Shown: in pieces, positions 1 to 64,000 of the stretch
How the letters are laid out: every line of letters begins with the position of its first letter
Position numbering within the stretch: position 1 is the first letter of the stretch
NCBI GenBank assembly: GCA_000091205.1
Contig: AP006496.2
Source of the DNA: Cyanidioschyzon merolae
Lineage: Eukaryota
DNA: 64,000 nucleotides
Direction: 5' to 3' (one strand)
Notes under the pieces: model-generated
Told to the model about the DNA's origin: nothing
The model's input: the letters and a program-made list of their open reading frames with translations, nothing else
The model's database searches: none
Position numbers and translations under genes: made by a program

Positions 1-190
1 GCAACGCGAAGAGACGCGGCTTGTTCTGGCGATCGCAGTAGCGGACCTGATCCAGAGTGGCCTCGAAACGCCCTGGAGCCTATTCGCTAGCATTACTGCA
101 CTTGCGTGGGCATCGTTTTGTTGTTGGTATGCTCCGGAGCGCGAGGCGAATAAGGGCAAGAGGCGACTTGCCGCTAGACTGCTTCAGCGG

Positions 191-3100
191 ATGCTCTGCT
201 TGTTGGCGAATGACCAGGTTCACGGACGTGTCAACGGATGGGTACCGGTTGCGTCTGCTGAAGCAGCGCACTCGACTGCACCATCCGGCATCGGGGCATT
301 TGTAGAGAACGCGAGCACGACAATTACGTCCAGGATGGAAGAGCCTGGCGTCATGGTCGTGGACGACGTCGAGGCAAGCGCGGAATCCGCTTCGTTGAGA
401 GCGGTAACTGGCCAGCGGGTCGAGCACTCGGACGCTTTCGAAGAATCTTCCATTCCAGGGCAAGTTGAGTGGACCCAGATGCTACCGCCAACATGGTTTG
501 CGGACCTGTTGCGGCTCTTGAACAACGCCTTGGCGAGGCTGAGTCTCGGCGAGGAGACGCAGTCGGCTCCGTCGCTGTTCGCACCGTTGCAGGTATTGCT
601 CGAAACGGAGTGCTACGTACAAAAGCTTGTCCGAGGATATCCAGTAGAAACAGCGATGCTTTGGCAATACTTGGTGAACTGTTTGCTTCAGGTTAGGCAG
701 CAGAATTTGCAGTGCCTTTTGCTGCGCTTGATGGATGCACTGCTGCAGCGTACAGCGCGAGGCCAGTGGCCACCAGTGCTCGTGCAGGCCCTCGTGCGCT
801 GCCTTCTCGTGTCATCGCCTCGGGCTTGGAAAGCTGATGCGAAGCTTCGAGTTGCAAAGCGTCGACCCGAACCGGAAGGCCCGGTCCAGCAAGCTGCACT
901 CCAGTTGTTGTTGCAGCTTGCGGAGCGCCTGGGAAACGAGCTGGCAATCGACGAGTCGTGTGTTATCGACCAGTGCATGGACGTAAGCGCAAGCGCGTCT
1001 CTTCTGCCAAGCTACGCTCAAGAGCAGCATGCAGCAGTGCCTGCAGAGACGCGGAAAGCGATGCATGCTCAGTCGCTTGCCGGGACGTCCTCGGAGTCCA
1101 GCCCGACGCAAGGCGTTCCAATGGATACCGCAGCGACTGCTCGCGTTACCGGCAGAGGCGCTTTAGCGGAACCCGCAGAAGCTGGGCTCGTCTTTCGGCA
1201 AGGCACTGCCGTACAAGTCCCAGGAGAGGCCGTCCCATGCACATTGCAGCAGGCAGCACTGGTACTCCTGGAGGCACTGCTGATGCTCATGGCACGCAAA
1301 CGTATCCAAGAGGCAACGCGGTGGACGCTGCTGGACAGTTTCCACAGCGTCTGTGTGCGTCTGCAGCATCGGCTGCTTCCCGAACAATGGGAAAGGCTCC
1401 TGGTACTGCTCGTGCAACTCTTTGAGCGTGCAGAATTGTTCCCGCTGGCGAGTCGAATGCGCTGGGAACTCGCTCGTCGTCTGGTGACACTCTGCGACCA
1501 TATTCCCGACCCGAGCTTGCGAGCACGCGTAGGCCCTGTAGCGAGCCTGTTGGAGCGCTTGAATCGCATATCGCCCACAAGCATCGGACAGATAGACTGG
1601 GACAGTGTTCTGGGTGCGTACGCAGAGCGCTTTGATGAGCACCATGACGCCGACTGGCGTCTCCTGGTGCCACACCTCATGGCAGGCATGCAGTTCACAG
1701 ATGCAGCTATTCGTAGCGCTGCAAGCGAGGCACTGATCAAACTGGTTGGTAGCGCTGTATCAACACCAAGGACATGTAGCGGGACAGAGAGCACCAGCGT
1801 CGCCGCTCCTGCAACACGAATAGCGTCAGCGACACCTGGAGAGGCACAAGCCCCGACAAAAGCTACCCGGCAAGTGCCCTGTGCAAGCGAGGCATCCCGG
1901 GTTGTCTTGGCGTCAGGTGTCGCGACGTCGCCGAGAGCGCTGGTGTCGCCCGTTGCAAGTCGCTTGCGGAAACGAGCGCTCACGACGCAATCTATCAGGC
2001 AGCTGGACACCATACTGAAGACCTACGGCCAACTGGTCCGTCTCGCTACACCGGGACTCGACCCGGTGTGGCTCGATGGCCTGCGTCCGCTCACCGAAGC
2101 CGTCGACGAGTCCGAAGACGTGTTCCAGTGCCTGGTTCACCAGCAACTGGCTACGCGTATCCGCGCATGCAGACTCCTCGATCAAGTCCTGGCAACGGGC
2201 AGTATTCCGGTGCTTGTGCGGAAAGCATTCCTGGTACCACTCGTTGAAAAATTGATCGGATTAGCGAGTACGTCAAGTCGTGTGCATTCCGAAATAGAGC
2301 AACTACAGACGAGCTGGTTGGCGAGCGCTCAGGCGCTATTGGCGGAGCGCCTCCTGGCATCGCTGCCGTCAAGCTGGTGTTGGCAACGCTTTGCGCTGCA
2401 TCTTCATCGTTTCGAACGACTAGCATCCAGCCAGAGGAGCGCAAGCACTCGTGAAGATGCCCATTCAGACGCGCGTATGTCCGCGAATGCACGACGACTC
2501 GGGCAAGCGCAGGTATTGGTGGTCTATGCCCGAGCGCTCGCTGCGCTGCCGAGTATACCGCAGGAGGTATCGGAAGCGCAGCAAATAGATCAAGCACCGG
2601 ATACACAACACGCACCGATTATGGTGCAAAACGAGCATCGAACAGTGTCACCAGAGACACAAAAATCGGGGAATGCTCCCGAGCAGCTGCTCGAGCGACT
2701 GGATGCACTCCTGGTGGCGACAAGTCTCCGTGACACCGCAGCAGTCGAGGCAGACTGCCCAGCGAGTGATCGGCACCTGGAACGAATCGTTTGGGAAATC
2801 GTGCTGCGCCTTCTCCAAGCGCTTCCGAGGCAGCAGCAGCAGCAGCGTGCAGTCTGGGTACCGCGTCTCGTTACCCGCTGGATACGTACGCTCGGTTTAC
2901 GCAACCAGCAACGGCGAGACGACGCACGCGAAGCGCTTCAGTTGTTGCTGCGGATTCTGGGACCTGAATGGCTCTGGTGCATCGCTCGCCAGTTAACGGA
3001 GACGGTGCAGGTATCCGCATCGAGAAAAGCGCTGCAGCATTCGGAAGGCACTTGGCGACTTCACGTCTGGGCGTACACGTTGCACATGTTGCTGCAGACA

Positions 3101-3400
3101 ACGCTGGAGTGTGATGCGTACCCCACTTGGCATCTGGATCTGGATACGCTCCAACGTGTACTCGGACTAGTGTTGCTGGTGGAGTTTCGGGATCCCGTTC
3201 TCGAAGCAGAGAAGCGCGTATCCAAGCTCTATGCGGATATCCGCGAGGTTCATGTACACAGCGCGGAGCGTTGTCTCACGCTGCTGGGTCGAGTATGGCC
3301 GATGGATCGGCTAGCGAACATGGTGCTTGCGTTGGAGCTCTTTGTGCGGGCGTTTCGTGAACGACTCGCGTTTGATACCAGTGGGTCGACGACGACGACG

Positions 3401-3466
<66 letters not shown>

Positions 3467-3692
3467 GGCGTGCCCAGCAGTGCCGAGCGGTATCGTGCTG
3501 CCTCTATAGCGGAACGCGAGCAATGGCGCCGTCTCCTGCACGCTTTTGTGGACGGCATCCATCGACAGGAACTGCATGCAGTTGCACCTGAGGATGCCGA
3601 GACAGCAGTCGCATCCCAAGCACTTGTTCTGCGATATTTGCTGACGAAGCCGTCCCCTCGGATGCGTACGGATCCGGGAGCTGATACTGTTA

Positions 3693-3738
<46 letters not shown>

Positions 3739-6706
3739 AGAAAAGACGCCTCGAATGACGACTGGGTCTGGCACCTCTGAAACGATCGGCTTTAGGGATA
3801 CCATGCGGGAAAGCGCGCACTTGTCTGTGAGGAATCGAACGAGTGCTGGACGTACGCAAGTCGCGGCGAGCAAGGACGCACAGTCACCATCTGGAGAGCG
3901 TCACATACAAAAAACGCCTTTATCGATCGATCAAGCGAGATCCAAACACCAGTACGTAAGAGAGAACGTTCCACCTGAGCACCGGAGCCGACAGGCGCTG
4001 CAAGGAGAACGGAAAGCGCGCCTAACCGCTGATCACCACAGAGACAAGAACGCAACAACGGAGAGCAGCGCTCGAGCGGATGCGCTGGGCCTTGGAATAC
4101 TCGACGCCGGGCAACTAGCCATTGTAGAACAAGTGCAGCAGCTGAGCCCCGAACTTGAGACATTTCGCCAAACGAGACGCTCCGAGGCCGCTATTCTCGT
4201 CGAAGTTGCGCTGTACTGGGCCTGGCATTGGCGACTGCTGCGGGAACAGCGTCCGTCGTGTGGCGCGACAACCAGACGCTCTAGCTCGCCTCGTGTGGAT
4301 GTCACTCGTAGGCAGCGGACTGCATCGGAAGAGGCGCACGAGGCGGTGGAGCTAGACGGAACGGCACCGGGGAACGCCAGCCTATCCGTCGAGGCCTCCG
4401 AGGCATCCTTACCGGGGCGCTCACCAGAAGAGGTTGCATGGCAACGTGCCCGACTTGTTGTGTGGCGCCTGCTGGTGGAGCCTCTGGTGCTCGAGACGCT
4501 TCGAGCACGTCACGATGAACTGGTGATTCGTTCCCTGCAGTTGCTGGAACGTTTGTGGCGCGCTCCGCATCTGGTCCAAGACAAGAGCATTCGCGTACAC
4601 CTCAAGAGGCTTGCGCCGACTCTCGAGGAACTCTTGGAGCGGCAGATCGTCTCGAGTAGTGCAGAGCAAGCGGGTGCGGCGCTCCCATGCTCGAACTCGG
4701 TTTGGCGTTCGCATGCATTGCCGGCTTCTGGTACTGCCTCGAACCGCGACCTCTTTACGACGTTGTTGCGCGTCATGGCAACACTCGTGACGCTTCCCGC
4801 TCCGCTACCCACGATCATGGGCGTGCGGAAACGCTCGCAACAGTTGCTCACCAAGGCGGCTGCCAGTGCGCTCACCCTGGACAGTTCTCCGAGTCGTCTG
4901 TCGGCGGGGATGACGGTGTTTCGATTGGCGTTACGTGCTGCTCCCGAAACGAATGCCGCATCGACTGCGGTGGACTGGTGCACCCGGTCAACGCTGTGGC
5001 CCCTGGTCGAGCGTCTGAGCCAACTGTTGATCCAGCGCTCCGATGCAACGCTGCGAGATCAGTGCATCTCGCTTCTGGTGCGTTACTGCTGGAATCGTCG
5101 AACCAGCGAGACAGAAAGGCAGCGTCTCTTGGACCTGATGGTGCAGCATCTAGACTATACGTACGAGGACGGTCGCGTCGCCTGCTTGCTCTTCTTGCAG
5201 CGGCTTGTAGAATCCGCACGAACTAGCAGTAACGGCAGCAGCAGCGCTGATGATCACGCTCGCCTAGAGTCGACTGCGTCGAACGTTGCACTCGGTGAGT
5301 ACCTGCTCGCGCCGCTGGCGGTGCGTTTGGTGAATGAGCACGGAAGCGAAGCATACCAGGTGCTGAGGGCATGTGTACGGGCGCTCTTCGAGCCATTGCC
5401 GTCCAGTTCGACAGGCACGGGTGTTGAACGACCTGTCGCTTTGACACCGGGAGCGCGTTCGCTCCAGCAACTGGTAGCACGCTGGCTGGAACCGGGACAC
5501 GAGCCCGGTGTGCGACTAGCTGCCGCCCTGGTGTTCACATTGGTTCCGGCTGGTTCGCCTCGGGAGCTGGTGACGCTCCTGTTTGAAGCCATGGAGCCCT
5601 TCATCCGGGGGAATGCGTCCGCAGAGCGCGACGACTCGACCCCGGCGACAGCGCGGGCGATGCGGCACAAGGAACCAGCACACGAGGCGCTTCCACTGAG
5701 CGCTTCGTACTCTGAGTACGAGGAGCAGGGCGAAACGCTTGCCAACAACGCGGCTGCCGACGTACACCGGGGCATCTCGCGTTGGTGCCTAGCCTATGCC
5801 GCGAGTCGTGCTCTGGAGCAGACGCTGCAGCCGGAACACGTGCAGTGCTCGCCCTGGACGAAGGCGGACGCAACCAGACTCGTGGATGCGTTGGCGTTTG
5901 GGCTTCCCCAAACCGATCGGGTCAGTTTGTTGCTGCATCCGCATCCATGGGTGCGGGCCTCGCTTACCCGCCTAATGGAACTCATGTGGCAACGCGAACA
6001 GCATCCGCAAGAGCGAGCGTCTGCTCCCGAATGGAGTCCAGCACATGTGAGTGCTATTGCCGCGGCGCTCTGTCGACAGCTGAGCGCCTTCCAGGGACGC
6101 AATACCGAAGCAACTGCGGTCATAGAGCGACTCCTGATCGCGATGGCACTTGTGCTGGGCCAGGAGGCGGGTTCCAGTTGGCGCTGGCTATTGCGGCGCT
6201 TGTCGGGACTTGCTTCTCGGGCTCGAGAGCAGACCAGCACACGTCGAGTGGCGCTTCGCGTTCTCGAGCAGCTGCTCCGGAAACACACCGGTGCTGCGAG
6301 CACGACGGAATCACGGGCTGCACAGTCTACTGAGCATCAGCGTGAGTCTCGCGAAAAGCCAGGTCAATTAGCATGGTCTCGGGCGATAGAGCCGTTCCTC
6401 GCTGCCTGGATATTTCCCGTGTATCGCCTGGATCGGCTGCGGGCAAACGCGGAAAACGCTCATTTGGATGCTGAACTAGAGGCCTCAGCCGAGCGCATTC
6501 GTTCTGAACTTGAGCAACCGGATCGACTCGGTGCGGTGCGCTTCTGGGAGGTCTACCACCGTGTGACTGCTCGCGATCGCCAAGAGCGAGCTGCACGCCT
6601 CGCGGAACGAAAGCGCTTGGCGCTTGTCGATAGCGTGGAAGCTGCGCAAAGGAAACGTCGACGGCATGGTGCTTCGCGAACAGCGCGGACTTTGGAGAAG
6701 GTATAG
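191..6706 (+). CDS. Large (2171 aa) helical-repeat (HEAT/ARM-like) protein, tentatively a UTP20/DRIM-type small-subunit processome component
   Basis: Uninterrupted 6.5-kb ORF from ATG 191. Leu/Ala-rich helical repeats run throughout. The basic C-terminal tail (FWEVYHRVTARDRQERAARLAERKRLALVDSVEAAQRKRRRH) and the size class resemble UTP20 as I recall it. The family call is recall-based and was not searched. A downstream Met (MEEPGVMVVDD) could be the real start. Confidence 0.6.
3389..3466 (+). repeat. Imperfect (ACG/ACA)n coding microsatellite encoding a ~26-residue poly-Thr tract
   Basis: Direct reading shows acgacgacgacgacaacgacaacgaca..., in frame with the 191..6706 ORF. The translation shows an uninterrupted run of T. 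Confidence 0.9.
3688..3738 (+). repeat. (ACT)n(GCT)n coding microsatellite (poly-Thr then poly-Ala)
   Basis: Sequence reads tactactactactactactgctgctgctgctgctgctgctgctgctgca, in frame with the large ORF ([16 protein letters not shown]). Confidence 0.9.
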
Positions 6707-7366
6707 AAGAAATCGAATGCCCAGTCGGATGGCGTGCAGTACTTCTGGTACGGTTGAGGGGATACCGGGCTTCCGTGCTTGGCGGAACAGGGCGCGTCGC
6801 TGCCTCTAGACACAGGCATCGGCGCTGGGGATAAAGGTCAGACCGGATAGGGTTTGTTTTCGTTTTTGAAGAGAGCGCGCTGCATCCGAGCGTCTAGGAA
6901 ACGCCCTCGTGTGACGCAGCATGCTACTCGACAGCAGCGAACTGACGCCGCTGGCAAAGTCCGCTGGTGAGCTCCACTTGCCTTGGCTGGACGCTGATCG
7001 CTCTACCAAAGGGCATGATGTCGCTGTATGTGGATAGCATGTTGGGCGCTCGGCAGTTTCTTGACTAGCGAGAACGAGATATTCAGCTCGGACATGAAGC
7101 AAGTGCGCACTTTGTGTGAATGCTTTATACCAGAGGAAACTTGCTCGTTGAAAGCTAGAAAGTTGGACGCGGACACGCCGCTGAACACCAGTTGAGCACG
7201 ACTCTGGTTTGAACGTGTTCGCTACAAAGCGCACAGGTGCTCGCGCGTCTGGCTGAGAGGCATTTTGCCGTGACGCTGTAGTTGGTCTAGTCATCCGGTG
7301 CTGCACCGTTCATTGTGACGCGCCCATGACCCTACACACACGGACATGTATATATGTGTATCCGGT

Positions 7367-8461
7367 TCATGCTGCCGAGGTATCCGACGGGTCCAGGGTC
7401 CACGAGGTGCCTCCGGATACCACCGCCTGTTCCCGCGTTCGCGTACTTTGCACCGAGTCATTGCCATCGGGCAAAGAATCTGGTGACGTGCTTCGTTCAC
7501 AATTGACCTGTGAACCTGTCGCATTCAAGCACGCGACCTCTGCCCGAGACGCAGCTGGCGAACGTTTGCGTTGGGGAAGCACCTCGTTCAGCGCCTGGGA
7601 CCACGACTGACCTGCAGCCACTCGAGCGAGTGCCTCGAACGCATGGCAAGTAGTGAGCACCGGAGAGCCTCGCCACGAAGGTAACAGCTCCAGCGGGAGA
7701 CGGCGAGCTGGCAATCCCAGTGTCTGCGCTCGCTCGAGCATCAGTCCTTTCAGGCGGTTGCGATCTACGATGCCGCCCAGGATGTAGAGCGTATTCGGTT
7801 CTACCTGCATGAGCGTCTGCGTTGCATCGGCTGTAAGAACCACTGCGTCGATAGCACCAGCGGTTTCAGCGAGATACGAGGCCAAGTCGCTGCTGGTCCA
7901 GGTGATGCTGGGCCAACGCAGTGCCTCTTCACCGAAGACCTGGCTCCGGATATCAAGCGCTCGCGTATCTAGTCCGCAAATCGTCACTTGGAAGGTACAT
8001 ATGTGTTCCTGTTTCCGCAACAGGGCTTCACGTACGAGTCGTCTGTTCACAACGTACATTTGACGAAGTTGGATGATGCTCTTGCGCAGTTCTTTGGAGG
8101 TGAGCAATGCGCTCGCTCCCAGATCAACGATGCAGTGAAAGCGTCGAGATATTTGCTGAGAATGTGTGCATTGGAGATAGTCTCGTATCAGGCGTTCGAG
8201 ACCTCTTGTTGAGGCATCTGTTACATGAGTTTCACCAGATTGTCGTTCGCCTGTTGTGTCGAGTCCCGCGAGCGTCTGTGAGGTCTCCAGTTGACGCCGC
8301 TGACGCCTCCGCTGCTTCGCTGCTGTTCGGCGCTCCGCTCGCCTCGCAAGGTACAGCTCGTGTCGAAGACGACGCTTTCTTGCTTTCTTTGACTCTGGTA
8401 TTGAGGCTGAAGGTGTCCGATCCGATTCGAGGTCCGGAACACGAGCCCCTGGAACTGACAT
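7367..8461 (-). CDS. TRM10: tRNA (guanine/adenine-9-N1)-methyltransferase, TRM10 family (SPOUT)
   Basis: 364-aa ORF with ATG at 8461. Basic N-terminus (KKARKRRLRHELYLARRAERR), then a core with VVLTADA...LYILGGIVDRNRLKG...GLPARRLPL...VLTTCHAFEAL. This matches the TRM10 signature (YIIGGlVD.n..KG, a.LPi) as recalled. Confidence 0.8.
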   Translation of the reverse strand: MSVPGARVPDLESDRTPSASIPESKKARKRRLRHELYLARRAERRTAAKQRRRQRRQLETSQTLAGLDTTGERQSGETHVTDASTRGLERLIRDYLQCTHSQQISRRFHCIVDLGASALLTSKELRKSIIQLRQMYVVNRRLVREALLRKQEHICTFQVTICGLDTRALDIRSQVFGEEALRWPSITWTSSDLASYLAETAGAIDAVVLTADATQTLMQVEPNTLYILGGIVDRNRLKGLMLERAQTLGLPARRLPLELLPSWRGSPVLTTCHAFEALARVAAGQSWSQALNEVLPQRKRSPAASRAEVACLNATGSQVNCERSTSPDSLPDGNDSVQSTRTREQAVVSGGTSWTLDPSDTSAA

Positions 8462-9793
8462 GCACCAGAGCGCGGCTGCAGCCTTGCCGGTTGCTACGCA
8501 GATCGCTCGCTACGCTCGAGTGTCCGAGTGGTACTGCGCGCTTCGGGTCAGGTAGCTGCTGGGTGCACCCAGATAACGCGCAAAACGGGATCGCTGCACG
8601 ACAAGCAAAACCGGTTGCTTCCCAGGAACGCTGAACGACTCGGCAAACGAGTCTGGCGTTGGAGGCAGAGCGCGTTGCTCCCGACGATATCGTCGTTCGG
8701 TTCGTGCTTCGTGCGCCTGGTTCGAGTTCAAAGCAACACGAGTACCCGATGATACAAGCAAAGAGACGGAAGGTTCAGTCTTTCATCAAACGCAGTTTAC
8801 CTACAGTCCTGATGATTGCGTGTTCGCTTACACCGAAACGTATCCTGAACCAGGGAAAATGTCTGCTGGCTGGAGTGCTCGACCTCGGGGCGGCCTCTAC
8901 CAGCATGCGTCACACGTTGCCGCCCGTGTATTCCTGCAACCTAAATAAGGACGATGACGTAGATGGTGATACTTGCGAACCACTCTTAAAAGGCAAGTGA
9001 ATCACAGAGGCTTCGTAGATACCAAGAGCAGTTCGGGCTCTTTCGAGGAAACCGCCGAACGCTACCTGTGCAACATTTTGTATGCTACCGGAAACACCGG
9101 GGCGACTCGCTTGTCAGCTATGCAGCCTTTCCGCAGGAAAACGGGTACCGTGGGCCAGCCCTTCGTAGCGTGCGCACCACTTGGACGATTATGGTGTTGA
9201 TTCCGAATGTCCGTGTCAGTCGGGTCGCTGTGGTTTCTCGAATGCTGCATCTTGCGTCTTGCACGTATCAGAAAACTATCCCAGGCGACTTGCCCCAAAC
9301 AACCATAGATTCGTCTTTACCGAGAAATATCCCCGGCATCGGCTGAGCCAGCGAGAGTTCTTGTGAAAGCAACGAGCACTGCTAATCGTCTTGAGCAACA
9401 TGAACCGGTGTTGCAGTTCCAGACAACATGGTTTGCCCGAACAGATGCTTCGCAAACAGGTTTCCTCTGAATTCGAGATTCTCCGTCTATGCACCATTGT
9501 AGCCGATGCTTGATTATAACCTTGCAGCTTCGTTGCATGCCATGCACTCTGCTCTCTGTGATTCGTGTTTATGTACGTACCTTGTCGGTGCTTGATTCTA
9601 AGCTTGCATCTCCGTCGCAAGCAAGTTCCTTTTGCATTCTACGATTCCTGTTTATGCACTATTGCAGCCGGTGCGCGGTGATGCGCTCTGCACCCTTGTC
9701 GGAATGCACTGGGGCAGGTTCCCGAACACTGGTGTACTCGTTGAAAATTGGGTCTCTTCCACTATCGATAACAGCAGCTGCTGCACGCTTTTT

Positions 9794-10580
9794 CTGTGAC
9801 TGCATCCTTTTCGACACCCTGATCCTCATTAGACCGGTCTCTGCTCACTCTCGCAGTCCTTTGACAAAAGTCGCCGGACGTTGTTGGCAGTGTTTGCGTC
9901 CCGATTTCAATGTGTTCGGCTATTGTCGACATAATCCACATACAGGCGAACGTTGCAAGCTACGCCTCGCTTGTCATTTTCATCTTCGATGCGTAGAGCA
10001 TCGGTGCACAGGGCGCAGCGATGATTCCTAACGACGATCAACTGCTCCCGTTCACCCATCACAAATTCCTCTTCCCGTTCCATGTCTTCTGGAGCATGAA
10101 CGCTTGTTTCTTCGCTCGGCGCATGCCGCTGACGCCTACGCAGGGTGCACCTCCGACGCCCATACCTTCGTTTCCGCGCCCGGCGCCGTACCCTACGATT
10201 CCAGGCCTCGTCTGGGCAATCCCTCGGGCGGGGACGCTGTCCGCTAGATGCACAGGCGCACGCTTCTCCACTCGATACGTAATTCGTGGAACGGGGTGTT
10301 GTCTGTGGAGAAACACGTGCCACAAGGCGAATCGACGCCGGGGAACAAGGCGCGGAATTGCGATCTGTCTACGCTCGCCTCGTGCAAGGCGCAGTCGCAC
10401 GCTGAAACGGAAGCGATCACTGTGATGACTCAACTGCGAATCAATGATCAGTCTGATGAAGTTGCTGTGGAATTCTGCTTTGCGAGATGCGTTGACTAGA
10501 AGGCGATTTGTCTTTTGAACGGAATCGATAATGTGCTGGGAAAATCCCAATCAACTTTCGGATTGAGCTTATGAACAGGC
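9794..10580. repeat. Dispersed repeat R, copy 1 (787 bp, near-identical to 15154..15940)
   Basis: Base-by-base comparison with copy 2 at a constant offset of 5360 bp finds 5 mismatches (9807, 9974, 10339, 10555, 10563) and no indels. The ORF-track translations are duplicated on both strands. The origin is unresolved and no family could be assigned. Confidence 0.95.
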
Positions 10581-10650
10581 CATCAAACGACGACGACGTG
10601 TTCTTTGACGCACCCGCCTGTCCAGTAGTGCGACTTGTTGCGCACACGAC

Positions 10651-10890
10651 TTGCCGTGATAGATTGAAACGTTGAAGCATGCGTGAATCGCGCACGCTAC
10701 TCCTAAAGCAAGCAGCAGACTGGAACCTTGTTCTGTGAACAAAACAATACTATCGCTTATATTCCGAAATAGAGGTCGAGGGCATCGCGAATCACCTTGA
10801 TTCCGGTGAAATAACGAGTTCGAGGAGCAGCGCTTCGAAGGTGCCTTCGCGAAAAGACGTCCGGGATTCCTAACATCTCACGTGCGCTCC
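10651..10890 (+). repeat. Diverged element E, copy 1 (possible decayed copia-type protease region)
   Basis: Aligns by eye with 16018..16245 and 29475..29705. Shared blocks include a(t/c)aat(g/a)(a/c)tatcg, ttgatt(t/c)cggt and (g/a)a(a/t)tcctaa. The plus frame reads GIANHLDSGEITSSR (compare LDSGASxH). Confidence 0.6.
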
Positions 10891-11525
10891 CATAAGCCTT
10901 CTGCTGCTCCACGTTCACATTTCGTCAATACATCTAAAATCAATTCAGAACAAAGTCTCAGTGCTCGAATCGATTGAGCATTTCCGCGTTACGCTTTCCC
11001 CAAGCGCCACTGCAGGCCAACGAGCGCTGCTGTGCCGTACGAGCCCGCAGCGTCGACAGCGGCGACGGTGTCGGGGCGCCCGACAACGCTGGCACTCGCC
11101 CCTTGCATCGGTATGCAAAGCGTACCTCAAGCAACGTCTACTTCGCATAGGTGCACTGCACTTGGGTTTTTGTAGCTTGCTGGATCTAGTTATTCCAGAG
11201 TAGCGCAGCGTGCGGCTGTTTGAGCGCGTTCCAGGCTTGGCAGCGTTCCGCGAAGCCCGAAGCAGAACGTCGCTAGTGGACGACGCGGCTGCGGCAGAGG
11301 CAGGTGCAGGCGCCCGGCGGAAAGCACACCAGTGTAGCAGCTATTGTGTGCGCTTACCCAGGTGAGTGCTGGTTGAGGTTTTAGGTTTGAGTGCGTCGGC
11401 TAGGTGCTCAGAGCATAACCTCTGAGACGCGAACGCGTAAGCGCCAGCTGCACGTGGAAACAGGGGACGTCTGCGGACAGCAGCCTGTGGCATTGCTTCC
11501 GTAGCCTAGGCCGGAGCCACATAGT

Positions 11526-14231
11526 ATGGTGAATATAGTTTGTAGGAGGGGTTTGCTGGGGCAACTTGCTCGGTCTGGAGCAGCACTTTTGCACACGGTA
11601 GACGTGGGGGCCGGATCGTCACGGCGCGTTGCTGTTCGCACTGTGGTTGATTGGAGTCCAGCTGTACAGCAGGCGCGTCTGCCGTTGGAAGCAAACGCTC
11701 AGAGCTCGGTACAAGTTGCAGATGAGCGCCATTTGAGGCTTTTCGACACGTGCCGAAGAACTTGCGAGCGGTGGAGCTCCAGTCAAAGCGGCACGAGCGT
11801 CACTGGTAACGACTTGGCCGGCGTCTCGCTTCGAGTGTTTCCACGAAGGCATCGTGCTGCCAGCACGGCGACGCGCAAGTGTGCCGTGGTAGACGCTGCC
11901 GGCCTCAGAGCGCTGCTGCAGGCGAAACCTAAGCCGCCACTGCTCACCCTGGACTGGACGGAGCGGGTAGCGCGAGGGAGGTCGACGTCAACGCTCGCAG
12001 AGCGCTGGCGTTGCAGCTGGCGGGCGCGACCTCGCATTGAAAAGGCACCCCAGCGATGTCAAAGCACGTCGCCATCACCATCCTCGTCTTCGTCCTCGTC
12101 CTCGTCCTCGTCCTCGTCGTCGTCATCGTCGTCGTCGTCTGCTGCAGGCACAACCGGGGGTTCGTCGCGTCTCTTTACCAATCGATTACGAGGGCGCTCA
12201 CAATACCTAGGAGAGCGACTTCACAGAGCATTGCATAGGGTACGCTCTTGGTTAGCACAGCTTCCAGCACGCACGCTGAAGACCATCGAGTCGTTCGCAA
12301 AGCGGCTCTGGAGAGAGGTCGTGGCCTGCATTCGCCAGCCATCACGCCTTGTCATGCATTATCGTCACGCAAAGCAGACGATAACCGACTTTATTCATCA
12401 TTTCTGGACTGGTACCAAGCTGCTTGCGGCAGATGCTCGCTTGTCCTGGCGCATCATCAAACGCTTGGCGCAAGGCAAACAGCTCACTCGTCGAGAGCGC
12501 AACATTCTGATCGGGACCGGCAGTGATCTAGCGCGTTTGGTTCCATTTTCTTTCTTTATTATTGTTCCTTTTATGGAGTTTGCCCTGCCGTTGGCGTTGA
12601 AACTCTTCCCAAATATGATTCCCTCTCATTTTCAAGACAAGAAAAAGAAGGAAGAGGATATGAAACGCCAGCTCAAGGCGCGTATTGAACTCGCCAAGTA
12701 CTTGCAAGATGTCGTAGAGGCACAGGCGCTGATGATTCGTAACCAAGCTTCAGCCGGTGATGATGTTCGCAAACTGGCGAGTGAGCTTTCCGAGTTTCTG
12801 CAGAAGCTCCGCGAAGGTCATCCAGTGGATAAGTGGGATGTGCTGCGCTTCGCACGGCTTTTCAAGGATGAGATCACGCTTGAGAACGCCACTCGGGAAC
12901 AGCTCGTGGCCATGTGTCGATACATGGGCATTGCTCCGCACGGCAGTGACAGCTTTCTGCGCTATCGTTTACGGGCCAAGCTCGCGTCCATCAAGAACGA
13001 CGACATGCTCATTGCGTGGGAAGGCGGAGTCAAGAGCCTCACCGATGACGAGGTCACACAGGCGTGCCGCGATCGCGGTATCCGAACCGAGGGCCTGCCC
13101 ATTGAGCACCAGCGACAAATGCTTGCCGAATGGATTGAAATGTCGCAGAATCGCGAGATCCCCGGATCGCTCATGATCCTATCACGCGCATTCTTCTACA
13201 CCATGGATCCCGACAAGGCACTGGAGGCGACGCTCACTTCGCTACCGCATGAACTCGTGCAAGGCATGCAGTCCTCGGCTGAGGCGGCGGATGACGCCAT
13301 CGAAGGTGTTGGTACATCTGAAACTGGAGCCGAACACCGGAGTGAATCGGAGCGGCGTCTAGCTGAGGTACGACGCCACGAACGCCTCATGGAGCTTGAG
13401 GAGCAAAACGCTGCGGAGCAGGCAGCAGCAGCAGCAGCAGCAGCTGCTGCTGCTTCAGCGAAGCCAACAACGGATCACGAGTCCGAGGCGGCTGCGGTGA
13501 CGTTGCCAGCTAGCGCCGCTCCCGAGGCAGCTGCGATCGAACGCATACGCGAAGCAGAGCTTGTGCCGCCAAGTCCACGTGAAAGCAGCGTTGCTGCCGC
13601 GTCTGCAGTCGAAACCGAGGCTGTCAAGGCTGGCACCGGGCCCGCCACCTCCTCGGACAAGCTTCTGGACCGGCACCTGGCCGAGCTCAATGTTGCTGAT
13701 CGGAAAGAGGCGGTGGCAATGATCAGCACTGCATTGGAAGAAATGCTGCATCCGATCGTATCAAAAGAGCGGCAGGAAATAGAACAGTTGAAAATGGAGC
13801 TCGCCCAAGCTGTTGCGAACAGCGCCGGACCCAATGCCGCTACGACAGCTGAAATAGAACGCTTGAAGCGCTTCATCGCGCGCCTGGAGGAGGAATGCAC
13901 GCTCGTAGAGCAAAAGGTGGGCGACGCGCTCAAGCTTCTCGACCGGGATAACGACGGCTTCATCTCCGTGAAGGAGATCGCCGATGCGATTGCTGAGCTG
14001 CGCTATGGTCAACCGCTCACTGCGGGCCGAAGTGCAGCGGGCATTCGACCGCCAGGCCTAGAGAGCCGAGTCGACCCCGACTCTGTCGCTGCCGAAGTGC
14101 TCCGCCGGCTTGACCTGGACGCCGATGGTATCATTCAGCCGGACGATATTCGCCGACTGGCAGCTCAGGTTGCTGCGGAGCGACTTGGTCATAGACAAGC
14201 TGCTTCAGCAGCTGCATCGAAGAGCGAATGA
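11526..14231 (+). CDS. LETM1: LETM1-family mitochondrial inner-membrane protein (K+/H+ or Ca2+/H+ exchange) with C-terminal EF-hands
   Basis: 901-aa ORF from ATG 11526 with an Arg-rich N-terminus. The LETM1 core reads LTRRERNILIGTGSDLARLVPFSFFIIVPFMEFALPLALKLFPNMIPSHFQ. Coiled-coil regions follow. EF-hand loops are DRDNDGFISVKEIADAI and DLDADGIIQPDDIRRL. Confidence 0.9.
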   Translation: MVNIVCRRGLLGQLARSGAALLHTVDVGAGSSRRVAVRTVVDWSPAVQQARLPLEANAQSSVQVADERHLRLFDTCRRTCERWSSSQSGTSVTGNDLAGVSLRVFPRRHRAASTATRKCAVVDAAGLRALLQAKPKPPLLTLDWTERVARGRSTSTLAERWRCSWRARPRIEKAPQRCQSTSPSPSSSSSSSSSSSSSSSSSSSSAAGTTGGSSRLFTNRLRGRSQYLGERLHRALHRVRSWLAQLPARTLKTIESFAKRLWREVVACIRQPSRLVMHYRHAKQTITDFIHHFWTGTKLLAADARLSWRIIKRLAQGKQLTRRERNILIGTGSDLARLVPFSFFIIVPFMEFALPLALKLFPNMIPSHFQDKKKKEEDMKRQLKARIELAKYLQDVVEAQALMIRNQASAGDDVRKLASELSEFLQKLREGHPVDKWDVLRFARLFKDEITLENATREQLVAMCRYMGIAPHGSDSFLRYRLRAKLASIKNDDMLIAWEGGVKSLTDDEVTQACRDRGIRTEGLPIEHQRQMLAEWIEMSQNREIPGSLMILSRAFFYTMDPDKALEATLTSLPHELVQGMQSSAEAADDAIEGVGTSETGAEHRSESERRLAEVRRHERLMELEEQNAAEQAAAAAAAAAAASAKPTTDHESEAAAVTLPASAAPEAAAIERIREAELVPPSPRESSVAAASAVETEAVKAGTGPATSSDKLLDRHLAELNVADRKEAVAMISTALEEMLHPIVSKERQEIEQLKMELAQAVANSAGPNAATTAEIERLKRFIARLEEECTLVEQKVGDALKLLDRDNDGFISVKEIADAIAELRYGQPLTAGRSAAGIRPPGLESRVDPDSVAAEVLRRLDLDADGIIQPDDIRRLAAQVAAERLGHRQAASAAASKSE
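12075..12142 (+). repeat. (TCC/TCG)n coding microsatellite (poly-Ser tract in LETM1 N-terminal region)
   Basis: Sequence reads tcctcgtcttcgtcctcgtcctcgtcctcgtcctcgtcgtcgtcatcgtcgtcgtcgtc, translated as a run of more than 20 Ser. Confidence 0.9.
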
Positions 14232-15153
14232 GTAAACGACCACGTTCAAATCTGAGGACGGCTGCTCAACCGCCACTGCGTTCACTCCAGGGCCAGAGTG
14301 CTGCCCATTGTCGCTGGCAGTGTGCTAGAATTCGTCGCGACCAGAGCCGTGCACGCGGCAGCCAACGTTGTGGCTGCTCCAGGACGGCAAGTGTGCGTTC
14401 CGCACTGCGCTGGTTAGCTCGAATCGACCGTCCAAGTGCGTCAACCAGGCGGGTGCAGTTCTGGTGAAGGGTCCTCTGGAGGTGCTCCCAGGCCTCTTCT
14501 CGACGCCTTCCCCCGTTCATGCGTAGCGGCAGTGCACAGCGCCACGCCTGTATCGGTGCTGGTGGCAAGTGTGCACGTCCAGTGCACCGGACGCGCAGGG
14601 CAAACCGACGCTGCGGTGGAGGCGCGTGCTGTGTGCCGCCACGCAAGTGTGCCAGCGATACCCAGGTACCGTATTACATGCAAGTAGGAAGAGCGTTCCT
14701 GCGGGGTGAGGGGAAAAGCACACGACGAGACAATGTGTGCAAGGTGAGCAGTCACTTGGTCTGTCCCAGAGCGGTGATCGCGGCAATGTATCTAGCGCCT
14801 GAAGAAGCGCCTGCGACAAGCACCACTCGCTCCGGATTGCCAGATGGATCGTGCCTCTGCTTATGTTGCGAATCCTGATCAGAGGCTCAATGGATATTGT
14901 AGTGTCTGGAGTGATAGAGCGAGGTATGCAGGCCTCTTTCCCGGTTACCGGGAGCGTTCGGCGGACCTCGATGCATCTGGTTCATTCCGTTGACTGTGCA
15001 TTGCGGGGAACAACGGACGCCTTACGCTGGGCGCACTACCACATACATGGCGGAACGAAATGGAGGAGGTGTCACCTGGCGACCTCGAGTGGGCACACTA
15101 ACTTTTGGGTCTCTCTTTGAAAGGTCATCAACATCAGCGATGACGTGCTCGTA

Positions 15154-15940
15154 CTGTGACTGCATCGTTTTCGACACCCTGATCCTCATTAGACCGGTCT
15201 CTGCTCACTCTCGCAGTCCTTTGACAAAAGTCGCCGGACGTTGTTGGCAGTGTTTGCGTCCCGATTTCAATGTGTTCGGCTATTGTCGACATAATCCACA
15301 TACAGGCGAACGTTGCAAGCTACGCCTCGCTTGCCATTTTCATCTTCGATGCGTAGAGCATCGGTGCACAGGGCGCAGCGATGATTCCTAACGACGATCA
15401 ACTGCTCCCGTTCACCCATCACAAATTCCTCTTCCCGTTCCATGTCTTCTGGAGCATGAACGCTTGTTTCTTCGCTCGGCGCATGCCGCTGACGCCTACG
15501 CAGGGTGCACCTCCGACGCCCATACCTTCGTTTCCGCGCCCGGCGCCGTACCCTACGATTCCAGGCCTCGTCTGGGCAATCCCTCGGGCGGGGACGCTGT
15601 CCGCTAGATGCACAGGCGCACGCTTCTCCACTCGATACGTAATTCGTGGAACGGGGTGTTGTCTGTGGAGAAACACGTGCCACAAGGCGAATCGACGCTG
15701 GGGAACAAGGCGCGGAATTGCGATCTGTCTACGCTCGCCTCGTGCAAGGCGCAGTCGCACGCTGAAACGGAAGCGATCACTGTGATGACTCAACTGCGAA
15801 TCAATGATCAGTCTGATGAAGTTGCTGTGGAATTCTGCTTTGCGAGATGCGTTGACTAGAAGGCGATTTGTCTTTTGAACGGAATCGATAATGTGCTGGG
15901 AAAATCCCAATCAATTTTCGGAATGAGCTTATGAACAGGC
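15154..15940. repeat. Dispersed repeat R, copy 2
   Basis: See copy 1. It is in direct orientation, and the two copies bracket LETM1. Confidence 0.95.
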
Positions 15941-16017
15941 GCCCAAGAGAGAACACCCCATGATTTCGTCATCCAATCGGCGGCGCGCATTGCTGCACCC
16001 AATACTTGCTGTGCGTA

Positions 16018-16245
16018 GGTCGAAAGCTTGACGCATCCGCGATGTGTGCTTGCTGCTTATAAAGAAATGAAACGCGTGGACGCTTTACGTATGATTTACA
16101 TAATGATATCGTCTATTTTGCGACCATTGCCCAAGATTGTCGCGATTGAGAATGATTTCGGTTTTAACGAGTTCCAGGAACAGCGCGTCAATGGAGCCAC
16201 TTCCAAACTTCGACCAAGAATCCTAGAACGACCTGGGAAATGACG
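16018..16245 (+). repeat. Diverged element E, copy 2
   Basis: Aligns with E1 and E3. The ORF 16028..16243 translation (..YIMISSILRPLPKIVAIENDFGFNEF..KLRPRILE) parallels the E3 ORF 29486..29704 (..YWIMISVMLRTLVRDVVIHLDFGVAKHTSS..KSRPRILK). Confidence 0.65.
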
Positions 16246-16702
16246 AGCCGTCGCTGCTGCTCGCTAAGCAACGATGCTGTACATCAGAGGGATACTTTGG
16301 AAATAAGTCTCGAGCCTGGACTAGAGCGTACAGTTCAGTGCCCCATGTTCATCGGACACGGTATAGCGTCGCCAGGAAGACGCGGCTATGCGCCCGTTGC
16401 AACGCAACAGCAGCGATTGCGTTTCGAGGGTGTCGCCGCATCGGCGCTGGGCGGCGGCGGCGGCGGCGTCGACGACACATGCGTGCACTACGCACGGATA
16501 TCCGTGCATGTCGCGGATACGTGTACGAGGACACTTGCGTGCGTGCATGCGTACTTGCGTCTGAAACTGCCACGAGTTTCACTCAACTTTTTATCTTTGG
16601 ACCTGCTAACCAATTTGGAAACGCTTTCAATCCTCACATTCTACGTCCACGCGTGCTGTCTCGGGCGTGATCTGTGACGATCACCGGTGTTTGGAAGGTT
16701 CC

Positions 16703-17773
16703 ATGGAGCGCGACAGCCGCCGTGGTTACGGCCGGGGCGCTTTCTCTCGCGGTGGTAGTTACAGTCGAGGCGCAGGTCGTCGCGGTGGTGGGAATAGTGG
16801 TGCTGGTGGTGGTGGTGGTGGCGGCGGATCTTTTGGTGGACTGGCACCGCGGGGCGGTGGAGGATTCAAGCCCGGTGCGAACGCTCGTCGTGAAGGTGGT
16901 GGTCCAGGCAGGGGACGCGGCGGCGGCGGCGGCGGCGGCGGCGGCAGCTGGCGAGGCGGCGCCAGTCGAGGCCGCGCTAGTCGAGGACGTGGCGGGTCTG
17001 CAGGTCGTGGCGCCCCGGGTCGCTCGTTGAGAGGTGGATCACGGGTTCTTGTTGAGCCGCACCGTCTCCCGGGTGTCTTCATCGTTCGCGGTAAAGAGGA
17101 TGCGCTTTGCACGAGAAACCTGATTCCCGGCGACACGGTTTACGGTGAGAAACGCGTGTCCGTTGAGGCCGTCGATCCGAACACCGACGAAAAGCGCAAG
17201 ATCGAGTACCGAATATGGAACCCGTTCCGGTCCAAGATGGCGGCGGCGATTCTCGGTGGCATTGAGCGCTTCCCCATCGGGCCCGGTACCAAAGTGCTTT
17301 ACCTGGGCGCAGCGAGCGGAACCACCGTATCACATGTTTCGGACATTGTAGGCGCCAGCGGGGTTGTTTACGCAGTCGAATTCTCGCACCGGTCGGGGCG
17401 GGAGCTGGTAGCGCTGGCACAGCGTCGGCCCAATATTGTTCCCATTGTCGAAGATGCCCGCTACCCAGCGAGATACCGCATGCTGGTGCCCATGGTGGAC
17501 ACCATCTTCGCCGATGTCGCGCAACCGGATCAGTCTCGTATCCTAGCCATGAATGCAGCGTACTTTCTTAGAACCGGAGGATACTTTATGATTTCGATCA
17601 AGGCAAGTTGCATTGACAGTACAGCGGCACCCGCCGCCGTCTTCGCGAGCGAGGTAGAAAACCTCCAGAAAGAGCGATTTCGACCGCTTGAGCAGTTGAC
17701 CTTAGAGCCGTACGAACGAGATCATGCGGTGGTCATCGGCACGTACCGCGTACCACCGAAAAGCAAACCGTAA
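16703..17773 (+). CDS. NOP1: Fibrillarin (box C/D snoRNP rRNA 2'-O-methyltransferase)
   Basis: N-terminal Gly/Arg-rich (GAR) domain, then [71 protein letters not shown] and [30 protein letters not shown]. The track ORF starts at a GTG (16667). The first ATG is 16703 ([12 protein letters not shown]). Confidence 0.95.
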
Positions 17774-18693
17774 GAGAGCGTGCGTCAACGCGTGCGCTGC
17801 CCTTGGAGCCGAGCGCCCGGATTTCCGCCGCTGCTGGCGGCTTCGAGATACACCAGCGCCCTCATCGAGCGCCACGTGCTTTCGCGTTGGCGTTCGAACT
17901 CGGCACTCCAGCATCAGCGTCTAGGAGAAAGGCACGATCGGGCAAGTTTTCGACCGTTGGGTCAAGGTCGTCGGCGGATTTTACGCATGCTACCAGCCGG
18001 TGAAAGGCAGCGGCCTGATATAGAATTTGCTCAAGCGCGGCGGCAAAAGTCGCCCAAGGAGACTCGCCGGCGCCTGCTGCCGTACCTGCTGCTGTTGGCA
18101 CAGGAACGCATGCCGCGTATCCACAGGCGACCGATCGGTTCACTGAGGCGTGACCACGCCGATATAAGGATGGCATTGCCCGATACCTTGTAGAGGCACA
18201 GGGCGGTGATGGCGCTGCCGCACGGCGTGACGCCCTGGTGGCACCATGCTAGCCTGCCGATTCCAGTTGGTATTCGGTGTAAGGAACGCGACCTGACATG
18301 ATCGCTCGCAGGTTATGTGCACGTGGATGTGGCAATGCCCAGCATTTTCATTGATGATGAGCTTCGCCCGAAAACACCGCCCGAGAAATGGGAGCGTTTC
18401 GCTTCATCGCCGCAGTCCAATACGCAGGATGCGCATGGCGAACAAGGGCGATCCTGGCGCCGTGACGTCTGGCCTCAACTTGGACCGCATACCGGGCAGG
18501 TAGCAGCAGCGCTTATGCGACGAAACGTTCAGACTCCGTGGACTGCATTCAACACCGTGCAGCGCATGCCCTCGCACAGGTTGTCACGCCTGTGTGTTGC
18601 AGTGATCCACGGTACTGCTGCGCTTCGCTGCAAGCATCAACACAATGCGCATACGTAGGCGCTTTTACGCGCAATCGAATAGCGGGCCTCAAC

Positions 18694-21631
18694 CTAGACA
18701 TGGGGTAACCACCATATATACATTCGGGCAAGGTTCCGCGCACTGGTTGCCTCAGCAACCAGACGAGCCACGTCGCCTTCGACGGATAAGGGCGTGCCGC
18801 TCTGAGCGCCGTGCAGTCCGCGGCACTTGCGGTCGACAACGCGGAGCATTTCGAGAGCCTGGGCGTTGCGCTCGCAGCATTGCTGCCGCTGCTGGCGCGG
18901 TGGCATGTCGTTCCCGGGGTGCGCTGCTTTCCCGCGTTTGTCTGCTGGACGTCTGAGGCGCGCCGTATCCGCGGGCTCGCGTGGCAGCCGCATAGCGGCA
19001 GCCGGCCCCGGAAGCAACACCGGTCCACGAGTTGCGCTCGCTTCCATGGCCGCAGCGGTGCGTGCATCGCGAGCCGCAGCCGCCCAGTCGAGAAGCGGAT
19101 CGTGCAAAAACGTTTCAAGGACGCTCAAGAGCGTTTCCCGGTGATTCCGCAGCACAGAAAGCGCGATCTGGGCACTACGATAGAAGACACCCTGGTAGCC
19201 TGCGGTGCCCATGGCATCGATCATATTCGGCGTCAGTCGAAACGGCACCGTCTCCGGCACCTTGAGACGGAGACCCTGATCAAACAGGCAAGCGAAATCC
19301 ACGTGCACACACTCGCCGGACCTGGTATCGAGGAGCACATTCTCGCCGTGCCGATCACCCAAGCCAACCACATAACCAACCATGGACCAGAGCGCGCATG
19401 AACGTGCAAATGCCTGCCGCGCCGCGAACCACGCAGCCGGTGAATGTCTCCGCCCGAAATGAATGCTATAAAAGTGACGGAGCACAGGCGGGAATCGGGG
19501 TAAGAGCCACTCGGTATACCAGCGCACCTGATCTGGTTCGGGACGCGCTTTCGCATGCCGTTCATAGGCCAGACGGATCTCTTCGGTGCTGGAGGTGGCC
19601 GTCTTCTCGTAACCCAGGGCCCGATGCAGCATCGCCACCGCTGCGCGCAACGGCACCAGATGTGGCATCCACTCCAGAATACCACACTCTTCATTCAGTG
19701 GCAGCACAGCGTACGTCCGCAGCACGAGGCGCCGCTGCTGAGCGTCGGCAGTCTTGGCTAACAAACGATTCACCACGTTCAAGAGGTCCATCATTCGAGC
19801 ATCCTTGCGCATGTCGCCGGCATCCTCGCGTTTGCAGAGAAACGGGTACACGTGGCCGTCAGAGGCCAGCAGTCCGATGCGCTTCGGACGCATCAACGAG
19901 TTCATAACCCAGACGGGTTCATCGACATCGACCAGGGTCGGGACGCTCACCGCAAATCCCTCGTGCAGGTCGTCACGAAAGCGTCCACTCGTCGGCAGGA
20001 ACAGACGCAAGTACGCTTGATAGGGCACCGGGATCGCTAGTCCCTGGAGACGCTCTCGCAGCAACCGCCGGAGTGCACGCAAATGCACCGAGGCAGTCAT
20101 CTGCTTTAGACCGCGTGGTGGCACCTGGGTACAGACGCGTGCGAGCTGCGCACAAAGCTCCAACCCGGCATCGAGGAGCGTGCTGAGGCCCAGGTCACCG
20201 CGCTGACGCGCTTGATCCAGTATCGCTCGGGCGGTAGCGGCGCGGTTGGCGTCCAGCGCCCCCGCGAGCGGCACGACGTACCAGACGGCCTGTCCTGGAT
20301 ACGCAACGACACAATCAGCGAGCAGGCTGCATAGTTCAGCGCGAACTGCGGCCGAGTGATGTGCTGTGACCCTTGAGAGCAGCTGCGGCAGCACGACAAA
20401 CCAGATATAGAGCGGAAGACGGGTTCGCAGTCTGCGTACAATAGGCAACAAGTATTCGGCGGCAGAGCGACGAGCGATCGACGGCGAATCACGTGCCTCG
20501 TACGAGTCGATGTCGGGTCTGCTGATGCTGCTGCTGCTGCTGTTGTTGTTGTTGTTGCTATCCAATGCTCTGGTATTCGTGCGAATGGCGCATAGCACTT
20601 TGGATCGCTCGATATGCGACGCTGTATCTGGCGTCATACGCTTATCGCTGCTGCTGCTGTTGCTGCTGCTGTCGTTCGTGTGCTCCTCAAGGACGGGCTC
20701 GCTATCCTCATCGAGCCATAACGTGATGATGCGCGGCAGCGAATGGTAGACGTAACGACATCCGTAACGCAGGGAGCGGGCATAGTGCTCGAGTGCCGAC
20801 TGCCGATACAGCCACTGCTGGCGAGCCTGGATACGGGGTTCAGCATCGCGTTCGGGCGTCAGACTATCGTAGAAACGCCCCAGCAATACGTAAATTTTCT
20901 CGGTCTCTGGTTGTATGGAAAGAGCTCGCTGGAAGCAGTCAATGATCTCCTGAGGTTGTGCAGAGCGATCCTCCTGCATCCACTGGGCCTGCAGGCAGAG
21001 CGCTTTGCTCACGAGCCTTGCAGCCGAGCCACTTGATGAGCGCCAAGTGCCGGTGCTGCTGCTATTGCTGGTGGACGCAGTCTTGCGTCCGAGCTGAAGG
21101 TCAGTTAGCGAGAGCGGTAACTGGGCAAGCGCACGACGTGTTTCACCGCGAGCACGGTAGATTTTGGCCAACTCGATACAGGCCGGGCCTTGGAAAAGCG
21201 ACGCACGCGGAAGCTGTTGCAGGTACGCAATAGCGGCTGCGTGGTGACCCGACTTGCGCGCCAGTCGAGCGAGTCGGAGCGTGACGGCATCGGCAGCTTC
21301 TTGGAAGACAAGTGCGCGCTCCAGGAACTGCTGTGCTGAACGTTCTGGGGTCACGAACGACGCAGGTGGACGCGTTGTTCCGGGGACCAGCACTGCAGGT
21401 TTCGTTGACGCACTCACGAGCCAAGTTTGGTCAGGAAACTGGACGCTCGCTGGCTGACTGCGCCCAGCAGCAAGCACTGTCGCTGGGGCAGGTCGTTCGA
21501 TACCACCACCGCCACCACCGCTGCTGGTGCTGCTGCTGGTGTCGTTGTCGTTCTTTGGCGCTGCCCAGGACGACCCGTTTGCACGTTCGCCACCAGCAAG
21601 CGTCCACGGAACGCGCAAGGATGTGCAAGGC

Positions 21632-21669
<38 letters not shown>

Positions 21670-24600
21670 CTCGTTACGAGCCACCAGGTGACGAGCGCGT
21701 TCTACTTGCACCAATAAAGCTGCCCGCTGGATCGCGAGAATGGGCTCACGTGCTTGCCAGCTCGATGCAACGCATTGGAGACGCGCTTCAAGCCAGTTTG
21801 CAGCGCCCACATCAGCACCACCAGCGAGCCAGTCATGAGCGTAACGCTGAAGCACTGCTTCCAGGTCAGCGTGATCCCCGAGGATGCACTCGACATCCGC
21901 TACCGCATGGAGTTGCACCAACGCCGGATAGGTTCGCGCATATGACTCGAGAGCAGCGGTTGCAACAGTGTCGGATAACCCTGAGCGCGCTCGACGCAGC
22001 GTCTCTGAGAGCTGCGCTCCAGACTCATGGCCCGGTTGTTGTGCCTGGTGCAGCGCTTTGGCGATGTTTGCCAAGGCGGAGCGGGTACCTCGGGCGGCGG
22101 GGTCCTCAACGGACGCACTCAGGGTTTCGAGCGCATCCCAGCGACCAAGCCGCAGTGCTGCCTCAATGCCCAGGTCAGCGACAGCACTGCGCTCTGGATG
22201 TGTCAGAATCGGATGGAGCATCGTTTCCCAGAGGCCGAGCGTCATCAGACTCTGGAGGTAGCCGCGCATTGCAGCGAGGTCTGTGGGAAACGCCCGCAGT
22301 CCCCGCTCATAGCCGATAAGCGCTTCTTCGGTTGCGTGGTATGCTTCGGCATCTAGGGTGAATGACTCCCAGTCCACGAATGCGGATGAAGACGACGGCG
22401 AAGAGAGGCCTTGTTCGTAGCCATTAGCGGCCGTCCCAGGGAGCAGCGATGGCGAGGCGTCCGGGGTGCGCCCGCCCGAAGCCACCACCACCGGTGCTCG
22501 GCGAGTGGTGATCGCTTGCATGGCATCCAGATCACCTAGTTCTCGATAGAGACGCTGCAGGACGCGTCGCTGTGACTCGGAACAAGAACCGGTACACTGG
22601 TCGAGGTACAGTAATGCGCGATGCAGGGCACCGCTCGTGAGTGCTGCACGAGCGAGCAGTGCTGCAGGTAAAGCGCGCTCCAGAGCATTGAAGGGACAGA
22701 TGTGCTCGGGTTGTTGTGCAGCCGCCGCCGCCAAGGCCGCGTACTCGCAGGTGGCTAATGCACATGGATCCAGGCCCCGAACTCGGCTCATCCAGTCGTG
22801 ATCACGCTGTTCCGCCAGACGATCGAGGAGCAGGAACACCAACTGAATCGCCTCCGTCAGGTCGCTGGACAGTACTGCCACCAGATGCGATCGGAGGAAG
22901 GCGCTTATCCTGGTGATCCAGTGCTTTGATCTGTTCGCCTTTGTAGCTGCTGCTGCTGTTGCATGTGTATGGCCTCCGGTAAGCGGCAGTGAATCTGGCG
23001 CTGCAGTCGTCTGGTGCTGTGCAGACGCATCTCGAGGCGCGCTCAATGCAGCTAGTGCTTCAGGTGCGGTTGCGCTTGGCTCGACGTCCAGGTCGGATAT
23101 CGCCAGCTGTGTGTCCATGTTGATGCTATCGAGATCACTAGCGATCTGGAGCATCGTCTGTACGAGGTAGGGTAGCAAGTAGATCGCGGTATGCTGATCG
23201 TGGCCTGTGAGCGTACGGCACGCGCGAAAGAGGCCCCACCAGCACCGGTACTTGCGACTCAGGGTAGCATTTGGGGTAGGGCTACCAGTCGGCGCTATAG
23301 CAGCTGCTGCTTCTGGCTTTTGTTTCGTGCCAGCTGCGGACACCGACTCGGGAACTGCCCCCGTCGAGGATGTAGCGCTTGTTACGCCTGTTGATCCTGT
23401 GCTTGGTATCGCTTCTGGTGCTGCTGGCTCCATGCCGGCTGCAGCGACAGTCGATGCTTCCGGGCCGATTCCGGAATCCATTCGCATGTCGTCGGAATGG
23501 ATGAAGGTTACGTCCACTGCACACATCACTTGATCCAGCACGTCGACAAGATGCACTGCAAAGCCGCAGATCCACTGAGCAGCACTCTTGCCTGGTGCTA
23601 CGGCACAGCGAGCACACGCTGCTCGGGACGTTGCGGGGGATGCGGTGCACTCCATGGAAGCCGGCACCGCGTCACTTGATGCAGCAGCATGTGCTTCGGT
23701 ATTTGTATGCTTGAGGAGCGTTGCTGCTGGCGCACCTGTTTCGACTGTTGTTCCCGATGAGGTGCAGGGCAATAGCGACGCTGCGACGCCCTGATTTTCA
23801 CGACCGATCGTTTCACTGCTCGTTTTCCGCTGTGCGACTGTTCTTAAAATATAGCGGGAGTACAGGAATGGGCGGATAATTTGGCGCGTGTGTTCGGAAA
23901 GAGCTCGCCAGAAGGCACGCTGCTGGATGCGCTCCTCCGTGGACCGTGTTTGTGGACGCTTCGGTGACGACGACGGCGAAGTCGGCAGAGGATGCGCGGT
24001 GCTGGTGATATCGGTGGTATCTTCGAGACTCAGCGCCAATCGCAGGACCTCTTGGATGACAAAACCGATCCGATTCTGCCACTCACGTGCTTGTGCAGAC
24101 TCCACTCGACGCAGTGCCGGGATGAGGCATTGCTCCAGCAGCGTCGGAATGACGACTTGATCGAGTAGGGACTCGCCTTCAGAGCCAGACGACTGCGACA
24201 CGACTGCATGCTGCTGTAACGACGGCAGTGATAGCGGTGGCGGTTGGCGGTGCTCCAGCGAGAGGCGGGCAGGGTCGACCGCCCCCAGGAGCGCCAGCGC
24301 CAGAAGCGCCTCATCGCGACAGTTGGCATCACCGTCGGTGACGGCGAGCAAGAGGCCCTCCTGAAGCAGCTCACTTACGAGCTGGGTACGCTGATGCAAG
24401 ACGATGTCAACGTACAACTGGTTGCGATACTGCCGGAGTACACTGGTGAGCTCTCGCAGAGCCAGCAAGCGTACCAGTCGACTGTGATGTTTTGTGGCGA
24501 TAGGTAAGAGGCGGATCAGCTGCTCTGCGGGTTGGCGCTGTTGCTTGCGCTCGTTCAGCAGCGTACGAATGGCGCCGAGTACTTCGTTTGTACGTGCTGG

Positions 24601-27519
24601 CGCCGGTCGGTGTGTATCTGGGCTGCTTTCACCGGTTGGGATCGACAAGGTTTGAAGCTCGCGCTCCGGACACAGTGTTGTTGTTGTTGTTGTTGCTGCT
24701 GCTGCTGCTGCTGCCGCCGACGCACAGGTCTCAGCAGGGTGCGCTGCCTCGAGAGGCGCACTATCAGCCCAGTTCGTTGGTCTCGCACTACTGGTGCTGT
24801 CAGCTGGAGGCAGGAAAATCTCATCGAGATAGGTGCTTTTGGCAGGTGACGCCGCACAAGCCCTAGTTAAATCCAGGAGTACTTGGGCCAGAGCGGGTTC
24901 ACCTTCCAGGTACGGTCCCAGCACAGCAAATGCCGTACCTAGGTGCGGTGCGGCGCGCTCCCAGCCCAGCTGCTCGAGGAACGTAACCCAGCACTGAATG
25001 ACCAACGCATGGAGTCGCAGGTCAGGGATCTCTAACGCATTCTTCAGCGTCGCCAGAACCTTGGGCACAAATAAATGAAGCTCTGGTGCGATGACCTTAA
25101 ACAGCAGGTCCAATATACGAATCGCCTGGTGATCCTGTCGCCTGAAGATGCGGCGATTCAAAGCGTCGAGGATCCGGAGAAGATCGTGCGCGATGAGCGT
25201 CACCGTGTCCCTGGCGTCAACCAGAATCGCCAACTCGTCGAGCGCGTCTCGAACAACCGCCTCCGGTCTGGTATCCAACGCTGTCAGAAGACGAAGGATA
25301 ACGCGTGTGGTATAGGTGCGAGCAATGTCATGAATCGTCGATCCGGTGTATGTTGCGAGCAGCGCAAAAGCCTTGTCGCGCTTGACTCGATTCGAGAGCA
25401 GCAGAGAATCGGCGAGAGCCTGGACTTGCTCTTCGATGCCCAGGGCTGCAGCTGCTGCCGATACGCGAGCCGAGAGTGCTTCCAAGTTACGCTCATGGAT
25501 GTGGCTGACGAGAAAAGCAAACGAACAACGATAAACAAATGTGAACACCGCGTCCGAGTCGGATAGCTGTAACCAGCTCTGCAAGAGATCTGCTAGCTCC
25601 TCGTGATGCAGCAGCTGGTGCAGCAGAAGCGGAAAGAGTCGCGGGCCCTGCTCACCGAGCAGTCGCGACACGTGGTGTGGGCTCGCAGTGCGCTCCAGCT
25701 CCCAGGAGATCTGATCTATGGCGGGTACTGTAACGCTCTGCGGACTTCGCCTCCGACGACGCCGTTCCAGGGTGCTCGCTTGCTCAATGAGCGCCGCCAA
25801 AGCCACGGTAGCCAGTCGCGAACAAGCGTTGCGAGCGATCACGCCGAGTGCTTGAATGAATCGCCAGTCACCAAGGGATGCATGCATGGCCTGGTCCAGC
25901 TCCTGGACGAGTACCATCACGACAGGAGCATGCTCATCGCCACAACAGTGTTGAATGAGTGTCGCGAGAACCCGCATGACGCAAGCTGTATCCGGCGACA
26001 GCGCTGCTGCCGGTGCTCGCCATGCCCACGAAATACATCTCGCCAGAAACGGAGCTAGACGCTCATCGAGAAGCATCCGCTGCGCAGCTGCACGTTCCTG
26101 GGTATGCAGGAGAAGCGCGAGCAAGCGCATCTGTGGCCAGCTTGGCTCTGCGAGGGTTATCGTCTTGTGAATGAGCGTGTCCACGACATCAGGCGGCATC
26201 TTACGGGGACGGATCGACCCGATGAGCTCTGCTGCGAACGTCAAATGATCCAGAATTCGTTCAGGGTCCACGTATGCGGCACCGGTTCCAGTGATGCAGA
26301 GCCATCGGGCGAGATGGGGCGCCAGGGCCGGATCCTGTCTGAGTTTTGCGACAAACTCACCGAATTGACGATGCTCGTCAGCGCTTTCAGGTTGGACTAG
26401 CCATGGAATGCAGGCTACAGTCGATACTGCGGATATCGTGTGATCAGCTGTAGATGCATTCTCCTGTGCAGCACGTGCAGCGACTGCAAGTCGAGCAGAA
26501 AACGGTGCATGTCTGCCGGCTGCAAATAACGCACCGTAGCGCGCAGCTGCTGGTCGTTCAGCGTCGATCGATGCCGCAAGGACTCGTCCAGCGATGACGG
26601 CAGTCTGGTCGGGGCCCTCGCATGTACGGAGGAGAAGCAGCAGCGCTGCGAGCAGTAGCCAGTGCTCGCCAGCGGCTGCTGCATCGATGTACTCGTTGAG
26701 CGTCTCCCGCCATCCGCTGCATTTGGACCGCTTCGGACCACTGCGTTCGCATTCGATGCTTATCGTGGACGCCGTGGGAGCCCGACTCCTGGTCGCCCGG
26801 GAATCAGGCGGAGCTTCATTGCTCTGCCCTTGAGGAATGCTCGATCCAGGATCGCAGAGGCTCTGGACCACAATCCACAGCGACTTTTCGATCTCCACTA
26901 TATAATGGAATGGGGAGCGCTGCATCACCTGTTGCAGAATGAGGAGCGCATCATCGCTGCATCCGGTCAGAGCGAGGATATACACGCGGTCGAGCCAGCG
27001 TCTCACATCCTCGGCACTGCTGAGTGCGCCGGTTGCGAGTTCCAGTTGCCAGACCCTAAGATCCTCTTGCTTGCGAAATGACGCGGCACGCTCCAGTTGA
27101 ACATGACCAAGAACATTACACCAGATGGTTTCCAGCTCGGGAGCTACGACTGTCTCGTGCCGATTTTTGTGCCAACGCTGAAAGAGCGCCTCCAGCGAGC
27201 GCCAGTCGGCGATCGTAGCGCGGCGAGCGAGCACCCATAACAACGGGGCCAAGACGCGACGTAGCGTCGCTTCAGATTCCAAAATATCGGCAATCTGTTC
27301 ACAGGAACGGCCAAGACTTGCTGGGAAGAATTCCACTGGACACTTACTCGCAGATTCACGCAAGACGGGCAGCGCAACCTGCTCCAGAGAGCTAGCGCCC
27401 GCTGTAGAGCCCGCTGTCTGCTTCTGCAAGGTCGAAAGCACGTGCTCTAATAAACTTGCAAGGTAGGTGCCCACCTGCTCGTTGCGAACACCAACTGAAG
27501 TCTCCAACGACGCTGCCAT
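18694..27519 (-). CDS. ATR: PI3K-related protein kinase, ATR/Mec1/Rad3 type (2941 aa)
   Basis: C-terminal catalytic region reads [53 protein letters not shown]...LLSVLETFLHDPLLDW (the DRH Asp codon is at 19354..19356). This matches ATR ([21 protein letters not shown]) better than ATM or TOR as recalled. The FATC-like end is LVAEATSARNLARMYIWWLPHV. A long helical FAT/HEAT N-terminal part carries many homopolymer inserts. Confidence 0.85.
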
Positions 27520-29474
27520 GAATAGGTTACCCTGGTATCAACGGACGCGTCCAAGGAGGCCTATGGCGTCACAGAGCTTCCCCAGAGGCAGCGTTTCTCC
27601 CCCCGTGGAAGCAACCCGAACAGACGCGAGTCCGTGCCGCTCCGACTCGTTTCGCGCCATGGATCGAGCGCTCGCATGTGAGGCATCGATGGCTGGGAAT
27701 GAATAGGGAGGATATTGTATTTGATTGTATAATGGTGGACTCTGAGGACAGTGCATGCATGATCGCGAACGGCAGCGGCACATGCGCACGCATTCGCGTT
27801 CCTTGAATGAAGTTCGAGGATGGAGGAGCTCGTACGGCACCACAACGTTGTTTTGTCTGGCGTACAGCAAGTATGGCTGTGGCGCAGTTGTCGTTGTGGC
27901 GGGCCCGCTGCTCTACGGATCGGTGGATAATGCGAACGGCCAGTCTTGGTGGGAAGGCTGCTCTGTCTTCAGGGGAGCTCCGAAGCGTCGGGAGCTGAAC
28001 GAAGATCGCTCTCGCTGACTGCGGATACAAACTGATTAGAACAAGTTCGGAACGAGTACACTGTGCAAACAAGGACGTACACCCAAAGGTTTTCGTGTAT
28101 TCCTACTGTCGCCAGCAGAAGACCTTGCGGGCGTTTTCTACGACTGCTCCTTTTCTGTCTCTGTGATCTCGGGGTTTCAAATCGCTGGGCACTCCTTTCG
28201 TTCCAGCCTTCTTGGTTACAGTCGAAGGACGTTAATGACAGCGGTTGTGTACTGATTTCGTTGTTCCAGGATGTCGCGGGCGCAGGTAATTCCCATCGTT
28301 TTCGGACGCAGCCTTTGTGCGCACGCCGCAGTGGTTGCGCTTCACTGTGGTAAAGCGTTCCCGGATGCGCGCTGCATTTTCTCCTCCGAGGGCCGAGGCC
28401 TGCCCTGTGGCGCGTCAAGGCAGGCTTTATCGCTCGGTACACGCCCTTGGTGGATGCAGAAGGCACGGTTCGATGCCCTGCTCCGTTGCCGTGCCCGCTG
28501 CCTTACCCGATCATCGTGGGCTTCTTCTGGGCGATATCCTCGGCGAGTACGCTGTCCTCTAGATGCACAGGCGTGCGCTAATCAGCTCAATAGCTCAACA
28601 TCCGCTTCCTAGCGCGCCTTTTGTTTTCTGCAGACGCCGCCCAGAAAACTTGTCGATGGGCGCAACACGCCTCAAGATACGTAAGCCAGTCTTCGGTATT
28701 GTATCCACGTGTACAAGTCGACTGCGATAATTCAGCCGCAGCTTTTGGTACATTCGTCTGTTTCGCTCGCAGGCTTATCGGAATATGCTTTCAATTCGCA
28801 CACTCTGCTGAGACGAAGATAAGAGGCGTGCGAGTAGAAGCTACCGCTGTGGCGGGAAGGCGCAGGGCTCGAACCTCGTGCCTCCAGAGCATCGGCGATA
28901 ACCACAGGGAGGTTGCAATGCGCTTTGGGGCTCACGGAAAGCGCAAGTGTTGAGGTTCGCGCTCCGTGGGTCCAGGCTGATGCAGATCGCATTGGGGAGC
29001 ACCTTCTCGCGGCCATGCATCGGTGTTGATCGTTGTTCCGCCGCGTAAGACCTCAGATATTGAGCAGGGCTTGGTTTGAGCGCTGACGATGGTGTGAAGC
29101 ATGTGTATGACGTTCGAAGTTGAAGTTGAAGTTGATGATGATGATGATGATGCTGGATGCGCGAACGCTGTCAGTCTCGTTGAAAGTCACCATGTGTTTT
29201 CGTCGTGGAGCAAACCTTGCTTTCCACCTCTCTTCCTTCACAATCACATTTATCGATCACGAGAGAGGTATCATGATGCTGTCGAATGCACTCGCATCGA
29301 TGCCAGAGACGCAGGAGTTTGTGCACCGAACGGAATCGAGCATTTGGCGTGCGAAGTTTTAGTGAACGCGCCGCATAAATATGGAATAAATTCGTCAAGG
29401 TTCGAGCTCGCTTATTCTCCCTCGTCAATAATGCGGCACGAAAAGCCTGTCTCATGAGATACCTTGAATCAGGG

Positions 29475-29705
29475 AGATCGAAAACGTGAAGCGTGCGAGA
29501 TTCGAGCTCGCCATACGTAACAAAGGAGCAGCATGGAGGCTTGAACGCCTATATTGGATAATGATATCGGTGATGTTGCGAACTCTGGTTCGGGACGTCG
29601 TGATTCATCTTGATTTCGGTGTCGCAAAGCATACCAGTAGCAGAGCGCTGGGAAAGCCTCCGAAATCACGCCCGAGAATCCTAAAACCACGTTTGAATCT
29701 GTAAG
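29475..29705 (+). repeat. Diverged element E, copy 3
   Basis: Aligns with E1 and E2. The plus frame reads DVVIHLDFGVAKHTSSR, the copy closest to the copia-type protease motif (LDSGASxHxT). Confidence 0.65.
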
Positions 29706-29977
29706 TGCTCATTGCTGCGTTGGGAGTGTCGAGACAGTGCATCGAAAGCAAGTTCAAAAAACTATTCTCAATCCAGGAGCAAAGCGAGCAGTTTAATGCT
29801 CTATTTTCATGTCAATCGGGTGCAGCGCTCACGCAGCAGGAGCATTACGATACCCGGCGCATCGATGCCGTTGTGAAGGAGAGAAGAACCTTGCACAAAC
29901 TTGGATGGCGTATGCGCATCCAACAATTCATGAGCTCCTTCGCTCCCGCATGCCGTAAACTGTTGCCGTCGACGGGT

Positions 29978-30184
29978 ATGCCCGGTGTCGGCTGGCGAGA
30001 GTACGTGATCCTCTACGGTGCTGCGTTCAGTTCGCTTCTTGCGGGAGCTTCTCTTGTGCATAACTGGTTGCGCCCAGACTTGACCCTGCCGAACCTGGCG
30101 GCAACAGTGACCCGAGACGCTGCTGGAGCCGTCAAGCGGACGCGGGCCCAGGAACCTCGGGCTGACACAAACGTGACGCCGTGA
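29978..30184 (+). CDS. Brawnin/UQCC6-like single-pass mitochondrial microprotein (68 aa)
   Basis: MPGVGWREYVILYGAAFSSLLAGASLVHNWLRPDLTLPNL aligns with my recollection of human UQCC6/C12orf73 (MPAGVPMSTYLKMFAASLLAMCAGAEVVHRYYRPDLTIPEIP). The track ORF begins at GTG 29705. Alternative upstream ATGs lie at 29912 and 29930. Confidence 0.6.
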   Translation: MPGVGWREYVILYGAAFSSLLAGASLVHNWLRPDLTLPNLAATVTRDAAGAVKRTRAQEPRADTNVTP

Positions 30185-33100
30185 GGTGCGTCTCCCAGCG
30201 ACAGCGACCGGCGTGAGGGATTCAAGCTGTCACCAGGTCGTGTGCGAAAACAAGTTCTCGAAACAAGCGGAGGTCTAGCGTTCGGTTTTGGGCGCGGAAA
30301 CTATGTGTTTCGGCATGCGCCCAACTGTATTCAGGACTAGCGAAGGACGAAACATTAGAATCGTTCATGAATCGCCGAGGTGAATCGCGTTCGATGAACG
30401 TGGAGAGTGGTCTGGACTTTGCGGACTGCTGAACCGTATCATACTCGTGCTTTGGTACCAGCCGGACTCCAATGCATGCTCTCTTGGCCACTGGTTTTCT
30501 ATCAGAAATATTCTTCGTTTCAGTACCATACCCCCGCTGGGCACGAAACGATATCCCGGAACGGACTTTCGACATAGAGCCGTTGGACGATATAAACCAC
30601 GAGATATTTCCGAACGTTGACTGAAGCGTTCAAGTCTCTGTTCAGTACGCGCTTCCGCGCATTGTCGCTGGTGGAATCACACCGCAGCAATGCGCTCATC
30701 TTCCATTACCTCGCCATCTGACACTCGGTTAACGTATCGTACAGCATCTCGTAGAACTGTCTCTGTTTCACGCTCTTCTTGTCTACCGGTTTCAGCGTGC
30801 ATGTGTCGAGATGACGCGTATGTCTCGTCCTGAACTGATTCGCGAGCATCGTACGGAATCGATTCCTGCGTTCGTTGCACGCTGCCGTCGAGAGAGCAGG
30901 ACTACAGCCCTTGCTCTGGAAAGCGAGCCCAGTGTCATCGGATACCCGAAGAACGACGCGACTTGTCGACCGTTTCCATTCTCAACGCATCCAACAAGTT
31001 GGCGAATGCATGGTTCTTGCTTCCGTAGAATAGAAACGACTGGCGACCTCAGCGCGCGGTCTGTTGTACCGTGTGCCAACCATCGATCGCATGAGCCGCT
31101 TGGACGCTGCTGTGCACTCAGCATGAAGTGTACAAAGCGTCCTGCTCTGCTCGATACGGTGCAGAGGGTGTGGTGACGGGTCCTGACGCAATCCATCCAT
31201 TTGCTGGTGTGCATTCTGATGTCTATGATGCCCGACGTGCGCTTATACCGAGCACTGGAAAAGTTTCGCAGATGCATTCACTTCCGATTGGGTCGTTGTC
31301 TCCGTCGTCTCGACTGACTGACACATCGACGGGCGTGACGTCCCTCATTCGGACGTCGACGACGACCAACAAATCTTTCTCTTGACCTGCCTTGGACGGT
31401 TGAAAATGAGTCTCATTGCGCGACTCTGAACCAGGTTTTGCAAAGTGCATGCAGATGGATGTTGCGGCGTCGTCCGTGCTCGAGACAGTTTTTCTCCACG
31501 CTCTACTGGTAAACGAGAATCCTTGAACGAGCTTCGCCAATGCGCCACGTCGCGTTGGTCGAATGCTGGTTGCTTGCACACAGAAACCAGCTATTGATCG
31601 CTGAAGAGGTCGTACATTACCGTGCACAATTGTCTTTGGTGATAGCATATGCCTTGGAATGACTGATCGCGATCATGACGTATAGACGCTAGAGGAGACA
31701 CCGATGCTGGGATTCGGGGAGCGAGTCTGCATTGGCCTGGACGGCACTGTTCCCGAAAACGCAGTAATGCGAGATGTATGCAAGGCAGGCATCACGTTTC
31801 CGTCACAATTTGGATATGACGTGGGTTGGTCCAAGGCCCAGAGAGCAACACGACAACCTTGGACGATCTGGAAGGACGCCTGCTCGTGTTGCGATATCTT
31901 TTGCGAGTGCGCCAGCGCTTCGAACGCGTATGTCACCAGCTCAACATATGCCTCCATCGACACCGCGAGTATCCCTTCTGTCAGTGTCCAATGATCCCGG
32001 CCAGTGAGATGAGTCTACTAGGGGTAAAAAGCCCACAGGGCGTGCCCCGTGAAGCGCTCCACATTGGCTCGCATATGCTTTTGGTTTTCAGAATGCTTCG
32101 ATACTTTGTCGCATCTATCCTGCGGTTAGGACGGTCACAGACGTGGCAACGCGACGCGACAAGGCATTCTGGCACGTGTGTGTTTTTTTTTGCGATCCCT
32201 GCTCCGACGATCACGCCATTCTGCATCCTCTGCCCGGGGTATATGTTGTGTCGTCGTACGAAGGTTTGATCGAAGAATTCCACAGGAGCGAGGACAACTG
32301 GCACCTATGCGTACGGATCTCGTGAGGAAACTTCCTCGACGAGGTGCGTCAAGACGTGCAAAGCGAGGTAAACCCTCGTCAACGGACAAACCGAGCGATC
32401 TCCAATAGCGTCCGGCATATCTTTTTGGAAGATTTGTCCTGGCGCTACGTCCTCGTAGAAAAGCTTTTACAACGGTTTCAGGTTGATCTCCCGGCTCGGA
32501 AAGTTTCTCGTTTCGGTACCTTCTCGTCCTCTTTTCGGGAGGATTTCTCCTTTTCATCCGATGACTCCTTCTCCATTTCGTTTCTTTCGCGATGTGGCAT
32601 GGATGCGATTGTTGTACTCCATACCTGGTTTCTGTCGGGATTCAGATGCGCTGGATTACGGGTGATACCAGGATCCGCATTCTCTATGTATGTATCTACT
32701 ATTCCTCAGATAACTTTTGGTGAACTTCTCCGTCGCGAGCTTCTCTGCAGGCCGACAAAGGCATTGCCACCACCCGATGCGCACGAACTGTAGCGTCACA
32801 GCGCAGTTGAGGGCCGGTCAAGGTAGAGAACTACCTGCCAAGCAGCAATTCATCGAAAACCTTTCGTTTCACGGATGCAAACGACTCGTCTAGCGTTTCA
32901 TGGCCGTAACTACGGTATCAAACAGCAGAGAAGACGCTTTCGTCTGGATTGAATCAGGGGAACACGACGACGCGAAGAGCAACAGAACACCAATCATAGC
33001 TGCGTACTCCTTTATTGCTTTGGTTGATCCAAAGCGAAGTTCTCTAATAGGTGGACAGAGGAATGCGGGAAGAGGAAGCTACGAAGAGTGCCAACACGAG

Positions 33101-34823
33101 GGTTAAGATGCTGAAGGATCCTGACCGTTTGGCGATGTTTGGGCGACCAGACCAGGGCGTCGCCGTATGGCTGACGTTGTCGTCATACTCGCTTCTCGCT
33201 TCTATGCGAGCACCAGCTTAGTCCTCTCTGCGCACTCGCATACAGATCTACCATTTCTCCCAAATAAAGCCTCATGAATGTAGGTGAACACCTGGCCCTC
33301 CAGTGCCAAGCGTTCGCATTTCACCAGGATATCGATCGTGCGTTATTCAACGCGTGACGCGTCTAGCGTAGAAATCTGTGTTGTTCTCGGTCCGATAGGG
33401 TGTCTTCATCACTGTCCGCAATAGCGGTCCGGATGCTTCACATCCTGTGGCTTCTTCTATAGTGCTTCCTGGGGAAATCAAGGCATGGATTGGATTGACG
33501 AGAACATAGTCGTTCAGATAGGGTTCGCCAGGTTCTGTCGTGGACGCAAAATGTTAATATTAGGGATCAGGAGAGCGGCGGCTCACCTAGCCGATGAACT
33601 ATGAACGACTGATTGATGAATGAGCGACCGTTTGAGGCATGCTAGCAGCGACAAAGTCAAGTCTTTATGGCACCTTCCTTCAATCTGCAGGTTACATTCT
33701 TTTTGTTGAATAGATACGAAAAAAATAAACAAAAATAAAAACAGGTGTGTGAGTACGGGTGTTCCAGAACCCACTGCTCAGAGTCTAACGTCTCCGGATT
33801 TCGCAGCAGAGCGCATGAGGTAGCGTGCACCCTCGGGCCCATTTCCTCGGTAACGATCATGACCTGAATAGGCGGCAAGCGTCGCAGAGCTTCGGTGCGC
33901 AGTGGCAGTGGGTCGCAAGCTCTGCGTTTACAGAGCATGCATCCAGCTTCAAAACGTTGAATGCCGGTCAGTTTTTCTGGATTTTCACCACGTCGCTCTC
34001 GCTTAACATAGACTGGAGGGAAGGAATTCGTCGACGTGGCGTACCGCGTGCACGACATAGCGTCAGCGGGGCTTTGCATTGCGCACTGCAGAGCCGGCTC
34101 TTCGGGCACCTATTTCGCTTCCACGAACTGCGTCATTCGTGCGACCGGGTTGGCGTCGAGGGCGCGCTCGCTTTCGAAACCCCATGGTTTCGAGCCGCTC
34201 GCGAGAAGCGACAGCTCGGTGAGCACACTCTAAAAGACCGCTGTTGCAACGAGACGGGTCGGTTTCCTTTGAAAACTTCACGGCACTGGGTCGTCAACAC
34301 GCGTACAGCCGGGGCTCTGGGTTACGGCACTGAGGTAAAACCTGTGACTTGCATATGGTCGACGTATTTGATCCCTGATCCAGATCCATAAAACTGTGTA
34401 ATCCAGGACGTAGTACTCCCGTTCCAGAAGAGCCCCGCAACTCCACTTTCAGAGAGCGATGCAACCAAACACCGCGCCGCTGCATACCGTTAACCTAGCA
34501 GGCTCCTTCGTTAACGAGGCACCAAAAAGGCAAAGACGAGCACCGCCACAGAGTCCCAGAGACTCTATGCAATATCTCTTGCCTCCAAGCGCAAGGCTAG
34601 GGGGGCTTGAGAACGCCCGAACAACGGCGTGCAGGGTCCATTGCCCCAGACAAACACGTGCCCGCAAAATCCGGTCCCAATAATAGACACAACGTGATAG
34701 CGTCAGTGCAATGTACAATGTATGGAGGCTTGAGTCCGCCAGTCGGAAACCGCATACATTGCCAGAAGAGCCTACGTGTTTCCGTGAGCAGTTGGTGCAC
34801 CGCCTGCGATACGAGGCGCGCCG

Positions 34824-35264
34824 ATGCCCACTCGAAGCGCGCGCGCGCGCGCAGGCACGCCGCCTCGTCTGATAAGAGACTCTTCGTCGTCTGCCGCGGC
34901 TTTGTTGAGTGTTATTCTCCTGTACGCAGCTCTTGCTCCAGTGGGTACAGGCGCGACGCATACCATGTCAGGTTCGCTATGGAAACAACTGCTTACGCGC
35001 GGTAGCTCCTGGATAGAACCTTCAGCGTCTCCCGAGGCGTGGGAAACGACAGCTGAACTTCGCAGGAAGCTTCTGTACACACACCTAAACGCTTTGCCAG
35101 CTCGTTGGCAGGCCGCACAGAACGAGTTCAGGGCGCTGCTGGACAAGATGCGCGCGAAGCAGGTCACCGTCGAAGAGGCCGGGTGGTTCGGCGTGCGCTG
35201 TGTTGAGCTGTATGCATTCTATTGTTTGGGGGTCGTGATCGGGGCGCGCTCCCTCCAGCCGTGA
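34824..35264 (+). CDS. ATP synthase subunit g-like protein (mitochondrial Fo)
   Basis: The C-terminus KQVTVEEAGWFGVRCVELYAFYCLGVVIGARSLQP resembles the subunit-g signature (LTVKEA..NG....EV..WFYVGEIIGKR). The conserved part starts at internal ATG 34965 (MSGSLWKQ..., 99 aa). The Arg-rich extension from ATG 34824 may or may not be translated. Confidence 0.5.
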   Translation: MPTRSARARAGTPPRLIRDSSSSAAALLSVILLYAALAPVGTGATHTMSGSLWKQLLTRGSSWIEPSASPEAWETTAELRRKLLYTHLNALPARWQAAQNEFRALLDKMRAKQVTVEEAGWFGVRCVELYAFYCLGVVIGARSLQP

Positions 35265-35693
35265 GCACCGGCTGCGCCGGCCCCACGACTGTGCAGCGCT
35301 CTATAGCCTGGGGTCCGTGACACGCACCGTGCCCCGATCAATTTGCTTCTGAGTCTACAGGCGCGAGTATGCGTGCGGAAGGTCTTTTTGATTCAGAGTT
35401 TTACGAGGATGACCTGGGTATGATCATACGAGATAAAGTGTGCAGCGGGTCCTGCGTTGGAGGCCCTCTCATCCACCTGAATCCAGCTTCATGGTGAGCT
35501 CCGGCTCGCGCGGGGCGTTGCCCACAAGCACGCGTGCGCACTTCGTGCATGCCTCTCGGTTAGACGTTGTAAAACAGATCAATACCGCAATGATGGCGTC
35601 CATGATTGTACGCAGCAGAGCGATCATGCCGATGCGCTATCTGCCGCACCAGGAACGTTACCGTTGACGGGGATACGTTGTTCGCATCCTCTA

Positions 35694-36311
35694 TCACGCA
35701 TGTGCCATGCGCCTCCTTGGTGTTTTCGCACCGCCCGGTGTGCGCCTCTCTCGACTAGTGCTGCGCGCACGCTGCGGCCGTTGGAAACGTTTCCTGAGCC
35801 CCTGGTCCAGGCCGAGGAACGCCAGCACCTCCACGAAAACAAAGAGCGGTGCGCTCGCAAACGCCTGAATGAGGTTATCCAGCAGCGCCGGGCGACGTTT
35901 CTCCAGCCATTCATGAGCAGCAAACTGAGCAGACCACCCCAGCAACTGGATGACGAGAAACGCAGACCAAACGACCTGTGCGTCAGGGGCGCGAAGCAGA
36001 AGCGCTCTGCCCGCAAGGTACAGAGGCAGGACCATCACTAGCGCTGCACTTGCTCCCAGAAGCGGCGAAAGCACGATATAATACAGCGCATAGGCTACAG
36101 CGACTATCAGTCCGAGATCGAGCTTCACACCACCGAGCGAAACGCGCCACTGCGCTAGCGCTGCTAGCGCACTGCCAAGCAGCAACGGAACGAACACCAC
36201 GTGGACCAACTGATTGACAGGGTGCGCGTGATATTTTAGATAAAATCCATACTGTTCAGCAAAGTCAAGACTTAAGACTGCTGCTGTATGTCGCTTCCGC
36301 TCCCCCGTCAT
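35694..36311 (-). CDS. MPO1/YGL010w-like (DUF962) membrane protein, putative 2-hydroxy fatty-acid dioxygenase family
   Basis: 205-aa ORF with ATG at 36311. Motifs are FYLKYHAHPVNQLVHVVFVPLL and HEWLEKRRPALLDNLIQAFASAPLFVFVEVL, plus several hydrophobic helices, as recalled for the DUF962/Mpo1 family. Confidence 0.7.
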   Translation of the reverse strand: MTGERKRHTAAVLSLDFAEQYGFYLKYHAHPVNQLVHVVFVPLLLGSALAALAQWRVSLGGVKLDLGLIVAVAYALYYIVLSPLLGASAALVMVLPLYLAGRALLLRAPDAQVVWSAFLVIQLLGWSAQFAAHEWLEKRRPALLDNLIQAFASAPLFVFVEVLAFLGLDQGLRKRFQRPQRARSTSRERRTPGGAKTPRRRMAHA

Positions 36312-36480
36312 GGTTCACGGAACTGTCGTGTGTGCTGTTCTGGAAGTCAACAAGCAGCCGCTTATTCAGAACGTTCCTGGTACGCGAATTGCGCGCAGAG
36401 CGCACTGCACGTGCGCGATCGCAGATTTTTCTCGATTTGCAAAAACTTTTACGTAGACCATGGATCCCAGATTGTGGGAT

Positions 36481-36593
36481 GCATTGGCATTGGCATTGGC
36501 ATTGGCATTGGCATTGGCATTGACATTGGCATTGGCATTGGCATTGGCATTGGCATTGACATTGGCATTGGCATTGGCATTGGCATTGACATT
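36481..36593. repeat. Hexanucleotide array (GCATTG)n with periodic ACATTG variants (~19 units)
   Basis: Read directly: 7 GCATTG, ACATTG, 5 GCATTG, ACATTG, 4 GCATTG, ACATTC. It lies ~170 bp upstream of the MPO1-like ATG. All three frames give dipeptide repeats (CQ, AN, GI), so it is probably non-coding. Confidence 0.95.
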
Positions 36594-36729
36594 CGGGAAA
36601 GCGTCCATCATGTTGCGACACCCTACTTCCAAGTTCCATGACCCATACTTCCTCTTTGGTATACTGGTCGTTTCGTATGTTCTATCGTGCGCCGAGTACC
36701 TGCTTTGAACCCCAGCACAAGCACCGCTA

Positions 36730-37100
36730 CCGCTGGAACAGATACTGCACGGAGACAGAACGGCTTTGCTATACCGCTGAGGGTATCGGGCTGAGGCGTG
36801 GTTGGCGCGATACCGGGTCGGAGTACACCGTAACTCTGGGATCGCTCGAGCAGAGACTGCACGGAGACAGAACGGCTTTGCTATACCGCTGAGGGTATCG
36901 GGCTGAGGCGTGGTTGCCGCGATACCGGGTCGGAGTACATCGTAACTCTGGGATCGCTCGAGCAGATACTGCACGGAGACAGAACGGCTTTGCTATACCG
37001 CTGAGGGTATCGGGCTGAGGCGTGGTTGCCGCGATACCGGGTCGGATTACACCGTAACTCTGGAATCCTGCAAGCTGTGCAGAGAGACGTACTGCGGTCG
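36730..37100. repeat. Tandem repeat, ~112-bp unit, ~3.3 copies
   Basis: The unit actgcacggagacagaacggctttgctataccgctgagggtatcgggctgaggcgtggttgccgcgataccgggtcggagtaca(c/t)cgtaactctgggatcgctcgagcaga recurs at 36743, 36856 and 36968. A degenerate fourth start follows. Confidence 0.9.
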
Positions 37101-39030
37101 GTAGCACGTGGCGGCTTCGGTTTGTGTGCCTTGCTGAATGTTAGGTTCAGGATCTTTTGCAACGAGGTGGCGCATCTCGAGGTACGATCGATGCGCACCT
37201 GGTCCTGTCAATGTCACAAACCGCGAATCAGACTTTCGTCAAAGGTTAACAGTTCGCTGACGTGACCCTCAGGGTACCGGGCGTATAGTGTGCGCTCGCG
37301 GAGAGCGCCGCTGAGGATGCTGCGTTGATATACAGCAACTTCACCACGTCCAGGAGAACGTCGGCAGGGAGTCGAGATATTCGATGCGTCTGCTGCAACG
37401 TATGGCACATGACCCTGGATGAACAGCCGTGCATGTGCATCGCATGACTTCTGTGGGGTTTCTTGCGAGATACGTCGATCAGTTGGTCAGAGTCCGGGGC
37501 CACAGCTGTTTCTTCAGATCGATCACAAGTAAAGAATGAGTTCGGTAATACGTCGCCGCTCCGAGGGCGCGATATGCGCATGCCCTGAGTCACGGGGTAT
37601 GGCGGATCGGCGAGAACGTCAGTGCTGCTCGCTTGTACCCTACCAAGCGGAACAAATCGACACAAACGAGCTATTTTGTTGTCATGATACCTCGAAGATC
37701 CGGCAGACGGACCACGAACCTGAAGTGCAGTGTTTCTGCATATGCAACGCAAGAGCGCCAGCGCCGGGTTCCGTGTCCGGAAGATGTGCGCAGCCTCGTT
37801 GAACCCGAACCCAGGTTGTTTTGAGAGCGAACCCCAAGTTGATTTGCAGCAGCCGCAACGATCGTCGCATGCTTCTTGTTCGTTTCTGACCGACGTGACT
37901 GCATCCAGCGCGCGGAGATGAGCAAGTATTCAGGCCTGCCGAGCGTTCGAGGAAAATCCAGAGTCCTAAGCTGCATGGACAAAGCAACTGCATCTGCCAC
38001 GTAGCCACGGCACTGTAGCGTCAACAATTGCGATGCACCGGAGGCTTCTCCGCATGCAATCGCAGGGATCGTGAGCCTTGTTCGCTGCTGTATAGCAGGA
38101 ACTTGATTCAACTCGCAGTCGTGCAGCATCCATCGCATCTCCAAATGCTTTGTTCGCGAGACTTGCGGATATAACGCTCGCTGCGCAGCGTTCTTGAATA
38201 TGATCGCTGACGGCTTCATATGCGGAGCAAAAACCTGCTAGGCACATCTGGGCAAAATTACCGTGACGACGGCATCTCGGCGCCTCGAGCTCCGGATCCG
38301 ACGTACGCCGCTACGGTGCACATGCACGAGATCTCGCTCGCGAAAGTAGTGTGATCCTTTTTTCGTATCATTTGCCACCTAAAATAGCAGTTTGTGATCA
38401 GTCTCGGAGGTTCGGGTCAGATATGAGAGCACGTACACGCTCCGAATAGCACCGTTTCATTGCCTTGGGGATTCCAGCGTCCAGTGCTTCGCCTGGCGTG
38501 CGTCATTGCTGTGACGCTCGAACGCCCAGCGCACCGGCAGACGCACATCGCACCAGTGTGCCGAGCATTCGCGCTGATTCCGGAGACAGATTTATAAACG
38601 GAGCCTTTAAATCGAGTCAACAATCCCCAGTCCTAACTTTCATTGAACAGGCTCCATGCTGTACCTGGTTGTTCATGCAGTGTAAGCGCGTGCTCGAGCG
38701 AACGAGTCATGAAAAGGTCTGGCAGTCGAGCGCATGCCCGTACGCAACAGATGGTGTGCATATGACTCGATGCAGAGCGCACTCGAGCGCATGTCGAGCT
38801 GTGCCCAGCACGCTGTCTATCCCTGGATTCGCGAACGGTACGCTTGAATTACGATCCGTTCAGCTGCAAAAGGCACATACCTCGGACATCCGGTTCTCGA
38901 TAGAGATATCGCAAGCTGGAGATGGTTTGCATGGTGCCGGAGAATGAAATCCGTTCTTATCGCACAGGCATACACCGATGCGCCGTTTCTGCAACATAGC
39001 GTCATACCAGAAAGGCAAAAGCTTCGTGCA

Positions 39031-39250
39031 CAGAGCAGACAAACGACACTGATTGCGCTGCATCGTTGCTAAGAGTGATGCTATGCTATGCGGCGGTATA
39101 CGCCATGACCTGAGCATCTCGTGCGTTTTCTGAGGTATGCACCAAGCAAACAGACGGCACTGTTTGCGCTGCATCCTTACTAAGAGTGATGCTATGCTAT
39201 GCGGCGGTATACGCCATGACCTGATCATCTCTTGTCTCTGCCTCTGAGGC
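39031..39250. repeat. Tandem duplication, ~111-bp unit, 2 copies
   Basis: The string cactg(a/t)ttgcgctgcatc(g/c)tt(g/a)ctaagagtgatgctatgctatgcggcggtatacgccatgacctga(g/t)catctc occurs twice (taagagtg at 39070 and 39181). The minus-strand translation shows the duplicated peptide RSWRIPPHSIASLL. Confidence 0.9.
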
Positions 39251-39308
39251 GCTCGTCACTGTATGCATCCTCAGGAAAATCAACGGGAGCAGGAGCCAGC
39301 CCGCTCGT

Positions 39309-39941
39309 CTATTCGCGTACTTCGATGCAACGACGCGGACGAGGCCGCTCCGGAGGTGCTGGTAAAGGCTCCTGCTCGAGTTCTGGTGCAACCACTATTT
39401 CGTTGGGCTCAGGAACAAGTTCTGCCGGTTGCGATGTTTCCTCTTTCTGTTTGGACTCGTGGCCAAAGCGTTCGCGAAAAAAGCGGACAACATCATCCAT
39501 GCTCTGCCTCAGGTCCTTTCGAAGCGATGACGGGCGTGTATCCTTTGCCCAGGGCACATAGCGACCAAACCCTTGACCAACACCGACACAGCCGAACCCT
39601 ATGCCTACGCCGCAACCCGTGAACGCCCTCGGTGCCTGGATGCCGTAGCGACGCACGCTCTCAAACGACCAACCAAGCGCTAGCAAACAACAGCCGGTGC
39701 CACAGCCGAGAATCGCTACACCGGCCGGAGGCAAAAAAGATGGCAGTTGCACCGCCGCAACTGCAGCGTGCTTCCAAGCGCTCGCACCCGAAAGCCGCCG
39801 CCGTGCACCAGTCCCTGTGCCAAGCGTCCAGCTTGGAGGTGCGTGCGGCTCCACCCAGGTCGACCGAAGCACGCTCGAACCAGCGTCCAACTGGTAGTTC
39901 AAGCTCCTCGCGAAACAGTTAAGTCCACACGCTTGTTCCAT
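39309..39941 (-). CDS. Hypothetical membrane protein with glycine-zipper motif
   Basis: 210-aa ORF with ATG at 39941. It has hydrophobic Gly-rich segments (GVAILGCGTGCCLLALG and GCGVGIGFGCVGVGQGFG) and an acidic, Pro-rich C-terminus. A GxGxGxG motif occurs in Mic10-type proteins, but I cannot support homology. Confidence 0.35.
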   Translation of the reverse strand: MEQACGLNCFARSLNYQLDAGSSVLRSTWVEPHAPPSWTLGTGTGARRRLSGASAWKHAAVAAVQLPSFLPPAGVAILGCGTGCCLLALGWSFESVRRYGIQAPRAFTGCGVGIGFGCVGVGQGFGRYVPWAKDTRPSSLRKDLRQSMDDVVRFFRERFGHESKQKEETSQPAELVPEPNEIVVAPELEQEPLPAPPERPRPRRCIEVRE

Positions 39942-41170
39942 AAAGGCTTAGACACAGGAGAATAAGTTATTGAAAGCAAAGCCAAGTGCAAAGGTGCTGT
40001 GGCTCTGCACCACCCCGGCATCGGTGCTTCGCGTTCCCGCCAGCACCTGCGCCGGAAGATTCTTCGCATTCGCCGGAGGCTCAGCACCGGCAACCCTTGT
40101 GCGGTACCAGAGCGCAGGCGTCGCTCAGTATAGAGGCGCCACGGCGGATGCTGAAGGTAGACTTTGCGAAACGTAGATCGTACGCAGTGACCAGCATCTC
40201 CGAGATACGTTTGGGTAGATGCTGGTGGTTCCCGGAACGCACACTGCGGAATGATCATGCCATCCCAGATGACGATATCCATCGTGGAATCTAAGATCCC
40301 TGGTGCATGTCACTCTATGCTGTCGATCAGAAACGAATTGCTATCATGGGCTGTAGAACGCGCCCGCACGACACGGGCGATGCCGCACGGTCTTTAGGTA
40401 GCACCCGTTGCCGTTTTGCAGGAGGCTTCTGTGAAACCAAAAGTTACTGCAGGCTCGGTACCCGCGGGGTTCCTGGAACGGGATAGGTTACCGCCCCAGC
40501 AGATGTAGCTCAAGCGGTAGAAGCACGCAGTCACTACAGACAAGACGAGATGCTTGAAAGTTGGAGGTTCACGCGTCCAAGGCGGTCCACTGGGGTACCA
40601 GACATGTGAAATCCGCTGGTGTTGAACCGAATTTGCGGTATCTCGGGGAAGCCCATGTATCCTCCATGTACGCTCATACAATTGGGCGCACGGATAATGC
40701 GATCGTTTCATCGCCATTGCAATATACAAGAAGCGGAGGGAATCTATCATCCGGTATCTTGGTTGCTCACACAGCTCGACACTGAGGTTAGATGCAACAT
40801 GCTCGGATGGTGCGCTTTGCAAAAGCATACCTGCAGCGGGTCTACGTCTCCCTAGATGAACACTGCACTGAAATTGCGGGACAGAAGCGTCCGCTGAACA
40901 TACCCGGTCTATACTTCGACATTTGGCAGCGTTTGCGCTTCCACGCGCGTCTATTTAGGGTCAGTAATCCAGCGTCTTCATCAAATGACGAGATCGGTAA
41001 AGACTACTAACCGCTAGAGCGGTTGTGTCGCATGACCTCATCCCGCGACAATGGATATCGATCCATGATATGGGCACTCATGTCAGAATCAAGTAGAAAA
41101 TGATCCACTTTGGTGAATCAGGTGTCCAGTCTAAAGTTTGGGTCTCGTCCCGCATTCATGAACCATGGCC

Positions 41171-42443
41171 TTTGGGGGCTTTTTTTTCTCGGCGACAGCT
41201 TCCAGTCGTTCTCTTCTTTACATCAAGATCAGTTTTCAGCAGTCGAGGGATGGATGTTGATGGCAGCGTTCAACGCCCGAATTCCCTGCTTTCCGCTACG
41301 TTCTATTCATTGAGCCGACAGACGCTACATGCGATCTACGCTTCGCATACGATACTCTTTTCTTCTGTATACAGCCTCGGTGCGCACGTCGCACCGTTGA
41401 CAAATGAATGCACAGGGGCGCTCCCATGCGCCCACGAGACGCGCTACTTACGGACAGCCGCTTTGTGGCGCTTGGACGTTGGCGTCATCGCCCGTTACAC
41501 ACCCTTGGCGCGATAAACAAGGCTGACCCAGAAATGCCCTCCGCAGTTTCCGCACCCGGTGTTGTGTCGCAGGTGCACGGGCTTGGTCTGTGCGATGCCC
41601 TCAGCGCATGCCCTCTGAACCGCACGCGCAAGAGCAAGCAGCACCACTCGATACAGGGTTTGCGGGACGCTTTCTTCCACGTCTTGAGACCAGTACCAGA
41701 CCGAACATCTAGACTTGAGAGCAGGTCGAGAAAATGCGATCCGTCTACGCCCCCGTTCATGGAAAGCGATGGCGGTCGTACCGCCAAATGCGATCGCATC
41801 GATGACTCAAGCGCGAGTCCAAGACCCTTTGCTGGCAAACAGATGAGCCGCCAGCCCCTGAGTGCATACCCCCTGAGAGGCACCGTGCCGCTGCCGTCGG
41901 ATGCCGAATGACATGTCGTCGACGGCCACCAAGAGCGGAGGGTATGTGTTTCGAGCTGAATCTGTTGCTTGATGAGACAGGTTCAGTGAACTTTCGGCAT
42001 GAGCGTCTGGGAAAGTCTCCAAAGCTGATGTAGAGTTTTTCCCCGTCGTCGTCCATCCAGCGGCGATGCCTGCTGCGCCCTCGTGCTGCCTTGAAGCAGA
42101 ACCATCGAAAACTTGAAGAATTCGGTATCTGAGCGTGCTGCAGGCAAGGAATGTTGAAACGCAGAGTCCGCATCGTATGATTCGGATAGTGCTCCCGTTC
42201 ACGTTACGAAGCGTAGATCGAGGGCGTCGACACTCCCCTTGTACCGTGCACATAACGATTTCCAGCGGCAAGGAGTCGAACGAGCCACTCGGAAAACTCG
42301 ACCGAGAACCCGGATTCAATGAATGCATCTGATAGCGCTCAATGCGGCATATCTACTGCCAACGCTCTACATCTACAAAGCAAGACTGAGAATGCAATCG
42401 CAAGGCAGCAATTGATCGAACGGTTCAGTGCTCCATTTTTATG
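41171..42443 (-). mobile_element. Repeat family P, copy A (1.27 kb): decayed Ty1/copia-like RT-RNase H remnant, sense on minus strand
   Basis: It is the reverse complement of 44168..45440 (paired coordinates sum to 86611; 173-aa and 167-aa translations appear on opposite strands). The repeat status is certain. The copia assignment is tentative (about 0.4); see copy B. Confidence 0.7.
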
Positions 42444-44167
42444 GTGGCAGGTGTATAGAGTCTAGGATATGGTTTAAGGCGCAATATGGATGACGAAATG
42501 TAACGGATTGTCGCGGCATGAAGAGAAAATTTTAGATGTACGAGTATTCATGAAGCCAAGACTGTACTCATCTGACGAGCCGCTGCAAGCGACACAGTAC
42601 AAGTAACGCTGATCATTTTGACGATAGTGGACATTTTTCTTGTTGTGCATTGTGTACAACCTGGCGCATAAGCAGCGCGCGCTCTCCAGCAGTGGCTCTG
42701 CACCGCGACCGCAACTACCTCGTGTATTACACAATTCCCGCAACAGAGTACGCTCACCATCGACATGATCCGTCTCTAGTTGCGCGCTTACGGCGTTACA
42801 AGTTCCAGCTGGCGGCTATTCTGACACTATCGGGAAGTGCTCTGGTTGCAGACGGAGAACCGGAACCAGCGCGACGAAAGAGCTGCAGTCGAACCGCAAT
42901 TCTCTGATGCAAAGGTTCACAGAATGCTTCGTTCGTGATGCAGCGTGGAGAGAAGCAGTGCGCTCCCTCCATTGCCCCAAGTTCCTTTTCGTGAACTGAC
43001 CCGCAGGCACTACGGGCATCTTCCTGATACCGCCAGTCCGTTTATTGTTGCTGCTCGGGCAACTTGAAGTGCTAGACGGTTTCTGCTAGAAAACCCGCCA
43101 AAAAGCTTGCTATACGGCGTTTACATATGAATCTGCCTAGTAACCCTAGTCGTCCGGCGTTCTCGCTGGCCGAGGAGAACGTTGTCACTTCGGAATGCAG
43201 ATGCTGGCGCGACATCCTCGGCGCGATGCATTGCTGCCCAGAGAGTTCCACAATCGAATTTGTCTGTTTCGTGTCTGCCACAGCATGTGGAATACAAATG
43301 TTTGCCGAACAGAAGATTGAAAGTTCTCCAACAGGTCCGGTCGCTGCAGTGTGCAACGCCTGCGGAGGCGCTCCCGCGTTCGAGGTTATTTATTCAGAGG
43401 GTTTCAGGCACTCACGGTTTAAAAGCATGAACCAGACCCGATCGCACAACGGCTCGTACGATAGCTGTCGCTGTGTCGTCTTCGATACGCCGTGGCGAGG
43501 CACTGGCAAAGCTACCTCTCCATCAGTCCCTGGTGTGGCGCTGAGCTCGTGGCCCCAGGCTCTGAAGGTCTGGGGGCCCTTGGCTTCGCTGCAAGCGCGA
43601 GTTTTCCGTAAACAATGTTCGTAAAACTCTTCCAAAGCCTCACACAGACCACGATTCGATTCGTGCACGCCCATACCGTCAGTGCACCCGGCGTCAGGCG
43701 TGTCGTAAAGGTAACACTGGAGCCCGCTCGTTGCCCTGTTTGGAGGACGCTTGTGTGCTGTGTTGCAACTTGCTCGCCGAGCCACAGTCGTTCGCTAAAC
43801 GCACCAATTACACCATGTTAATCTCAAGTCCGAGTAGAGCACTGTTCGAAACGTCCTCTTTATGCCAGAGTCGAGAATGGCTCTTATTCGCAAACGGTCT
43901 GAAAGAAATAATGCGGCGGGTGTGCGGCGTCGCCCGTGTTCATCGAATATCCTGCATCGAGTTGGTGCTGCCAGGAGGATATTGTCGTGAATATCGATCA
44001 ACATTCATCCAAGACGCATGTACCTCCGGAGGGAAATATGGAGAGTAGTGGTTCGAACTTGAATCTACAGAGCGGTATCATGGATGCTCACGCTGAAACC
44101 GATAACCGTCACAGAATCAGGGCTCCCTGCTTTATGTCAATATTCTTCGACACTACACTGGCGACGG

Positions 44168-45440
44168 CATAAAAATGGAGCACTGAACCGTTCGATCAAT
44201 TGCTGCCTTGCGATTGCATTCTCAGTCTTGCTTTGTAGATGTAGAGCGTTGGCAGTAGATATGCCGCATTGAGCGCTATCAGATGCATTCATTGAATCCG
44301 GGTTCTCGGTCGAGTTTTCCGAGTGGCTCGTTCGACTCCTTGCCGCTGGAAATCGTTATGTGCACGGTACAAGGGGAGTGTCGACGCCCTCGATCTACGC
44401 TTCGTAACGTGAACGGGAGCACTATCCGAATCATACGATGCGGACTCTGCGTTTCAACATTCCTTGCCTGCAGCACGCTCAGATACCGAATTCTTCAAGT
44501 TTTCGATGGTTCTGCTTCAAGGCAGCACGAGGGCGCAGCAGGCATCGCCGCTGGATGGACGACGACGGGGAAAAACTCTACATCAGCTTTGGAGACTTTC
44601 CCAGACGCTCATGCCGAGAGTTCACTGAACCTGTCTCATCAAGCAACAGATTCAGCTCGAAACACATACCCTCCGCTCTTGGTGGCCGTCGACGACATGT
44701 CATTCGGCATCCGACGGCAGCGGCACGGTGCCTCTCAGGGGGTATGCACTCAGGGGCTGGCGGCTCATCTGTTTGCCAGCAAAGGGTCTTGGACTCGCGC
44801 TTGAGTCATCGATGCGATCGCATTTGGCGGTACGACCGCCATCGCTTTCCATGAACGGGGGCGTAGACGGATCGCATTTTCTCGACCTGCTCTCAAGTCT
44901 AGATGTTCGGTCTGGTACTGGTCTCAAGACGTGGAAGAAAGCGTCCCGCAAACCCTGTATCGAGTGGTGCTGCTTGCTCTTGCGCGTGCGGTTCAGAGGG
45001 CATGCGCTGAGGGCATCGCACAGACCAAGCCCGTGCACCTGCGACACAACACCGGGTGCGGAAACGGCGGAGGGCATTTCTGGGTCAGCCTTGTTTATCG
45101 CGCCAAGGGTGTGTAACGGGCGATGACGCCAGCGTCCAAGCGCCACAAAGCGGCTGTCCGTAAGTAGCGCGTCTCGTGGGCGCATGGGAGCGCCCCTGTG
45201 CATTCATTTGTCAACGGTGCGACGTGCGCACCGAGGCTGTATACAGAAGAAAAGAGTATCGTATGCGAAGCGTAGATCGCATGTAGCGTCTGTCGGCTCA
45301 ATGAATAGAACGTAGCGGAAAGCAGGGAATTCGGGCGTTGAACGCTGCCATCAACATCCATCCCTCGACTGCTGAAAACTGATCTTGAAGTAAAGAAGAG
45401 AACGGCTGGAAGCTGTCGCCGAGAAAAAAAAGCCCCCCAA
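44168..45440 (+). mobile_element. Repeat family P, copy B: decayed Ty1/copia-like RT-RNase H remnant
   Basis: Reading across three frames in order gives GKTLHQLWRLSQ (cf KSLYGLKQ), PPLLVAVDDMSFG (cf LLLYVDDMLI), LPAKGLGLA (cf FEMKDLGEA), SLSMN..HFLDLLSSLDV (cf LSQ..YI..LL.RFGM), YRVVLLALARAV, and HFWVSLVYRAKGV (cf HW.A.KRILRYLKGT). Order and spacing fit an RVT_2-type RT followed by RNase H, but frameshifts and stops are present. Confidence 0.7.
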
Positions 45441-46203
45441 TAGCTTGGCCTGATCACAATGGATATCCATCCTCCCTTTATCGTTTACGCCTGTATTAGC
45501 AGAGTCGACTTTTTTGAGTCAATGCTAAGATGAATCTTGTACATGTGCCAGACTTTACAAAGTGCATCTGTTCCATTTCTTGCTGATACGGGCACAACAG
45601 AAACAGCGTCCATGTCCAGCCATTATTCGTAAATTCACCATTGTTCAAGGCTACACACTGTGAAAGTGATGCCAATCAGAGCAATCCACAAGCGCTCGAT
45701 GCTCACATCACTGCACGTCTATACATCTATATTCTGTACAAAGAGCGCCACCCGATCCAGTCCGTTCGGTCTCAGCGTCCGCATCAGCACCCAACACAAT
45801 GCCGCTGGAGCTTCCTGCGAGCTGGATCCGCTCCGTTCACCAGTGCGAAACTGCGTCTAGCATGCACCACTTCTATGTAGTCGCGTGTTATGATGCACGC
45901 GAGCGCTGCGTATGCATCCCGGAATACAAAGCGCGCATCCATGGCCAGCCGCGCACCTAGGAAATCACGAGAGCATCGGTGCCGCATCATCATCATCATC
46001 ATCATCACGAGAACAACAATAACAACAAGTACGAGGCGGGTGCGTTTTCGCCAGCATTTCGAGGTTGTGTCGCCTGTGCTGTGCACTTGGATCGCGCGCT
46101 TGCCTTGCACTCCATGGATAGATGATGACCGATACACCCTTTTGTGCAAGTACTACTCGAATATCGATACCAGGGTGCCTTCTGCGCAGACTCGCGAGCG
46201 TGG

Positions 46204-49125
46204 TCACGAGGAGAACGCAGCTCCGCCAATCTGATCCCCGGTTCGAAGGACCGTCCCTGGCGATGCAATGTCGCCATTCAGCATAGGTACACCAGCGACA
46301 TCACCCAAGGTGGTGCCGCGAGGAAGTCGGAGCAACTTGCCCGAACTCTTATCGAATACGACGACATGCTGTTCCAGTTCAACGATTTGATGATAGAGTA
46401 CGCGAAAGTATTCACTGGTTGTTCCCAACGAAGCTGTGACGGTATCATCGAGAATAACATCCGCTCGACGCGACTCGGAATGCGTCAGTGTTTCCGAGGC
46501 GAGCGTCTCGCCTGAGGGCGGCTGCGTTGCCGGTAACGCTGCGACACGAGCGGGTGTATCCGATGGACCCGCTGCCGTTGTTGCTGCCGTCGGTGTGCTT
46601 ACGGCACCCGAGGCATCCGCCAGTGAGGCTACAGCAGCATCCGAGTCCGCTGCGACGTTGGATTCAAATTCGAACTCACCAACAGAAGGAGCACAGGGCG
46701 TATTGGCTAACGCCGCAGCATGCGCGATAGCGTTCCACGCAACAGCTTTCTCCCGTTCGCTCATGGCAGACGGCGAGACTGTGGTATTCGCAAAGCCCCG
46801 ATCCGTGAACAGATTCAGATTCTGCTTGTAGAGCCAGTGCGCGGCCCTGCCGTACTCCGCCAGCCGATGCATTCGCTCCGAACGCACCTGAACCTCAACC
46901 GGGAAGCCGTCGATAACTACCGTGGTATGCAGACTCTGATACCCGTTCTCCTTGGGCCAACGTATGAAATCGCGTCGCCTTTCGCGCACACTTGGCCAGA
47001 GTCGCTCGATGATGGCCATGACGGCGTCGCATGCCTCCAGCTCGCTGCTCTGATGAACCGGTCGCACAACAACCCGCAACGCCATCAGATCCAGAATGCT
47101 GTCGATGCCGCTCCCGAGACGAATCATCTTCCGGTACGTCGAGTAGAGACTCTTCACACGACCTCTGATGCGCCACGACCAAATGTAACTGTGCAACTGA
47201 GGCTCCAGACTGAGCGCATTTTCGATCGCTTGGCGAGCGTACTCGAGGATATCGGCACCTGCATCAAAGCGCAGTGCAACTTGCCGTCGCAGCGCCTCAC
47301 TCTGTTTTGGAAACAACAGCAAAAACGCCAGCTCCTCCATTTCGCATTGGAGGTAGTAGATGCCGAGCTGATTTGCGAGCGGAGCTACCACTTCCAGCGT
47401 CAAGAGAGCCAATCGCTGGGCAGTCGCATGCGTCATTGCGTCGAGCCGCTGCCTAGCGGGCGCGAGACTCGCCCGCTGGTCATCAGCGCCATCCGTATGG
47501 GATCGCGTCTCGCAAGACGCCTCTCGTGGTGTCAAGAGTCCGGGTGATACGCACGTGGGTGCTTGTTCCGCGGTCTCCTGCATCGAATTCAGTGAGCGAT
47601 CAGCAGGCGTATGCGAAACTGCAGGAGCACCAGAGGCATATGCCCCGGACGCCGTCGACGTACCCCTCACGACAGACGTCGCCACCGACTCGTCCATTGA
47701 CGACGCTGCCTCGCAGCTTCTTTGTGGTGCATTTCCCTCAGCTGCGCACGTATCTGGCGACGATGTTGCAGCGTCCATATCATCCATGAGGCCGAATGCT
47801 TCGCTGTACACGCGCAACTCGTGCAGCGTCCCTGCAAAAAAGAGCGCCAACGCGCGCCAGTCTTTGGCGACACCGATAAGCAGCTGCCGCAGACCTGCGG
47901 GATTCGAATCCATACTCGTCGCGTAGATAATGCCACGTATCGCCCTCTCCTGAATCAGAATATCTGCAACCGACCGGCCGAACTCGCTGGCGATCTCTCG
48001 CGTAGCCAGTGGTGTGTCCAGCAGAGCAGCTGCCAGCACAGCCTCGAGGTCCATCTGCAAGTCGATGACTGTATTCAGAACAGCACGACAGCGAGCGAAG
48101 CTGCGGTGTTTGCGCTCCTCGTGTATGGCGACACCCCAGGGTGTAGTCGACACAGCCGCTATGCGCCGTGCCGCCCTGTCGCTTGTACTTGGCGCGCTAG
48201 CTGCGTCCGGCGACAGGCGTTCGCGTTCCCCTCGCGCGCTTGTGCGCAAGTTCATGTCTGGTGGTGATGGTGGTGCATTCGCTGGGTCTGCCGTACTGCC
48301 TGCATCAGCATCTGGCGGTTGTCGAGCAGGCGAGTGCTGCATCGTAGCGGAACGCTGTAGCGAACGTTCCAGAGCAATGCGCACGAGGGATGAACCGATG
48401 GGTCCCAGGTACGCACAGCGAAGCTCGACATCTTCAATGAAGCGCTGCAAATCCTGTGTGGAGGATGGCCAGCCCGGGCCTTCCGCAACCTCACTGCATC
48501 TTCGCTGCTTTTCCAGGTTCTGGAGCGCCCGGCTAACCTGCGATGAAACCTGAATAAAATCTGAGCTGGAGACGTCTTTCGAGACTCGCTCTGGTGCCCG
48601 CCTGTGCTCGTTACGTCGCTGGCTCAGGGCTCCTGATTCGCGAGCCGCACCAAAGCACTCATACGTTCCATGCCTTGCGGGAGTGGTCGCTAGTCCCTGG
48701 CGGCGGCTGCGGTGCAGAAAAAGGCGCACGCCGACAGGTTTCCCAGTCGCTGACGGAGGCCGCTCCGGAACATCTTGCTGTTCACTGCGGGTGTTTTCAT
48801 CACCCGTGGCCACCTGAGCATCACCAGTCTTGTGTCGCACGTTCCAGACACACTTTGGTGCAGCAGAAGCGCCTTCCTCGCCATAGAACGGAGTTCGCTC
48901 AGGAAGCAGCCCCTGTTCGACCGGATCGATGCCCAGACGAAGAGCGCAGCGCCGCCCTTCGAAGCGGCCGCTACAAAACACCCTCCGTACAGGCGGAACG
49001 CGTAGGAGTGCTCTGTTTGCCGCACATAGTGCCGCCGCGCTCCCAACGAAGCCGTGAACCCGCTCTATTCGCACAGGCTGCAGACTCGGCTCAACGAAGC
49101 AGCTCGATGAGCGCCCAGTTGACAT
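46204..49125 (-). CDS. RSH: RelA/SpoT homologue (RSH): (p)ppGpp synthetase with degenerate HD domain and C-terminal TGS-like domain
   Basis: 973-aa ORF with ATG at 49125. The synthetase core reads LDLMALRVVVRP...RRDFIRWPKENGYQSLHTTVVIDGFPVEVQVRSERMHRLAEYGRAAHWLYK. The HD-domain scaffold is recognisable (DLEAVLAAALLDTPLATREIASEFGRSVADIL, VVAPLANQLGIYYLQCEMEELAFLLLFP). The C-terminus HVVVFDKSSGKLLRLPRGTTLGDVAG...VLRTGDQI is TGS-like. Confidence 0.85.
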   Translation of the reverse strand: MSTGRSSSCFVEPSLQPVRIERVHGFVGSAAALCAANRALLRVPPVRRVFCSGRFEGRRCALRLGIDPVEQGLLPERTPFYGEEGASAAPKCVWNVRHKTGDAQVATGDENTRSEQQDVPERPPSATGKPVGVRLFLHRSRRQGLATTPARHGTYECFGAARESGALSQRRNEHRRAPERVSKDVSSSDFIQVSSQVSRALQNLEKQRRCSEVAEGPGWPSSTQDLQRFIEDVELRCAYLGPIGSSLVRIALERSLQRSATMQHSPARQPPDADAGSTADPANAPPSPPDMNLRTSARGERERLSPDAASAPSTSDRAARRIAAVSTTPWGVAIHEERKHRSFARCRAVLNTVIDLQMDLEAVLAAALLDTPLATREIASEFGRSVADILIQERAIRGIIYATSMDSNPAGLRQLLIGVAKDWRALALFFAGTLHELRVYSEAFGLMDDMDAATSSPDTCAAEGNAPQRSCEAASSMDESVATSVVRGTSTASGAYASGAPAVSHTPADRSLNSMQETAEQAPTCVSPGLLTPREASCETRSHTDGADDQRASLAPARQRLDAMTHATAQRLALLTLEVVAPLANQLGIYYLQCEMEELAFLLLFPKQSEALRRQVALRFDAGADILEYARQAIENALSLEPQLHSYIWSWRIRGRVKSLYSTYRKMIRLGSGIDSILDLMALRVVVRPVHQSSELEACDAVMAIIERLWPSVRERRRDFIRWPKENGYQSLHTTVVIDGFPVEVQVRSERMHRLAEYGRAAHWLYKQNLNLFTDRGFANTTVSPSAMSEREKAVAWNAIAHAAALANTPCAPSVGEFEFESNVAADSDAAVASLADASGAVSTPTAATTAAGPSDTPARVAALPATQPPSGETLASETLTHSESRRADVILDDTVTASLGTTSEYFRVLYHQIVELEQHVVVFDKSSGKLLRLPRGTTLGDVAGVPMLNGDIASPGTVLRTGDQIGGAAFSS

Positions 49126-49884
49126 AAACCAACTGTTTTCCTTACCAATAGTAAAGTAATTCTATTCTTGGAACACGCTCTCTGTCGTTGAATGCAGACC
49201 ACCCGACCCGTATGTCTCGGTTATCGAGTACGTTCCGTGACGCTCCCTTCACACAGCGCGCTACCGACACGTCATCTGCGCTCGGGGCTTCGCAGGCCGT
49301 TTCGTGCCGGTAATCCGGACATCCGGACAATCTCGCGATGGCGGGAACGCGCTGATGCGCTGGCGCTCCCAGTCTTCTGGACCTCCATCCAGATATGAAA
49401 CAAGTGCTGGCAAGAGTAGTCATCGAAGGGTGCCCCAGTCGTTGTGCAGTGTTCTAGTCAACGCGGTGCACGCTGGCTGGAATACCTGGTCCAAGACGCC
49501 GAGTCTGTGTTTGCGGGGTTTTTATCACAGGTATCCGCAGGAGGGATTGGAACCTGTTGGTGTGGGGACGTTCGTGCAGGGACCTGGTGCTGTCACTGCT
49601 AGCCTGCGAAGAACGGCTGCACTTGTACAGGTCAGTCGTTTGTAGGTCAGCAGGGCGATGAACCACGCGTTTCGTGGTCACGGTCATGAAGTTGTTGCAG
49701 ACAGCACGGAAAGTATCCAACGGTATGTATAGGACTCGCTCCTTCTTATTGCAATGCATTCCGAGCGATGTTTGAGAGTTTTTGGAAGAGATGTCACAGG
49801 TTGAGAAGTTTTCCGCACCGCTGATACGAAACGATGATAGAGAAGCACGAATGGACCGAGAAATTGCGGCGATAGGGGATGACG

Positions 49885-50962
49885 AATGCATTCATAGAAT
49901 CCGGGTTCTCGGTCGAGTTTTCCGAGTGGCTCGTTCGACTCCTTGCCGCTGGAAATCGTTATGTGCACGTTACAAGGGGAGTGTCGACGCCCTCGATCTA
50001 CGCTTCGTAACGTGAACGGGAGCACTATCCGAATCATACGATGCGGACTCTGCGTTTCAACATTCCTTGCCTGCAGCACGCTCAGATACCGAATTCTTCA
50101 AGTTTTCGATGGTTCTGCTTCAAGGCAGCACGAGGGCGCAGCAGGCATCGCCGCTGGATGGACGACGACGGGGAAAAACTCTACATCAGCTTTGGAGACT
50201 TTCCCAGACGCTCATGCCGAAAGTTCACTGAACCTGTCTCATCAAGCAACAGATTCAGCTCGGAACACATACCCTCCGCTCTTGGTGGCCGTCGACGACA
50301 TGTCATTCGGCATCCGACGGCAGCAGCACGGTGCCTCTCAGGGGGTATGCACTCAGGGGCTGGCGGCTCATCTGTTTGCCAGCAAAGGGTCTTGGACTCG
50401 CGCTTGAGTCATCGATGCGATCGCATTTGGCGATACGAGCGCCATCGCTTTCCATGAACGGGGGCGTAGACGGATCGCATTTTCTCGACCTGCTCTCATG
50501 TCTAGATGTTCGGTCTGGTACTGGTCTCAAGACGTGGAAGAAAGTGTCCCGCAAACCCTGTATCGAGTGGTGCTGCTTGCTCTTGCGCGTGCGGTTCAGA
50601 GGGCATGCGCTGAGGGCATCGCACAGACCAAGCCCGTGCACCTGCGACACAACACCGGGTGCGGAAACGGCGGAGGGCATTTCTGGGTCAGCCTTGTTTA
50701 TCGCGCCAAGGGTGTGTAACGGGCGATGACGCCAACGTCCAAGCGCCACAAAGCGGCTGTCCGTAAGTAGCGCGTCTCGTGGGCGCATGGGAGCGCCCCT
50801 GTGCATTCATTTGTCAACGGTGCGACGTGCGCACCGAGGCTGTATACAGAAGAAAAGAGTATCGTATGCGAAGCGTAGATCGCATGTAGCGTCTGTCGGC
50901 TCAATGAATAGAACGTAGCGGAAAGCAGGGAATTCGGGCGTTGAACGCTGCCATCAACATCC
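49885..50962 (+). mobile_element. Repeat family P, copy C (1.08 kb, truncated at both ends relative to copy B)
   Basis: Collinear with B at a constant offset of 5603 bp (B 44282..45359) and in the same orientation. About nine amino-acid-changing differences are visible in the duplicated ORF translations. Confidence 0.7.
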
Positions 50963-51527
50963 TCACTACTATCAGCAAACGAAACCGGAGGGGAAAGGAG
51001 TCACCCGCGTATTGAAAGCCGGACCCAGATGAGAGTAAACGAGAGCAGTCTCATAAAATCCCCAAAGGCTTGTCTGGATGACCACAGGAAGAGATTCAAG
51101 TTCGAGCATATACGCCCGAGTTCGATCAATGCACCTGTCGCGTTCTGCGCCGCCACGGGGTCTCGGTACCCCGTTCGATCGCAGCGCAGCGGCCCCAGCG
51201 TCCTTCCGTTGGCGTGATGCGCATGATCCGCCGCTGGCTGCCGCCGCGGCACGCACGCAAGCACACACACCGACACCAGTGTCTCTATACTTCAATACAT
51301 GTCCATATGTTAATGTGTCATTATATTTCTATTTCTGTCCATCTACGCGAAGCACCGCGCACAGGCACAGCGCGTCGCCGTCGTCGCCGCCGTCGCGATC
51401 GACGCGCCAACGCCACAAAGCAGCCCGTGCGGCACACATCGCGTACAACGCATCCGTTCGTACCGACAAGCTGCGAGTTTGTGCAGTACTGTGTTTTGTT
51501 GCAGGTTAGCTACGCTCGCGATCGTCC

Positions 51528-52511
51528 ATGTCGGAGGCAACAAAACAGCAGGCTGCGGTAAGCACGGAGCAGGTGCAGAAGGCGAAGCAGAAGGCGAAAA
51601 CCTCCGTGACATCTTTCTTGAAGGACTTGGCTGCGGGTGGTGTTGCGGGAGCGATCAGCAAAACGGCGGTGGCACCGATCGAGCGTGTGAAGCTGCTGTT
51701 GCAGATTTCGTTGAGCAACCCGCAAATAAAGCCAGAGGACCGTTATAATGGAATTTTCGATACTTTCCGGCGTGTCGTGCGAGAGCAGGGCTTTTGGTCG
51801 CTATGGCGTGGGAACATGGCGAACGTACTGCGCTACTTCCCGACACAGGCGTTGAACTTTGCTTTCAAGGACACGTACAAGCAAATGTTCTTGGCCGGCG
51901 TAGATAAGGACAAACAGTTCTGGCGTTTCTTTATGGGTAACCTGGCTAGTGGCGGAGCTGCTGGCGCCACCTCGCTTCTCGTTGTGTACCCGCTGGACTT
52001 TGCGCGAACGCGCCTGGCTGCTGACGTCGGCAAGGGGAAGGATCGAGCATTCACCGGCCTTGGTGACTGCATCATGAAGATCTACCGGAGCGATGGCCTT
52101 CGGGGACTCTATCAAGGATTCGGCGTAAGTATTCAAGGCATTATTGTGTACCGGGCGGCATTCTTTGGCTTCTTCGACACTGCCAAGGCCTTGCTGCTGA
52201 AGGATCCACGCAACGCGCCTGTGTGGCAGTCCTGGCTCATTGCGCAGACCGTCACCACCGTGGCCGGTATTATCAGTTATCCCTTCGACACTGTTCGCCG
52301 TCGGATGATGATGCAGAGCGGTCGCGTAGGCCAGCGCGAATACACCGGCACGCTGGACTGCTGGGCGAAGATCATCAAGAATGAAGGCACTAGCGCCCTC
52401 TTCCGAGGTGCATTCTCGAATGTTATCCGAGGCACGGGCGGCGCCTTTGTTCTGGTGCTCTACGATGAGTTCAAGAAAATCATCAACCCAACAGCTGTGA
52501 TGTACAAGTAA
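51528..52511 (+). CDS. AAC: Mitochondrial ADP/ATP carrier (SLC25 family)
   Basis: 327-aa ORF from ATG 51528. Tripartite carrier repeats carry [20 protein letters not shown] and [10 protein letters not shown]. The ANT-specific RRRMMM signature is present ([13 protein letters not shown]). Confidence 0.95.
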
Positions 52512-53902
52512 GCAAGCTCTGACGTCAAGGGTGGATGCACCAAAGGCCAGATGTTTCCGCCTTCGTAACTGCTGCGATGCAAGCGGCGTAACGCCGGCGC
52601 TTGAAAGCGCAGCTAGACGGGGTGGCATATGCGAGATGAACTGTCCTGGTTGTAAACGTAAATTTGGTTTAAATTCAAACCTAGGAATCGCCGACGTTGC
52701 CTTCGAGCGCTTTTCATTGCGAGCACCGCATTGCGTCCGGAAGAGGTACTCCGTACCACACGCTTTCTCTGAGAACGCAATCCGTGGTGCATCATACCAG
52801 CAGACTAGCCACACCAAACTTTGGCAAGTTTGGAAAAGCGATCTCTAGCCGTTAGACCTGGTTGCCTGTCCGCAACAGGTTCTTGTGCGCCAGCTGCACC
52901 ATACCTGTTGTCTTTGGGCAAGCGCTTGACGCTCCCGCGACGCTGCTGGCACTTGAGCGGAAAACCATAGCGTACACAAGGGCGTTTTATCAGGTCAGCG
53001 CAGTGCATCGCAACTACTATCCGGCGCAGGGCAGGCTCCCAGAAATCCTCGTGAAGCATGAACGCCTCCGAGTAGACTATTGGTTCCGGAGGACAGGCTC
53101 ACGTCCCTAGAACGGTGCTTGGGTTTCTGTTGCGTGAACTTGAAATGTCGCTGATGACTTTGTGTGATAACAGCGCGCAGAAGCAGGTACCAGATGCATA
53201 ACCTCATGCATAGAGTCGTTTTGCGCTGGAGTTCATCCATCATTCAAGCAGCAGCAGCAGCAGCAGCTGCTGCTGCTCTTCTGGCTAGCCCCAGGCAACA
53301 GCGCTTGCGTACGACTCCGCGTAGGAAACGTTCTCTTCAGTTTGATTTGGCTTACAGCACCTGAGACACCTGCCATTGCGCCATAAATGTGTCGAAGCGC
53401 CGTCTCAGCCCCTGTTCTCCAAAGATTTCTACCTGGTGCAGCACTCGACTGAACCACAGACGGCGTCAGCACGCCTGCGGAAAAGCTGTCTGATCTTCCT
53501 TCGGTGCCTCGCACACCCGCTCTTCATCCAATACCGATCCAGACTCGCCAACCGTCGCTAGTTGTAGTCGAACAGCACCGAAAGATGGAAAAACACGGCA
53601 TGAAGCGCACAAGTCAATGACTCCGTTCATGTGTGCTGTCTGGCGACAGGCTAGCATCGACGTGCTGCTCCCGGAACCTCTGGATGCTGCACTGGACATC
53701 GGGTTTCGAATCCATCGCTCCCGCAATCCGATACGCATCCTTTCCAAAGCATAAGAGCACGACGCCTTGCCAGGATGCTGTTCAGCATTGCCCAAAAGCA
53801 AAGACAACTGACCCAGCATTACCTTTGCATATCACCAACGAATACGCCTCATATCATCGAACGAGACACGCTCGATGACCGCACCATATCCGTACGATAC
53901 AG

Positions 53903-56584
53903 TCAGGGAATCGTCTCGATATCATCGAACCAGACGCGCTCGATTACCGCACAGTTCGGAGCGGCTTCCGCTGCATCACGGTGGTCTCTGGGGTGGCCCT
54001 CCGAGTCGCTCGGTTCAGGTGTTCGCGCTCGATCGATCGGGACCTCGTCAGTCAGCAGCTTATAGCGTCGCTCGTCGCAGCCGTATGGACGTGTTCGCAG
54101 ACAAATCAGGGTGTGCAGGGGAATATCGACGTACGGCACCTGCTCCTGCTTGAGGCCCTTGAAGAAAGCATAGATACTCCGAATAATCGCATTGTGAGCA
54201 ACAATAAGAAGAGGTTTGGTTTGACGTTCAATTTCCAGAATTATCGGTTCGACTCGATGGATCACATCAAGATACGATTCTCCGCTGGGATACCGATAGC
54301 GGAGCTTGTCGGCCTTGCGCGCCTCCCAGACATCGGGAAGCTCGCGTTTGATCTGCTCATAGGTCATGCCTTCGCAGATACCCGCGTTGATTTCGTTCAG
54401 CGAGCGCCAGCAGATGCAGATATCGGTGGGAATGTGACGCACTGTGAGCCAAGTGCGTCGCAACTGAGAGCACCAGACCGTGGGCAGCGGTCTGCCTTGG
54501 AACTCTCGTTGGAGGAATTCACTGAGTCGCTTGGCGTACGCTTCACCACGACGCGTGATCGGTGGATCACCGCCAAGTTGTCCGGTGACATTCCACTCGC
54601 TCTCTCCGTGTCGGGAGAGGTAGATCAGACGCGGAACGATATGCACGCTGGTGAGGTAGGAGACAATTTTGCTCTGGAGGTGACCTTTGAGATTATACAA
54701 TACAAACTTCTTGCCGCCGTCAATGATTTTGACGTAGCTGCACCCCTCGTCCTCGGTGATCGTCTCATTGGCGCGTTCGTAGTTTCTCAGACGATTCTTA
54801 AAGTCGCGGACCGCGTAGTCAGCATCTCGGTCGCGATAATCCGGTGAATTCAGTTTCGTAGCGAGAATATTCTGTTCTACAATGCGTTCATCGTTCACAA
54901 TGGACTCAAGAAAGAGGACTCGGATACCCAGATTTTCGAGGTACTCCCGGACAAAACGTCGGCGCATTTTGGTACTGTTGGTGGCGTCGTAGATGCCCAC
55001 TTGGCCGTTCTCACCGAAAAGCCACTGGTTCATCTCATGGAGTGTACGGCGGGCAAACTCCCAGCGCAAGCGCATGCCCTCATCGTTTTCGGGCGAGAAG
55101 AAAGATGCATCGCAATCGCTGCTCTTCATGAGGCGGCGTCGCATGACGCCCACGTTAAAGATCGCTGTACGGTGACCGAGCCAGTTCAGATACCTCGCAA
55201 CCTGTTGGGCGATATGGGACTTGCCCCTGGCAGGTAGCCCTGCCATCACAATCACCAGTTTGCGAACCATGTACTTTGTTTGGCCGGCTGGTTGCGCCAT
55301 TTCTGGAAGGTCGAGTGCGCTGGAAACGCGCTTTGCCTGAGACTCGATGCGACGAAGAGTCGAAGACGCTGCTAGGACCTCGTCGCCTGTTCCGGAGTGC
55401 ATCGATCCAGCGGCGGCCTGCGCTTCCACCAAGGTACACTGCTCTTGCTCTTGGTGTTCGTGGTGCTGTTGCTCTCGTTCAGGTACGTGGCGAGAATCGG
55501 GCGGTAGCGCACGGGATGTAGCCAGGTGCTGTGGCGGTTCACACGAGGCACCTGGGTCAATGTCCGCGAGACGATTCCCGGTGCCGGTGCCCTCGCCCTC
55601 GCCGCTATACGCAAGTGTTCGATGGTATTGCGGTCGAGCCGCACGGTGCCGGTCAATGAAGGCATCTTGGATACCGCCGTAGGCCTCAGAGGAGTTGTCG
55701 GCGTCGAAGTCTACAGCCAATGGGAATGATTCCTCAGCGAGCACCGGCGTTCGCTCGGTTTCCACCCGTCCACCGCCTGCAAGCAATGACGAATCTGCGC
55801 TCACAGCGTCTTCCTCGCGCTCGTTAGAAAAGCTTCTGGGACTCGGAGCAGCAGCGAGCGGTGCCAAAGACGGCGACTCTGAGCCGACGTTCCAGCGCGA
55901 GCGCCAACCCGCTGCACTCGTGTCATATTGAGACGTTGGAAAAGCACCAGATGCTTCAGCAGTTTGGTCTCCAGTTCCGCTGCCTGAGGGATTTGTTTGC
56001 TGCGCAGGCGAGAGCGGTGTCCAATGCGTGGCGGGTGCACCCTCGGCAGCTGGGGGCTCTGCTTTCTTGGCCGGCTCCGAAGCCACGGTGTTTCGCTCGA
56101 CGTGTGTCTCAGGGACAACACCTGGTGGAGACGGTTCCGAGGCCACCCTTTGCAAGTCTAACTGTTCTAAACAAGAACTTGCGGACGCTACGGCCCCCTG
56201 CTCTGGCGCTGTGGCAAGCGTACCGCTGAACGAGCGAGCGTTCCCGGCAGCAGCGTCCGTCGACGCTTCCGTTAGCGTTCGTTCCTCCCCAGTATGTTTT
56301 TGGCGTCTGGATAATTCACTCTGGATCTCAGCAACGAAAGCAAGCGAGTCATTATAGGAGACTATGCGTTTCATGATAGCCCCAGCGGGGAAGCGCGAGA
56401 CCCGCAACCTCTGTTCCAGCCGTGCGCTACTCCCATAAAAACGCTGCCTTGTTTGACTGATGCGCAGGCCAGACAACGTCATGCGAAGCGCTCGCCTGAC
56501 TGCGCTACTCGAAGGGTCGCTCCCCCGAACTATTTCATACCTGCTTCTGACAGAAAGACTGCTTGAGAAGTGGTGAGGTGTCAT
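53903..56584 (-). CDS. 6-phosphofructo-2-kinase / fructose-2,6-bisphosphatase with long low-complexity N-terminal extension
   Basis: The kinase P-loop reads LVIVMAGLPARGKSHIAQQVARYLNWLG. The histidine-phosphatase half has YLSRHGESEWN and LLIVAHNAIIRSIYAFF. The conserved core begins around residue 437 of 893. Confidence 0.9.
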   Translation of the reverse strand: MTPHHFSSSLSVRSRYEIVRGSDPSSSAVRRALRMTLSGLRISQTRQRFYGSSARLEQRLRVSRFPAGAIMKRIVSYNDSLAFVAEIQSELSRRQKHTGEERTLTEASTDAAAGNARSFSGTLATAPEQGAVASASSCLEQLDLQRVASEPSPPGVVPETHVERNTVASEPAKKAEPPAAEGAPATHWTPLSPAQQTNPSGSGTGDQTAEASGAFPTSQYDTSAAGWRSRWNVGSESPSLAPLAAAPSPRSFSNEREEDAVSADSSLLAGGGRVETERTPVLAEESFPLAVDFDADNSSEAYGGIQDAFIDRHRAARPQYHRTLAYSGEGEGTGTGNRLADIDPGASCEPPQHLATSRALPPDSRHVPEREQQHHEHQEQEQCTLVEAQAAAGSMHSGTGDEVLAASSTLRRIESQAKRVSSALDLPEMAQPAGQTKYMVRKLVIVMAGLPARGKSHIAQQVARYLNWLGHRTAIFNVGVMRRRLMKSSDCDASFFSPENDEGMRLRWEFARRTLHEMNQWLFGENGQVGIYDATNSTKMRRRFVREYLENLGIRVLFLESIVNDERIVEQNILATKLNSPDYRDRDADYAVRDFKNRLRNYERANETITEDEGCSYVKIIDGGKKFVLYNLKGHLQSKIVSYLTSVHIVPRLIYLSRHGESEWNVTGQLGGDPPITRRGEAYAKRLSEFLQREFQGRPLPTVWCSQLRRTWLTVRHIPTDICICWRSLNEINAGICEGMTYEQIKRELPDVWEARKADKLRYRYPSGESYLDVIHRVEPIILEIERQTKPLLIVAHNAIIRSIYAFFKGLKQEQVPYVDIPLHTLICLRTRPYGCDERRYKLLTDEVPIDRARTPEPSDSEGHPRDHRDAAEAAPNCAVIERVWFDDIETIP

Positions 56585-57634
56585 GAAACTTGGAGCGGAG
56601 CGGTGGTTTCATCCCTGGATGCCGTCAGCATTCGCGCCTGTGGAAGGGGTCAGGTTCGCTGCATGATCGACCTCACACCATAAAATACGGTTGCCTTTGC
56701 AGCCTTTCCAAGCCTGGACCAAGCCAGCGTCCTGCGCATTTGGAAAGAAGGTCTTCAGATCGAGCCGGTGTCAGAAACGGCTCGGAAATACTGCGCTGTC
56801 TCCGTTCGGGAACTGTGAATAAGCATGCGGCGCGCTGCAGCAAGTATCAGCACAGCGCGTAGCATTGCATGAGGTCTCTTGTTAGGATCGACCAAGCTTC
56901 CATGCCCAAAAGGAAAAAAAGCTAGTCTGGAGCTTTTGACATGCACATGCATTCGCAGAGGAACGGAAAGAAGGCCGCCTTTCGCCAGACTGGCGCCACC
57001 AAGTGCCCCGAGCTGCAGCATCTCGTTTGATGCATCCTTGCCGGAGTGCACGTGAAGAGACCGAACACAGAGAGCGCTGGAATATCGAGCACCAGTACGG
57101 TTCAGTGAGCGTCGTAGCAGGTACTCACGCCGGGCTCGGTATCCGGATCATCATATCGACATAGCGTGATCCCCAGAGACGAGTCGGGGTCGCACTTCGT
57201 GCAGTTCAGAGCATGCGTAATAACGTGGTGGCTGCTTCTCTAGACGTCGATTACCCTAGTGTACTCGGGGTCTCTGGTGCGATTCCATCATCCGAGAACA
57301 ATCCAGAGACCCAGCCTCTGTGCGCCTTCATACCGGAAATGTTGCCCCTTTGTAGGGCGGGACTGCGCTTTGCTGCATTGCAGCCTCAGCGGCAGGCGTT
57401 TGCGATAAACCTGGTATCTGTAGCAGGGTTGCTGGCGCCTTCACGCCTTGATTCTATAGGGGAAAGCACGCTAGGTTGTTGGCGTTGTGGTTTCGGTATT
57501 CGTGTTCGGCGCACGAAGCGGCTGCCAAGGAAACGGGTTTCAGGTCGCAGTTGACGTCAGCGTTGGCGTGCTCGCGACTAGTCCCGCGAAACGCACAGGG
57601 AAGAGAACGCTGTGTTTCTCGTTTTTCCCGGGAT

Positions 57635-59944
57635 ATGGCTTTATCTTTCTGGATAGTCACGGTTTGGTTGCTCCTTTTTCTGTCGATAATTGAAAGTGCA
57701 TGCGGATCGATCCTCGAGGAGACGCTTCTGTTTGGAAACGCTGCCGCACAGGAAGGGCGCAGGTGTTGCTGGCTGCTTCGCGACGGCGCCCTAACAGTAA
57801 CGCCACATCGCGAGGAACACGCTGCGCAAGCAGAGCTGCGGATTTATGGGACGCTTTCGAGACTTGTATCTAATAAGCAGAAACCCCTGGCACCTGAGGA
57901 GGTCGAGTTTATCTTTTATCCTTCGACCCAGCGCGAGTATGTAGGGTATCACGCGCCGAACGGAGGCTCGACCGTTCAGTACTGTTGTCCGCTGGAGGCA
58001 GACGCAGAATTGGATGCCTCGACTCCACCAGGGTGTAATGCAGCTACCGGAGGACACGTGTTGGTGGCCACGGCAGTCGCAACACCGCTCACATTACCGC
58101 AACGCAAGATGCGGACAGACTGGCACCGGGGAGCGCTCCTGCGCGCACGTGCACGACATGGCGCACCTGCTGGGCCCTCTGAAGCGCAAACGAATCGAAA
58201 GCAACATCGAGAAAACGTTCCCCAAGGCAAACAAAGCATCGATCGGGGTCGGCCGTGCATCTGCGGGGCACAGCAACGTATGGAATGGTTACGGGACGAG
58301 GCTAGCGATCCGATGCAGCAGCGAGCGCTTCATGATGCAGTGCAACTGAACGCTCAGGAGCAAGGGCAGGAGCATGAGGAGCTAATGAAGCCCCGGATGC
58401 CATTGGATTTGAGCGCTGTTGTTGGACAGCGAGCAGTGGAGCGCATCGCAGGTGTTTGGCATCGACTCCGATACCGATCAGCGGCACAGGAGACACTGGA
58501 ATGCGTCGAACGGGGGCTCGCCACAGTTCGTGTCTCGCGTGACGCAGCTTTGGCACTGGCGGTACCCATTTCCATGGAAAGAGGTAGTTCCGGGGTCGCG
58601 CTTGATACCGCCGAGGCAAAGCCAACAGTTCCAGCTGCCGCCCCAGGACGCCAGCAGCAGCAAACAGAGCGACAAGCGCATCATGATCAGAGAAACGGCG
58701 TTCAATTTGAATACTTGAGGCATACAGAGACTCGCGATGTACAGGCACACGAGCAGGCGCCCTTCAGAGTTATTCCTGTGTTGCAGCAGCGAAAGCAACT
58801 GAATCAGACAACCGCCACGCCCGTTTACCGCTATCGATTGACGCTGCCGCGGTCCAGTTCGCGCATGGATTTCGGAGTGCTCATTTTCCCGGTCCGAGAG
58901 AGCGGCATTCACGAGCTATTGGTGGCCTCGTGTACTGGTACGAATATCAGCATGCACCTCGTTGCCGAATGGCAGAGTGCACACGGCTACCTGGCAGCGG
59001 AGCTCTATCCGCTACTCCCATTCTACGGCTGGATGACAGTGCTTTATGTAGCAGCCGGGGCTGTGTGGATACTCGCCTGCTACGTCCAGCTAGGTCGTCT
59101 CTACACTGCTCAGCATGTGACCACGTTCCTGCTAGTTCTCGGCCTGTTCGAGTCTTTTCTTCATTTTCAGGCATATCACTGGGCGAATCAATCAGGCAAG
59201 CGTATCTGTTGTCCACCGGGTGGCCTCGTCATGATCGGAGATTTCGTTGCAACCGTCCGTAGCACCCTGACCCGCGTACTCGTGCTTGCAGCGAGCATGG
59301 GTTTGCTCCTGCTCTCTCCGAGACTGATGCCCCCGAAAGCACTGCTCCTGAAATGGTTCGCTCTCGTGTATACGTTGAGCGCTGGCTCCCTGGAAATGCT
59401 CGAAACGGTATCACAGGGTCGTCGATCTGGCTTGATGGTCGTCGTGCCGGTCTCAGTACTCGTGTCAATCCTCGAAACACTTTTCTATTTCTGGATGTTG
59501 TTCGCCCTGCGCCAGACCTGGATTGCCCTCCAGCGCCGCGATTTGTCTGAAAAACGTGGACGTTTTCGCATCTTTATCGTCATGCTTGTCGCCTATGCTT
59601 GTTCGGTTTTGGCGTACGTGGGATTCGCGTTTGCTTTTCTCTGGAAAGGGGCAAATGGTCGAGGAGGTATCACTGATGCAAATTGGCATCTTTTCTGGTT
59701 GGTTGGACCCTACCCCGGTCTCGGTACAGGGGCACTCGGTGATACCGCTTCCGTCATGATACTGGCTGCCATCATGTGGATCTGGTTCCCCACAAGCACC
59801 CGACACGAGGAGCTGCTCGGTACCGGAGGCACACCGACTACACCTAATCAGCTGATGACGCTTCCCGCGAAGTCGTCGGCTCTACGGAGAGCGTCTGGAG
59901 AGCGTCTCGAATCCCGTTTCGAGCTGGACGAAGAAAACGACTAG
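57635..59944 (+). CDS. LUSTR / GPR107-GPR108 / TMEM87-type multi-pass membrane protein (Lung_7-TM_R family)
   Basis: Signal-peptide-like start at ATG 57635 (MALSFWIVTVWLLLFLSIIESACG) and a luminal N-terminal domain. Then SAHGYLAAELYPLLPFYGWMTVLYVAAGAVWILACYV and about six to seven hydrophobic helices, typical of the family. The track ORF starts at a TTG (57476). Confidence 0.8.
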   Translation: MALSFWIVTVWLLLFLSIIESACGSILEETLLFGNAAAQEGRRCCWLLRDGALTVTPHREEHAAQAELRIYGTLSRLVSNKQKPLAPEEVEFIFYPSTQREYVGYHAPNGGSTVQYCCPLEADAELDASTPPGCNAATGGHVLVATAVATPLTLPQRKMRTDWHRGALLRARARHGAPAGPSEAQTNRKQHRENVPQGKQSIDRGRPCICGAQQRMEWLRDEASDPMQQRALHDAVQLNAQEQGQEHEELMKPRMPLDLSAVVGQRAVERIAGVWHRLRYRSAAQETLECVERGLATVRVSRDAALALAVPISMERGSSGVALDTAEAKPTVPAAAPGRQQQQTERQAHHDQRNGVQFEYLRHTETRDVQAHEQAPFRVIPVLQQRKQLNQTTATPVYRYRLTLPRSSSRMDFGVLIFPVRESGIHELLVASCTGTNISMHLVAEWQSAHGYLAAELYPLLPFYGWMTVLYVAAGAVWILACYVQLGRLYTAQHVTTFLLVLGLFESFLHFQAYHWANQSGKRICCPPGGLVMIGDFVATVRSTLTRVLVLAASMGLLLLSPRLMPPKALLLKWFALVYTLSAGSLEMLETVSQGRRSGLMVVVPVSVLVSILETLFYFWMLFALRQTWIALQRRDLSEKRGRFRIFIVMLVAYACSVLAYVGFAFAFLWKGANGRGGITDANWHLFWLVGPYPGLGTGALGDTASVMILAAIMWIWFPTSTRHEELLGTGGTPTTPNQLMTLPAKSSALRRASGERLESRFELDEEND

Positions 59945-60957
59945 GACGCGGGAGACGACTGGCATCGATCACGATTGCGACGCTGCCGAAGCTGCTGCGG
60001 TTCATAGAGCGAGATCCCTGCGATTACGTAAACAGCGGTATACCGATGTATAGGCATAGCGCGCACCGGGAGCTTGTGTGTTCGCGATCCGCCTCAGGTT
60101 CATGAGGACCGACATTGATCCCCAGCTAGCTGCTGCGGTGCCTTGCCGAGCGTATCTTGTCGGAGCAGCAGGACGCTGATGTGCCTGGCTTCTGGATGTC
60201 AGTATCCGGCACTTGATCAGCAGATCCTTTATCAGACGAAGTGATTCTATATTATTGAAAAATCGACGAGCTGGAGCCCATGACATGAATCGAGACCGCA
60301 TGCACAGTCCTGCCCGTTCGCTTTGAAGATATCGCTCGTCAGAGGTCGGAGCAGCTATCAAAGTATATGCATAAGACTATCTCCTCGTCAATAGGTTCCG
60401 TCGCTCACGTTGTTTAGGCTCAATGAAGCGAAAACGTTTCGCAACTATCGGGTGCAAGAATACCCACCCGCAGATGCCTCCCAGTCTTTTTTCGACGGGC
60501 CTCTTGGCATCGGCTTCAGTTTCTCCTTGAATACTTCGAGCTTCAGAGGCTACACTACAAAGACGGAACGCGTCAGCTCTGCGGGTCTGGTCGACAGCAC
60601 TGCACATCGTCTGGTATTCATGGAGATGTTGAAGGATCGGTTTACGAACTCTTTGCGATTTGTTGCCGCTGGTGGAACTCACCGTTGCAAGGGTTGTGTA
60701 GAGCTCGCGCCTGCTGTGCTTCGACAGTCTCGTCTTCGTCCCGCTGGGCAAATACGTTTTCTCGACGATCTCCCCTCTTCTCCTTCTCCTTCTCCTTCTC
60801 CTTCGTCGCTTGCGCTTCTTCGCTCGATGGTCGGTGAGAAGAGGATTTTTCCGTTTCTCTTCCAGGCGGCTGGCGATGACGGCCCTCGTGTATCCCCGAC
60901 TTTCATGTCCATTACTTTCACGTGGATTCCCTTATTTCTTCAAAATGAATGCATTTT

Positions 60958-61950
60958 TTATGCCGCTAGGTTGGGATGTTCCCGAAGAAGACCGGGGTTT
61001 GCGCAAGAAAGCTGACCTGTGCTCCCGATTTGTCGCTGTGTGCAGAACGCTTCTGCGATTCCTCCAGTGCAGCAATCATTACGTTGCATGATAAAAAACA
61101 CTCCCTTGCTGAGGTTGAATCACGCACCGTACGGAGTAATGAAAAGCAACTCGACCCCGATATCATCGGCAAAAGCCCTAACGCAAAGGGAATGGTAACA
61201 TGCAACATTGTCCATTGGAAGCACGTCGCCAGACGTCAGGGAGAGGTCACCCGTGAATCGACCAGGTCGGTGCTGTTGTGTGCGCCTTCTCTAGGAGCGA
61301 ACGTGATTCTGCCACCCGGGCCCACTCCAGATAAATCCGATGAGGATATCATCGCTCTCTTCGAGCTTCAACAGACGTACAATGAGCGCCCTGCTCCGCG
61401 AATACCCATATACGCACCGCCCGTTTCACCCGAAGCAAGTCTCATCGACAGAAAAAACACACCAGCGTCACTCGGCTTCATATCGATAGCGACTCTCCAT
61501 GAACGCTGTCGTTGCGATTTCAGTGGATGTTGGTCGTGCGTGAAGCTGGACTTTTCTGCGACGGTATCCCAGTGATTTCAGGACCACACGAACAAGCTGT
61601 TGAGAAACAGAGATGCCCGTGGCGGCCTCTATCGTCGCTTTTGCTTTCCGTAACGTAAACGAGGGGTCGTTTTCTACCATTTCCCGCAAGCGCGCTTTGA
61701 GAATATCGGTTTTAGGTGCAGAGCGCTTGTACTTCTTCCTTTCAGCGTTCCTCAACCATCTGAGTACCGTGGTATGACTAACTTGAAGGAGAGATGCAGT
61801 CTTCCTTGAACTTTTCAGTAAAGAATATATCCTCCAGGCAATTCTTCTACGATCTACAGGGTACATTCCATAGTGACTTTGTTCGCTTGCTACACACCCC
61901 AGCAGCCGTGAAACGAATCTGGGTTGAAATACGATAAACAACGTCATCAT
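60958..61950 (-). mobile_element. Tc1/mariner-IS630-like DDE transposase relic (pseudogene with in-frame stops)
   Basis: N-terminal paired HTH region in ORF 61468..61950 (RRRIAWRIYSLLKSSRKTASLLQVSHTTVLRWLRN...DPSFTLRKAKATIEAATGISVSQQLVRVVLKSLGYRRRK). Continuing in the same frame gives VFSVDETCFG*NGRCVYGYSRSRA...*...VLPMDNVACYHSLCVRAFADDIGVELLFITPYGA*FNLSKGVFF. These are the DE..F, DNa..H and PPYSP.LNPIE-like blocks, broken by three stops. Confidence 0.7.
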
Positions 61951-62337
61951 GAACGACGATGCGCGTTTTCATAGTGTACGAGCGATGCTTCGAAACACGG
62001 ATACTTCGGATGTGCGGTGATTCTCGGCAACAATGACAACGCATGTGACGTTGTCAGAGCGCATGCTGTCGCAGACCTCAAAAAAGAACTTGATTCTGGT
62101 TAGAGCAAGCTCCACAACGGTGTTGCAGCAGAGCTTTTTCGTTCATATGCGCAACAGACACACATCGACACCAAGACAAGACTATGAAAAGCTATGAAAC
62201 GAATGTACGAGAGGCGAGTTCGGAGGCATCAGCACCAGTCAATCCAGTCGTAACTGCGACAGCGATGCATGCATCCATGAGGAGGTCTTGCTCATCATTA
62301 TCAACATTCCTGCTCAACATGGGCTTTCATAACGTCT

Positions 62338-63255
62338 TTACTCGACATGATGGAGCCAGTGCAATGTAAACGCACCAGATGCTGCATCGTCTTGTCTGTT
62401 CATGAACGCGTACAAAGCATCGTCGCCGGAAAGCGCCCAGAGGAACGCTGCCGCCCTGGTCGCTTCGTCTCGGAGTTTCTCCTCATTGGTTAGCCATTGC
62501 GAAAAGGTTTCCTCATCGCCAATCTCTATCCCACTCGAATACGTTGGTCGATAGAAGTGCGCAATGGTTTCCGCTCGATCCTGAAGCAGCGAAAACAGCT
62601 GACGCAGCGCTTCCAACGCCCGCTGATGCAGCGTCTCTGCGTAGACCCAGCGTCTTCGGGTACGTCGGAGGGCACCAACGCCAGGCTCCAAACGCTCTGC
62701 GCTCTCGCTCATTGTTGCTTGAATGCGTTTCACCAGGTGCGCGACTCGGATCCAAAGTCGATGTGGATGAAGCTGGTAGAGCGCACTCACGCCAGTCAAG
62801 CCGGCAGGCAGTGGCTCTGCTGCACCTAGAGCGGCAATCACCAGCGGACACTCGTCTATCTGTCGCATGACTGCGCCAACGAACTGTTTTAGTGGGGTTG
62901 CAAGAGGCGCCTCTAGTTGATCGCGGTACCTGCACGCGTGCTTCAGTCGGCGCCAACACGCAAAGAGCGCGAACCATTGGTTCCCATTTCGAACGAGCCC
63001 TTTAGCACCTTCCAATAGCTCTATGAAGCGAACGGCTGTACGCGCAGTCTCACGTTCAAGGCTCGTTGCCTCCATACAAAGTCGCTTACCCTCTGAAGCG
63101 GCTTCATCGCACGATGAGGACGCTGCGCAGACAAGCCACGCTCCCGAGTCTGCGTCGAAATAGTTGCGGTGCTCCCGCTGCCATCGGCTAAATGAGAGCA
63201 CTGCTCTGGAAACTCGCTCCTCTAGCGTTTCCAAGGACGTCTCATCCTCGGACAT
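62338..63255 (-). CDS. Hypothetical protein (no recognisable domain)
   Basis: Long minus-strand ORF. The track start at 63312 is a GTG and the first ATG is 63255 (MSEDETSLETLEERV). The composition is helical and Leu/Ala/Arg-rich. No motif was recognised. Confidence 0.4.
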   Translation of the reverse strand: MSEDETSLETLEERVSRAVLSFSRWQREHRNYFDADSGAWLVCAASSSCDEAASEGKRLCMEATSLERETARTAVRFIELLEGAKGLVRNGNQWFALFACWRRLKHACRYRDQLEAPLATPLKQFVGAVMRQIDECPLVIAALGAAEPLPAGLTGVSALYQLHPHRLWIRVAHLVKRIQATMSESAERLEPGVGALRRTRRRWVYAETLHQRALEALRQLFSLLQDRAETIAHFYRPTYSSGIEIGDEETFSQWLTNEEKLRDEATRAAAFLWALSGDDALYAFMNRQDDAASGAFTLHWLHHVE

Positions 63256-63348
63256 AAACGTTTCCAGTGCCAGTTGTTGTCGGAGCGAAGGCTGGTGTTC
63301 GAAACACCACACTGGTGCGTTTCGGCATCGAGCAGCAGCGCGGGTGCT

Positions 63349-63726
63349 TCACAACGCCTCTGCCGCTGTTCCCAGTGCGCTCTGTGCGAGCACGTTTCCT
63401 ACAAGCGACCTGGGGTTCGTCTGACGGAAGACCGGCAAAGCAGAGCGAGGTACGTTTCCAAGCGGAGGTATGCCTGTGGTGTCTGCGCAAGAGCGTGATG
63501 TCGTCGAGGCTAGTTCGCGTGAGGCGACGCATTCAGGGTACGTCTTGCGGGCCAGTGGAGAGCTTTCTTCGACCGCCGCTGAGTCGAGTTCCGCTCCGGA
63601 GGTACCTCGAACGCCTTCCGGAGCGGCTGGCTGCACCGCACTGCTTTCTGCTACCTTGACACCTACGGGGTCTCGAAGCAACGACTCGGGTAACGCGGAG
63701 ACCTCGACAAGAAGCGCGCTGGGCAC
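63349..63726 (-). CDS. Low-complexity ORF, possibly the 3' part of a gene that starts beyond the window end
   Basis: It is in the same frame as 62338..63312 and separated from it by a single TGA (63349..63351). In this frame the terminal GCT/ACT repeat (63775..63957) reads Ala-Ala-Val repeats without stops, so the ORF may stay open to position 64000. Confidence 0.25.
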   Translation of the reverse strand: MPSALLVEVSALPESLLRDPVGVKVAESSAVQPAAPEGVRGTSGAELDSAAVEESSPLARKTYPECVASRELASTTSRSCADTTGIPPLGNVPRSALPVFRQTNPRSLVGNVLAQSALGTAAEAL

Positions 63727-63774
63727 TGCAGTAGGTGTTGTTCGTGTTGCTGGCGCCCCTGCTCGTCCACCTTC

Positions 63775-63957
63775 TACGACTACGACTGTTACTGCTACTG
63801 CTGCTACTGCCGCTACTGCTGCTACTGCTGCTACTGCTGCTACTGCCGCTACTGCTGCTACTGCCGCTACTGCTGCTACTGCCGCTACTGCTGCTACTGC
63901 CGCTACTGCTGCTACTGCCGCTACTGCTGCTACTGCTGCTACTGCTGCTACTGCTGC
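63775..63957. repeat. Compound trinucleotide repeat (GCT ACT GCT / GCC GCT ACT)n at window edge
   Basis: Read directly: actgctactgctgctactgccgctactgctgctactgctgct..., about 180 bp. Confidence 0.95.
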
Positions 63958-64000
63958 GTCATCGCCTCAGCCGAGCACCTCAGGGTCTGGAGGAGCCCCT

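Follow-up and report, generated by a model that had tools for sequence, protein, structure and literature searches.

Introduction

Yeast Ty/delta elements, human low-copy repeats, and the palindrome arms of the Y chromosome are examples of interlocus gene conversion and concerted evolution. The case described here is a pair of direct repeats, R1 and R2, flanking the LETM1 gene on chromosome 14 of Cyanidioschyzon merolae. It resembles interlocus gene conversion in that an abrupt near-identical tract lies in older paralogy, the core and flank trees conflict, lineage-specific substitutions are common to the paralogs, and the partners are close to each other on one chromosome. It differs in its substrate, which is a small, non-coding, and unannotated intergenic family whose host genome is among the most repeat-poor of eukaryotes.

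Genes can also be amplified or excised at direct and inverted repeats, as Ubeda et al. reportedly described for Leishmania in 2014. Similarly, LETM1, RelA/SpoT, and RRS1 of C. merolae each lie between direct repeats that measure from several hundred bp to 1.3 kb, and another pair of repeats is inverted. On the other hand, the only hints of circles or amplification here are two metagenome contigs (L014 and L022) that are possibly assembly artifacts.

As two direct repeats of ~0.8 kb placed ~5.4 kb apart, R1 and R2 also look like an LTR retrotransposon or a pair of solo LTRs. However, they have no TG..CA ends, target-site duplication (TSD), PBS/PPT, or gag/pol, and their flanks are homologous to each other. 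A novel interspersed repetitive element of C. merolae occurs in 253 copies with an average length of 3.2 kb and contains a truncated ORF weakly similar to WSV486 of WSSV (Nozaki et al. 2007, PMC1955436). The family to which R1 and R2 belong is likewise C. merolae-specific, interspersed, and intergenic, but its members are shorter (1.35–1.46 kb) and carry no ORF signal, features that do not fit the description of that element.

Homologous recombination and gene conversion are performed by C. merolae in experiments (PMC3764038), and cassettes are excised by direct-repeat recombination in Cyanidiophyceae (PMC13353863). Here we analyzed a window of 64,000 nucleotides of the C. merolae 10D genome (contig AP006496.2 of assembly GCA_000091205.1), and coordinates below are positions in this window.

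Results

A near-identical core ends abruptly on both sides of LETM1

LETM1 (11526..14231, plus strand) is a single-copy gene recognized by Pfam matches to LETM1_RBD (E = 1.3e-76) and EF-hand. It starts at either ATG 11526 or ATG 12354, and conservation among homologues begins near 12321–12374. The left neighbor is the gene for TRM10 tRNA methyltransferase (7367..8461, minus strand; Pfam and full identity to the C. merolae 10D protein BAM81200.1), and the right neighbor is the fibrillarin gene (16703..17773, plus strand; Pfam Fibrillarin, E = 8e-103).

LETM1 lies between the R1 core (9794..10580) and the R2 core (15154..15940), both on the plus strand. In self-BLAST of the window, the two cores align over 787 bp at an offset of 5360 with 99.365% identity, 5 mismatches (at 9807, 9974, 10339, 10555, and 10563), and 0 gaps, just as an earlier note on this DNA had described the direct repeat around LETM1. 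The note had also described sharp edges. When R1 and R2 are compared at the fixed offset in 50-bp windows, identity indeed falls from 0.98–1.0 in the core to 0.2–0.3 within one window on both sides. Such abrupt boundaries around a near-identical tract are characteristic of interlocus gene conversion.

A repeat like this could be an assembly or duplication artifact of the reference. Metagenome contigs do break exactly at the R2 start, indicating that assemblers struggle at this locus. However, complete R1 is present in independent assemblies from several Yellowstone samples, the left junction of R2 is present in contigs L002 and L003, and the right part of R2 continues through a unique flank into fibrillarin in L007. 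Furthermore, R1 and R2 are distinguished by their 5 mismatches, and the 10D genome has been finished from telomere to telomere (PMC1955436). We regard an artifact as next to impossible.

The core lies within older paralogy

When 9400–11200 was used as an nhmmer query, the R1 locus at 9689..11071 was found homologous to the R2 locus at 15040..16422. These plus-strand stretches, which were also delimited with family profiles, are full-length members of one repeat family, and each contains its core. Homology outside the core had been noted earlier as patchy on both sides, and this holds well downstream but weakly upstream. On the downstream side, the R1 3′ flank by itself (nhmmer query 10581–11200) finds the R2 3′ flank, 10624–11072 matching 15979–16423 with E = 1.2e-21. 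The best-conserved block of this diverged flank, E1 (10785..10845, plus strand), was delimited by local alignment with its partner E2 (16140–16198). The alignment score is 41, compared with 21.4 ± 2.1 for shuffles, and the block is kept across all lineages of the family. On the upstream side, the motif ttgggtctct does occur before both cores, at 9748 and 15105, but the ~100-bp 5′ flanks show no significant homology when taken alone, and their relation is seen only via the family profile.

R1 and R2 are 99.4% identical in the core but only 57.4% and 53.7% identical in the 5′ and 3′ flanks, respectively. The flanks of R1 and R2 are 44.7–59.2% identical to those of family copies A, C, D, and X (see below), the same as to each other, and the core of either is 49–58% identical to all other copies. 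For the R2 3′ flank, copy D is a slightly better match (E = 8e-24) than R1 (E = 6e-22). Since R1 and R2 are almost identical in the core but no closer than other copies in the flanks, the tree of the core conflicts with that of the flanks, R1 and R2 being sisters within the tract and not within the flanks. The idea of a near-identical core inside much older, diverged paralogy is thus upheld, with flanks only 54–57% identical, which is the distance to any family copy.

R1 and R2 belong to a family of ~1.4-kb repeats

The R1 and R2 cores are the centers of full-length copies of one non-coding intergenic family of ~1.4 kb, which has 6 copies within 42 kb in the window. With the R1 locus query (9400–11200), the other window copies were found at nhmmer E values of 1e-57 to 1e-60. 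Copy D (28066..29809, plus strand) is old and unconverted and contains an insertion of ~680 bp. It was detected by nhmmer in two pieces (E = 1.4e-27 and 7.9e-21) and scored 1016–1163 with the family profile. Copy A (41071..42443, plus strand) and copy B (44157..45437, minus strand) were located by self-BLAST, nhmmer, and the family profile, and copy C (49886..51134, minus strand) by self-BLAST and nhmmer. Copy B is inverted relative to copy A and direct relative to copy C. Copy A shares 99.6% identity with copy B over 41174–42443 and 99.2% with copy C over 41252–42328. In copy C, a 1077-bp core is ~99% identical to A and B, while its 5′ part and 3′ end have diverged.

Copies B and C bracket the RelA/SpoT gene at 46204–49125. 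This is the second host gene that the earlier note had placed within direct repeats, and its repeats turn out to belong to the same family as R1 and R2.

At least three further copies (X1, X2, and Y) form a 12-kb cluster on chromosome 19, which brings the family to at least nine copies (6 in the chromosome 14 window and 3 on chromosome 19), a lower bound for the 10D genome. A scan of metagenomes for a sequence pattern had suggested that no family member exists outside this window. This was rejected because the pattern, built on the window copies alone, does not match copy Y.

The copies are similar in length, and identity between family lineages is ~50–57%. A 51-nt block has 31 constrained positions that are common to the R, A/B/C, D, and X lineages. 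The 3′ end of the family homology coincides among copies at the motif GTTCAGTGCTCCATTTTCAT, and the 5′ end is near the motif TTTGGGTCTC.

The mosaic structure of R1 and R2 recurs independently in the family, as the 1077-bp core that copy C shares with A and B sits inside diverged ends. On chromosome 19, X1 and X2 are 99% identical over 1329 bp, and family homology reaches 56–68 nt past this tract. The near-identical tracts vary in length by pair (787, 1077, 1270, and 1329 bp), and all converted partners are on the same chromosome and at most 10 kb apart. Comparison of GC content between converted and unconverted segments gave no clear signal of GC-biased conversion.

No signatures of recent insertion were seen

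With ~0.8-kb direct repeats 5.4 kb apart resembling an LTR-internal-LTR arrangement, the 787-bp sequence could be a mobile element newly inserted on either side of LETM1, as a solo LTR, as the LTR pair of a single element, or as two fresh copies of an active transposon. The dispersal of the family also fits insertion, as its nine copies lie in two clusters and none is found at the syntenic Cyanidiococcus sites. In those intergenic regions, which are 0.9–4.2 kb shorter and not alignable to the level of exact empty sites, we found no family copy.

However, the sequences flanking the 787 bp are themselves homologous, with the E value of ~1e-21 given above, and a fresh insert would need to hit exactly the same part of two old copies. 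At the tract and family boundaries, no TIRs, hairpins, or LTR or Helitron-like ends were recognized, and neither TG..CA termini nor TSDs (4–6 bp for LTRs) were seen, although the copies are old. What would be the internal region is LETM1 rather than gag/pol, and its gene order is conserved with Cyanidiococcus. Scanning of JGI metagenomes for the R-type block, with a pattern built from window copies, picked up no locus other than R1 and R2. R2 is older than the strain split, yet the paralogs have strain-specific changes in common (next section). Besides, no LTR retrotransposons have been reported in C. merolae (PMC1955436). A new insertion, which the earlier note had considered a poorer fit, is extremely unlikely.

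The family also has no similarity to the relics of a ~3-kb ORF-bearing repeat at 30.6–33.8 kb and 60.4–61.9 kb and on chromosome 19. For a TnpB-like ORF, PDB sequence searches returned no match.

We infer that the family may be a mobile element, or one duplicated locally, that has since decayed. For A/B and X1/X2, the identity could conceivably reflect recent transposition, because their tract covers nearly the whole element.

R1 and R2 change together in different strains

In Yellowstone strains that are ~99% identical to 10D, metagenome contigs place both R1 and R2 at the same sites as in 10D. The known Yellowstone R2 sequence consists of the first 53 bp (L003) and 15362–15940 with the downstream flank (L007). 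L007 and the R1 contigs come from different metagenome samples, and we assume that they represent the same strain.

At 10119, 10450, and 10476, both 10D paralogs have one base, and Yellowstone R1 and R2 have another. A 1-nt deletion at 10143 and T at 10271 are common to Yellowstone R1 (L013, L018, and L020) and Yellowstone R2 (L007), and both are absent from R1 of L001 and L002. While the paralogs R1 and R2 differ at 5 sites, orthologous R1 copies differ at 8–16 sites. The A/B/C group behaves likewise, as its paralogs are fixed for one state in 10D and for another in the Yellowstone strains at 41702, 41796, 42011, and 42040.

Lineage-specific changes thus occur in both paralogs, with the reservation that Yellowstone R2 is incompletely covered and was not sampled together with the R1 contigs. 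As read from these alignments, the strain-specific changes common to R1 and R2 are concerted evolution.

Two observations on the metagenome contigs are added here. Loci L010 and L017 were considered as a possible second species, which was rejected because an L017 protein is identical to BAM83022.1 of 10D and L010 is contiguous with L024. Contigs L014, without RelA/SpoT, and L022, without RRS1-IPPT, join the flanks of different copies and may be misassembled.

The core is not under detectable constraint

Purifying selection could also hold two copies identical while the flanks drift, if the core is an unannotated functional gene such as a structured RNA, an lncRNA, or a small ORF. This was an alternative raised in the earlier note. 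In its favor, blocks such as the above-mentioned 51-nt block are kept across all old lineages, the copies have similar lengths, and long ORFs are present on the minus strand of several copies.

On the other hand, divergence of the core between strains is 1.0–2.0%, compared with 0.64–0.75% in surrounding DNA. Because the core diverges no slower than its surroundings, selection cannot account for the 99.4% identity of the paralogs. Loss of identity within 50 bp is not an effect of selection either.

Searches for RNA or coding signals agree with this. Rfam gave no match in the repeats, either in the whole window at the gathering threshold or in 8400–16800 at E ≤ 5. When both strands of four independent lineages were scanned with sliding alifold/SCI windows, no SCI value exceeded 0.35 and the median was 0.06, the power being limited by the use of 4 sequences at ~53% identity. 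In tblastx between lineages, the six frames score alike and none is favored. Codon-position periodicity is absent among the core mismatches and weak and inconsistent in the 3′ part, and family indels include lengths of 1 and 2 nt, not multiples of 3. Pfam matched none of the ORFs in the core or other copies. A conceptual ORF of 285 aa has no homologues among 5.8 billion proteins outside the element's own cluster, and nothing is annotated at the R1 and R2 cores in 10D. The long minus-strand ORFs were rejected as coding, since several overlapping frames are open at once, and are attributed to strand composition. Selective constraint on the core as the cause of its identity is very unlikely.

Function could reside in the family as a whole. 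The ~1.4-kb family could be a functional non-coding module, such as an lncRNA gene or an element of chromatin or replication, with conversion holding its copies alike. Or its direct-repeat pairs could, in this haploid alga, be substrates for reversible excision or amplification, through extrachromosomal circles, of LETM1, RelA/SpoT, and RRS1, much as in Leishmania. The conserved blocks and the contigs L014 and L022 are compatible with these ideas but are not proof, and we consider them very improbable.

Discussion

The identity of R1 and R2 very probably results from recurrent ectopic gene conversion between neighboring old repeats. A recent conversion tract had been suggested in the earlier note, and the old diverged flanks, the strain-specific changes in both paralogs, and the lack of insertion signatures all speak for it.

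Because only 5.4 kb separates R1 from R2, and DNA repair in this genome relies mainly on homologous recombination, a break in one copy could be repaired with the other as a template. The pathway would be ectopic gene conversion without crossover, with synthesis-dependent strand annealing (SDSA) as the probable route. Repeated overwriting of the central 787 bp would hold the center at ~99.4% identity, while the ends of R1 and R2, lying outside the tract, would keep diverging. LETM1 itself is a conserved single-copy gene that merely happens to sit between two family members and has not been mobilized. The same conversion process would also account for A/B/C around RelA/SpoT and for X1/X2 on chromosome 19.

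The R1/R2 case is ordinary genome biology and calls for no new mechanism. It is clear evidence, at the sequence level, that ectopic gene conversion continues in natural strains of C. merolae. In an organism used as the 'simplest' eukaryotic genome, with almost no repeats reported, a small, unannotated, and locally clustered family is documented, and the repeat annotation of the genome is extended by this ~1.4-kb family. For genome engineering by homologous recombination, LETM1, RelA/SpoT, and RRS1 are flanked by near-identical direct or inverted repeats of 0.8–1.3 kb. In hot-spring metagenomes, the family bears on how assembly breaks and apparent deletions are read.

Genomic setting of the repeats

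The window comes from the nuclear genome of Cyanidioschyzon merolae 10D, a red alga. The TRM10-like protein encoded at 7367-8461 (-) is identical to BAM81200.1 of this strain, and exact 10D protein matches were also found for CMN081C (39309-39941), the RelA/SpoT homologue (46204-49125) and the ADP/ATP translocase (51528-52511). The order UTP20 (191-6706, +), TRM10, LETM1 (ORF at 11526-14231, +), fibrillarin (16703-17773, +) and ATR (18694-27519, -) is also present in Cyanidiococcus yangmingshanensis. Incidentally, the start codon of LETM1 is ambiguous: the frame is open from ATG 11526 (901 aa) and the next ATG after 12321 is 12354, metagenome gene calls begin at the position corresponding to GTG 12321 in 10D, and homologues align only from ~12374, which is 71% of the ORF.

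The interval 27520-46200 (~18.7 kb) is unusually gene-poor for C. merolae. Annotated 10D proteins confirmed there are only DUF962 (35694-36311) and CMN081C, the remainder being repeats and relics, and at most one further gene is possible between ATR and DUF962, as judged from consecutive protein accessions. Short tandem or near-tandem repeats lie at 9442-9508 (against 9607-9673), 3389-3465, 36481-36593, 36731-37067, 39027-39231 and 63792-63957; just upstream of R1 is a weak duplication spaced ~165 bp (E=3e-4), and elsewhere are several arrays with periods of 6, 18 and 112 bp.

A near-identical core in old paralogy

The 787-bp direct repeat that the earlier note described around LETM1, R1 (9794-10580) and R2 (15154-15940), was exactly recovered by self-BLAST with 5 mismatches (9807, 9974, 10339, 10555 and 10563), no gaps and an offset of 5360. 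Its edges are as sharp as claimed; in 50-bp windows at fixed offset, identity is 0.98-1.0 throughout the core and 0.2-0.3 directly outside.

The older paralogy proposed outside the core is real, but strong only downstream. By strict local alignment, the upstream flanks have only the 10-mer TTGGGTCTCT in common, which is within the range of shuffles, and the downstream flanks share a 61-bp block (10785-10845 vs 16140-16198) scoring 41, against 21.4 ± 2.1 for shuffles. With nhmmer, which is more sensitive for this comparison, the query 9400-11200 extends the homology to 9689-11071 vs 15040-16422. The R1 3′ flank alone retrieves the R2 3′ flank (E=1.2e-21), whereas the short 5′ flank by itself gives no significant nhmmer match.

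The same query detected four further copies in the window: A (41071-42439, +), B (45408-44157, -), C (51134-49900, -) and a degenerate D (28066-28594 and 29272-29809, +). Within the window, profiles made from the copies returned exactly these four plus R1 and R2, and none further. Copy D carries a ~680-bp insertion (28595-29271) relative to every other copy, including a (GAAGTT)n(GAT)n microsatellite.

A, B and C are the window's other 99%-identical repeats, whose tracts of 1077-1270 bp (41174-42443, +; 44168-45437, -; 49886-50962, -) bracket the RelA/SpoT gene. A and B are inverted relative to each other over 1270 bp, with a 1.7-kb spacer, and B and C lie in direct orientation at a distance of 5603 bp, with RelA/SpoT between them. 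The spacer between A and B holds an unannotated 165-aa ORF (43127-43624). Because they were retrieved with the R1-locus query, the repeats flanking RelA/SpoT, noticed earlier as a second host gene in such a setting, are the same element as R1 and R2.

Core and flanks differ in apparent age. R1 and R2 are 99.4% identical in the core, and either is 49-58% identical to the other copies there. In the 5′ flank the values are 57.4% between R1 and R2 and 44.7-59.2% to other copies, and in the 3′ flank 53.7% and 48.0-56.2%. The flanks of R1 and R2 are therefore no closer to one another than to those of the rest of the family, and for the R2 3′ flank copy D even gives a higher score than R1. Because their flanks are as distant as those of other copies, R1 and R2 are, judged by these identities, old and independent family members with overwritten centres. 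The lineages R, A/B/C, D, X and Y (X and Y on chromosome 19, below) are roughly equidistant, at 50-58% identity.

Family copies outside the window

A degenerate 51-nt pattern describing the family's best-conserved block was used to scan JGI metagenomes. Yellowstone contigs ~99% identical to 10D were found for all six window copies, plus L008, L010, L017 and L022, and the R-type version of the block occurred only at the R1 and R2 loci. Another species as the source of L010 and L017 was ruled out; the protein on L017 is identical to 10D BAM83022.1 and L010 is contiguous with L024, which places a second family cluster on C. merolae chromosome 19. This cluster comprises X2 (L024 10218-11679), X1 (L010 3520-4989, ~10.1 kb downstream of X2) and a further diverged copy Y (L024 13668-15148), with RRS1 bracketed by X2 and Y. 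Since the pattern misses Y, the scan is biased to copies behind its design, and the family size of nine is a lower bound.

Two metagenome contigs have unusual junctions. In L014 (JGI24721J44947_10016823), copy B is joined to the far flank of C and the RelA/SpoT gene is missing; in L022 (JGI20133J14441_1015908), the upstream flank of X2 is joined to the downstream flank of X1 and RRS1-IPPT is missing. They reflect either deleted or recombined molecules or misassembly at repeats.

In the syntenic Cyanidiococcus regions (L005 and L023) no family copy was detectable, and the intergenic spacers are 0.9-4.2 kb shorter than the corresponding C. merolae spacers.

Other mosaics and changes between strains

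Other copies are mosaics of the same kind. In C, near-identity to A and B is limited to a 1077-bp centre; the 5′ ~180 bp and the 3′ end of C are homologous to the family but diverged. Identity between X1 and X2 is 99% over 1329 bp; with a profile made without them, homology to the family continues for another 56-68 nt upstream, in sequence that differs between the two. Y lies between X1 and X2 yet is unconverted. The tract lengths vary (787, 1077, 1270 and 1329 bp) and all partners lie on the same chromosome at most 10 kb apart, which fits distance-dependent ectopic conversion rather than insertion of a fixed-length element.

In Yellowstone contigs R1 is complete, and the contigs break at R2 or run 53 bp into it at the same position; L007 covers R2 15362-15940 with the unique downstream flank of R2. 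As R1 and R2 occupy the same positions there, the duplication is older than the strain split. Nevertheless, R1 and R2 of 10D differ at 5 sites, while 10D R1 differs from its Yellowstone orthologues at 8-16. At 10119, 10450 and 10476, both 10D copies have one base and Yellowstone R1 and R2 the other. Yellowstone R1 on L013, L018 and L020 and Yellowstone R2 on L007 all have T at 10271 and lack 1 nt at 10143, whereas R1 on L001 and L002 has neither change. These patterns require that conversion took place at least once, and probably several times, since the strains separated. Likewise, at 41702, 41796, 42011 and 42040 one base is common to 10D A, B and C and another to Yellowstone B and C, and at 41206 and 41222 the allele of A in 10D is that of B in the Yellowstone strains, and vice versa.

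Alternatives to conversion

Selective constraint, the other reading offered for the core, would keep both copies alike. However, between strains the core diverges by 1.0-2.0%, against 0.64-0.75% for the surrounding 5-7 kb; because its rate of change is no lower than that of the surroundings, purifying selection cannot hold the 99.4% paralog identity.

The suggested objects of such constraint did not emerge either. No Rfam family matched at the gathering threshold or E≤5, and in a comparison of four independent lineages the structure conservation index does not exceed 0.35 (median 0.06). Against a small ORF, the six tblastx frames score alike and mismatches in the core have no periodicity; in the 3′ part of the family periodicity is weak and inconsistent, and copies contain 1-2 nt indels. 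Family ORFs had no Pfam matches, a search of 5.8 billion proteins with a 285-aa conceptual ORF returned its own cluster alone, and the 10D annotation has nothing at the repeat positions. Long minus-strand ORFs do occur in several copies, and as overlapping frames are open simultaneously, they are attributed to strand composition.

A simple new insertion fits less well, as had been argued, given the variable tract lengths. An LTR or DNA transposon is disfavoured, as neither tract nor family boundaries have TG..CA ends, TIRs or TSDs; C. merolae is reported to lack LTR retrotransposons (PMC1955436). Gene conversion within older paralogy, the leading reading from the start, is thus upheld by a 99.4% core between flanks of 53.7-57.4% and by strain-specific changes common to paralogs.

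A second dispersed repeat

A repeat with a ~767-codon ORF is distinct from the R1/R2 family. It is nearly intact, with a single stop, at L027 8168-10468, and relics lie at 30607-31286 (-) and 60577-60657 (-) in the window, L024 7347-7577 and L010 2438-2890. In the L027 copy, the motifs DPGNTN and, at the C-terminus, NRDFNAALNI occur together with a Cys-rich segment, and we take these features to resemble the RuvC motifs of TnpB/Fanzor nucleases. Pfam gave only a faint match to Cas12f1-like_TNB (E=0.049), and a sequence search of PDB gave none. Nozaki et al. 2007 described a 253-copy ‘WSV486-like’ interspersed element, which this repeat may represent.

Mechanism and origin

DNA integrates into the C. 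merolae genome through homologous recombination, and a recognised difficulty in practice is that introduced DNA can convert the chromosomal allele (PMC3764038). Marker excision in Cyanidiophyceae exploits recombination between direct repeats (PMC13353863).

We infer the repair pathway behind R1/R2 homogenisation as follows. Given homologous recombination and gene conversion in C. merolae, a double-strand break in one copy would likely be repaired from the nearby paralog without crossover, which would homogenise the central tract. The near-identical tract would then be the preferred substrate, so that it could persist while the ends diverge. Crossing over between the two copies would remove LETM1, and in a haploid such a deletion would presumably not persist.

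Clustering, absence from syntenic Cyanidiococcus spacers and roughly constant length suggest that the family may have originated from an ancient non-autonomous mobile element that spread locally, or by local duplications. R1 and R2 are a clear case, from nature, of ectopic gene conversion. Phenomena of this kind are well known; this one involves a small, undescribed, non-coding repeat family of a model alga.

Follow-up and report, generated by a model that had tools for sequence, protein, structure and literature searches.

A 68-residue microprotein of the DUF4516/UQCC6 (BRAWNIN) family in the red alga Cyanidioschyzon merolae and its best-supported start codon

The stretch of Cyanidioschyzon merolae DNA analyzed here (64,000 nucleotides, hereafter the window) carries on its plus strand a short open reading frame at 29978-30184, which runs from an ATG at 29978-29980 to a TGA at 30182-30184 and translates into a 68-aa peptide, MPGVGWREYVILYGAAFSSLLAGASLVHNWLRPDLTLPNLAATVTRDAAGAVKRTRAQEPRADTNVTP. 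We read it as a real, intron-less DUF4516 gene that starts at ATG 29978 and encodes a probable inner-membrane factor with a role early in complex III (cytochrome b) assembly, and we give this reading as a whole a probability of about 80%. What the analysis shows is that the gene belongs to the family, starts at this codon, is under purifying selection and is syntenic with its counterpart in the sister genus Cyanidiococcus, and that its product has a single predicted N-terminal hydrophobic helix followed by the invariant motif H-x4-PDL-x2-P.

Results

Locus and host

The window contains long intron-less eukaryotic genes, among them UTP20, LETM1, an ATR-type kinase, a RelA/SpoT homologue, PFK2/FBPase2 and an ADP/ATP carrier. 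Four of its ORFs are exact matches to proteins of C. merolae strain 10D (BAM81200, BAM81207, BAM81208 and BAM81209), and the host is therefore a cyanidiophycean red alga, in line with the non-animal origin that had been proposed for the peptide. Because the host is a eukaryote, a scan of the window for bacterial promoters and terminators was set aside. Scans for tRNAs and Rfam families gave no match in the window. The RelA/SpoT homologue (46204-49125, minus strand) is 973 aa long with HD_4 and RelA_SpoT domains, and corresponds to BAM81207 in 10D, "similar to GTP pyrophosphokinase". It is the plastid-lineage stringent-response enzyme that is expected in an alga.

According to the ORF list, the 68-aa ORF is the C-terminal part of a 159-aa ORF that starts with GTG (29705..30184). 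Two further ATGs are found in frame upstream of 29978, at 29912 and 29930, and two are out of frame, at 29905 (a 17-codon uORF ending with TAA at 29956-29958) and at 29950 (Met-Pro-stop).

Membership in the BRAWNIN family

Judged by its sequence, the peptide encoded at 29978-30184 is a clear relative of BRAWNIN/UQCC6, with a similarity far beyond chance. The Pfam profile PF14990 (DUF4516) matches it with 51.6 bits (E=7.3e-14), compared to a gathering cut-off of 27 bits, and residues 3-40 fall on profile positions 4-41 of 46. Human UQCC6 matches the same profile with 79.3 bits, which identifies PF14990 as the BRAWNIN family. An exact look-up of the human query (71 aa) identified it as [quoted passage not shown], also listed as "Protein BRAWNIN", and the vertebrate sequence on which the original prediction relied is thus real. 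When the algal peptide was compared directly with human UQCC6 by BLASTP, 17 of 41 residues were identical (41%) in an alignment that begins at residue 1 in both proteins (E=1e-11).

An exhaustive phmmer search of 1.84 billion representatives returned about 20 short proteins, of 54-116 aa, that share this block, and a profile made from the peptide and these short relatives retrieves hundreds of vertebrate UQCC6/BRAWNIN entries at E values around 1e-17, all of which carry PF14990. One human sequence was included in this profile, while the pairwise BLASTP comparison with the human protein is independent of it. Similarity at profile level is thus present both with PF14990 and with the family profile, and the proposal of a Brawnin/UQCC6 homologue is borne out by Pfam, BLASTP and profile search alike. 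Within the window, the 68-aa ORF is the only one of 1566 six-frame stop-to-stop segments that matches the family profile; the next best segment has E=1.8.

Long phmmer matches (1000-4000 aa) were rejected as low-complexity noise made up of many short matching stretches, and a word-indexed search for homologues, queried with only the 68-aa peptide in a tool that is insensitive to short queries, returned nothing. One database cluster pairs a 671-aa bacterial penicillin-binding protein with a 54-aa DUF4516 protein; the two sequences are unrelated, and the pairing is a bookkeeping oddity.

Two family alignments (A1 and A2), spanning vertebrate, algal and stramenopile members, show that G23, H28, P33, D34 and L35 are invariant and that A22 and P38 are nearly so (P38 is at least 90% conserved), and all of these residues are present in the algal peptide. 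The resulting family signature, G23...H28...P33-D34-L35...P38 (GASLVHNWLRPDLTLP; 30044..30091, plus strand), lies at and just past the C-terminal end of the predicted helix. With 68 aa, the peptide is within the microprotein size of the family (about 55-100 aa), and its conserved domain is located at the extreme N-terminus.

Predicted structure of the peptide

With the family alignment as input, AlphaFold2 predicts one helix spanning residues 6-30, with a mean pLDDT of 97 for residues 11-20 and 90 for residues 21-30. The maximum Kyte-Doolittle hydropathy over 19 residues is 1.70 at residues 9-27, compared to 1.47 at residues 10-28 in human UQCC6. The suggested check for transmembrane segments thus yields a single predicted N-terminal transmembrane helix (WREYVILYGAAFSSLLAGASLVHNW; 29993..30067, plus strand), whereas the charge distribution of the peptide gives no topology call. 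The helix is followed by a PDLTLP turn and then by a tail that AlphaFold2 models with low confidence (pLDDT 47-62). This variable C-terminal tail (residues 39-68; 30092..30181, plus strand) does not align between C. merolae and Cyanidiococcus, and both its length and its composition vary across the family. When PDB sequences were searched with the peptide or the family profile, no solved structure of a family member turned up; the only match, to "YYRPDLTKP" in ribosomal L28e (E=0.9), was dismissed as noise.

Conservation between Cyanidioschyzon and Cyanidiococcus

The closest named relative of the peptide is KAK4531583.1 from Cyanidiococcus yangmingshanensis, a 67-aa "hypothetical protein" with 64% identity over residues 2-43 (phmmer). 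A second annotation of the same gene gives a 122-aa protein, KAF6002814.1. The order ATR kinase (minus strand), DUF4516 (plus), Mpo1-like (minus) and RelA/SpoT (minus) is common to both genera, while the spacing differs: the distance to ATR is 0.66 kb in Cyanidiococcus versus 2.4 kb in C. merolae, and the distance to the next conserved gene is approximately 1.1 kb versus 4.7 kb.

When the syntenic intervals were compared by tblastx, conservation begins exactly at ATG 29978 (MPGVGWREY... in C. merolae and MVAVGWRRL... in Cyanidiococcus) and continues for 38 codons with 74% identity. This stretch is the sole conserved block between the ATR gene and an ORF resembling ATP synthase subunit g at approximately 34.95-35.27 kb. 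The Nei-Gojobori dN/dS between the two genera is 0.13-0.21 over the first 38-43 codons, at a dS of about 1.4-1.6 that is saturated. Third codon positions are the least conserved (20/38, versus 28/38 and 31/38 for the other two). Taken together, the conservation from ATG 29978 onward, the low dN/dS and the codon pattern argue for a translated and constrained ORF that starts at 29978. The Cyanidiococcus orthologue thus has the same start and the same ATR-RelA/SpoT neighborhood as the C. merolae gene, whereas its tail has diverged.

A separate block at 43378-43674 aligns with 15488-15784 of the Cyanidiococcus sequence (locus L004) with 52% identity over 99 aa (tblastx) in the opposite orientation. 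At sequence level, this suggests a small inversion between the genera inside an otherwise syntenic ATR-RSH interval.

Population variation

Variation was assessed in 16 environmental contigs with about 99% identity to the window. Lemonade Creek, Yellowstone, is described as home to a population resembling C. merolae 10D (PMC11662350), and we infer that the contigs derive from that study. The 207-nt ORF contains one variable site among the 16 contigs, at 30046, where GGA to GGC leaves Gly23 unchanged, compared to 1.1-3.1% variable sites in the flanks. By itself, this deficit is marginal, with one variant observed versus approximately 4.5 expected (Poisson P of about 0.06).

Downstream of the ORF, the stretch from 30185 to 34950 (approximately 4.7 kb) has no counterpart in Cyanidiococcus and is the most polymorphic, with 2.6-3.1% variable sites versus approximately 1.3% in the ATR coding sequence. 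Within it, a T/C polymorphism at 30222 removes a stop codon and extends a minus-strand ORF from 117 to 147 aa.

These comparisons also bear on whether the reading frame could be a chance ORF in non-coding DNA that happens to resemble BRAWNIN, an explanation that we consider highly improbable. The ORF is indeed short and apparently missing from the reference proteome, and the region around it is crowded with spurious ORFs in all frames of the ORF list. However, a chance ORF would be hard to reconcile with a Pfam E value of 7e-14 and a unique match among the six-frame segments, with a syntenic orthologue that evolves at low dN/dS even though dS is saturated, or with the presence of all invariant residues and a sole population variant that is synonymous. 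Cross-genus conservation at codon level has, as far as sequence comparison goes, effectively refuted this explanation already.

The start codon

ATG 29978 is the best-supported start of the gene on the sequence evidence, and the in-frame GTG/ATG "extension" (29705..29977, plus strand) is probably non-coding leader or intergenic DNA. The 120 nt upstream of ATG 29978 have 22% ungapped identity to Cyanidiococcus and give no tblastx match. In the extended frame, a population variant at 29856 is non-synonymous and replaces R with L, and in one strain the N-terminus of the extension is frameshifted.

It is unlikely, in our assessment, that the same gene instead uses the upstream ATG at 29912 or 29930 and makes a 90- or 84-aa precursor, in which the extension MRIQQFMSSFAPACRKLLPSTG would be a mitochondrial presequence. 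The 22-residue extension does resemble a presequence, as it is rich in Ser/Thr and has three basic and zero acidic residues, and N-terminal extensions of 15-65 residues occur in some non-animal members of the family, for example in Albugo (P0021, P0009 and P0016). In addition, one short environmental contig begins at 29872 and would include both ATGs. However, the conservation with Cyanidiococcus that sets in exactly at the 29978 Met, with unalignable sequence before it, argues against a longer protein, as does the newer Cyanidiococcus annotation, which is likewise the short 67-aa form. The algal N-terminus "MPGVGW" also lines up with vertebrate "MPAGVSW" at residue 1, and human UQCC6 does not need a cleavable extension. 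Only ATG 29978 has a purine (G) at -3, while both 29912 and 29930 have pyrimidines there. Most of the short contigs begin or break at 29928-29963, at or downstream of the two ATGs, and on longer transcripts the out-of-frame ATG at 29905 would precede both of them.

Annotation status

The cluster of the peptide at 90% identity holds forms of 68, 73, 84, 103, 157 and 159 aa, all from JGI/IMG, ENA or Logan assemblies, and it has no NCBI, UniRef or EukProt member. Other proteins of the window do have C. merolae 10D accessions and EukProt ids, and the gene therefore looks unannotated in the 10D reference proteome. Exact look-up of several neighbors (the LETM1, ATP-synthase-g-like, Mpo1-like and 210-aa ORFs) returned no 10D record, and this reading therefore draws on the membership of the 90% cluster. 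The Cyanidiococcus orthologue is annotated, whereas its C. merolae 10D counterpart apparently is not. Most metagenome callers chose the 159-aa GTG form. The original prediction, according to which the ORF is hidden in a GTG-extended frame and would be mis-started by ORF callers or missed, agrees with both observations: the 159-aa forms come from prokaryote-style callers in metagenomes, and the peptide is apparently absent from the 10D reference proteome.

Another small ORF in the window (34824-35264, plus strand) has a weak signal for ATP synthase subunit g (PF04718); over 105 aa, it is 83% identical to a Cyanidiococcus gene of 99 aa. No record matches its 146-aa translation exactly, and metagenome callers give forms of 180-189 aa. 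For this second small mitochondrial protein, it may be worth checking the start and possibly also the reference annotation.

Transcript hints

The region at approximately 29.9-31.8 kb of the window is represented by eight short contigs (1.2-2.2 kb) that stem from different samples. Five of the eight start at, or switch to unrelated sequence at, 29949, 29960, 29961, 29962 or 29963; two of the others start at 29928/29929 and one at 29872. Mutually unrelated 5' flanks are found in three contigs, L001 (1-428), L002 (1-248) and L003 (1-136), in which the flank gives way to window sequence at 29962, 29949 and 29960, respectively, and two more end at 29961 and 29963. One of the unrelated flanks corresponds to the 3' end of a coding sequence resembling an S1 domain. 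Since the design of the environmental study includes poly-A and RiboMinus metatranscriptomes in addition to metagenomes (PMC11662350), the short contigs are probably transcript assemblies with end-joined chimeras. No poly(A) tails were found in them. A 21-kb contig (L005) leaves the window sequence at 30559 (L005 position 10855), 5 nt before an RPS25 ORF, and then continues with Knl1 and actin genes. Both this departure and the flank junctions look like end-joined chimeras in transcript assemblies, or alternatively real structural variants.

The cluster of contig ends and chimeric junctions at 29949..29963 (no strand assigned) lies 15-29 nt upstream of ATG 29978. We infer that it marks a putative transcript boundary, in which case the first usable AUG would be ATG 29978. 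The sharp transcript end and the fast-evolving, lineage-specific run of approximately 1.6 kb may reflect real biology and not an assembly artefact, and the covered stretch after the small ORF may represent either a long 3' UTR or a non-coding transcript specific to the lineage. A search of the C. merolae ribosome-profiling literature found nothing usable.

Because three contigs differ in their 5' flanks, 29960-31800 was also considered as a repeat or mobile element. This was rejected, as eight longer contigs are colinear through the junction and the window holds no second copy. Tandem repeats do occur elsewhere in the window, in the intergenic DNA around the Mpo1-like gene and the 210-aa ORF: 19 copies of GCATTG at 36481-36593, three copies of a 112-bp unit at 36731-37067 (96% matches), and 1.8 copies of a 111-bp unit at 39027-39231. 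For one environmental contig, alignment to the 112-bp array is possible in several registers.

Discussion

The proposed function of the algal peptide draws on what is known of its animal relatives. [quoted passage not shown] Zebrafish knockouts lose assembled complex III (PMC7066179), and fly sloth1/2 mutants have complex III defects that are rescued by the human genes (PMC9681215). The assembly of BRAWNIN, SMIM4 and C16ORF91 has been termed the COMB complex and is required for cytochrome b insertion (reviewed in PMC12455275). By homology, the C. merolae peptide would insert into the inner mitochondrial membrane as a single-pass protein via residues 6-30, and its variable tail would face the intermembrane space as in human. 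There, it would join an early cytochrome b assembly intermediate, in which UQCC1/Cbp3- and UQCC2/Cbp6-type factors act on new, mitochondrially encoded cytochrome b, and would thereby promote assembly of respiratory complex III.

The likeness to vertebrate UQCC6 is confined to the N-terminal part of the protein. The algal peptide has PF14990, the size class and the Met-Pro start in common with human UQCC6/BRAWNIN/C12orf73 (71 aa) and its vertebrate orthologues, and the position of the helix and the signature AGA-x-VH-x4-PDLT-x-P are shared as well. In contrast, the C-terminal halves are unrelated, and the conserved PPKPGELKTELLGLK segment in the vertebrate tail is not found in the alga. The family is entirely absent from yeast (PMC9681215, PMC7066179, PMC8719881), which shows that it is dispensable in some lineages.

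A second difference concerns the partner protein. SMIM4/UQCC5/Sloth1 is a distant paralogue of UQCC6/Sloth2 and is sometimes encoded on the same transcript. Vertebrate UQCC6 works with this paralogue, and Drosophila Sloth2 (CG42308) is bicistronic with Sloth1, whereas the algal window has neither a bicistronic arrangement nor an adjacent paralogue. No second DUF4516-like or SMIM4-like ORF was detected in any frame of the 64 kb, with an unverified sequence as the SMIM4 query. Sloth2/C12orf73 homologues were reported by Bosch et al. (2022, eLife) in a choanoflagellate, in Plasmodium (PF3D7_0709800) and in Arabidopsis (AT5G57080 and AT4G26055), and an ancient single ancestor ORF was proposed (PMC9681215). 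The same authors did not find a Sloth1-type protein in plants or Plasmodium (PMC9681215), and a paralogous partner is therefore not family-defining outside animals and choanoflagellates. By published description and not by alignment, C. merolae resembles plants and Plasmodium as another lineage that seemingly has only the Sloth2-like type. As no SMIM4-like partner is found in the window, the two-peptide mechanism of animals cannot be assumed to carry over unchanged, and the alga may use a single protein of ancestral type in place of the SMIM4-UQCC6 pair.

We would go further only tentatively. [quoted passage not shown] If it is true, C. merolae, with its tiny genome, single mitochondrion and working genetics, would be a clean test system for the ancestral mechanism.

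It is also conceivable, but quite improbable, that the peptide is a true DUF4516 protein with another role in red algae than complex III assembly, for example in inner-membrane biogenesis or regulation, and that the animal function is derived. DUF4516 function has been tested in vertebrates and Drosophila only, the tails are unrelated between lineages, and the reported absence of SMIM4/Sloth1 from plants and Plasmodium, together with the result for the window, leaves room for such a change of role. On the other hand, the helix and the H-x4-PDLT-x-P motif are alike in algae and animals and under strong constraint, and to our knowledge all respiring mitochondria have cytochrome b, the client. 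The rescue of fly mutants by human orthologues further points to functional conservation over large distances (PMC9681215). We therefore favor a role in complex III assembly for the algal protein as well.

The depth of the family in eukaryotes is already established. In the original BRAWNIN paper, the peptide was described as conserved in vertebrates and absent from yeast and nematodes (PMC7066179), and the expectation that an algal homologue would extend the family deep into eukaryotes did not hold up, as the Plasmodium and Arabidopsis homologues have been published since 2022 (PMC9681215) and algal and stramenopile DUF4516 proteins are on record. Proteins with PF14990 in public databases include those of Cyanidiococcus (red alga), Klebsormidium (streptophyte alga), Albugo (oomycete), Tribonema (xanthophyte), Chlorochromonas (chrysophyte) and an MMETSP protist. 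The family's known phylogenetic range is thus unchanged and no new mechanism is revealed; what is new here is the orthologue in a model red alga, the evolutionary evidence for it, and the corrected start.

For C. merolae, a widely used model alga, the result supplies a gene that the reference annotation apparently lacks, which is a useful annotation fix and not a discovery. It also shows that prokaryote-style callers mis-start this gene as a 159-aa GTG ORF in hot-spring metagenomes. For the family, the synteny and dN/dS provide an independent data point from Archaeplastida for the published view that Sloth2/UQCC6 predates animals. Finally, our results offer a genetically tractable organism for asking which task a UQCC6-type protein performs when it has no SMIM4 partner.

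Follow-up and report, generated by a model that had tools for sequence, protein, structure and literature searches.

Inversions flanked by inverted dispersed repeats, which arise by ectopic recombination (NAHR) or with staggered-break duplications, leave two near-identical repeat copies bracketing a reoriented segment, and related genomes with the other orientation do not carry the repeat. A locus in the alga Cyanidioschyzon merolae shows the same arrangement, although here the order of events is ambiguous (the repeat may have come first or have been duplicated during the inversion) and the segment is very small, 1.7 kb with one small gene in it. Concerted evolution of palindrome or inverted repeat (IR) arms, as described for plastid inverted repeats and sex-chromosome palindromes, produces arms that are near-identical (about 99.5% here), that share derived alleles within a population, and that diverge at the arm edge. 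Our locus has these properties in common with them, but its arms are non-coding, gene-free and about 1.3 kb long, and the comparison depends on few sites and on short-read contigs. In the flip-flop mating-type switches of methylotrophic yeasts an IR-flanked segment can in principle flip by homologous recombination, and this holds for the present segment as well; here, in contrast, only one orientation is observed, and nothing points to two functional states or to regulation. A mating-type locus is ruled out in our case, the candidate region CMK076C-CMK078C lying on another chromosome (PMC13353863). Within C. merolae, the CMe-1A element or "WSV repeat", which bears Fanzor1 (Nozaki 2007; Bao & Jurka 2013), resembles the repeat family described below (family X) in being specific to this alga, old, diverged and interspersed, in having neither terminal inverted repeats (TIRs) nor recognisable target-site duplications (TSDs), and in leaving fragments in the same gene-poor region. 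It differs in having no sequence similarity to the IR arms, the segment between them or family X, whose unit is about 1.37 kb and has no ORF.

The stretch of DNA analysed here (the window, 64,000 nucleotides) is chromosome-14-type DNA of C. merolae 10D, and its AAC protein is an exact match to BAM81208.1 of this species. A trypanosomatid origin, to which the composition might have pointed, is disfavoured by genes on mixed strands and excluded by the AAC match. The IR lies between CMN081C (BAM81206.1; 39309..39941, minus strand) and the gene for a RelA/SpoT homologue (RSH; 46204..49125, minus strand), both of which are collinear with the outgroups. Repeat finding, global alignment and BLAST of the window against itself all recover the predicted arms, 41171-42443 on the plus strand and its reverse complement 44168-45440 on the minus strand, with paired coordinates summing to 86611; each arm is 1273 nt long, and the two are 99.529% identical in an ungapped alignment and enclose a spacer of 1724 nt (42444-44167). 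The original prediction counted four substitutions between the arms and a 1-nt length difference in a G-run. The alignment gives six substitutions (41173 T/G, 41206 T/C, 41222 A/T, 41479 T/C, 41545 A/C and 41993 T/C) and no indel, and it is the T/G substitution at 41173 (TTTGGGGG versus TTGGGGGG) that had looked like a difference in length. The left arm consists of an 81-nt outer end (41171-41251), which is common to the two arms only and has no homology to family X, a 1077-nt core (41252-42328) and a 115-nt inner end (42329-42443), which is homologous to family X copies B and D (z about 10). The inverted pair is therefore real and unusually well preserved (99.53% left to right), but it is not the isolated structure that had been envisaged, since the window contains a third copy at 99.1% and three older ones.

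The arms are the youngest members of family X, an old and unclassified interspersed repeat that does not code for protein (unit about 1.37 kb, identity 56-60%). An nhmmer profile finds six copies in the window, so that diverged copies are present at different loci with similarity over most of the unit, and comparisons of the arms with copies A, B and D score 121, 115, 90, 80, 67 and 62 bits, against at most 33 bits in 100 shuffles. Copy 3 (49886..51136, minus strand) is in direct orientation with the right arm, the pair flanking the RSH gene, and inverted relative to the left arm. Its core (49886-50962, 1077 nt) is 99.1% identical to the arms, and its outer segment (50963 to about 51136) is a part of family X that is missing from the arms and is homologous to copy D (z = 13.9). 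The older copies, all on the plus strand, are A (9714..10984, 56-59% identical to the arms), B (15081..16375) and D (28068..29829, interrupted by an insertion of about 0.5 kb). Copies A and B share a 787-nt block at 99.4% identity (9794-10580 in A and 15154-15940 in B), beyond which identity falls abruptly to about 62% with homology continuing (z = 39), and this drop marks the boundary of a conversion tract. The termini of family X have no TIR, TSD or poly(A) tail, and the copies are differently truncated. Sensitive blastn and tblastn searches with the published 3169-nt CMe-1A consensus and its 734-aa Fanzor ORF gave no match to the arms, the spacer, copy 3 or copies A, B and D, while other parts of the window did match; the family X profile likewise has no match to CMe-1A at E<=10, and family X is unrelated to this known Fanzor/WSV repeat. 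C. merolae is regarded as the "simplest" eukaryotic model genome and is described with 0.7% transposons and the WSV/Fanzor repeat. To these the locus adds one or more old families of interspersed repeats that belong neither to the known transposons nor to WSV/Fanzor. Adjacent copies of family X appear to trade sequence through gene conversion, and a small inversion is associated with them.

The spacer occurs once in the window and lies inverted with respect to the outgroups. It represents the greater part of the ancestral sequence between CMN081C and RSH, an intergenic region that measures 2.0 kb in the outgroups and 6.3 kb in C. merolae. The original prediction recognised no gene in it, yet it carries a conserved gene for a 94-aa protein at 43390..43674 on the minus strand (MGVHESNRGLCEALEEFYEHCL...YEPLCDRVWFMLLNRECLKPSE), which is absent from the NCBI annotation of 10D and was not found in NCBI records. 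The protein has two Cys pairs, Cx9C and Cx11C. The gene is conserved in Cyanidiococcus and in a third lineage (tblastx E=5e-31). Its product is 94 aa long in all three lineages, differences are distributed 20/22/55 over the codon positions, and dN/dS is about 0.10; the gene is intact in 10 metagenome contigs, where SNPs occur at third positions only. One more distant homologue (P0047) is found in a context that is not syntenic. The protein has no match in Pfam or PDB, and its structure is predicted with low confidence (pLDDT 55). A scan of the spacer for bacterial promoters and terminators returned nothing, such models being irrelevant to a eukaryotic host. What looks like junk thus contains a gene for a small conserved protein that the reference annotation overlooked.

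When the outgroup loci (L042, from Cyanidiococcus, and L043-45) are aligned with C. merolae, p207 and RSH align plus/plus and the 94-aa gene plus/minus. No family X copy is detected by nhmmer in these loci, and no IR surrounds the 94-aa gene in them, so that the segment has opposite orientations between collinear flanks and the relatives have no repeat copies at the breakpoints. Because the gene is opposite with respect to the same neighbours in outgroups that do not have the repeat, the IR brackets an inverted segment; the prediction that the arms can invert the enclosed segment thereby gains indirect backing from two outgroup lineages. L042 and L043 group with one another and not with C. merolae, forming one clade, and the polarity of the inversion therefore rests on one outgroup clade. 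We consider that the IR is probably the footprint of an inversion linked to the repeat in the nuclear DNA of C. merolae, and that it probably still serves as a substrate. The inversion would have occurred on the C. merolae lineage and by means of the repeat. Two inverted copies may already have been in place and have flipped the segment by homologous recombination, or the event that inverted the segment, of a staggered-break or replicative type, may also have created the second copy. The arms would then be inverted duplicates of a 1273-nt unit, composed mostly of a truncated copy of the old, non-coding and lineage-specific family X, which bracket the former CMN081C-RSH intergenic region including the 94-aa gene, now opposite to its orientation in the sister genera. 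The 81-nt end that is not family X and that both arms share argues for one inverted duplication over two independent insertions. These two origins are not separable by terminal features, because no TSDs or terminal motifs show how family X moves; a comparison by eye of the outer-left with the inner-right flank, which would match after two insertions followed by inversion, found nothing longer than 2 nt. None of this implies a function for the IR itself, which most likely arose as a neutral by-product of structural change. As a case it is ordinary in kind and locally informative.

The arms exceed the length of Sanger and Illumina reads, which makes them a classic source of mis-joins, and the IR might on this ground be an artefact of the reference assembly. 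We regard this as highly improbable because independent metagenome contigs break exactly at the edges of the IR. More than 10 independent assemblies from hot springs give a spacer contig that ends precisely at the arm edges: L029 is exactly the spacer (42444-44167), L024-L026 are the spacer with about 30 nt on either side, and L001 starts at the edge of the right arm (44168). Arm sequence is present at both ends of the spacer in L022 and L023, and L021, the only contig that crosses an arm, spans the entire right arm in the reference orientation. The long IR with a unique centre also resembles a foldback element, and the original prediction had perceived a pol-like frame in the arms, which together would suggest that the 4.27-kb unit as a whole is mobile and bounded by long TIRs (a foldback or long-TIR DNA transposon) or that the arms are parts of a pol-encoding retroelement. 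The evidence against such an element leaves it hardly credible. Pfam scans of the arm and spacer in six frames, which covered every ORF and every fragment of 45 aa or more between two stops (X-joined), gave no match at E<=1, and thus no transposase and no reverse transcriptase, RNase H, integrase or protease domain. No arm frame has host-like or coding-type codon usage, and a pol-like frame is not present. No TSD surrounds the 4.27-kb unit, whose flanks (...ATGGCC| and |TAGCTT) share no duplication, and the centre is host DNA of ancestral origin, with a gene of the host that occupies the syntenic position in outgroups free of the repeat. The 173-aa ORF of the arm, which begins with an ATG at exactly the start of the core (359 codons long), is rejected as a real gene on its non-coding codon usage and its splitting over three frames; it varies from 148 to 173 aa among strains. 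This ORF forms only one cluster at >=90% among 5.8 billion clusters, with no homologue outside that cluster, and all the contigs of the cluster map to this locus. LTR elements, moreover, are not known in C. merolae (PMC1955436).

The near-identity of the arms may be due either to youth or to continued exchange between them. A static inverted duplication, which arose once and recently, shortly before the sampled populations diverged, and which has experienced neither conversion nor flipping, agrees with an arm divergence (0.47%) similar to that of the spacer between populations (0.3-0.8%), with the single orientation seen, and with the thinness of the co-variation data, but we find it rather unlikely. 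At sites 42383/42385 both arms have A,A in 10D and L028 and both have T,C in L021, L022 and L023, so that alleles are common to the two arms of a genome and differ between genomes, and such population-specific alleles require transfer after the duplication. The metagenome assemblies collapse the arms, and arm-interior alleles read from contigs are unreliable; these two sites are about 60 nt from the spacer junction and so are anchored to a specific arm, and, being adjacent, they may reflect a single event. Of the six differences between the arms, three fall in the outermost 52 nt (P about 0.001, in a test chosen after the data were seen), and the interior, with three differences in 1221 nt (0.25%), diverges less than the orthologous spacer in most samples. 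From one population to another, alleles are also reshuffled among the arms and copy 3, and the adjacent A/B pair has an unmistakable conversion tract. The co-variation of the arms between populations and the clustering of differences at one edge therefore indicate gene conversion, one of the two explanations offered in the original prediction, with signs of it between the arms and with copy 3. In C. merolae 10D homologous recombination is documented to be efficient and to take place between short repeats within a chromosome as well (PMC13353863). Through gene conversion, this very active recombination would maintain the identity of the arms at about 99.5%, and the locus gives a concrete case in which hyperactive recombination may reshape the alga's own genome. 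Since homologous recombination is so active in C. merolae, ongoing flip-flop of the spacer, which had also been predicted, is plausible, and recombination may still flip the spacer occasionally; the reference and L021 both show the same orientation. A more active interpretation is that the IR is an invertible switch or one of a set of recombination isomers: in natural populations the spacer would occur in either direction, and the stretch of about 8.6 kb from the left arm to copy 3, RSH gene included, would be inverted in some genomes. In two independent assemblies, L010 (Logan SRR29605742) and L046 (30,964 nt, JGI 3300005861), the inner flank of copy 3 is followed by the core and by the outer flank of the left arm, which is exactly the junction predicted for a crossover between the left arm and copy 3, and the core of L046 is a mosaic in the expected direction. 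However, a graph assembler following a branch with 2x coverage at the core edge yields the same path, the L010 core is entirely of copy-3 type, copy 3 has its standard flanks in more than 25 other metagenome contigs, the reciprocal junction is not found among the contigs, and the allele "types" are not fixed between populations, all of which makes this interpretation improbable. It is likewise doubtful, if marginally less so, that the left arm, right arm and copy 3 constitute an active recombination system in natural populations, flipping the 1.7-kb segment and generating the ~8.6-kb RSH isomer, with L010 and L046 as real polymorphism; if this were true, a structural polymorphism would be maintained in hot-spring populations, with possible effects on the expression of the 94-aa gene and of RSH.

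The predicted hairpin or cruciform extrusion and palindrome-mediated breakage are unlikely, because the spacer is 1.7 kb (1724 nt, against the tens of nucleotides or less that we took as the test) and IR instability falls with distance, IR-induced rearrangement declining with the distance between arms (PMC10164571). A source of hairpin RNA or siRNA is ruled out, as RNAi machinery is absent from C. merolae (PMC11376382). The reported inversion that distinguishes 10D from MS1 Ha3 concerns chromosomes 3/19 and hence is not this locus. The 27-52 kb part of the window contains no AT-rich island of the kind that would be a sign of a centromere, and we find no Rfam match above noise and no tRNA. For practical work, gene-targeting constructs and short-read assemblies in this region are at risk from the 1.1-1.3-kb repeats that surround the RSH gene. 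The locus had been described as compact; it lies instead at the edge of a repeat-rich region with several older family X copies and Fanzor/CMe-1A debris, fragments of which occur in the same gene-poor region at 30607-32430, 36442-37113, 40134-40310 and 60470-60691.

The inverted repeat lies where it was originally predicted, as a repeat search, a global alignment and a self-BLAST of the window all confirm. The initial repeat search gave arms of 41171-42467 and 44144-45440 at 99%, and the global alignment and self-BLAST set the high-identity part at 41171-42443 (+) and 44168-45440 (-), two ungapped arms of 1273 nt that differ by six substitutions (99.53% identity) and enclose 1724 nt. The original prediction had counted four substitutions and a 1-nt difference in a G-run; the latter is the effect of one of the six substitutions, T/G at 41173, which alters the apparent length of the run. 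The pair itself stands, and a third near-identical copy had been overlooked: self-BLAST finds the arm's central 1077 nt (41252-42328) again at 49886-50962 (-) with 99.1% identity (copy 3), direct to the right arm and inverted to the left. Hot-spring metagenome assemblies that carry the locus at ~99% identity end exactly at the repeat. Contig L029 is the spacer exactly (42444-44167), L024-L026 hold the spacer plus ~30 nt per side, L022 and L023 bear arm sequence at both spacer ends (253 and 123 nt), and L001 starts at 44168. The only contig that crosses an arm, L021, runs from the tip of the left arm through the spacer and the entire right arm into the right flank, with the spacer in the reference orientation. 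The breaks at the arm edges and the crossing in L021 rule out an assembly artefact, and the repeat is genuine and well preserved.

The spacer had been described as holding no recognisable gene, and this is where the description fails: a conserved gene of 94 aa lies at 43390-43674 (-). We compared the locus with those of Cyanidiococcus yangmingshanensis (L042, GCA_026122185.1) and a third lineage (L043-L045), in which the gene order is ATP synthase g, Mpo1-like, p207 (the CMN081C orthologue), RelA/SpoT homologue (RSH), ADP/ATP carrier (AAC), PFK2, GOST and Sec1. The p207-RSH intergenic region measures 2.0 kb in these outgroups against 6.3 kb in the window, and only one block of it, ~290 nt long, can be aligned to the window, at 43389-43682 inside the spacer. 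This block is a 94-aa ORF of equal length in three lineages (tblastx E=5e-31), in all of which it begins and ends alike, with the start MGVHESNRGLCEALE[ED]FYE and the C-terminus YEPxCxRxW..CL. Between the outgroups, substitutions at codon positions 1/2/3 number 20/22/55 and dN/dS is ~0.10; the ORF is unbroken in 10 of 10 metagenome spacer contigs, and all three of its within-species SNPs fall at third codon positions. Because of this third-position bias, low dN/dS and intactness, the ORF is to be read as a real, conserved gene, and the repeat as an empty palindrome is rejected. An exhaustive profile search recovered one further, more distant homologue of 115 aa, and the protein has no match among Pfam and PDB sequences. 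NCBI records of C. merolae 10D do not include the exact 94-aa protein, which occurs only as metagenome calls, and RSH is the single annotated protein between BAM81206 and BAM81208; the gene was thus missed by the reference annotation.

The ~290-nt block aligns in reverse, with p207 and RSH collinear between outgroups and window, so that the 94-aa gene is on the strand opposite to both neighbours in the outgroups and on the same strand as both in the window. The outgroup loci have no inverted repeat around the gene and no copy of family X, the interspersed repeat to which the arms belong. Given the flipped strand and these absences, the simplest account is an inversion of the ancestral intergenic segment on the C. 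merolae lineage, with the inverted repeat bracketing exactly that segment; the stretch that includes the 94-aa gene, enclosed by the arms as inverted copies of an old, non-coding interspersed repeat, would then be the inverted one. The direction of the inversion comes from a single outgroup clade, because L042 and L043 share more AAC identity with one another (0.85) than with C. merolae (0.82), and the 115-aa homologue is in a non-syntenic context. The locus belongs to a well-known kind, repeat-associated inversions whose arms evolve in concert; what is new here is modest, namely family X, conversion between copies that lie near one another, the unannotated gene and the isomers that recombination may produce around RSH.

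The arms had been credited with a pol-like frame, for which we found no support. ORFs and stop-to-stop fragments of at least 45 aa from the six frames of arm and spacer gave no Pfam match at E<=1, and the repeat as a retroelement is rejected. Codon-usage scores per codon are +0.13 to +0.23 in frame for the real genes of the window and at most +0.045 for arm ORFs, no arm frame having host-gene-like usage. In a search of 5.8 billion clusters, a 173-aa arm ORF has no relative beyond its own cluster (>=90%), and the contigs carrying it all map to this locus. Sensitive scoring brings out alignments of the arm, 0.25-1.2 kb long and 56-61% identical, with three intergenic segments on the plus strand, copies A (9714-10984), B (15081-16375) and D (28068-29829); these alignments score 62-121 bits, whereas 100 dinucleotide shuffles reach 33 bits at most and most control segments ~25-30 bits. 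A profile built from the copies recovers six in the window. The family X unit measures ~1.37 kb, and no TIRs, TSDs or tail were found in its copies. Copy 3 retains the outer segment of the family (z=13.9 vs D) and lacks the inner one, which the two arms retain (z ~10 vs B and D). By these flank tests the copies are truncated in different ways, and the 1077-nt core is thus where two such members overlap. At the outer arm end, 81 nt foreign to family X are common to the two arms only; this indicates copying of one arm to make the other and speaks against two independent insertions. Adjoining the inner flank of copy 3 is an old repeat relic (33384-33767 vs 49477-49862, inverted, 56.6% over 387 nt, 64 bits), which may belong to a family of its own or be a further part of family X.

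Sites 42383 and 42385 read A,A in the two arms of 10D and L028 and T,C in the two arms of L021, L022 and L023; the sites lie ~60 nt from the spacer junction, and arms were assigned by spacer-spanning k-mers. This co-variation requires transfer between the arms after the repeat had formed. Of the six arm differences, three fall in the outermost 52 nt (P ~0.001 if positions were uniform; the test was picked post hoc), a clustering expected if conversion homogenises the interior, and interior arm divergence (0.25%) is lower than orthologous spacer divergence in most samples (0.3-0.8%). These patterns point to gene conversion, which would keep the two arms alike, and favour one of the two explanations originally offered. 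The alleles that set copy 3 apart from the arms in 10D are, in other populations, shuffled among the copies, which points the same way. The cleanest example is the young pair of direct blocks in copies A and B (9794-10580 and 15154-15940), 5.36 kb apart and flanking the LETM1 gene, where 787 nt at 99.4% identity give way abruptly to ~62% in a continuation whose homology is still continuous and significant (z=39); this drop clearly marks a conversion-tract boundary. Homologous recombination in C. merolae 10D is highly efficient, including intrachromosomal recombination between short repeats, which is used for marker removal (PMC13353863).

Two independent assemblies, L010 (Logan) and L046 (30,964 nt, JGI 3300005861), connect copy 3 to the left arm, running from the inner flank of the former across the core into the outer flank of the latter, L046 following the window from 45310 to 50962 and then from 41251 to 29144. 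Such a junction is what a crossover between the left arm and copy 3, inverting ~8.6 kb, is predicted to produce, and the L046 core is mosaic in the direction expected for it; such an isomer around RSH possibly occurs in nature. However, the same path would also come from an assembler that, at the edge of the core, takes the branch of 2x coverage, and standard copy-3 flanks are present in >25 other contigs. The right arm (44283-45359) and copy 3 (49886-50962) are direct repeats (1077 nt, 99.1%) enclosing the whole RSH gene (46204-49125, -), and would be a substrate for its deletion or duplication, given efficient intrachromosomal recombination. Cruciform extrusion and palindrome-type breakage, which had also been proposed, are unlikely because the spacer is 1.7 kb and rearrangements induced by inverted repeats decrease as arm distance and divergence grow; widely spaced repeats are still able to act once long single-stranded DNA forms (PMC10164571). 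A hairpin-RNA or siRNA role is excluded, since C. merolae has no RNAi machinery (PMC11376382), and the locus was rejected as the mating-type region, which is located elsewhere.

The window's genes lack introns and are eukaryotic (UTP20, LETM1, fibrillarin, PFK2, AAC and RSH). Its AAC is 100% identical to BAM81208.1 of 10D and a 210-aa ORF at 39309-39941 (-) is CMN081C (BAM81206.1), which places the inverted repeat on chromosome-14-type sequence between CMN081C and RSH. The ~18 kb at 28-46 kb appear to be a gene desert, yet contain several small genes concealed by a 250-aa ORF filter: CMN081C and those for a DUF4516 protein (29705-30184, +), ATP synthase subunit g (34965-35258, +) and an Mpo1-like/DUF962 protein (BAM81205.1; 35694-36311, -). 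We compared the window with the 3169-nt consensus of CMe-1A (the 'WSV repeat', a C. merolae Fanzor1 element) from the supplement of PMC3627910. DNA matches are at 36442-37113, 40134-40310 and 60470-60691, and a protein match at 30607-32430 (-) is a degenerate Fanzor ORF (tblastn E=5e-13) whose ~35% aa identity places it in a diverged subfamily. The piece at 36442-37113 is the 5' end of CMe-1A, broken up by a (GCATTG)n microsatellite (~36480-36590) and containing three tandem copies of a 112-nt unit (36731-37067). The stretch 28-41 kb is a repeat graveyard with small genes in between. Family X has no similarity to CMe-1A in searches with the published consensus and the family X profile, and its distinctness from the Fanzor repeat is a modest new local detail. 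Just downstream of CMN081C, a 97-nt unit is tandemly duplicated (39027-39234, 90% identity, 111-nt period). Coding regions at 63727-63984 and 3681-3747 contain long 9-nt-period and trinucleotide (CTG/CAG-type) repeats, which translate into the low-complexity tracts usual in these genes. In one metagenome strain (contig L003, 10636-11118), a called gene past the GOST gene has a faint match to a Tc3-type transposase HTH (PF01498), which hints at strain-specific DNA-transposon content near the locus.

Follow-up and report, generated by a model that had tools for sequence, protein, structure and literature searches.

Near-identical repeats around the RSH gene of Cyanidioschyzon merolae as probable relics of a dispersed Fanzor1-like family

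The near-identical repeats that surround the RelA/SpoT homologue (RSH) gene on chromosome 14 of Cyanidioschyzon merolae 10D are probably copies of a Fanzor1-relic family that inserted around resident genes after the split from Cyanidiococcus and were homogenised by local recombination. The genome of C. merolae, a model organism, is 100% complete and contains very few repeats. Three such copies, A, B and C, lie in the window, the stretch of 64,000 nt of contig AP006496.2 that was analysed here. In the proposed mechanism, the 3' half of a Fanzor1 element would have given rise to a decayed dispersed family with a unit of ~1.25 kb, relic copies of which would have inserted into intergenic DNA beside RSH and a small gene of 94 aa. 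Gene conversion between neighbouring diverged copies, suggested by abrupt identity boundaries, would then have produced their 99% identity, and the same ectopic recombination would have homogenised two further copies, r2a and r2b, around LETM1. The repeat itself is an ordinary dispersed repeat of a known type, and the locus is real, explained and mostly ordinary.

Self-comparison of the window aligns B (44283-45359) with C (49886-50962) over 1077 bp at 99.07% identity, with 10 mismatches and 0 gaps, on the same strand and at an offset of 5603. This confirms the preliminary description as regards the ~99% identity, direct orientation and constant offset of the two copies, and also its statement that essentially RSH alone lies between them, as the gene (46204-49125) is the only long ORF in the intervening 4.4 kb. 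The extent that it gave for B (44168..45440, plus strand) holds as a match to copy A, with which B has 1273 bp in common (6 mismatches, 99.5% identity), but not as a match to C, which covers the 1077 bp only. Copy A (41171..42443, minus strand), missed by that description, is inverted relative to B and C; with it the locus has three copies, and inversion becomes as probable an outcome as deletion. A and B are full-length family units, B including the core common to C, and family homology in B extends from 44148 to 45406 as determined with nhmmer. A reading of the 1077-bp core as the family unit, with the A and B extensions as co-duplicated flank, was rejected because nhmmer homology spans the whole A/B unit. 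Copy C, on the plus strand, has 99.1-99.2% identity to B and A along its tract, which stops 115 bp short of the 1273-bp unit on the left side and 81 bp short on the right. Family homology was not found in the left flank of C, and neither TSDs nor TIRs were seen at the ends of A, B and C. The length and identity of the B/C repeat are beyond chance, and an artefact of the reference assembly is ruled out because four independent metagenome contigs (L002, L013, L016 and L037), all with the reference junctions, repeat the B-RSH-C layout. Neither Rfam families nor tRNA genes were detected in scans that covered the window in full.

The origin of the repeat emerges from the other members of its family. 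According to nhmmer, the family has six members within the 64 kb; they fall into three subfamilies, and the flanks of each member are different. Two members of a different subfamily lie around LETM1, r2a upstream (9833..10997, minus strand; nhmmer against B, E 7e-58) and r2b downstream (15193..16371, minus strand; nhmmer), and a third subfamily is represented by f29 (28216..29813, minus strand; nhmmer E 9e-28 and 1e-12). With the r2a ORF as query, HMMER retrieved 31 relatives from 1.84 billion representative proteins, among them P0076 (E 9.7e-7), which matches the Fanzor1 profile at E 1.3e-24 and the CMe-1 Fanzor at E 1.3e-13, and in whose sequence the motifs D...E...CxxC...NRDFNAAINI can be read. 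In tblastn, P0076 finds f29 (aa 253-377, E 2e-20) and r2a/b (E 3e-11) as well as B (E 4e-7), C (E 1.2e-6) and A (E 6.7e-6). The coding remnant in B lies at 44958..45149 on the plus strand and aligns to P0076 aa 315-377 with 43.8% identity, interrupted by a stop; frame translation places a NAAINI RuvC-III-like motif after it, at 45337-45354. The corresponding remnants of A and C are at 41653-41462 and 50561-50752, respectively. A collinear-chain shuffle test with the Fanzor profile is significant for r2a/b and f29 and not for A and B, and comparison of A, B and C with the CMe-1A consensus and with the Fanzor protein of CMe-1A gives no match or insignificant ones only. The Fanzor link of A, B and C is settled by P0076. 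As judged from these alignments, the repeat derives from the C-terminal part, or 3' half, of a gene for a Fanzor1, a TnpB-like RuvC nuclease, and is now a relic full of stops. The Fanzor-like frames of A, B and C carry in-frame stops, every frame of the copies is stop-broken, and all copies are relics; neither a nuclease nor a transposase in intact form was found within the window. A, B and C are non-coding relics of a dispersed family specific to C. merolae. The earlier view of the flanks as internal pol-like sequence is not borne out: neither a reverse transcriptase nor an integrase was found in the repeat, Fanzor is the only protein to which it is significantly similar, and Pfam searches at E<=1 revealed no mobile-element domain in ten ORFs taken from B, from the spacer that separates A and B and from the region upstream of RSH. 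The tested frames of the repeat had no Pfam match of any kind.

How the copies became so alike is indicated by where their similarity ends. A, B and C are 99% identical to each other vs ~57-60% to the other family members, and the identity of C to A and B drops abruptly from 99% at 50962/50963. Beyond this boundary the family unit continues in a diverged 3' tail peculiar to C (50963..51092, plus strand; local and multiple alignment). Its local alignment to the 3' end of f29 scores 27 vs 9.7 +/- 1.5 in 1000 dinucleotide shuffles, 0 of which reach 27. C appears to be an older family member that has been partly overwritten, not a simple duplicate, and its 99% tract looks like the product of gene conversion. 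The pair flanking LETM1 shows the same conversion-like pattern, with 787 bp at 99.4% identity (9794-10580 in r2a, 15154-15940 in r2b) in copies that are elsewhere ~60% identical. Sharp identity boundaries could also be given by recent duplication of partial copies. If the three copies were instead very recent transpositions from a single active master, with no recombination between them, the A/B identity would span exactly the family unit, as it does. This alternative is nevertheless improbable, as the 99% tracts of C and of r2a/r2b stop inside elements whose remainders are ~60-65% diverged, near-identical copies in the window occur only as neighbours ~3-9 kb apart, all copies carry stops with no intact Fanzor in the window, and populations that differ from 10D by 0.3-1.1% already have A, B and C. 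In the preferred reading, homogenisation by local recombination, the process need not be ongoing, since the A-B divergence of 0.28-0.47% is only marginally below the strain-level values of 0.26-1.1% in unique DNA.

The RSH gene between B and C is a resident host gene. It lies on the minus strand, and its product of 973 aa contains the Pfam domains HD_4 and RelA_SpoT; the ORF is 100% identical to C. merolae 10D BAM81207.1. It codes for a ppGpp-synthesising enzyme and is a chloroplast stress-signalling gene, one of few ppGpp-synthetase genes in C. merolae. Syntenic RSH orthologues occur in Cyanidiococcus yangmingshanensis (L005) and in a related metagenome genome (L006), in which the gene order GOST_TM, PFK2/FBPase2, Mito_carr, RSH, 94-aa gene, 207/210-aa gene, Mpo1-like and ATR is kept, and blastn with a word size of 7 found no repeat copies at the syntenic locus of either. 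RSH is therefore a bystander, not cargo, because Cyanidiococcus keeps the gene order without repeat copies, and the insertion of the copies into the intergenic DNA beside resident genes postdates the Cyanidiococcus split. This comparison upholds the host gene of the preliminary description and discards the cargo. That a composite mobile unit or LTR-like element delimited by the repeats carried RSH into the locus as its cargo, as the superficial geometry of direct repeats around one gene might suggest, is accordingly extremely improbable: the gene occupies the same site, from Mito_carr to the 94-aa and 210-aa genes, in the repeat-free Cyanidiococcus locus, TSDs or TIRs are not seen at the repeat ends, the truncated copy C ends in a 3' tail of another kind, an intact nuclease or transposase is not found in the window, and LTR elements are not known in the C. 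merolae genome (PMC1955436).

The spacer between the inverted copies A and B (42444..44167) points to an additional rearrangement. It contains a conserved gene of 94 aa (43390..43674, minus strand), for whose product a Pfam search gave no match, and whose protein aligns without gaps to its orthologues in L005 and L006 at 49-53% identity. At the DNA level, 43613-43674 is the only part of the A-B region that matches Cyanidiococcus, where its orientation is reversed, and the gene is in tandem with RSH in C. merolae vs convergent with it in L005/L006. The spacer is thus ancestral intergenic DNA rather than part of an inserted element. A single 4.27-kb insertion comprising A, spacer and B, with long TIRs, had fitted the arithmetic of intergenic lengths and was rejected because of the conserved syntenic gene in the spacer. 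Seen against the outgroup, the reversed orientation speaks for an A x B inversion in the past, and crossing-over between these inverted repeats is the most likely cause of the flip. Its polarity is read from one outgroup lineage (L005 and L006 are mutually close), so that a flip on the Cyanidiococcus side is possible. Metagenome contigs with the 94-aa gene are at most 1.35 kb long and end short of the repeats.

With 1077-1273 bp at 99.1-99.5% identity, the copies exceed the >300 bp and >97% on one chromosome that define an NAHR substrate. The unequal crossing-over or loop-out proposed earlier thus has a plausible substrate, and past recombination has left traces (conversion-like tracts and a flipped spacer gene); any loss or amplification of RSH is putative. 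Crossing-over between B and C could delete or duplicate RSH, and that between A and C could invert it. One scan of metagenome DNA yielded 7 stretches only. Two junctions in metagenome contigs are of the types expected. Contig L034 (JGI24721J44947_10016823) runs from the spacer through the B left extension and the core into the right flank of C (50963-56382) without RSH, a B x C deletion-type junction, and L001/L035 (Ga0080006_1108762) runs from the outer flank of A through the core into 49885->45310, an A x C inversion-type junction. These contigs favour natural populations that are structurally polymorphic, with a B x C allele deleted for RSH and an A x C allele in which it is inverted. We consider such polymorphism doubtful, since four contigs are of the reference type and the junctions in L034 and L001 could be collapsed-repeat assembler errors. 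Repeat interiors in the metagenome contigs are SNP mosaics, and in L013 the differences between B and C are confined to the outermost ~50 bp at the edges of the repeat, which looks like a collapsed-repeat consensus. The path through the core is unreliable in these contigs because their interiors resemble such a consensus. Phasing of SNPs in hybrid copies was uninformative. Of the suggestion that RSH is a candidate for deletion, tandem amplification or circular excision, there remains one contig (L034) with the predicted deletion junction, itself a possible artefact; no evidence of tandem amplification or circles of RSH was found.

Relics of Fanzor elements that recombine with their neighbours, as the main repeat class of C. 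merolae, help to explain local rearrangements in its genome. It is tentative, and rather unlikely, that wild Cyanidioschyzon populations carry alleles with RSH deleted or inverted via recombination among the three relic repeats. If true, local gene conversion, inversion and gene loss in an otherwise extremely streamlined genome would be driven mainly by Fanzor relics. The RSH locus is a concrete candidate for a chloroplast stress-signalling gene that is polymorphic in its presence or absence. Apart from this, the repeats flanking RSH are an expected by-product of dispersed repeats.

Among known systems, an LTR retrotransposon resembles the locus only in its geometry, an internal segment enclosed by two direct repeats. 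It differs in that no gag, pol, reverse transcriptase, integrase or TSDs are present here, the flanks being relics of a nuclease gene and the internal segment a syntenic host gene; the layout thus mimics an LTR element without being one, as had been proposed. Closer are the systems of NAHR between low-copy repeats (Ty/delta, segmental duplications), with which the locus shares direct and inverted repeats of >1 kb and >=99% identity in a space of 10 kb, tracts that resemble gene conversion and the flip of a gene between two copies, whereas the evidence here is comparative and from metagenome assemblies only and the rearranged alleles are putative. The ~150 Fanzor1 elements of CMe-1A lack TIRs and TSDs (Bao and Jurka, 2013, PMC3627910), and family members are ~80% identical to the consensus of 3169 bp (PMC3627910). 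CMe-1A and TE-N2_CMe are like the repeat in their protein superfamily, the absence of TIRs and the absence of detectable TSDs, but neither A, B and C nor the family HMM shows DNA similarity to the CMe-1A consensus (blastn, nhmmer), which suggests that the repeat family is distinct from it. True CMe-1A pieces are present in the window, at 36439-37113, 30523-32705 and 60380-60964. WSV486 of WSSV is, as we infer, the WSSV Fanzor SWv-1. A truncated ORF weakly similar to WSV486 characterises the interspersed element of C. merolae, of which there are 253 copies of ~3.2 kb (Nozaki et al., 2007, PMC1955436). The repeat matches this already reported element, both being dispersed in the same genome with a truncated, decayed ORF that has Fanzor/TnpB-like relatives. 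The two were compared by description rather than by sequence, and they differ in length (~3.2 kb vs a unit of ~1.25 kb). The occurrence of several kinds of Fanzor-type relics in the window is in line with the Nozaki element.

Self-comparison of the window defines three near-identical repeat copies, A (41171-42443, minus strand), B (44168-45440, plus strand) and C (49886-50962, plus strand), the last two of which bracket the RelA/SpoT homologue (RSH) gene. A and B show 6 differences over 1273 positions, A and C show 9 over 1077, and B and C have 1077 bp in common (44283-45359 = 49886-50962), which align gap-free with ten mismatches at an offset that stays at 5603 throughout. The preliminary description is thus right on coordinates, orientation, offset and ~99% identity, and its extent of 1273 bp for B holds as the stretch shared with A but not for C, in which 115 bp at the left end and 81 bp at the right end of the A/B unit are missing. 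The sole long ORF between B and C (46204-49125, minus strand) is the RSH gene, whose 973-aa product contains HD_4 and RelA_SpoT domains and is 100% identical to BAM81207.1 of C. merolae 10D. Other big ORFs of the window are ordinary nuclear genes (UTP20, LETM1, fibrillarin, ATR, PFK2/FBPase2, mitochondrial carrier and GOST). C. merolae contains three RSH genes, Rsh1[HS], Rsh1[S] and Rsh4[S] (PMC3153485), and judging from this count the loss of one copy might perhaps be tolerated. Hot-spring metagenome contigs are 98.9-99.7% identical to the window, and four of them carry the reference junctions: L013, collinear with 44168-60685 (B, RSH, C and right flank), L037 (44704-50404), L002 (51247-45337) and L016 (49754-60608). 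The B-RSH-C layout is therefore no artefact of the reference assembly.

With B as query, nhmmer delimits a family unit of ~1.25 kb (B 44148-45406) and six members within the window: A, B, C and the minus-strand copies r2a (9833-10997), r2b (15193-16371) and f29 (28216-29813), which are only ~57-60% identical to B. Ten ORFs, located in copy B, between A and B or upstream of RSH, gave no meaningful Pfam match at E<=1, and scanning the window for Rfam families and tRNAs gave nothing. When the r2a ORF (10062-10550, minus strand) served as query for an exhaustive HMMER search, 31 relatives emerged. One of them is P0076 (551 aa, E 9.7e-7), a protein in which RuvC D...E, CxxC...CxxC and NRDFNAAINI motifs can be read and which matches a Fanzor1 profile (E 1.3e-24) and the CMe-1 Fanzor (E 1.3e-13). 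In tblastn, P0076 directly matches every family member: B at 44958-45149 (43.8% identity, E 4e-7), C at 50561-50752 (E 1.2e-6), A at 41653-41462 (E 6.7e-6), r2a and r2b (E 3e-11) and f29 (E 2e-20). All these matches contain in-frame stops, and the NAAINI motif is close to the right end of the unit. The matches and their stops identify the repeat as what remains, in decayed form, of the C-terminal part of a Fanzor1 (TnpB-like) nuclease gene and not as the pol-like sequence initially proposed.

The consensus of CMe-1A, a published Fanzor1 element of C. merolae (supplement of PMC3627910), matches the window elsewhere, at 36439-37113, 30523-32705 and 60380-60964. The last two (both minus strand) are degenerate, frameshifted CMe-1-type Fanzor1 ORF relics with profile E-values down to 8e-12, and no intact Fanzor gene was found within the window. 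Fragments like the 5' end of CMe-1A/TE-N2_CMe occur at 36439-37113, which includes a 112-bp tandem array (36731-37067), at 40124-40313 and at 44017-44145, one of them adjoining the inner end of copy B.

At the orthologous loci of Cyanidiococcus yangmingshanensis and of a related metagenome genome, the gene order is that of the window (GOST_TM, PFK2/FBPase2, Mito_carr, RSH, a small gene, a 207/210-aa gene, Mpo1-like and ATR), as are all orientations except that of the small gene, and neither locus contains copies of the repeat or of CMe-1A. This repeat-free synteny shows that the repeats are lineage-specific insertions into intergenic DNA around an RSH gene already in place, and rules out that RSH is transposon cargo. 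The ATR-RSH interval measures 18.7 kb in C. merolae (27520-46203) versus 7.6 kb in Cyanidiococcus (12884-20481 of its contig). It holds A, B, f29 and CMe-1A-like pieces, all lacking a Cyanidiococcus counterpart, and the repeat relics may be the source of much of the extra length.

Three features speak for recombination among the copies. The 99% identity of C to A/B ends abruptly at 50962/50963, beyond which C has a diverged 3' tail of its own, still part of the family unit, that aligns with the 3' end of f29 at a score of 27 (9.7 +/- 1.5 in 1000 dinucleotide shuffles, none reaching 27). Given this tail, C is an older family member with an A/B-like interior, a pattern characteristic of a gene-conversion tract or of transfer the other way, from C to A/B. 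The copies r2a and r2b form another direct-repeat pair, around LETM1 (11526-14231), with a 787-bp tract (9794-10580 and 15154-15940; spacing 5360 bp) of 99.4% identity that falls to ~60% within the element, as in a conversion tract. The A-B spacer contains the conserved small gene (43390-43674, minus strand), whose 94-aa product has no Pfam family, is 49-53% identical without gaps to its two orthologues and starts with MGVHESNRGLCEALE, invariant in Cyanidioschyzon and Cyanidiococcus. With respect to RSH and the 210-aa gene, the small gene is oriented oppositely to its counterparts in both relatives, which is most simply explained by a crossover between A and B that would have turned the spacer round, the polarity being set by a single outgroup lineage. 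All metagenome contigs with this gene (L007-L012, 42541-43920) end near 43890 and 42541-42908, well before reaching the edges of repeats A and B. A, B and C are all present in strains diverged by 0.26-1.1% in unique DNA, and the similar paralogue divergence (0.28-0.93%) is compatible with homogenisation, without proving it. At 39027-39234 there are two tandem 111-bp units (~90% identity), of which three contigs (L023, L025 and L026) seem to have one fewer, judging from overlapping BLAST pieces, hence a possible length polymorphism.

Neighbouring diverged copies would thus swap sequence through ectopic homologous recombination, and crossovers between B and C or A and C could delete, duplicate or invert RSH. 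Deletion, amplification or circular excision of the gene had been suggested. Contig L034 runs from the spacer through the left extension of B and the core into the right flank of C (50963-56382), lacks RSH and has the exact junction expected of a B x C crossover, while L001/L035 pass from the outer flank of A through the core to 49885->45310, the A x C inversion product. The repeat interiors of the metagenome contigs are SNP mosaics, and in L013 the only differences between B and C fall within ~50 bp of the repeat boundaries, as expected if an assembler collapses the repeat and chooses one way out of it. The two aberrant contigs therefore serve as leads and do not amount to proof, and no tandem-duplication or circle junction was seen among the metagenome contigs.

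As to known systems, the r2a/r2b pair belongs to the same Fanzor-relic family as B/C in opposite orientation. CMe-1A (3169 bp, ~150 copies, without TIRs or detectable TSDs; PMC3627910) is, like the A/B/C relic, a Fanzor1 element, yet its consensus has no match to A, B or C, and the two families are separate. We infer that the repeat corresponds to the interspersed element described by Nozaki et al., which has 253 copies in the C. merolae genome and a truncated ORF with weak similarity to WSSV WSV486 (PMC1955436). The repeat is a new and well-characterised example of a familiar type, in which a dispersed relic from a known repeat class plays the part of a low-copy repeat.
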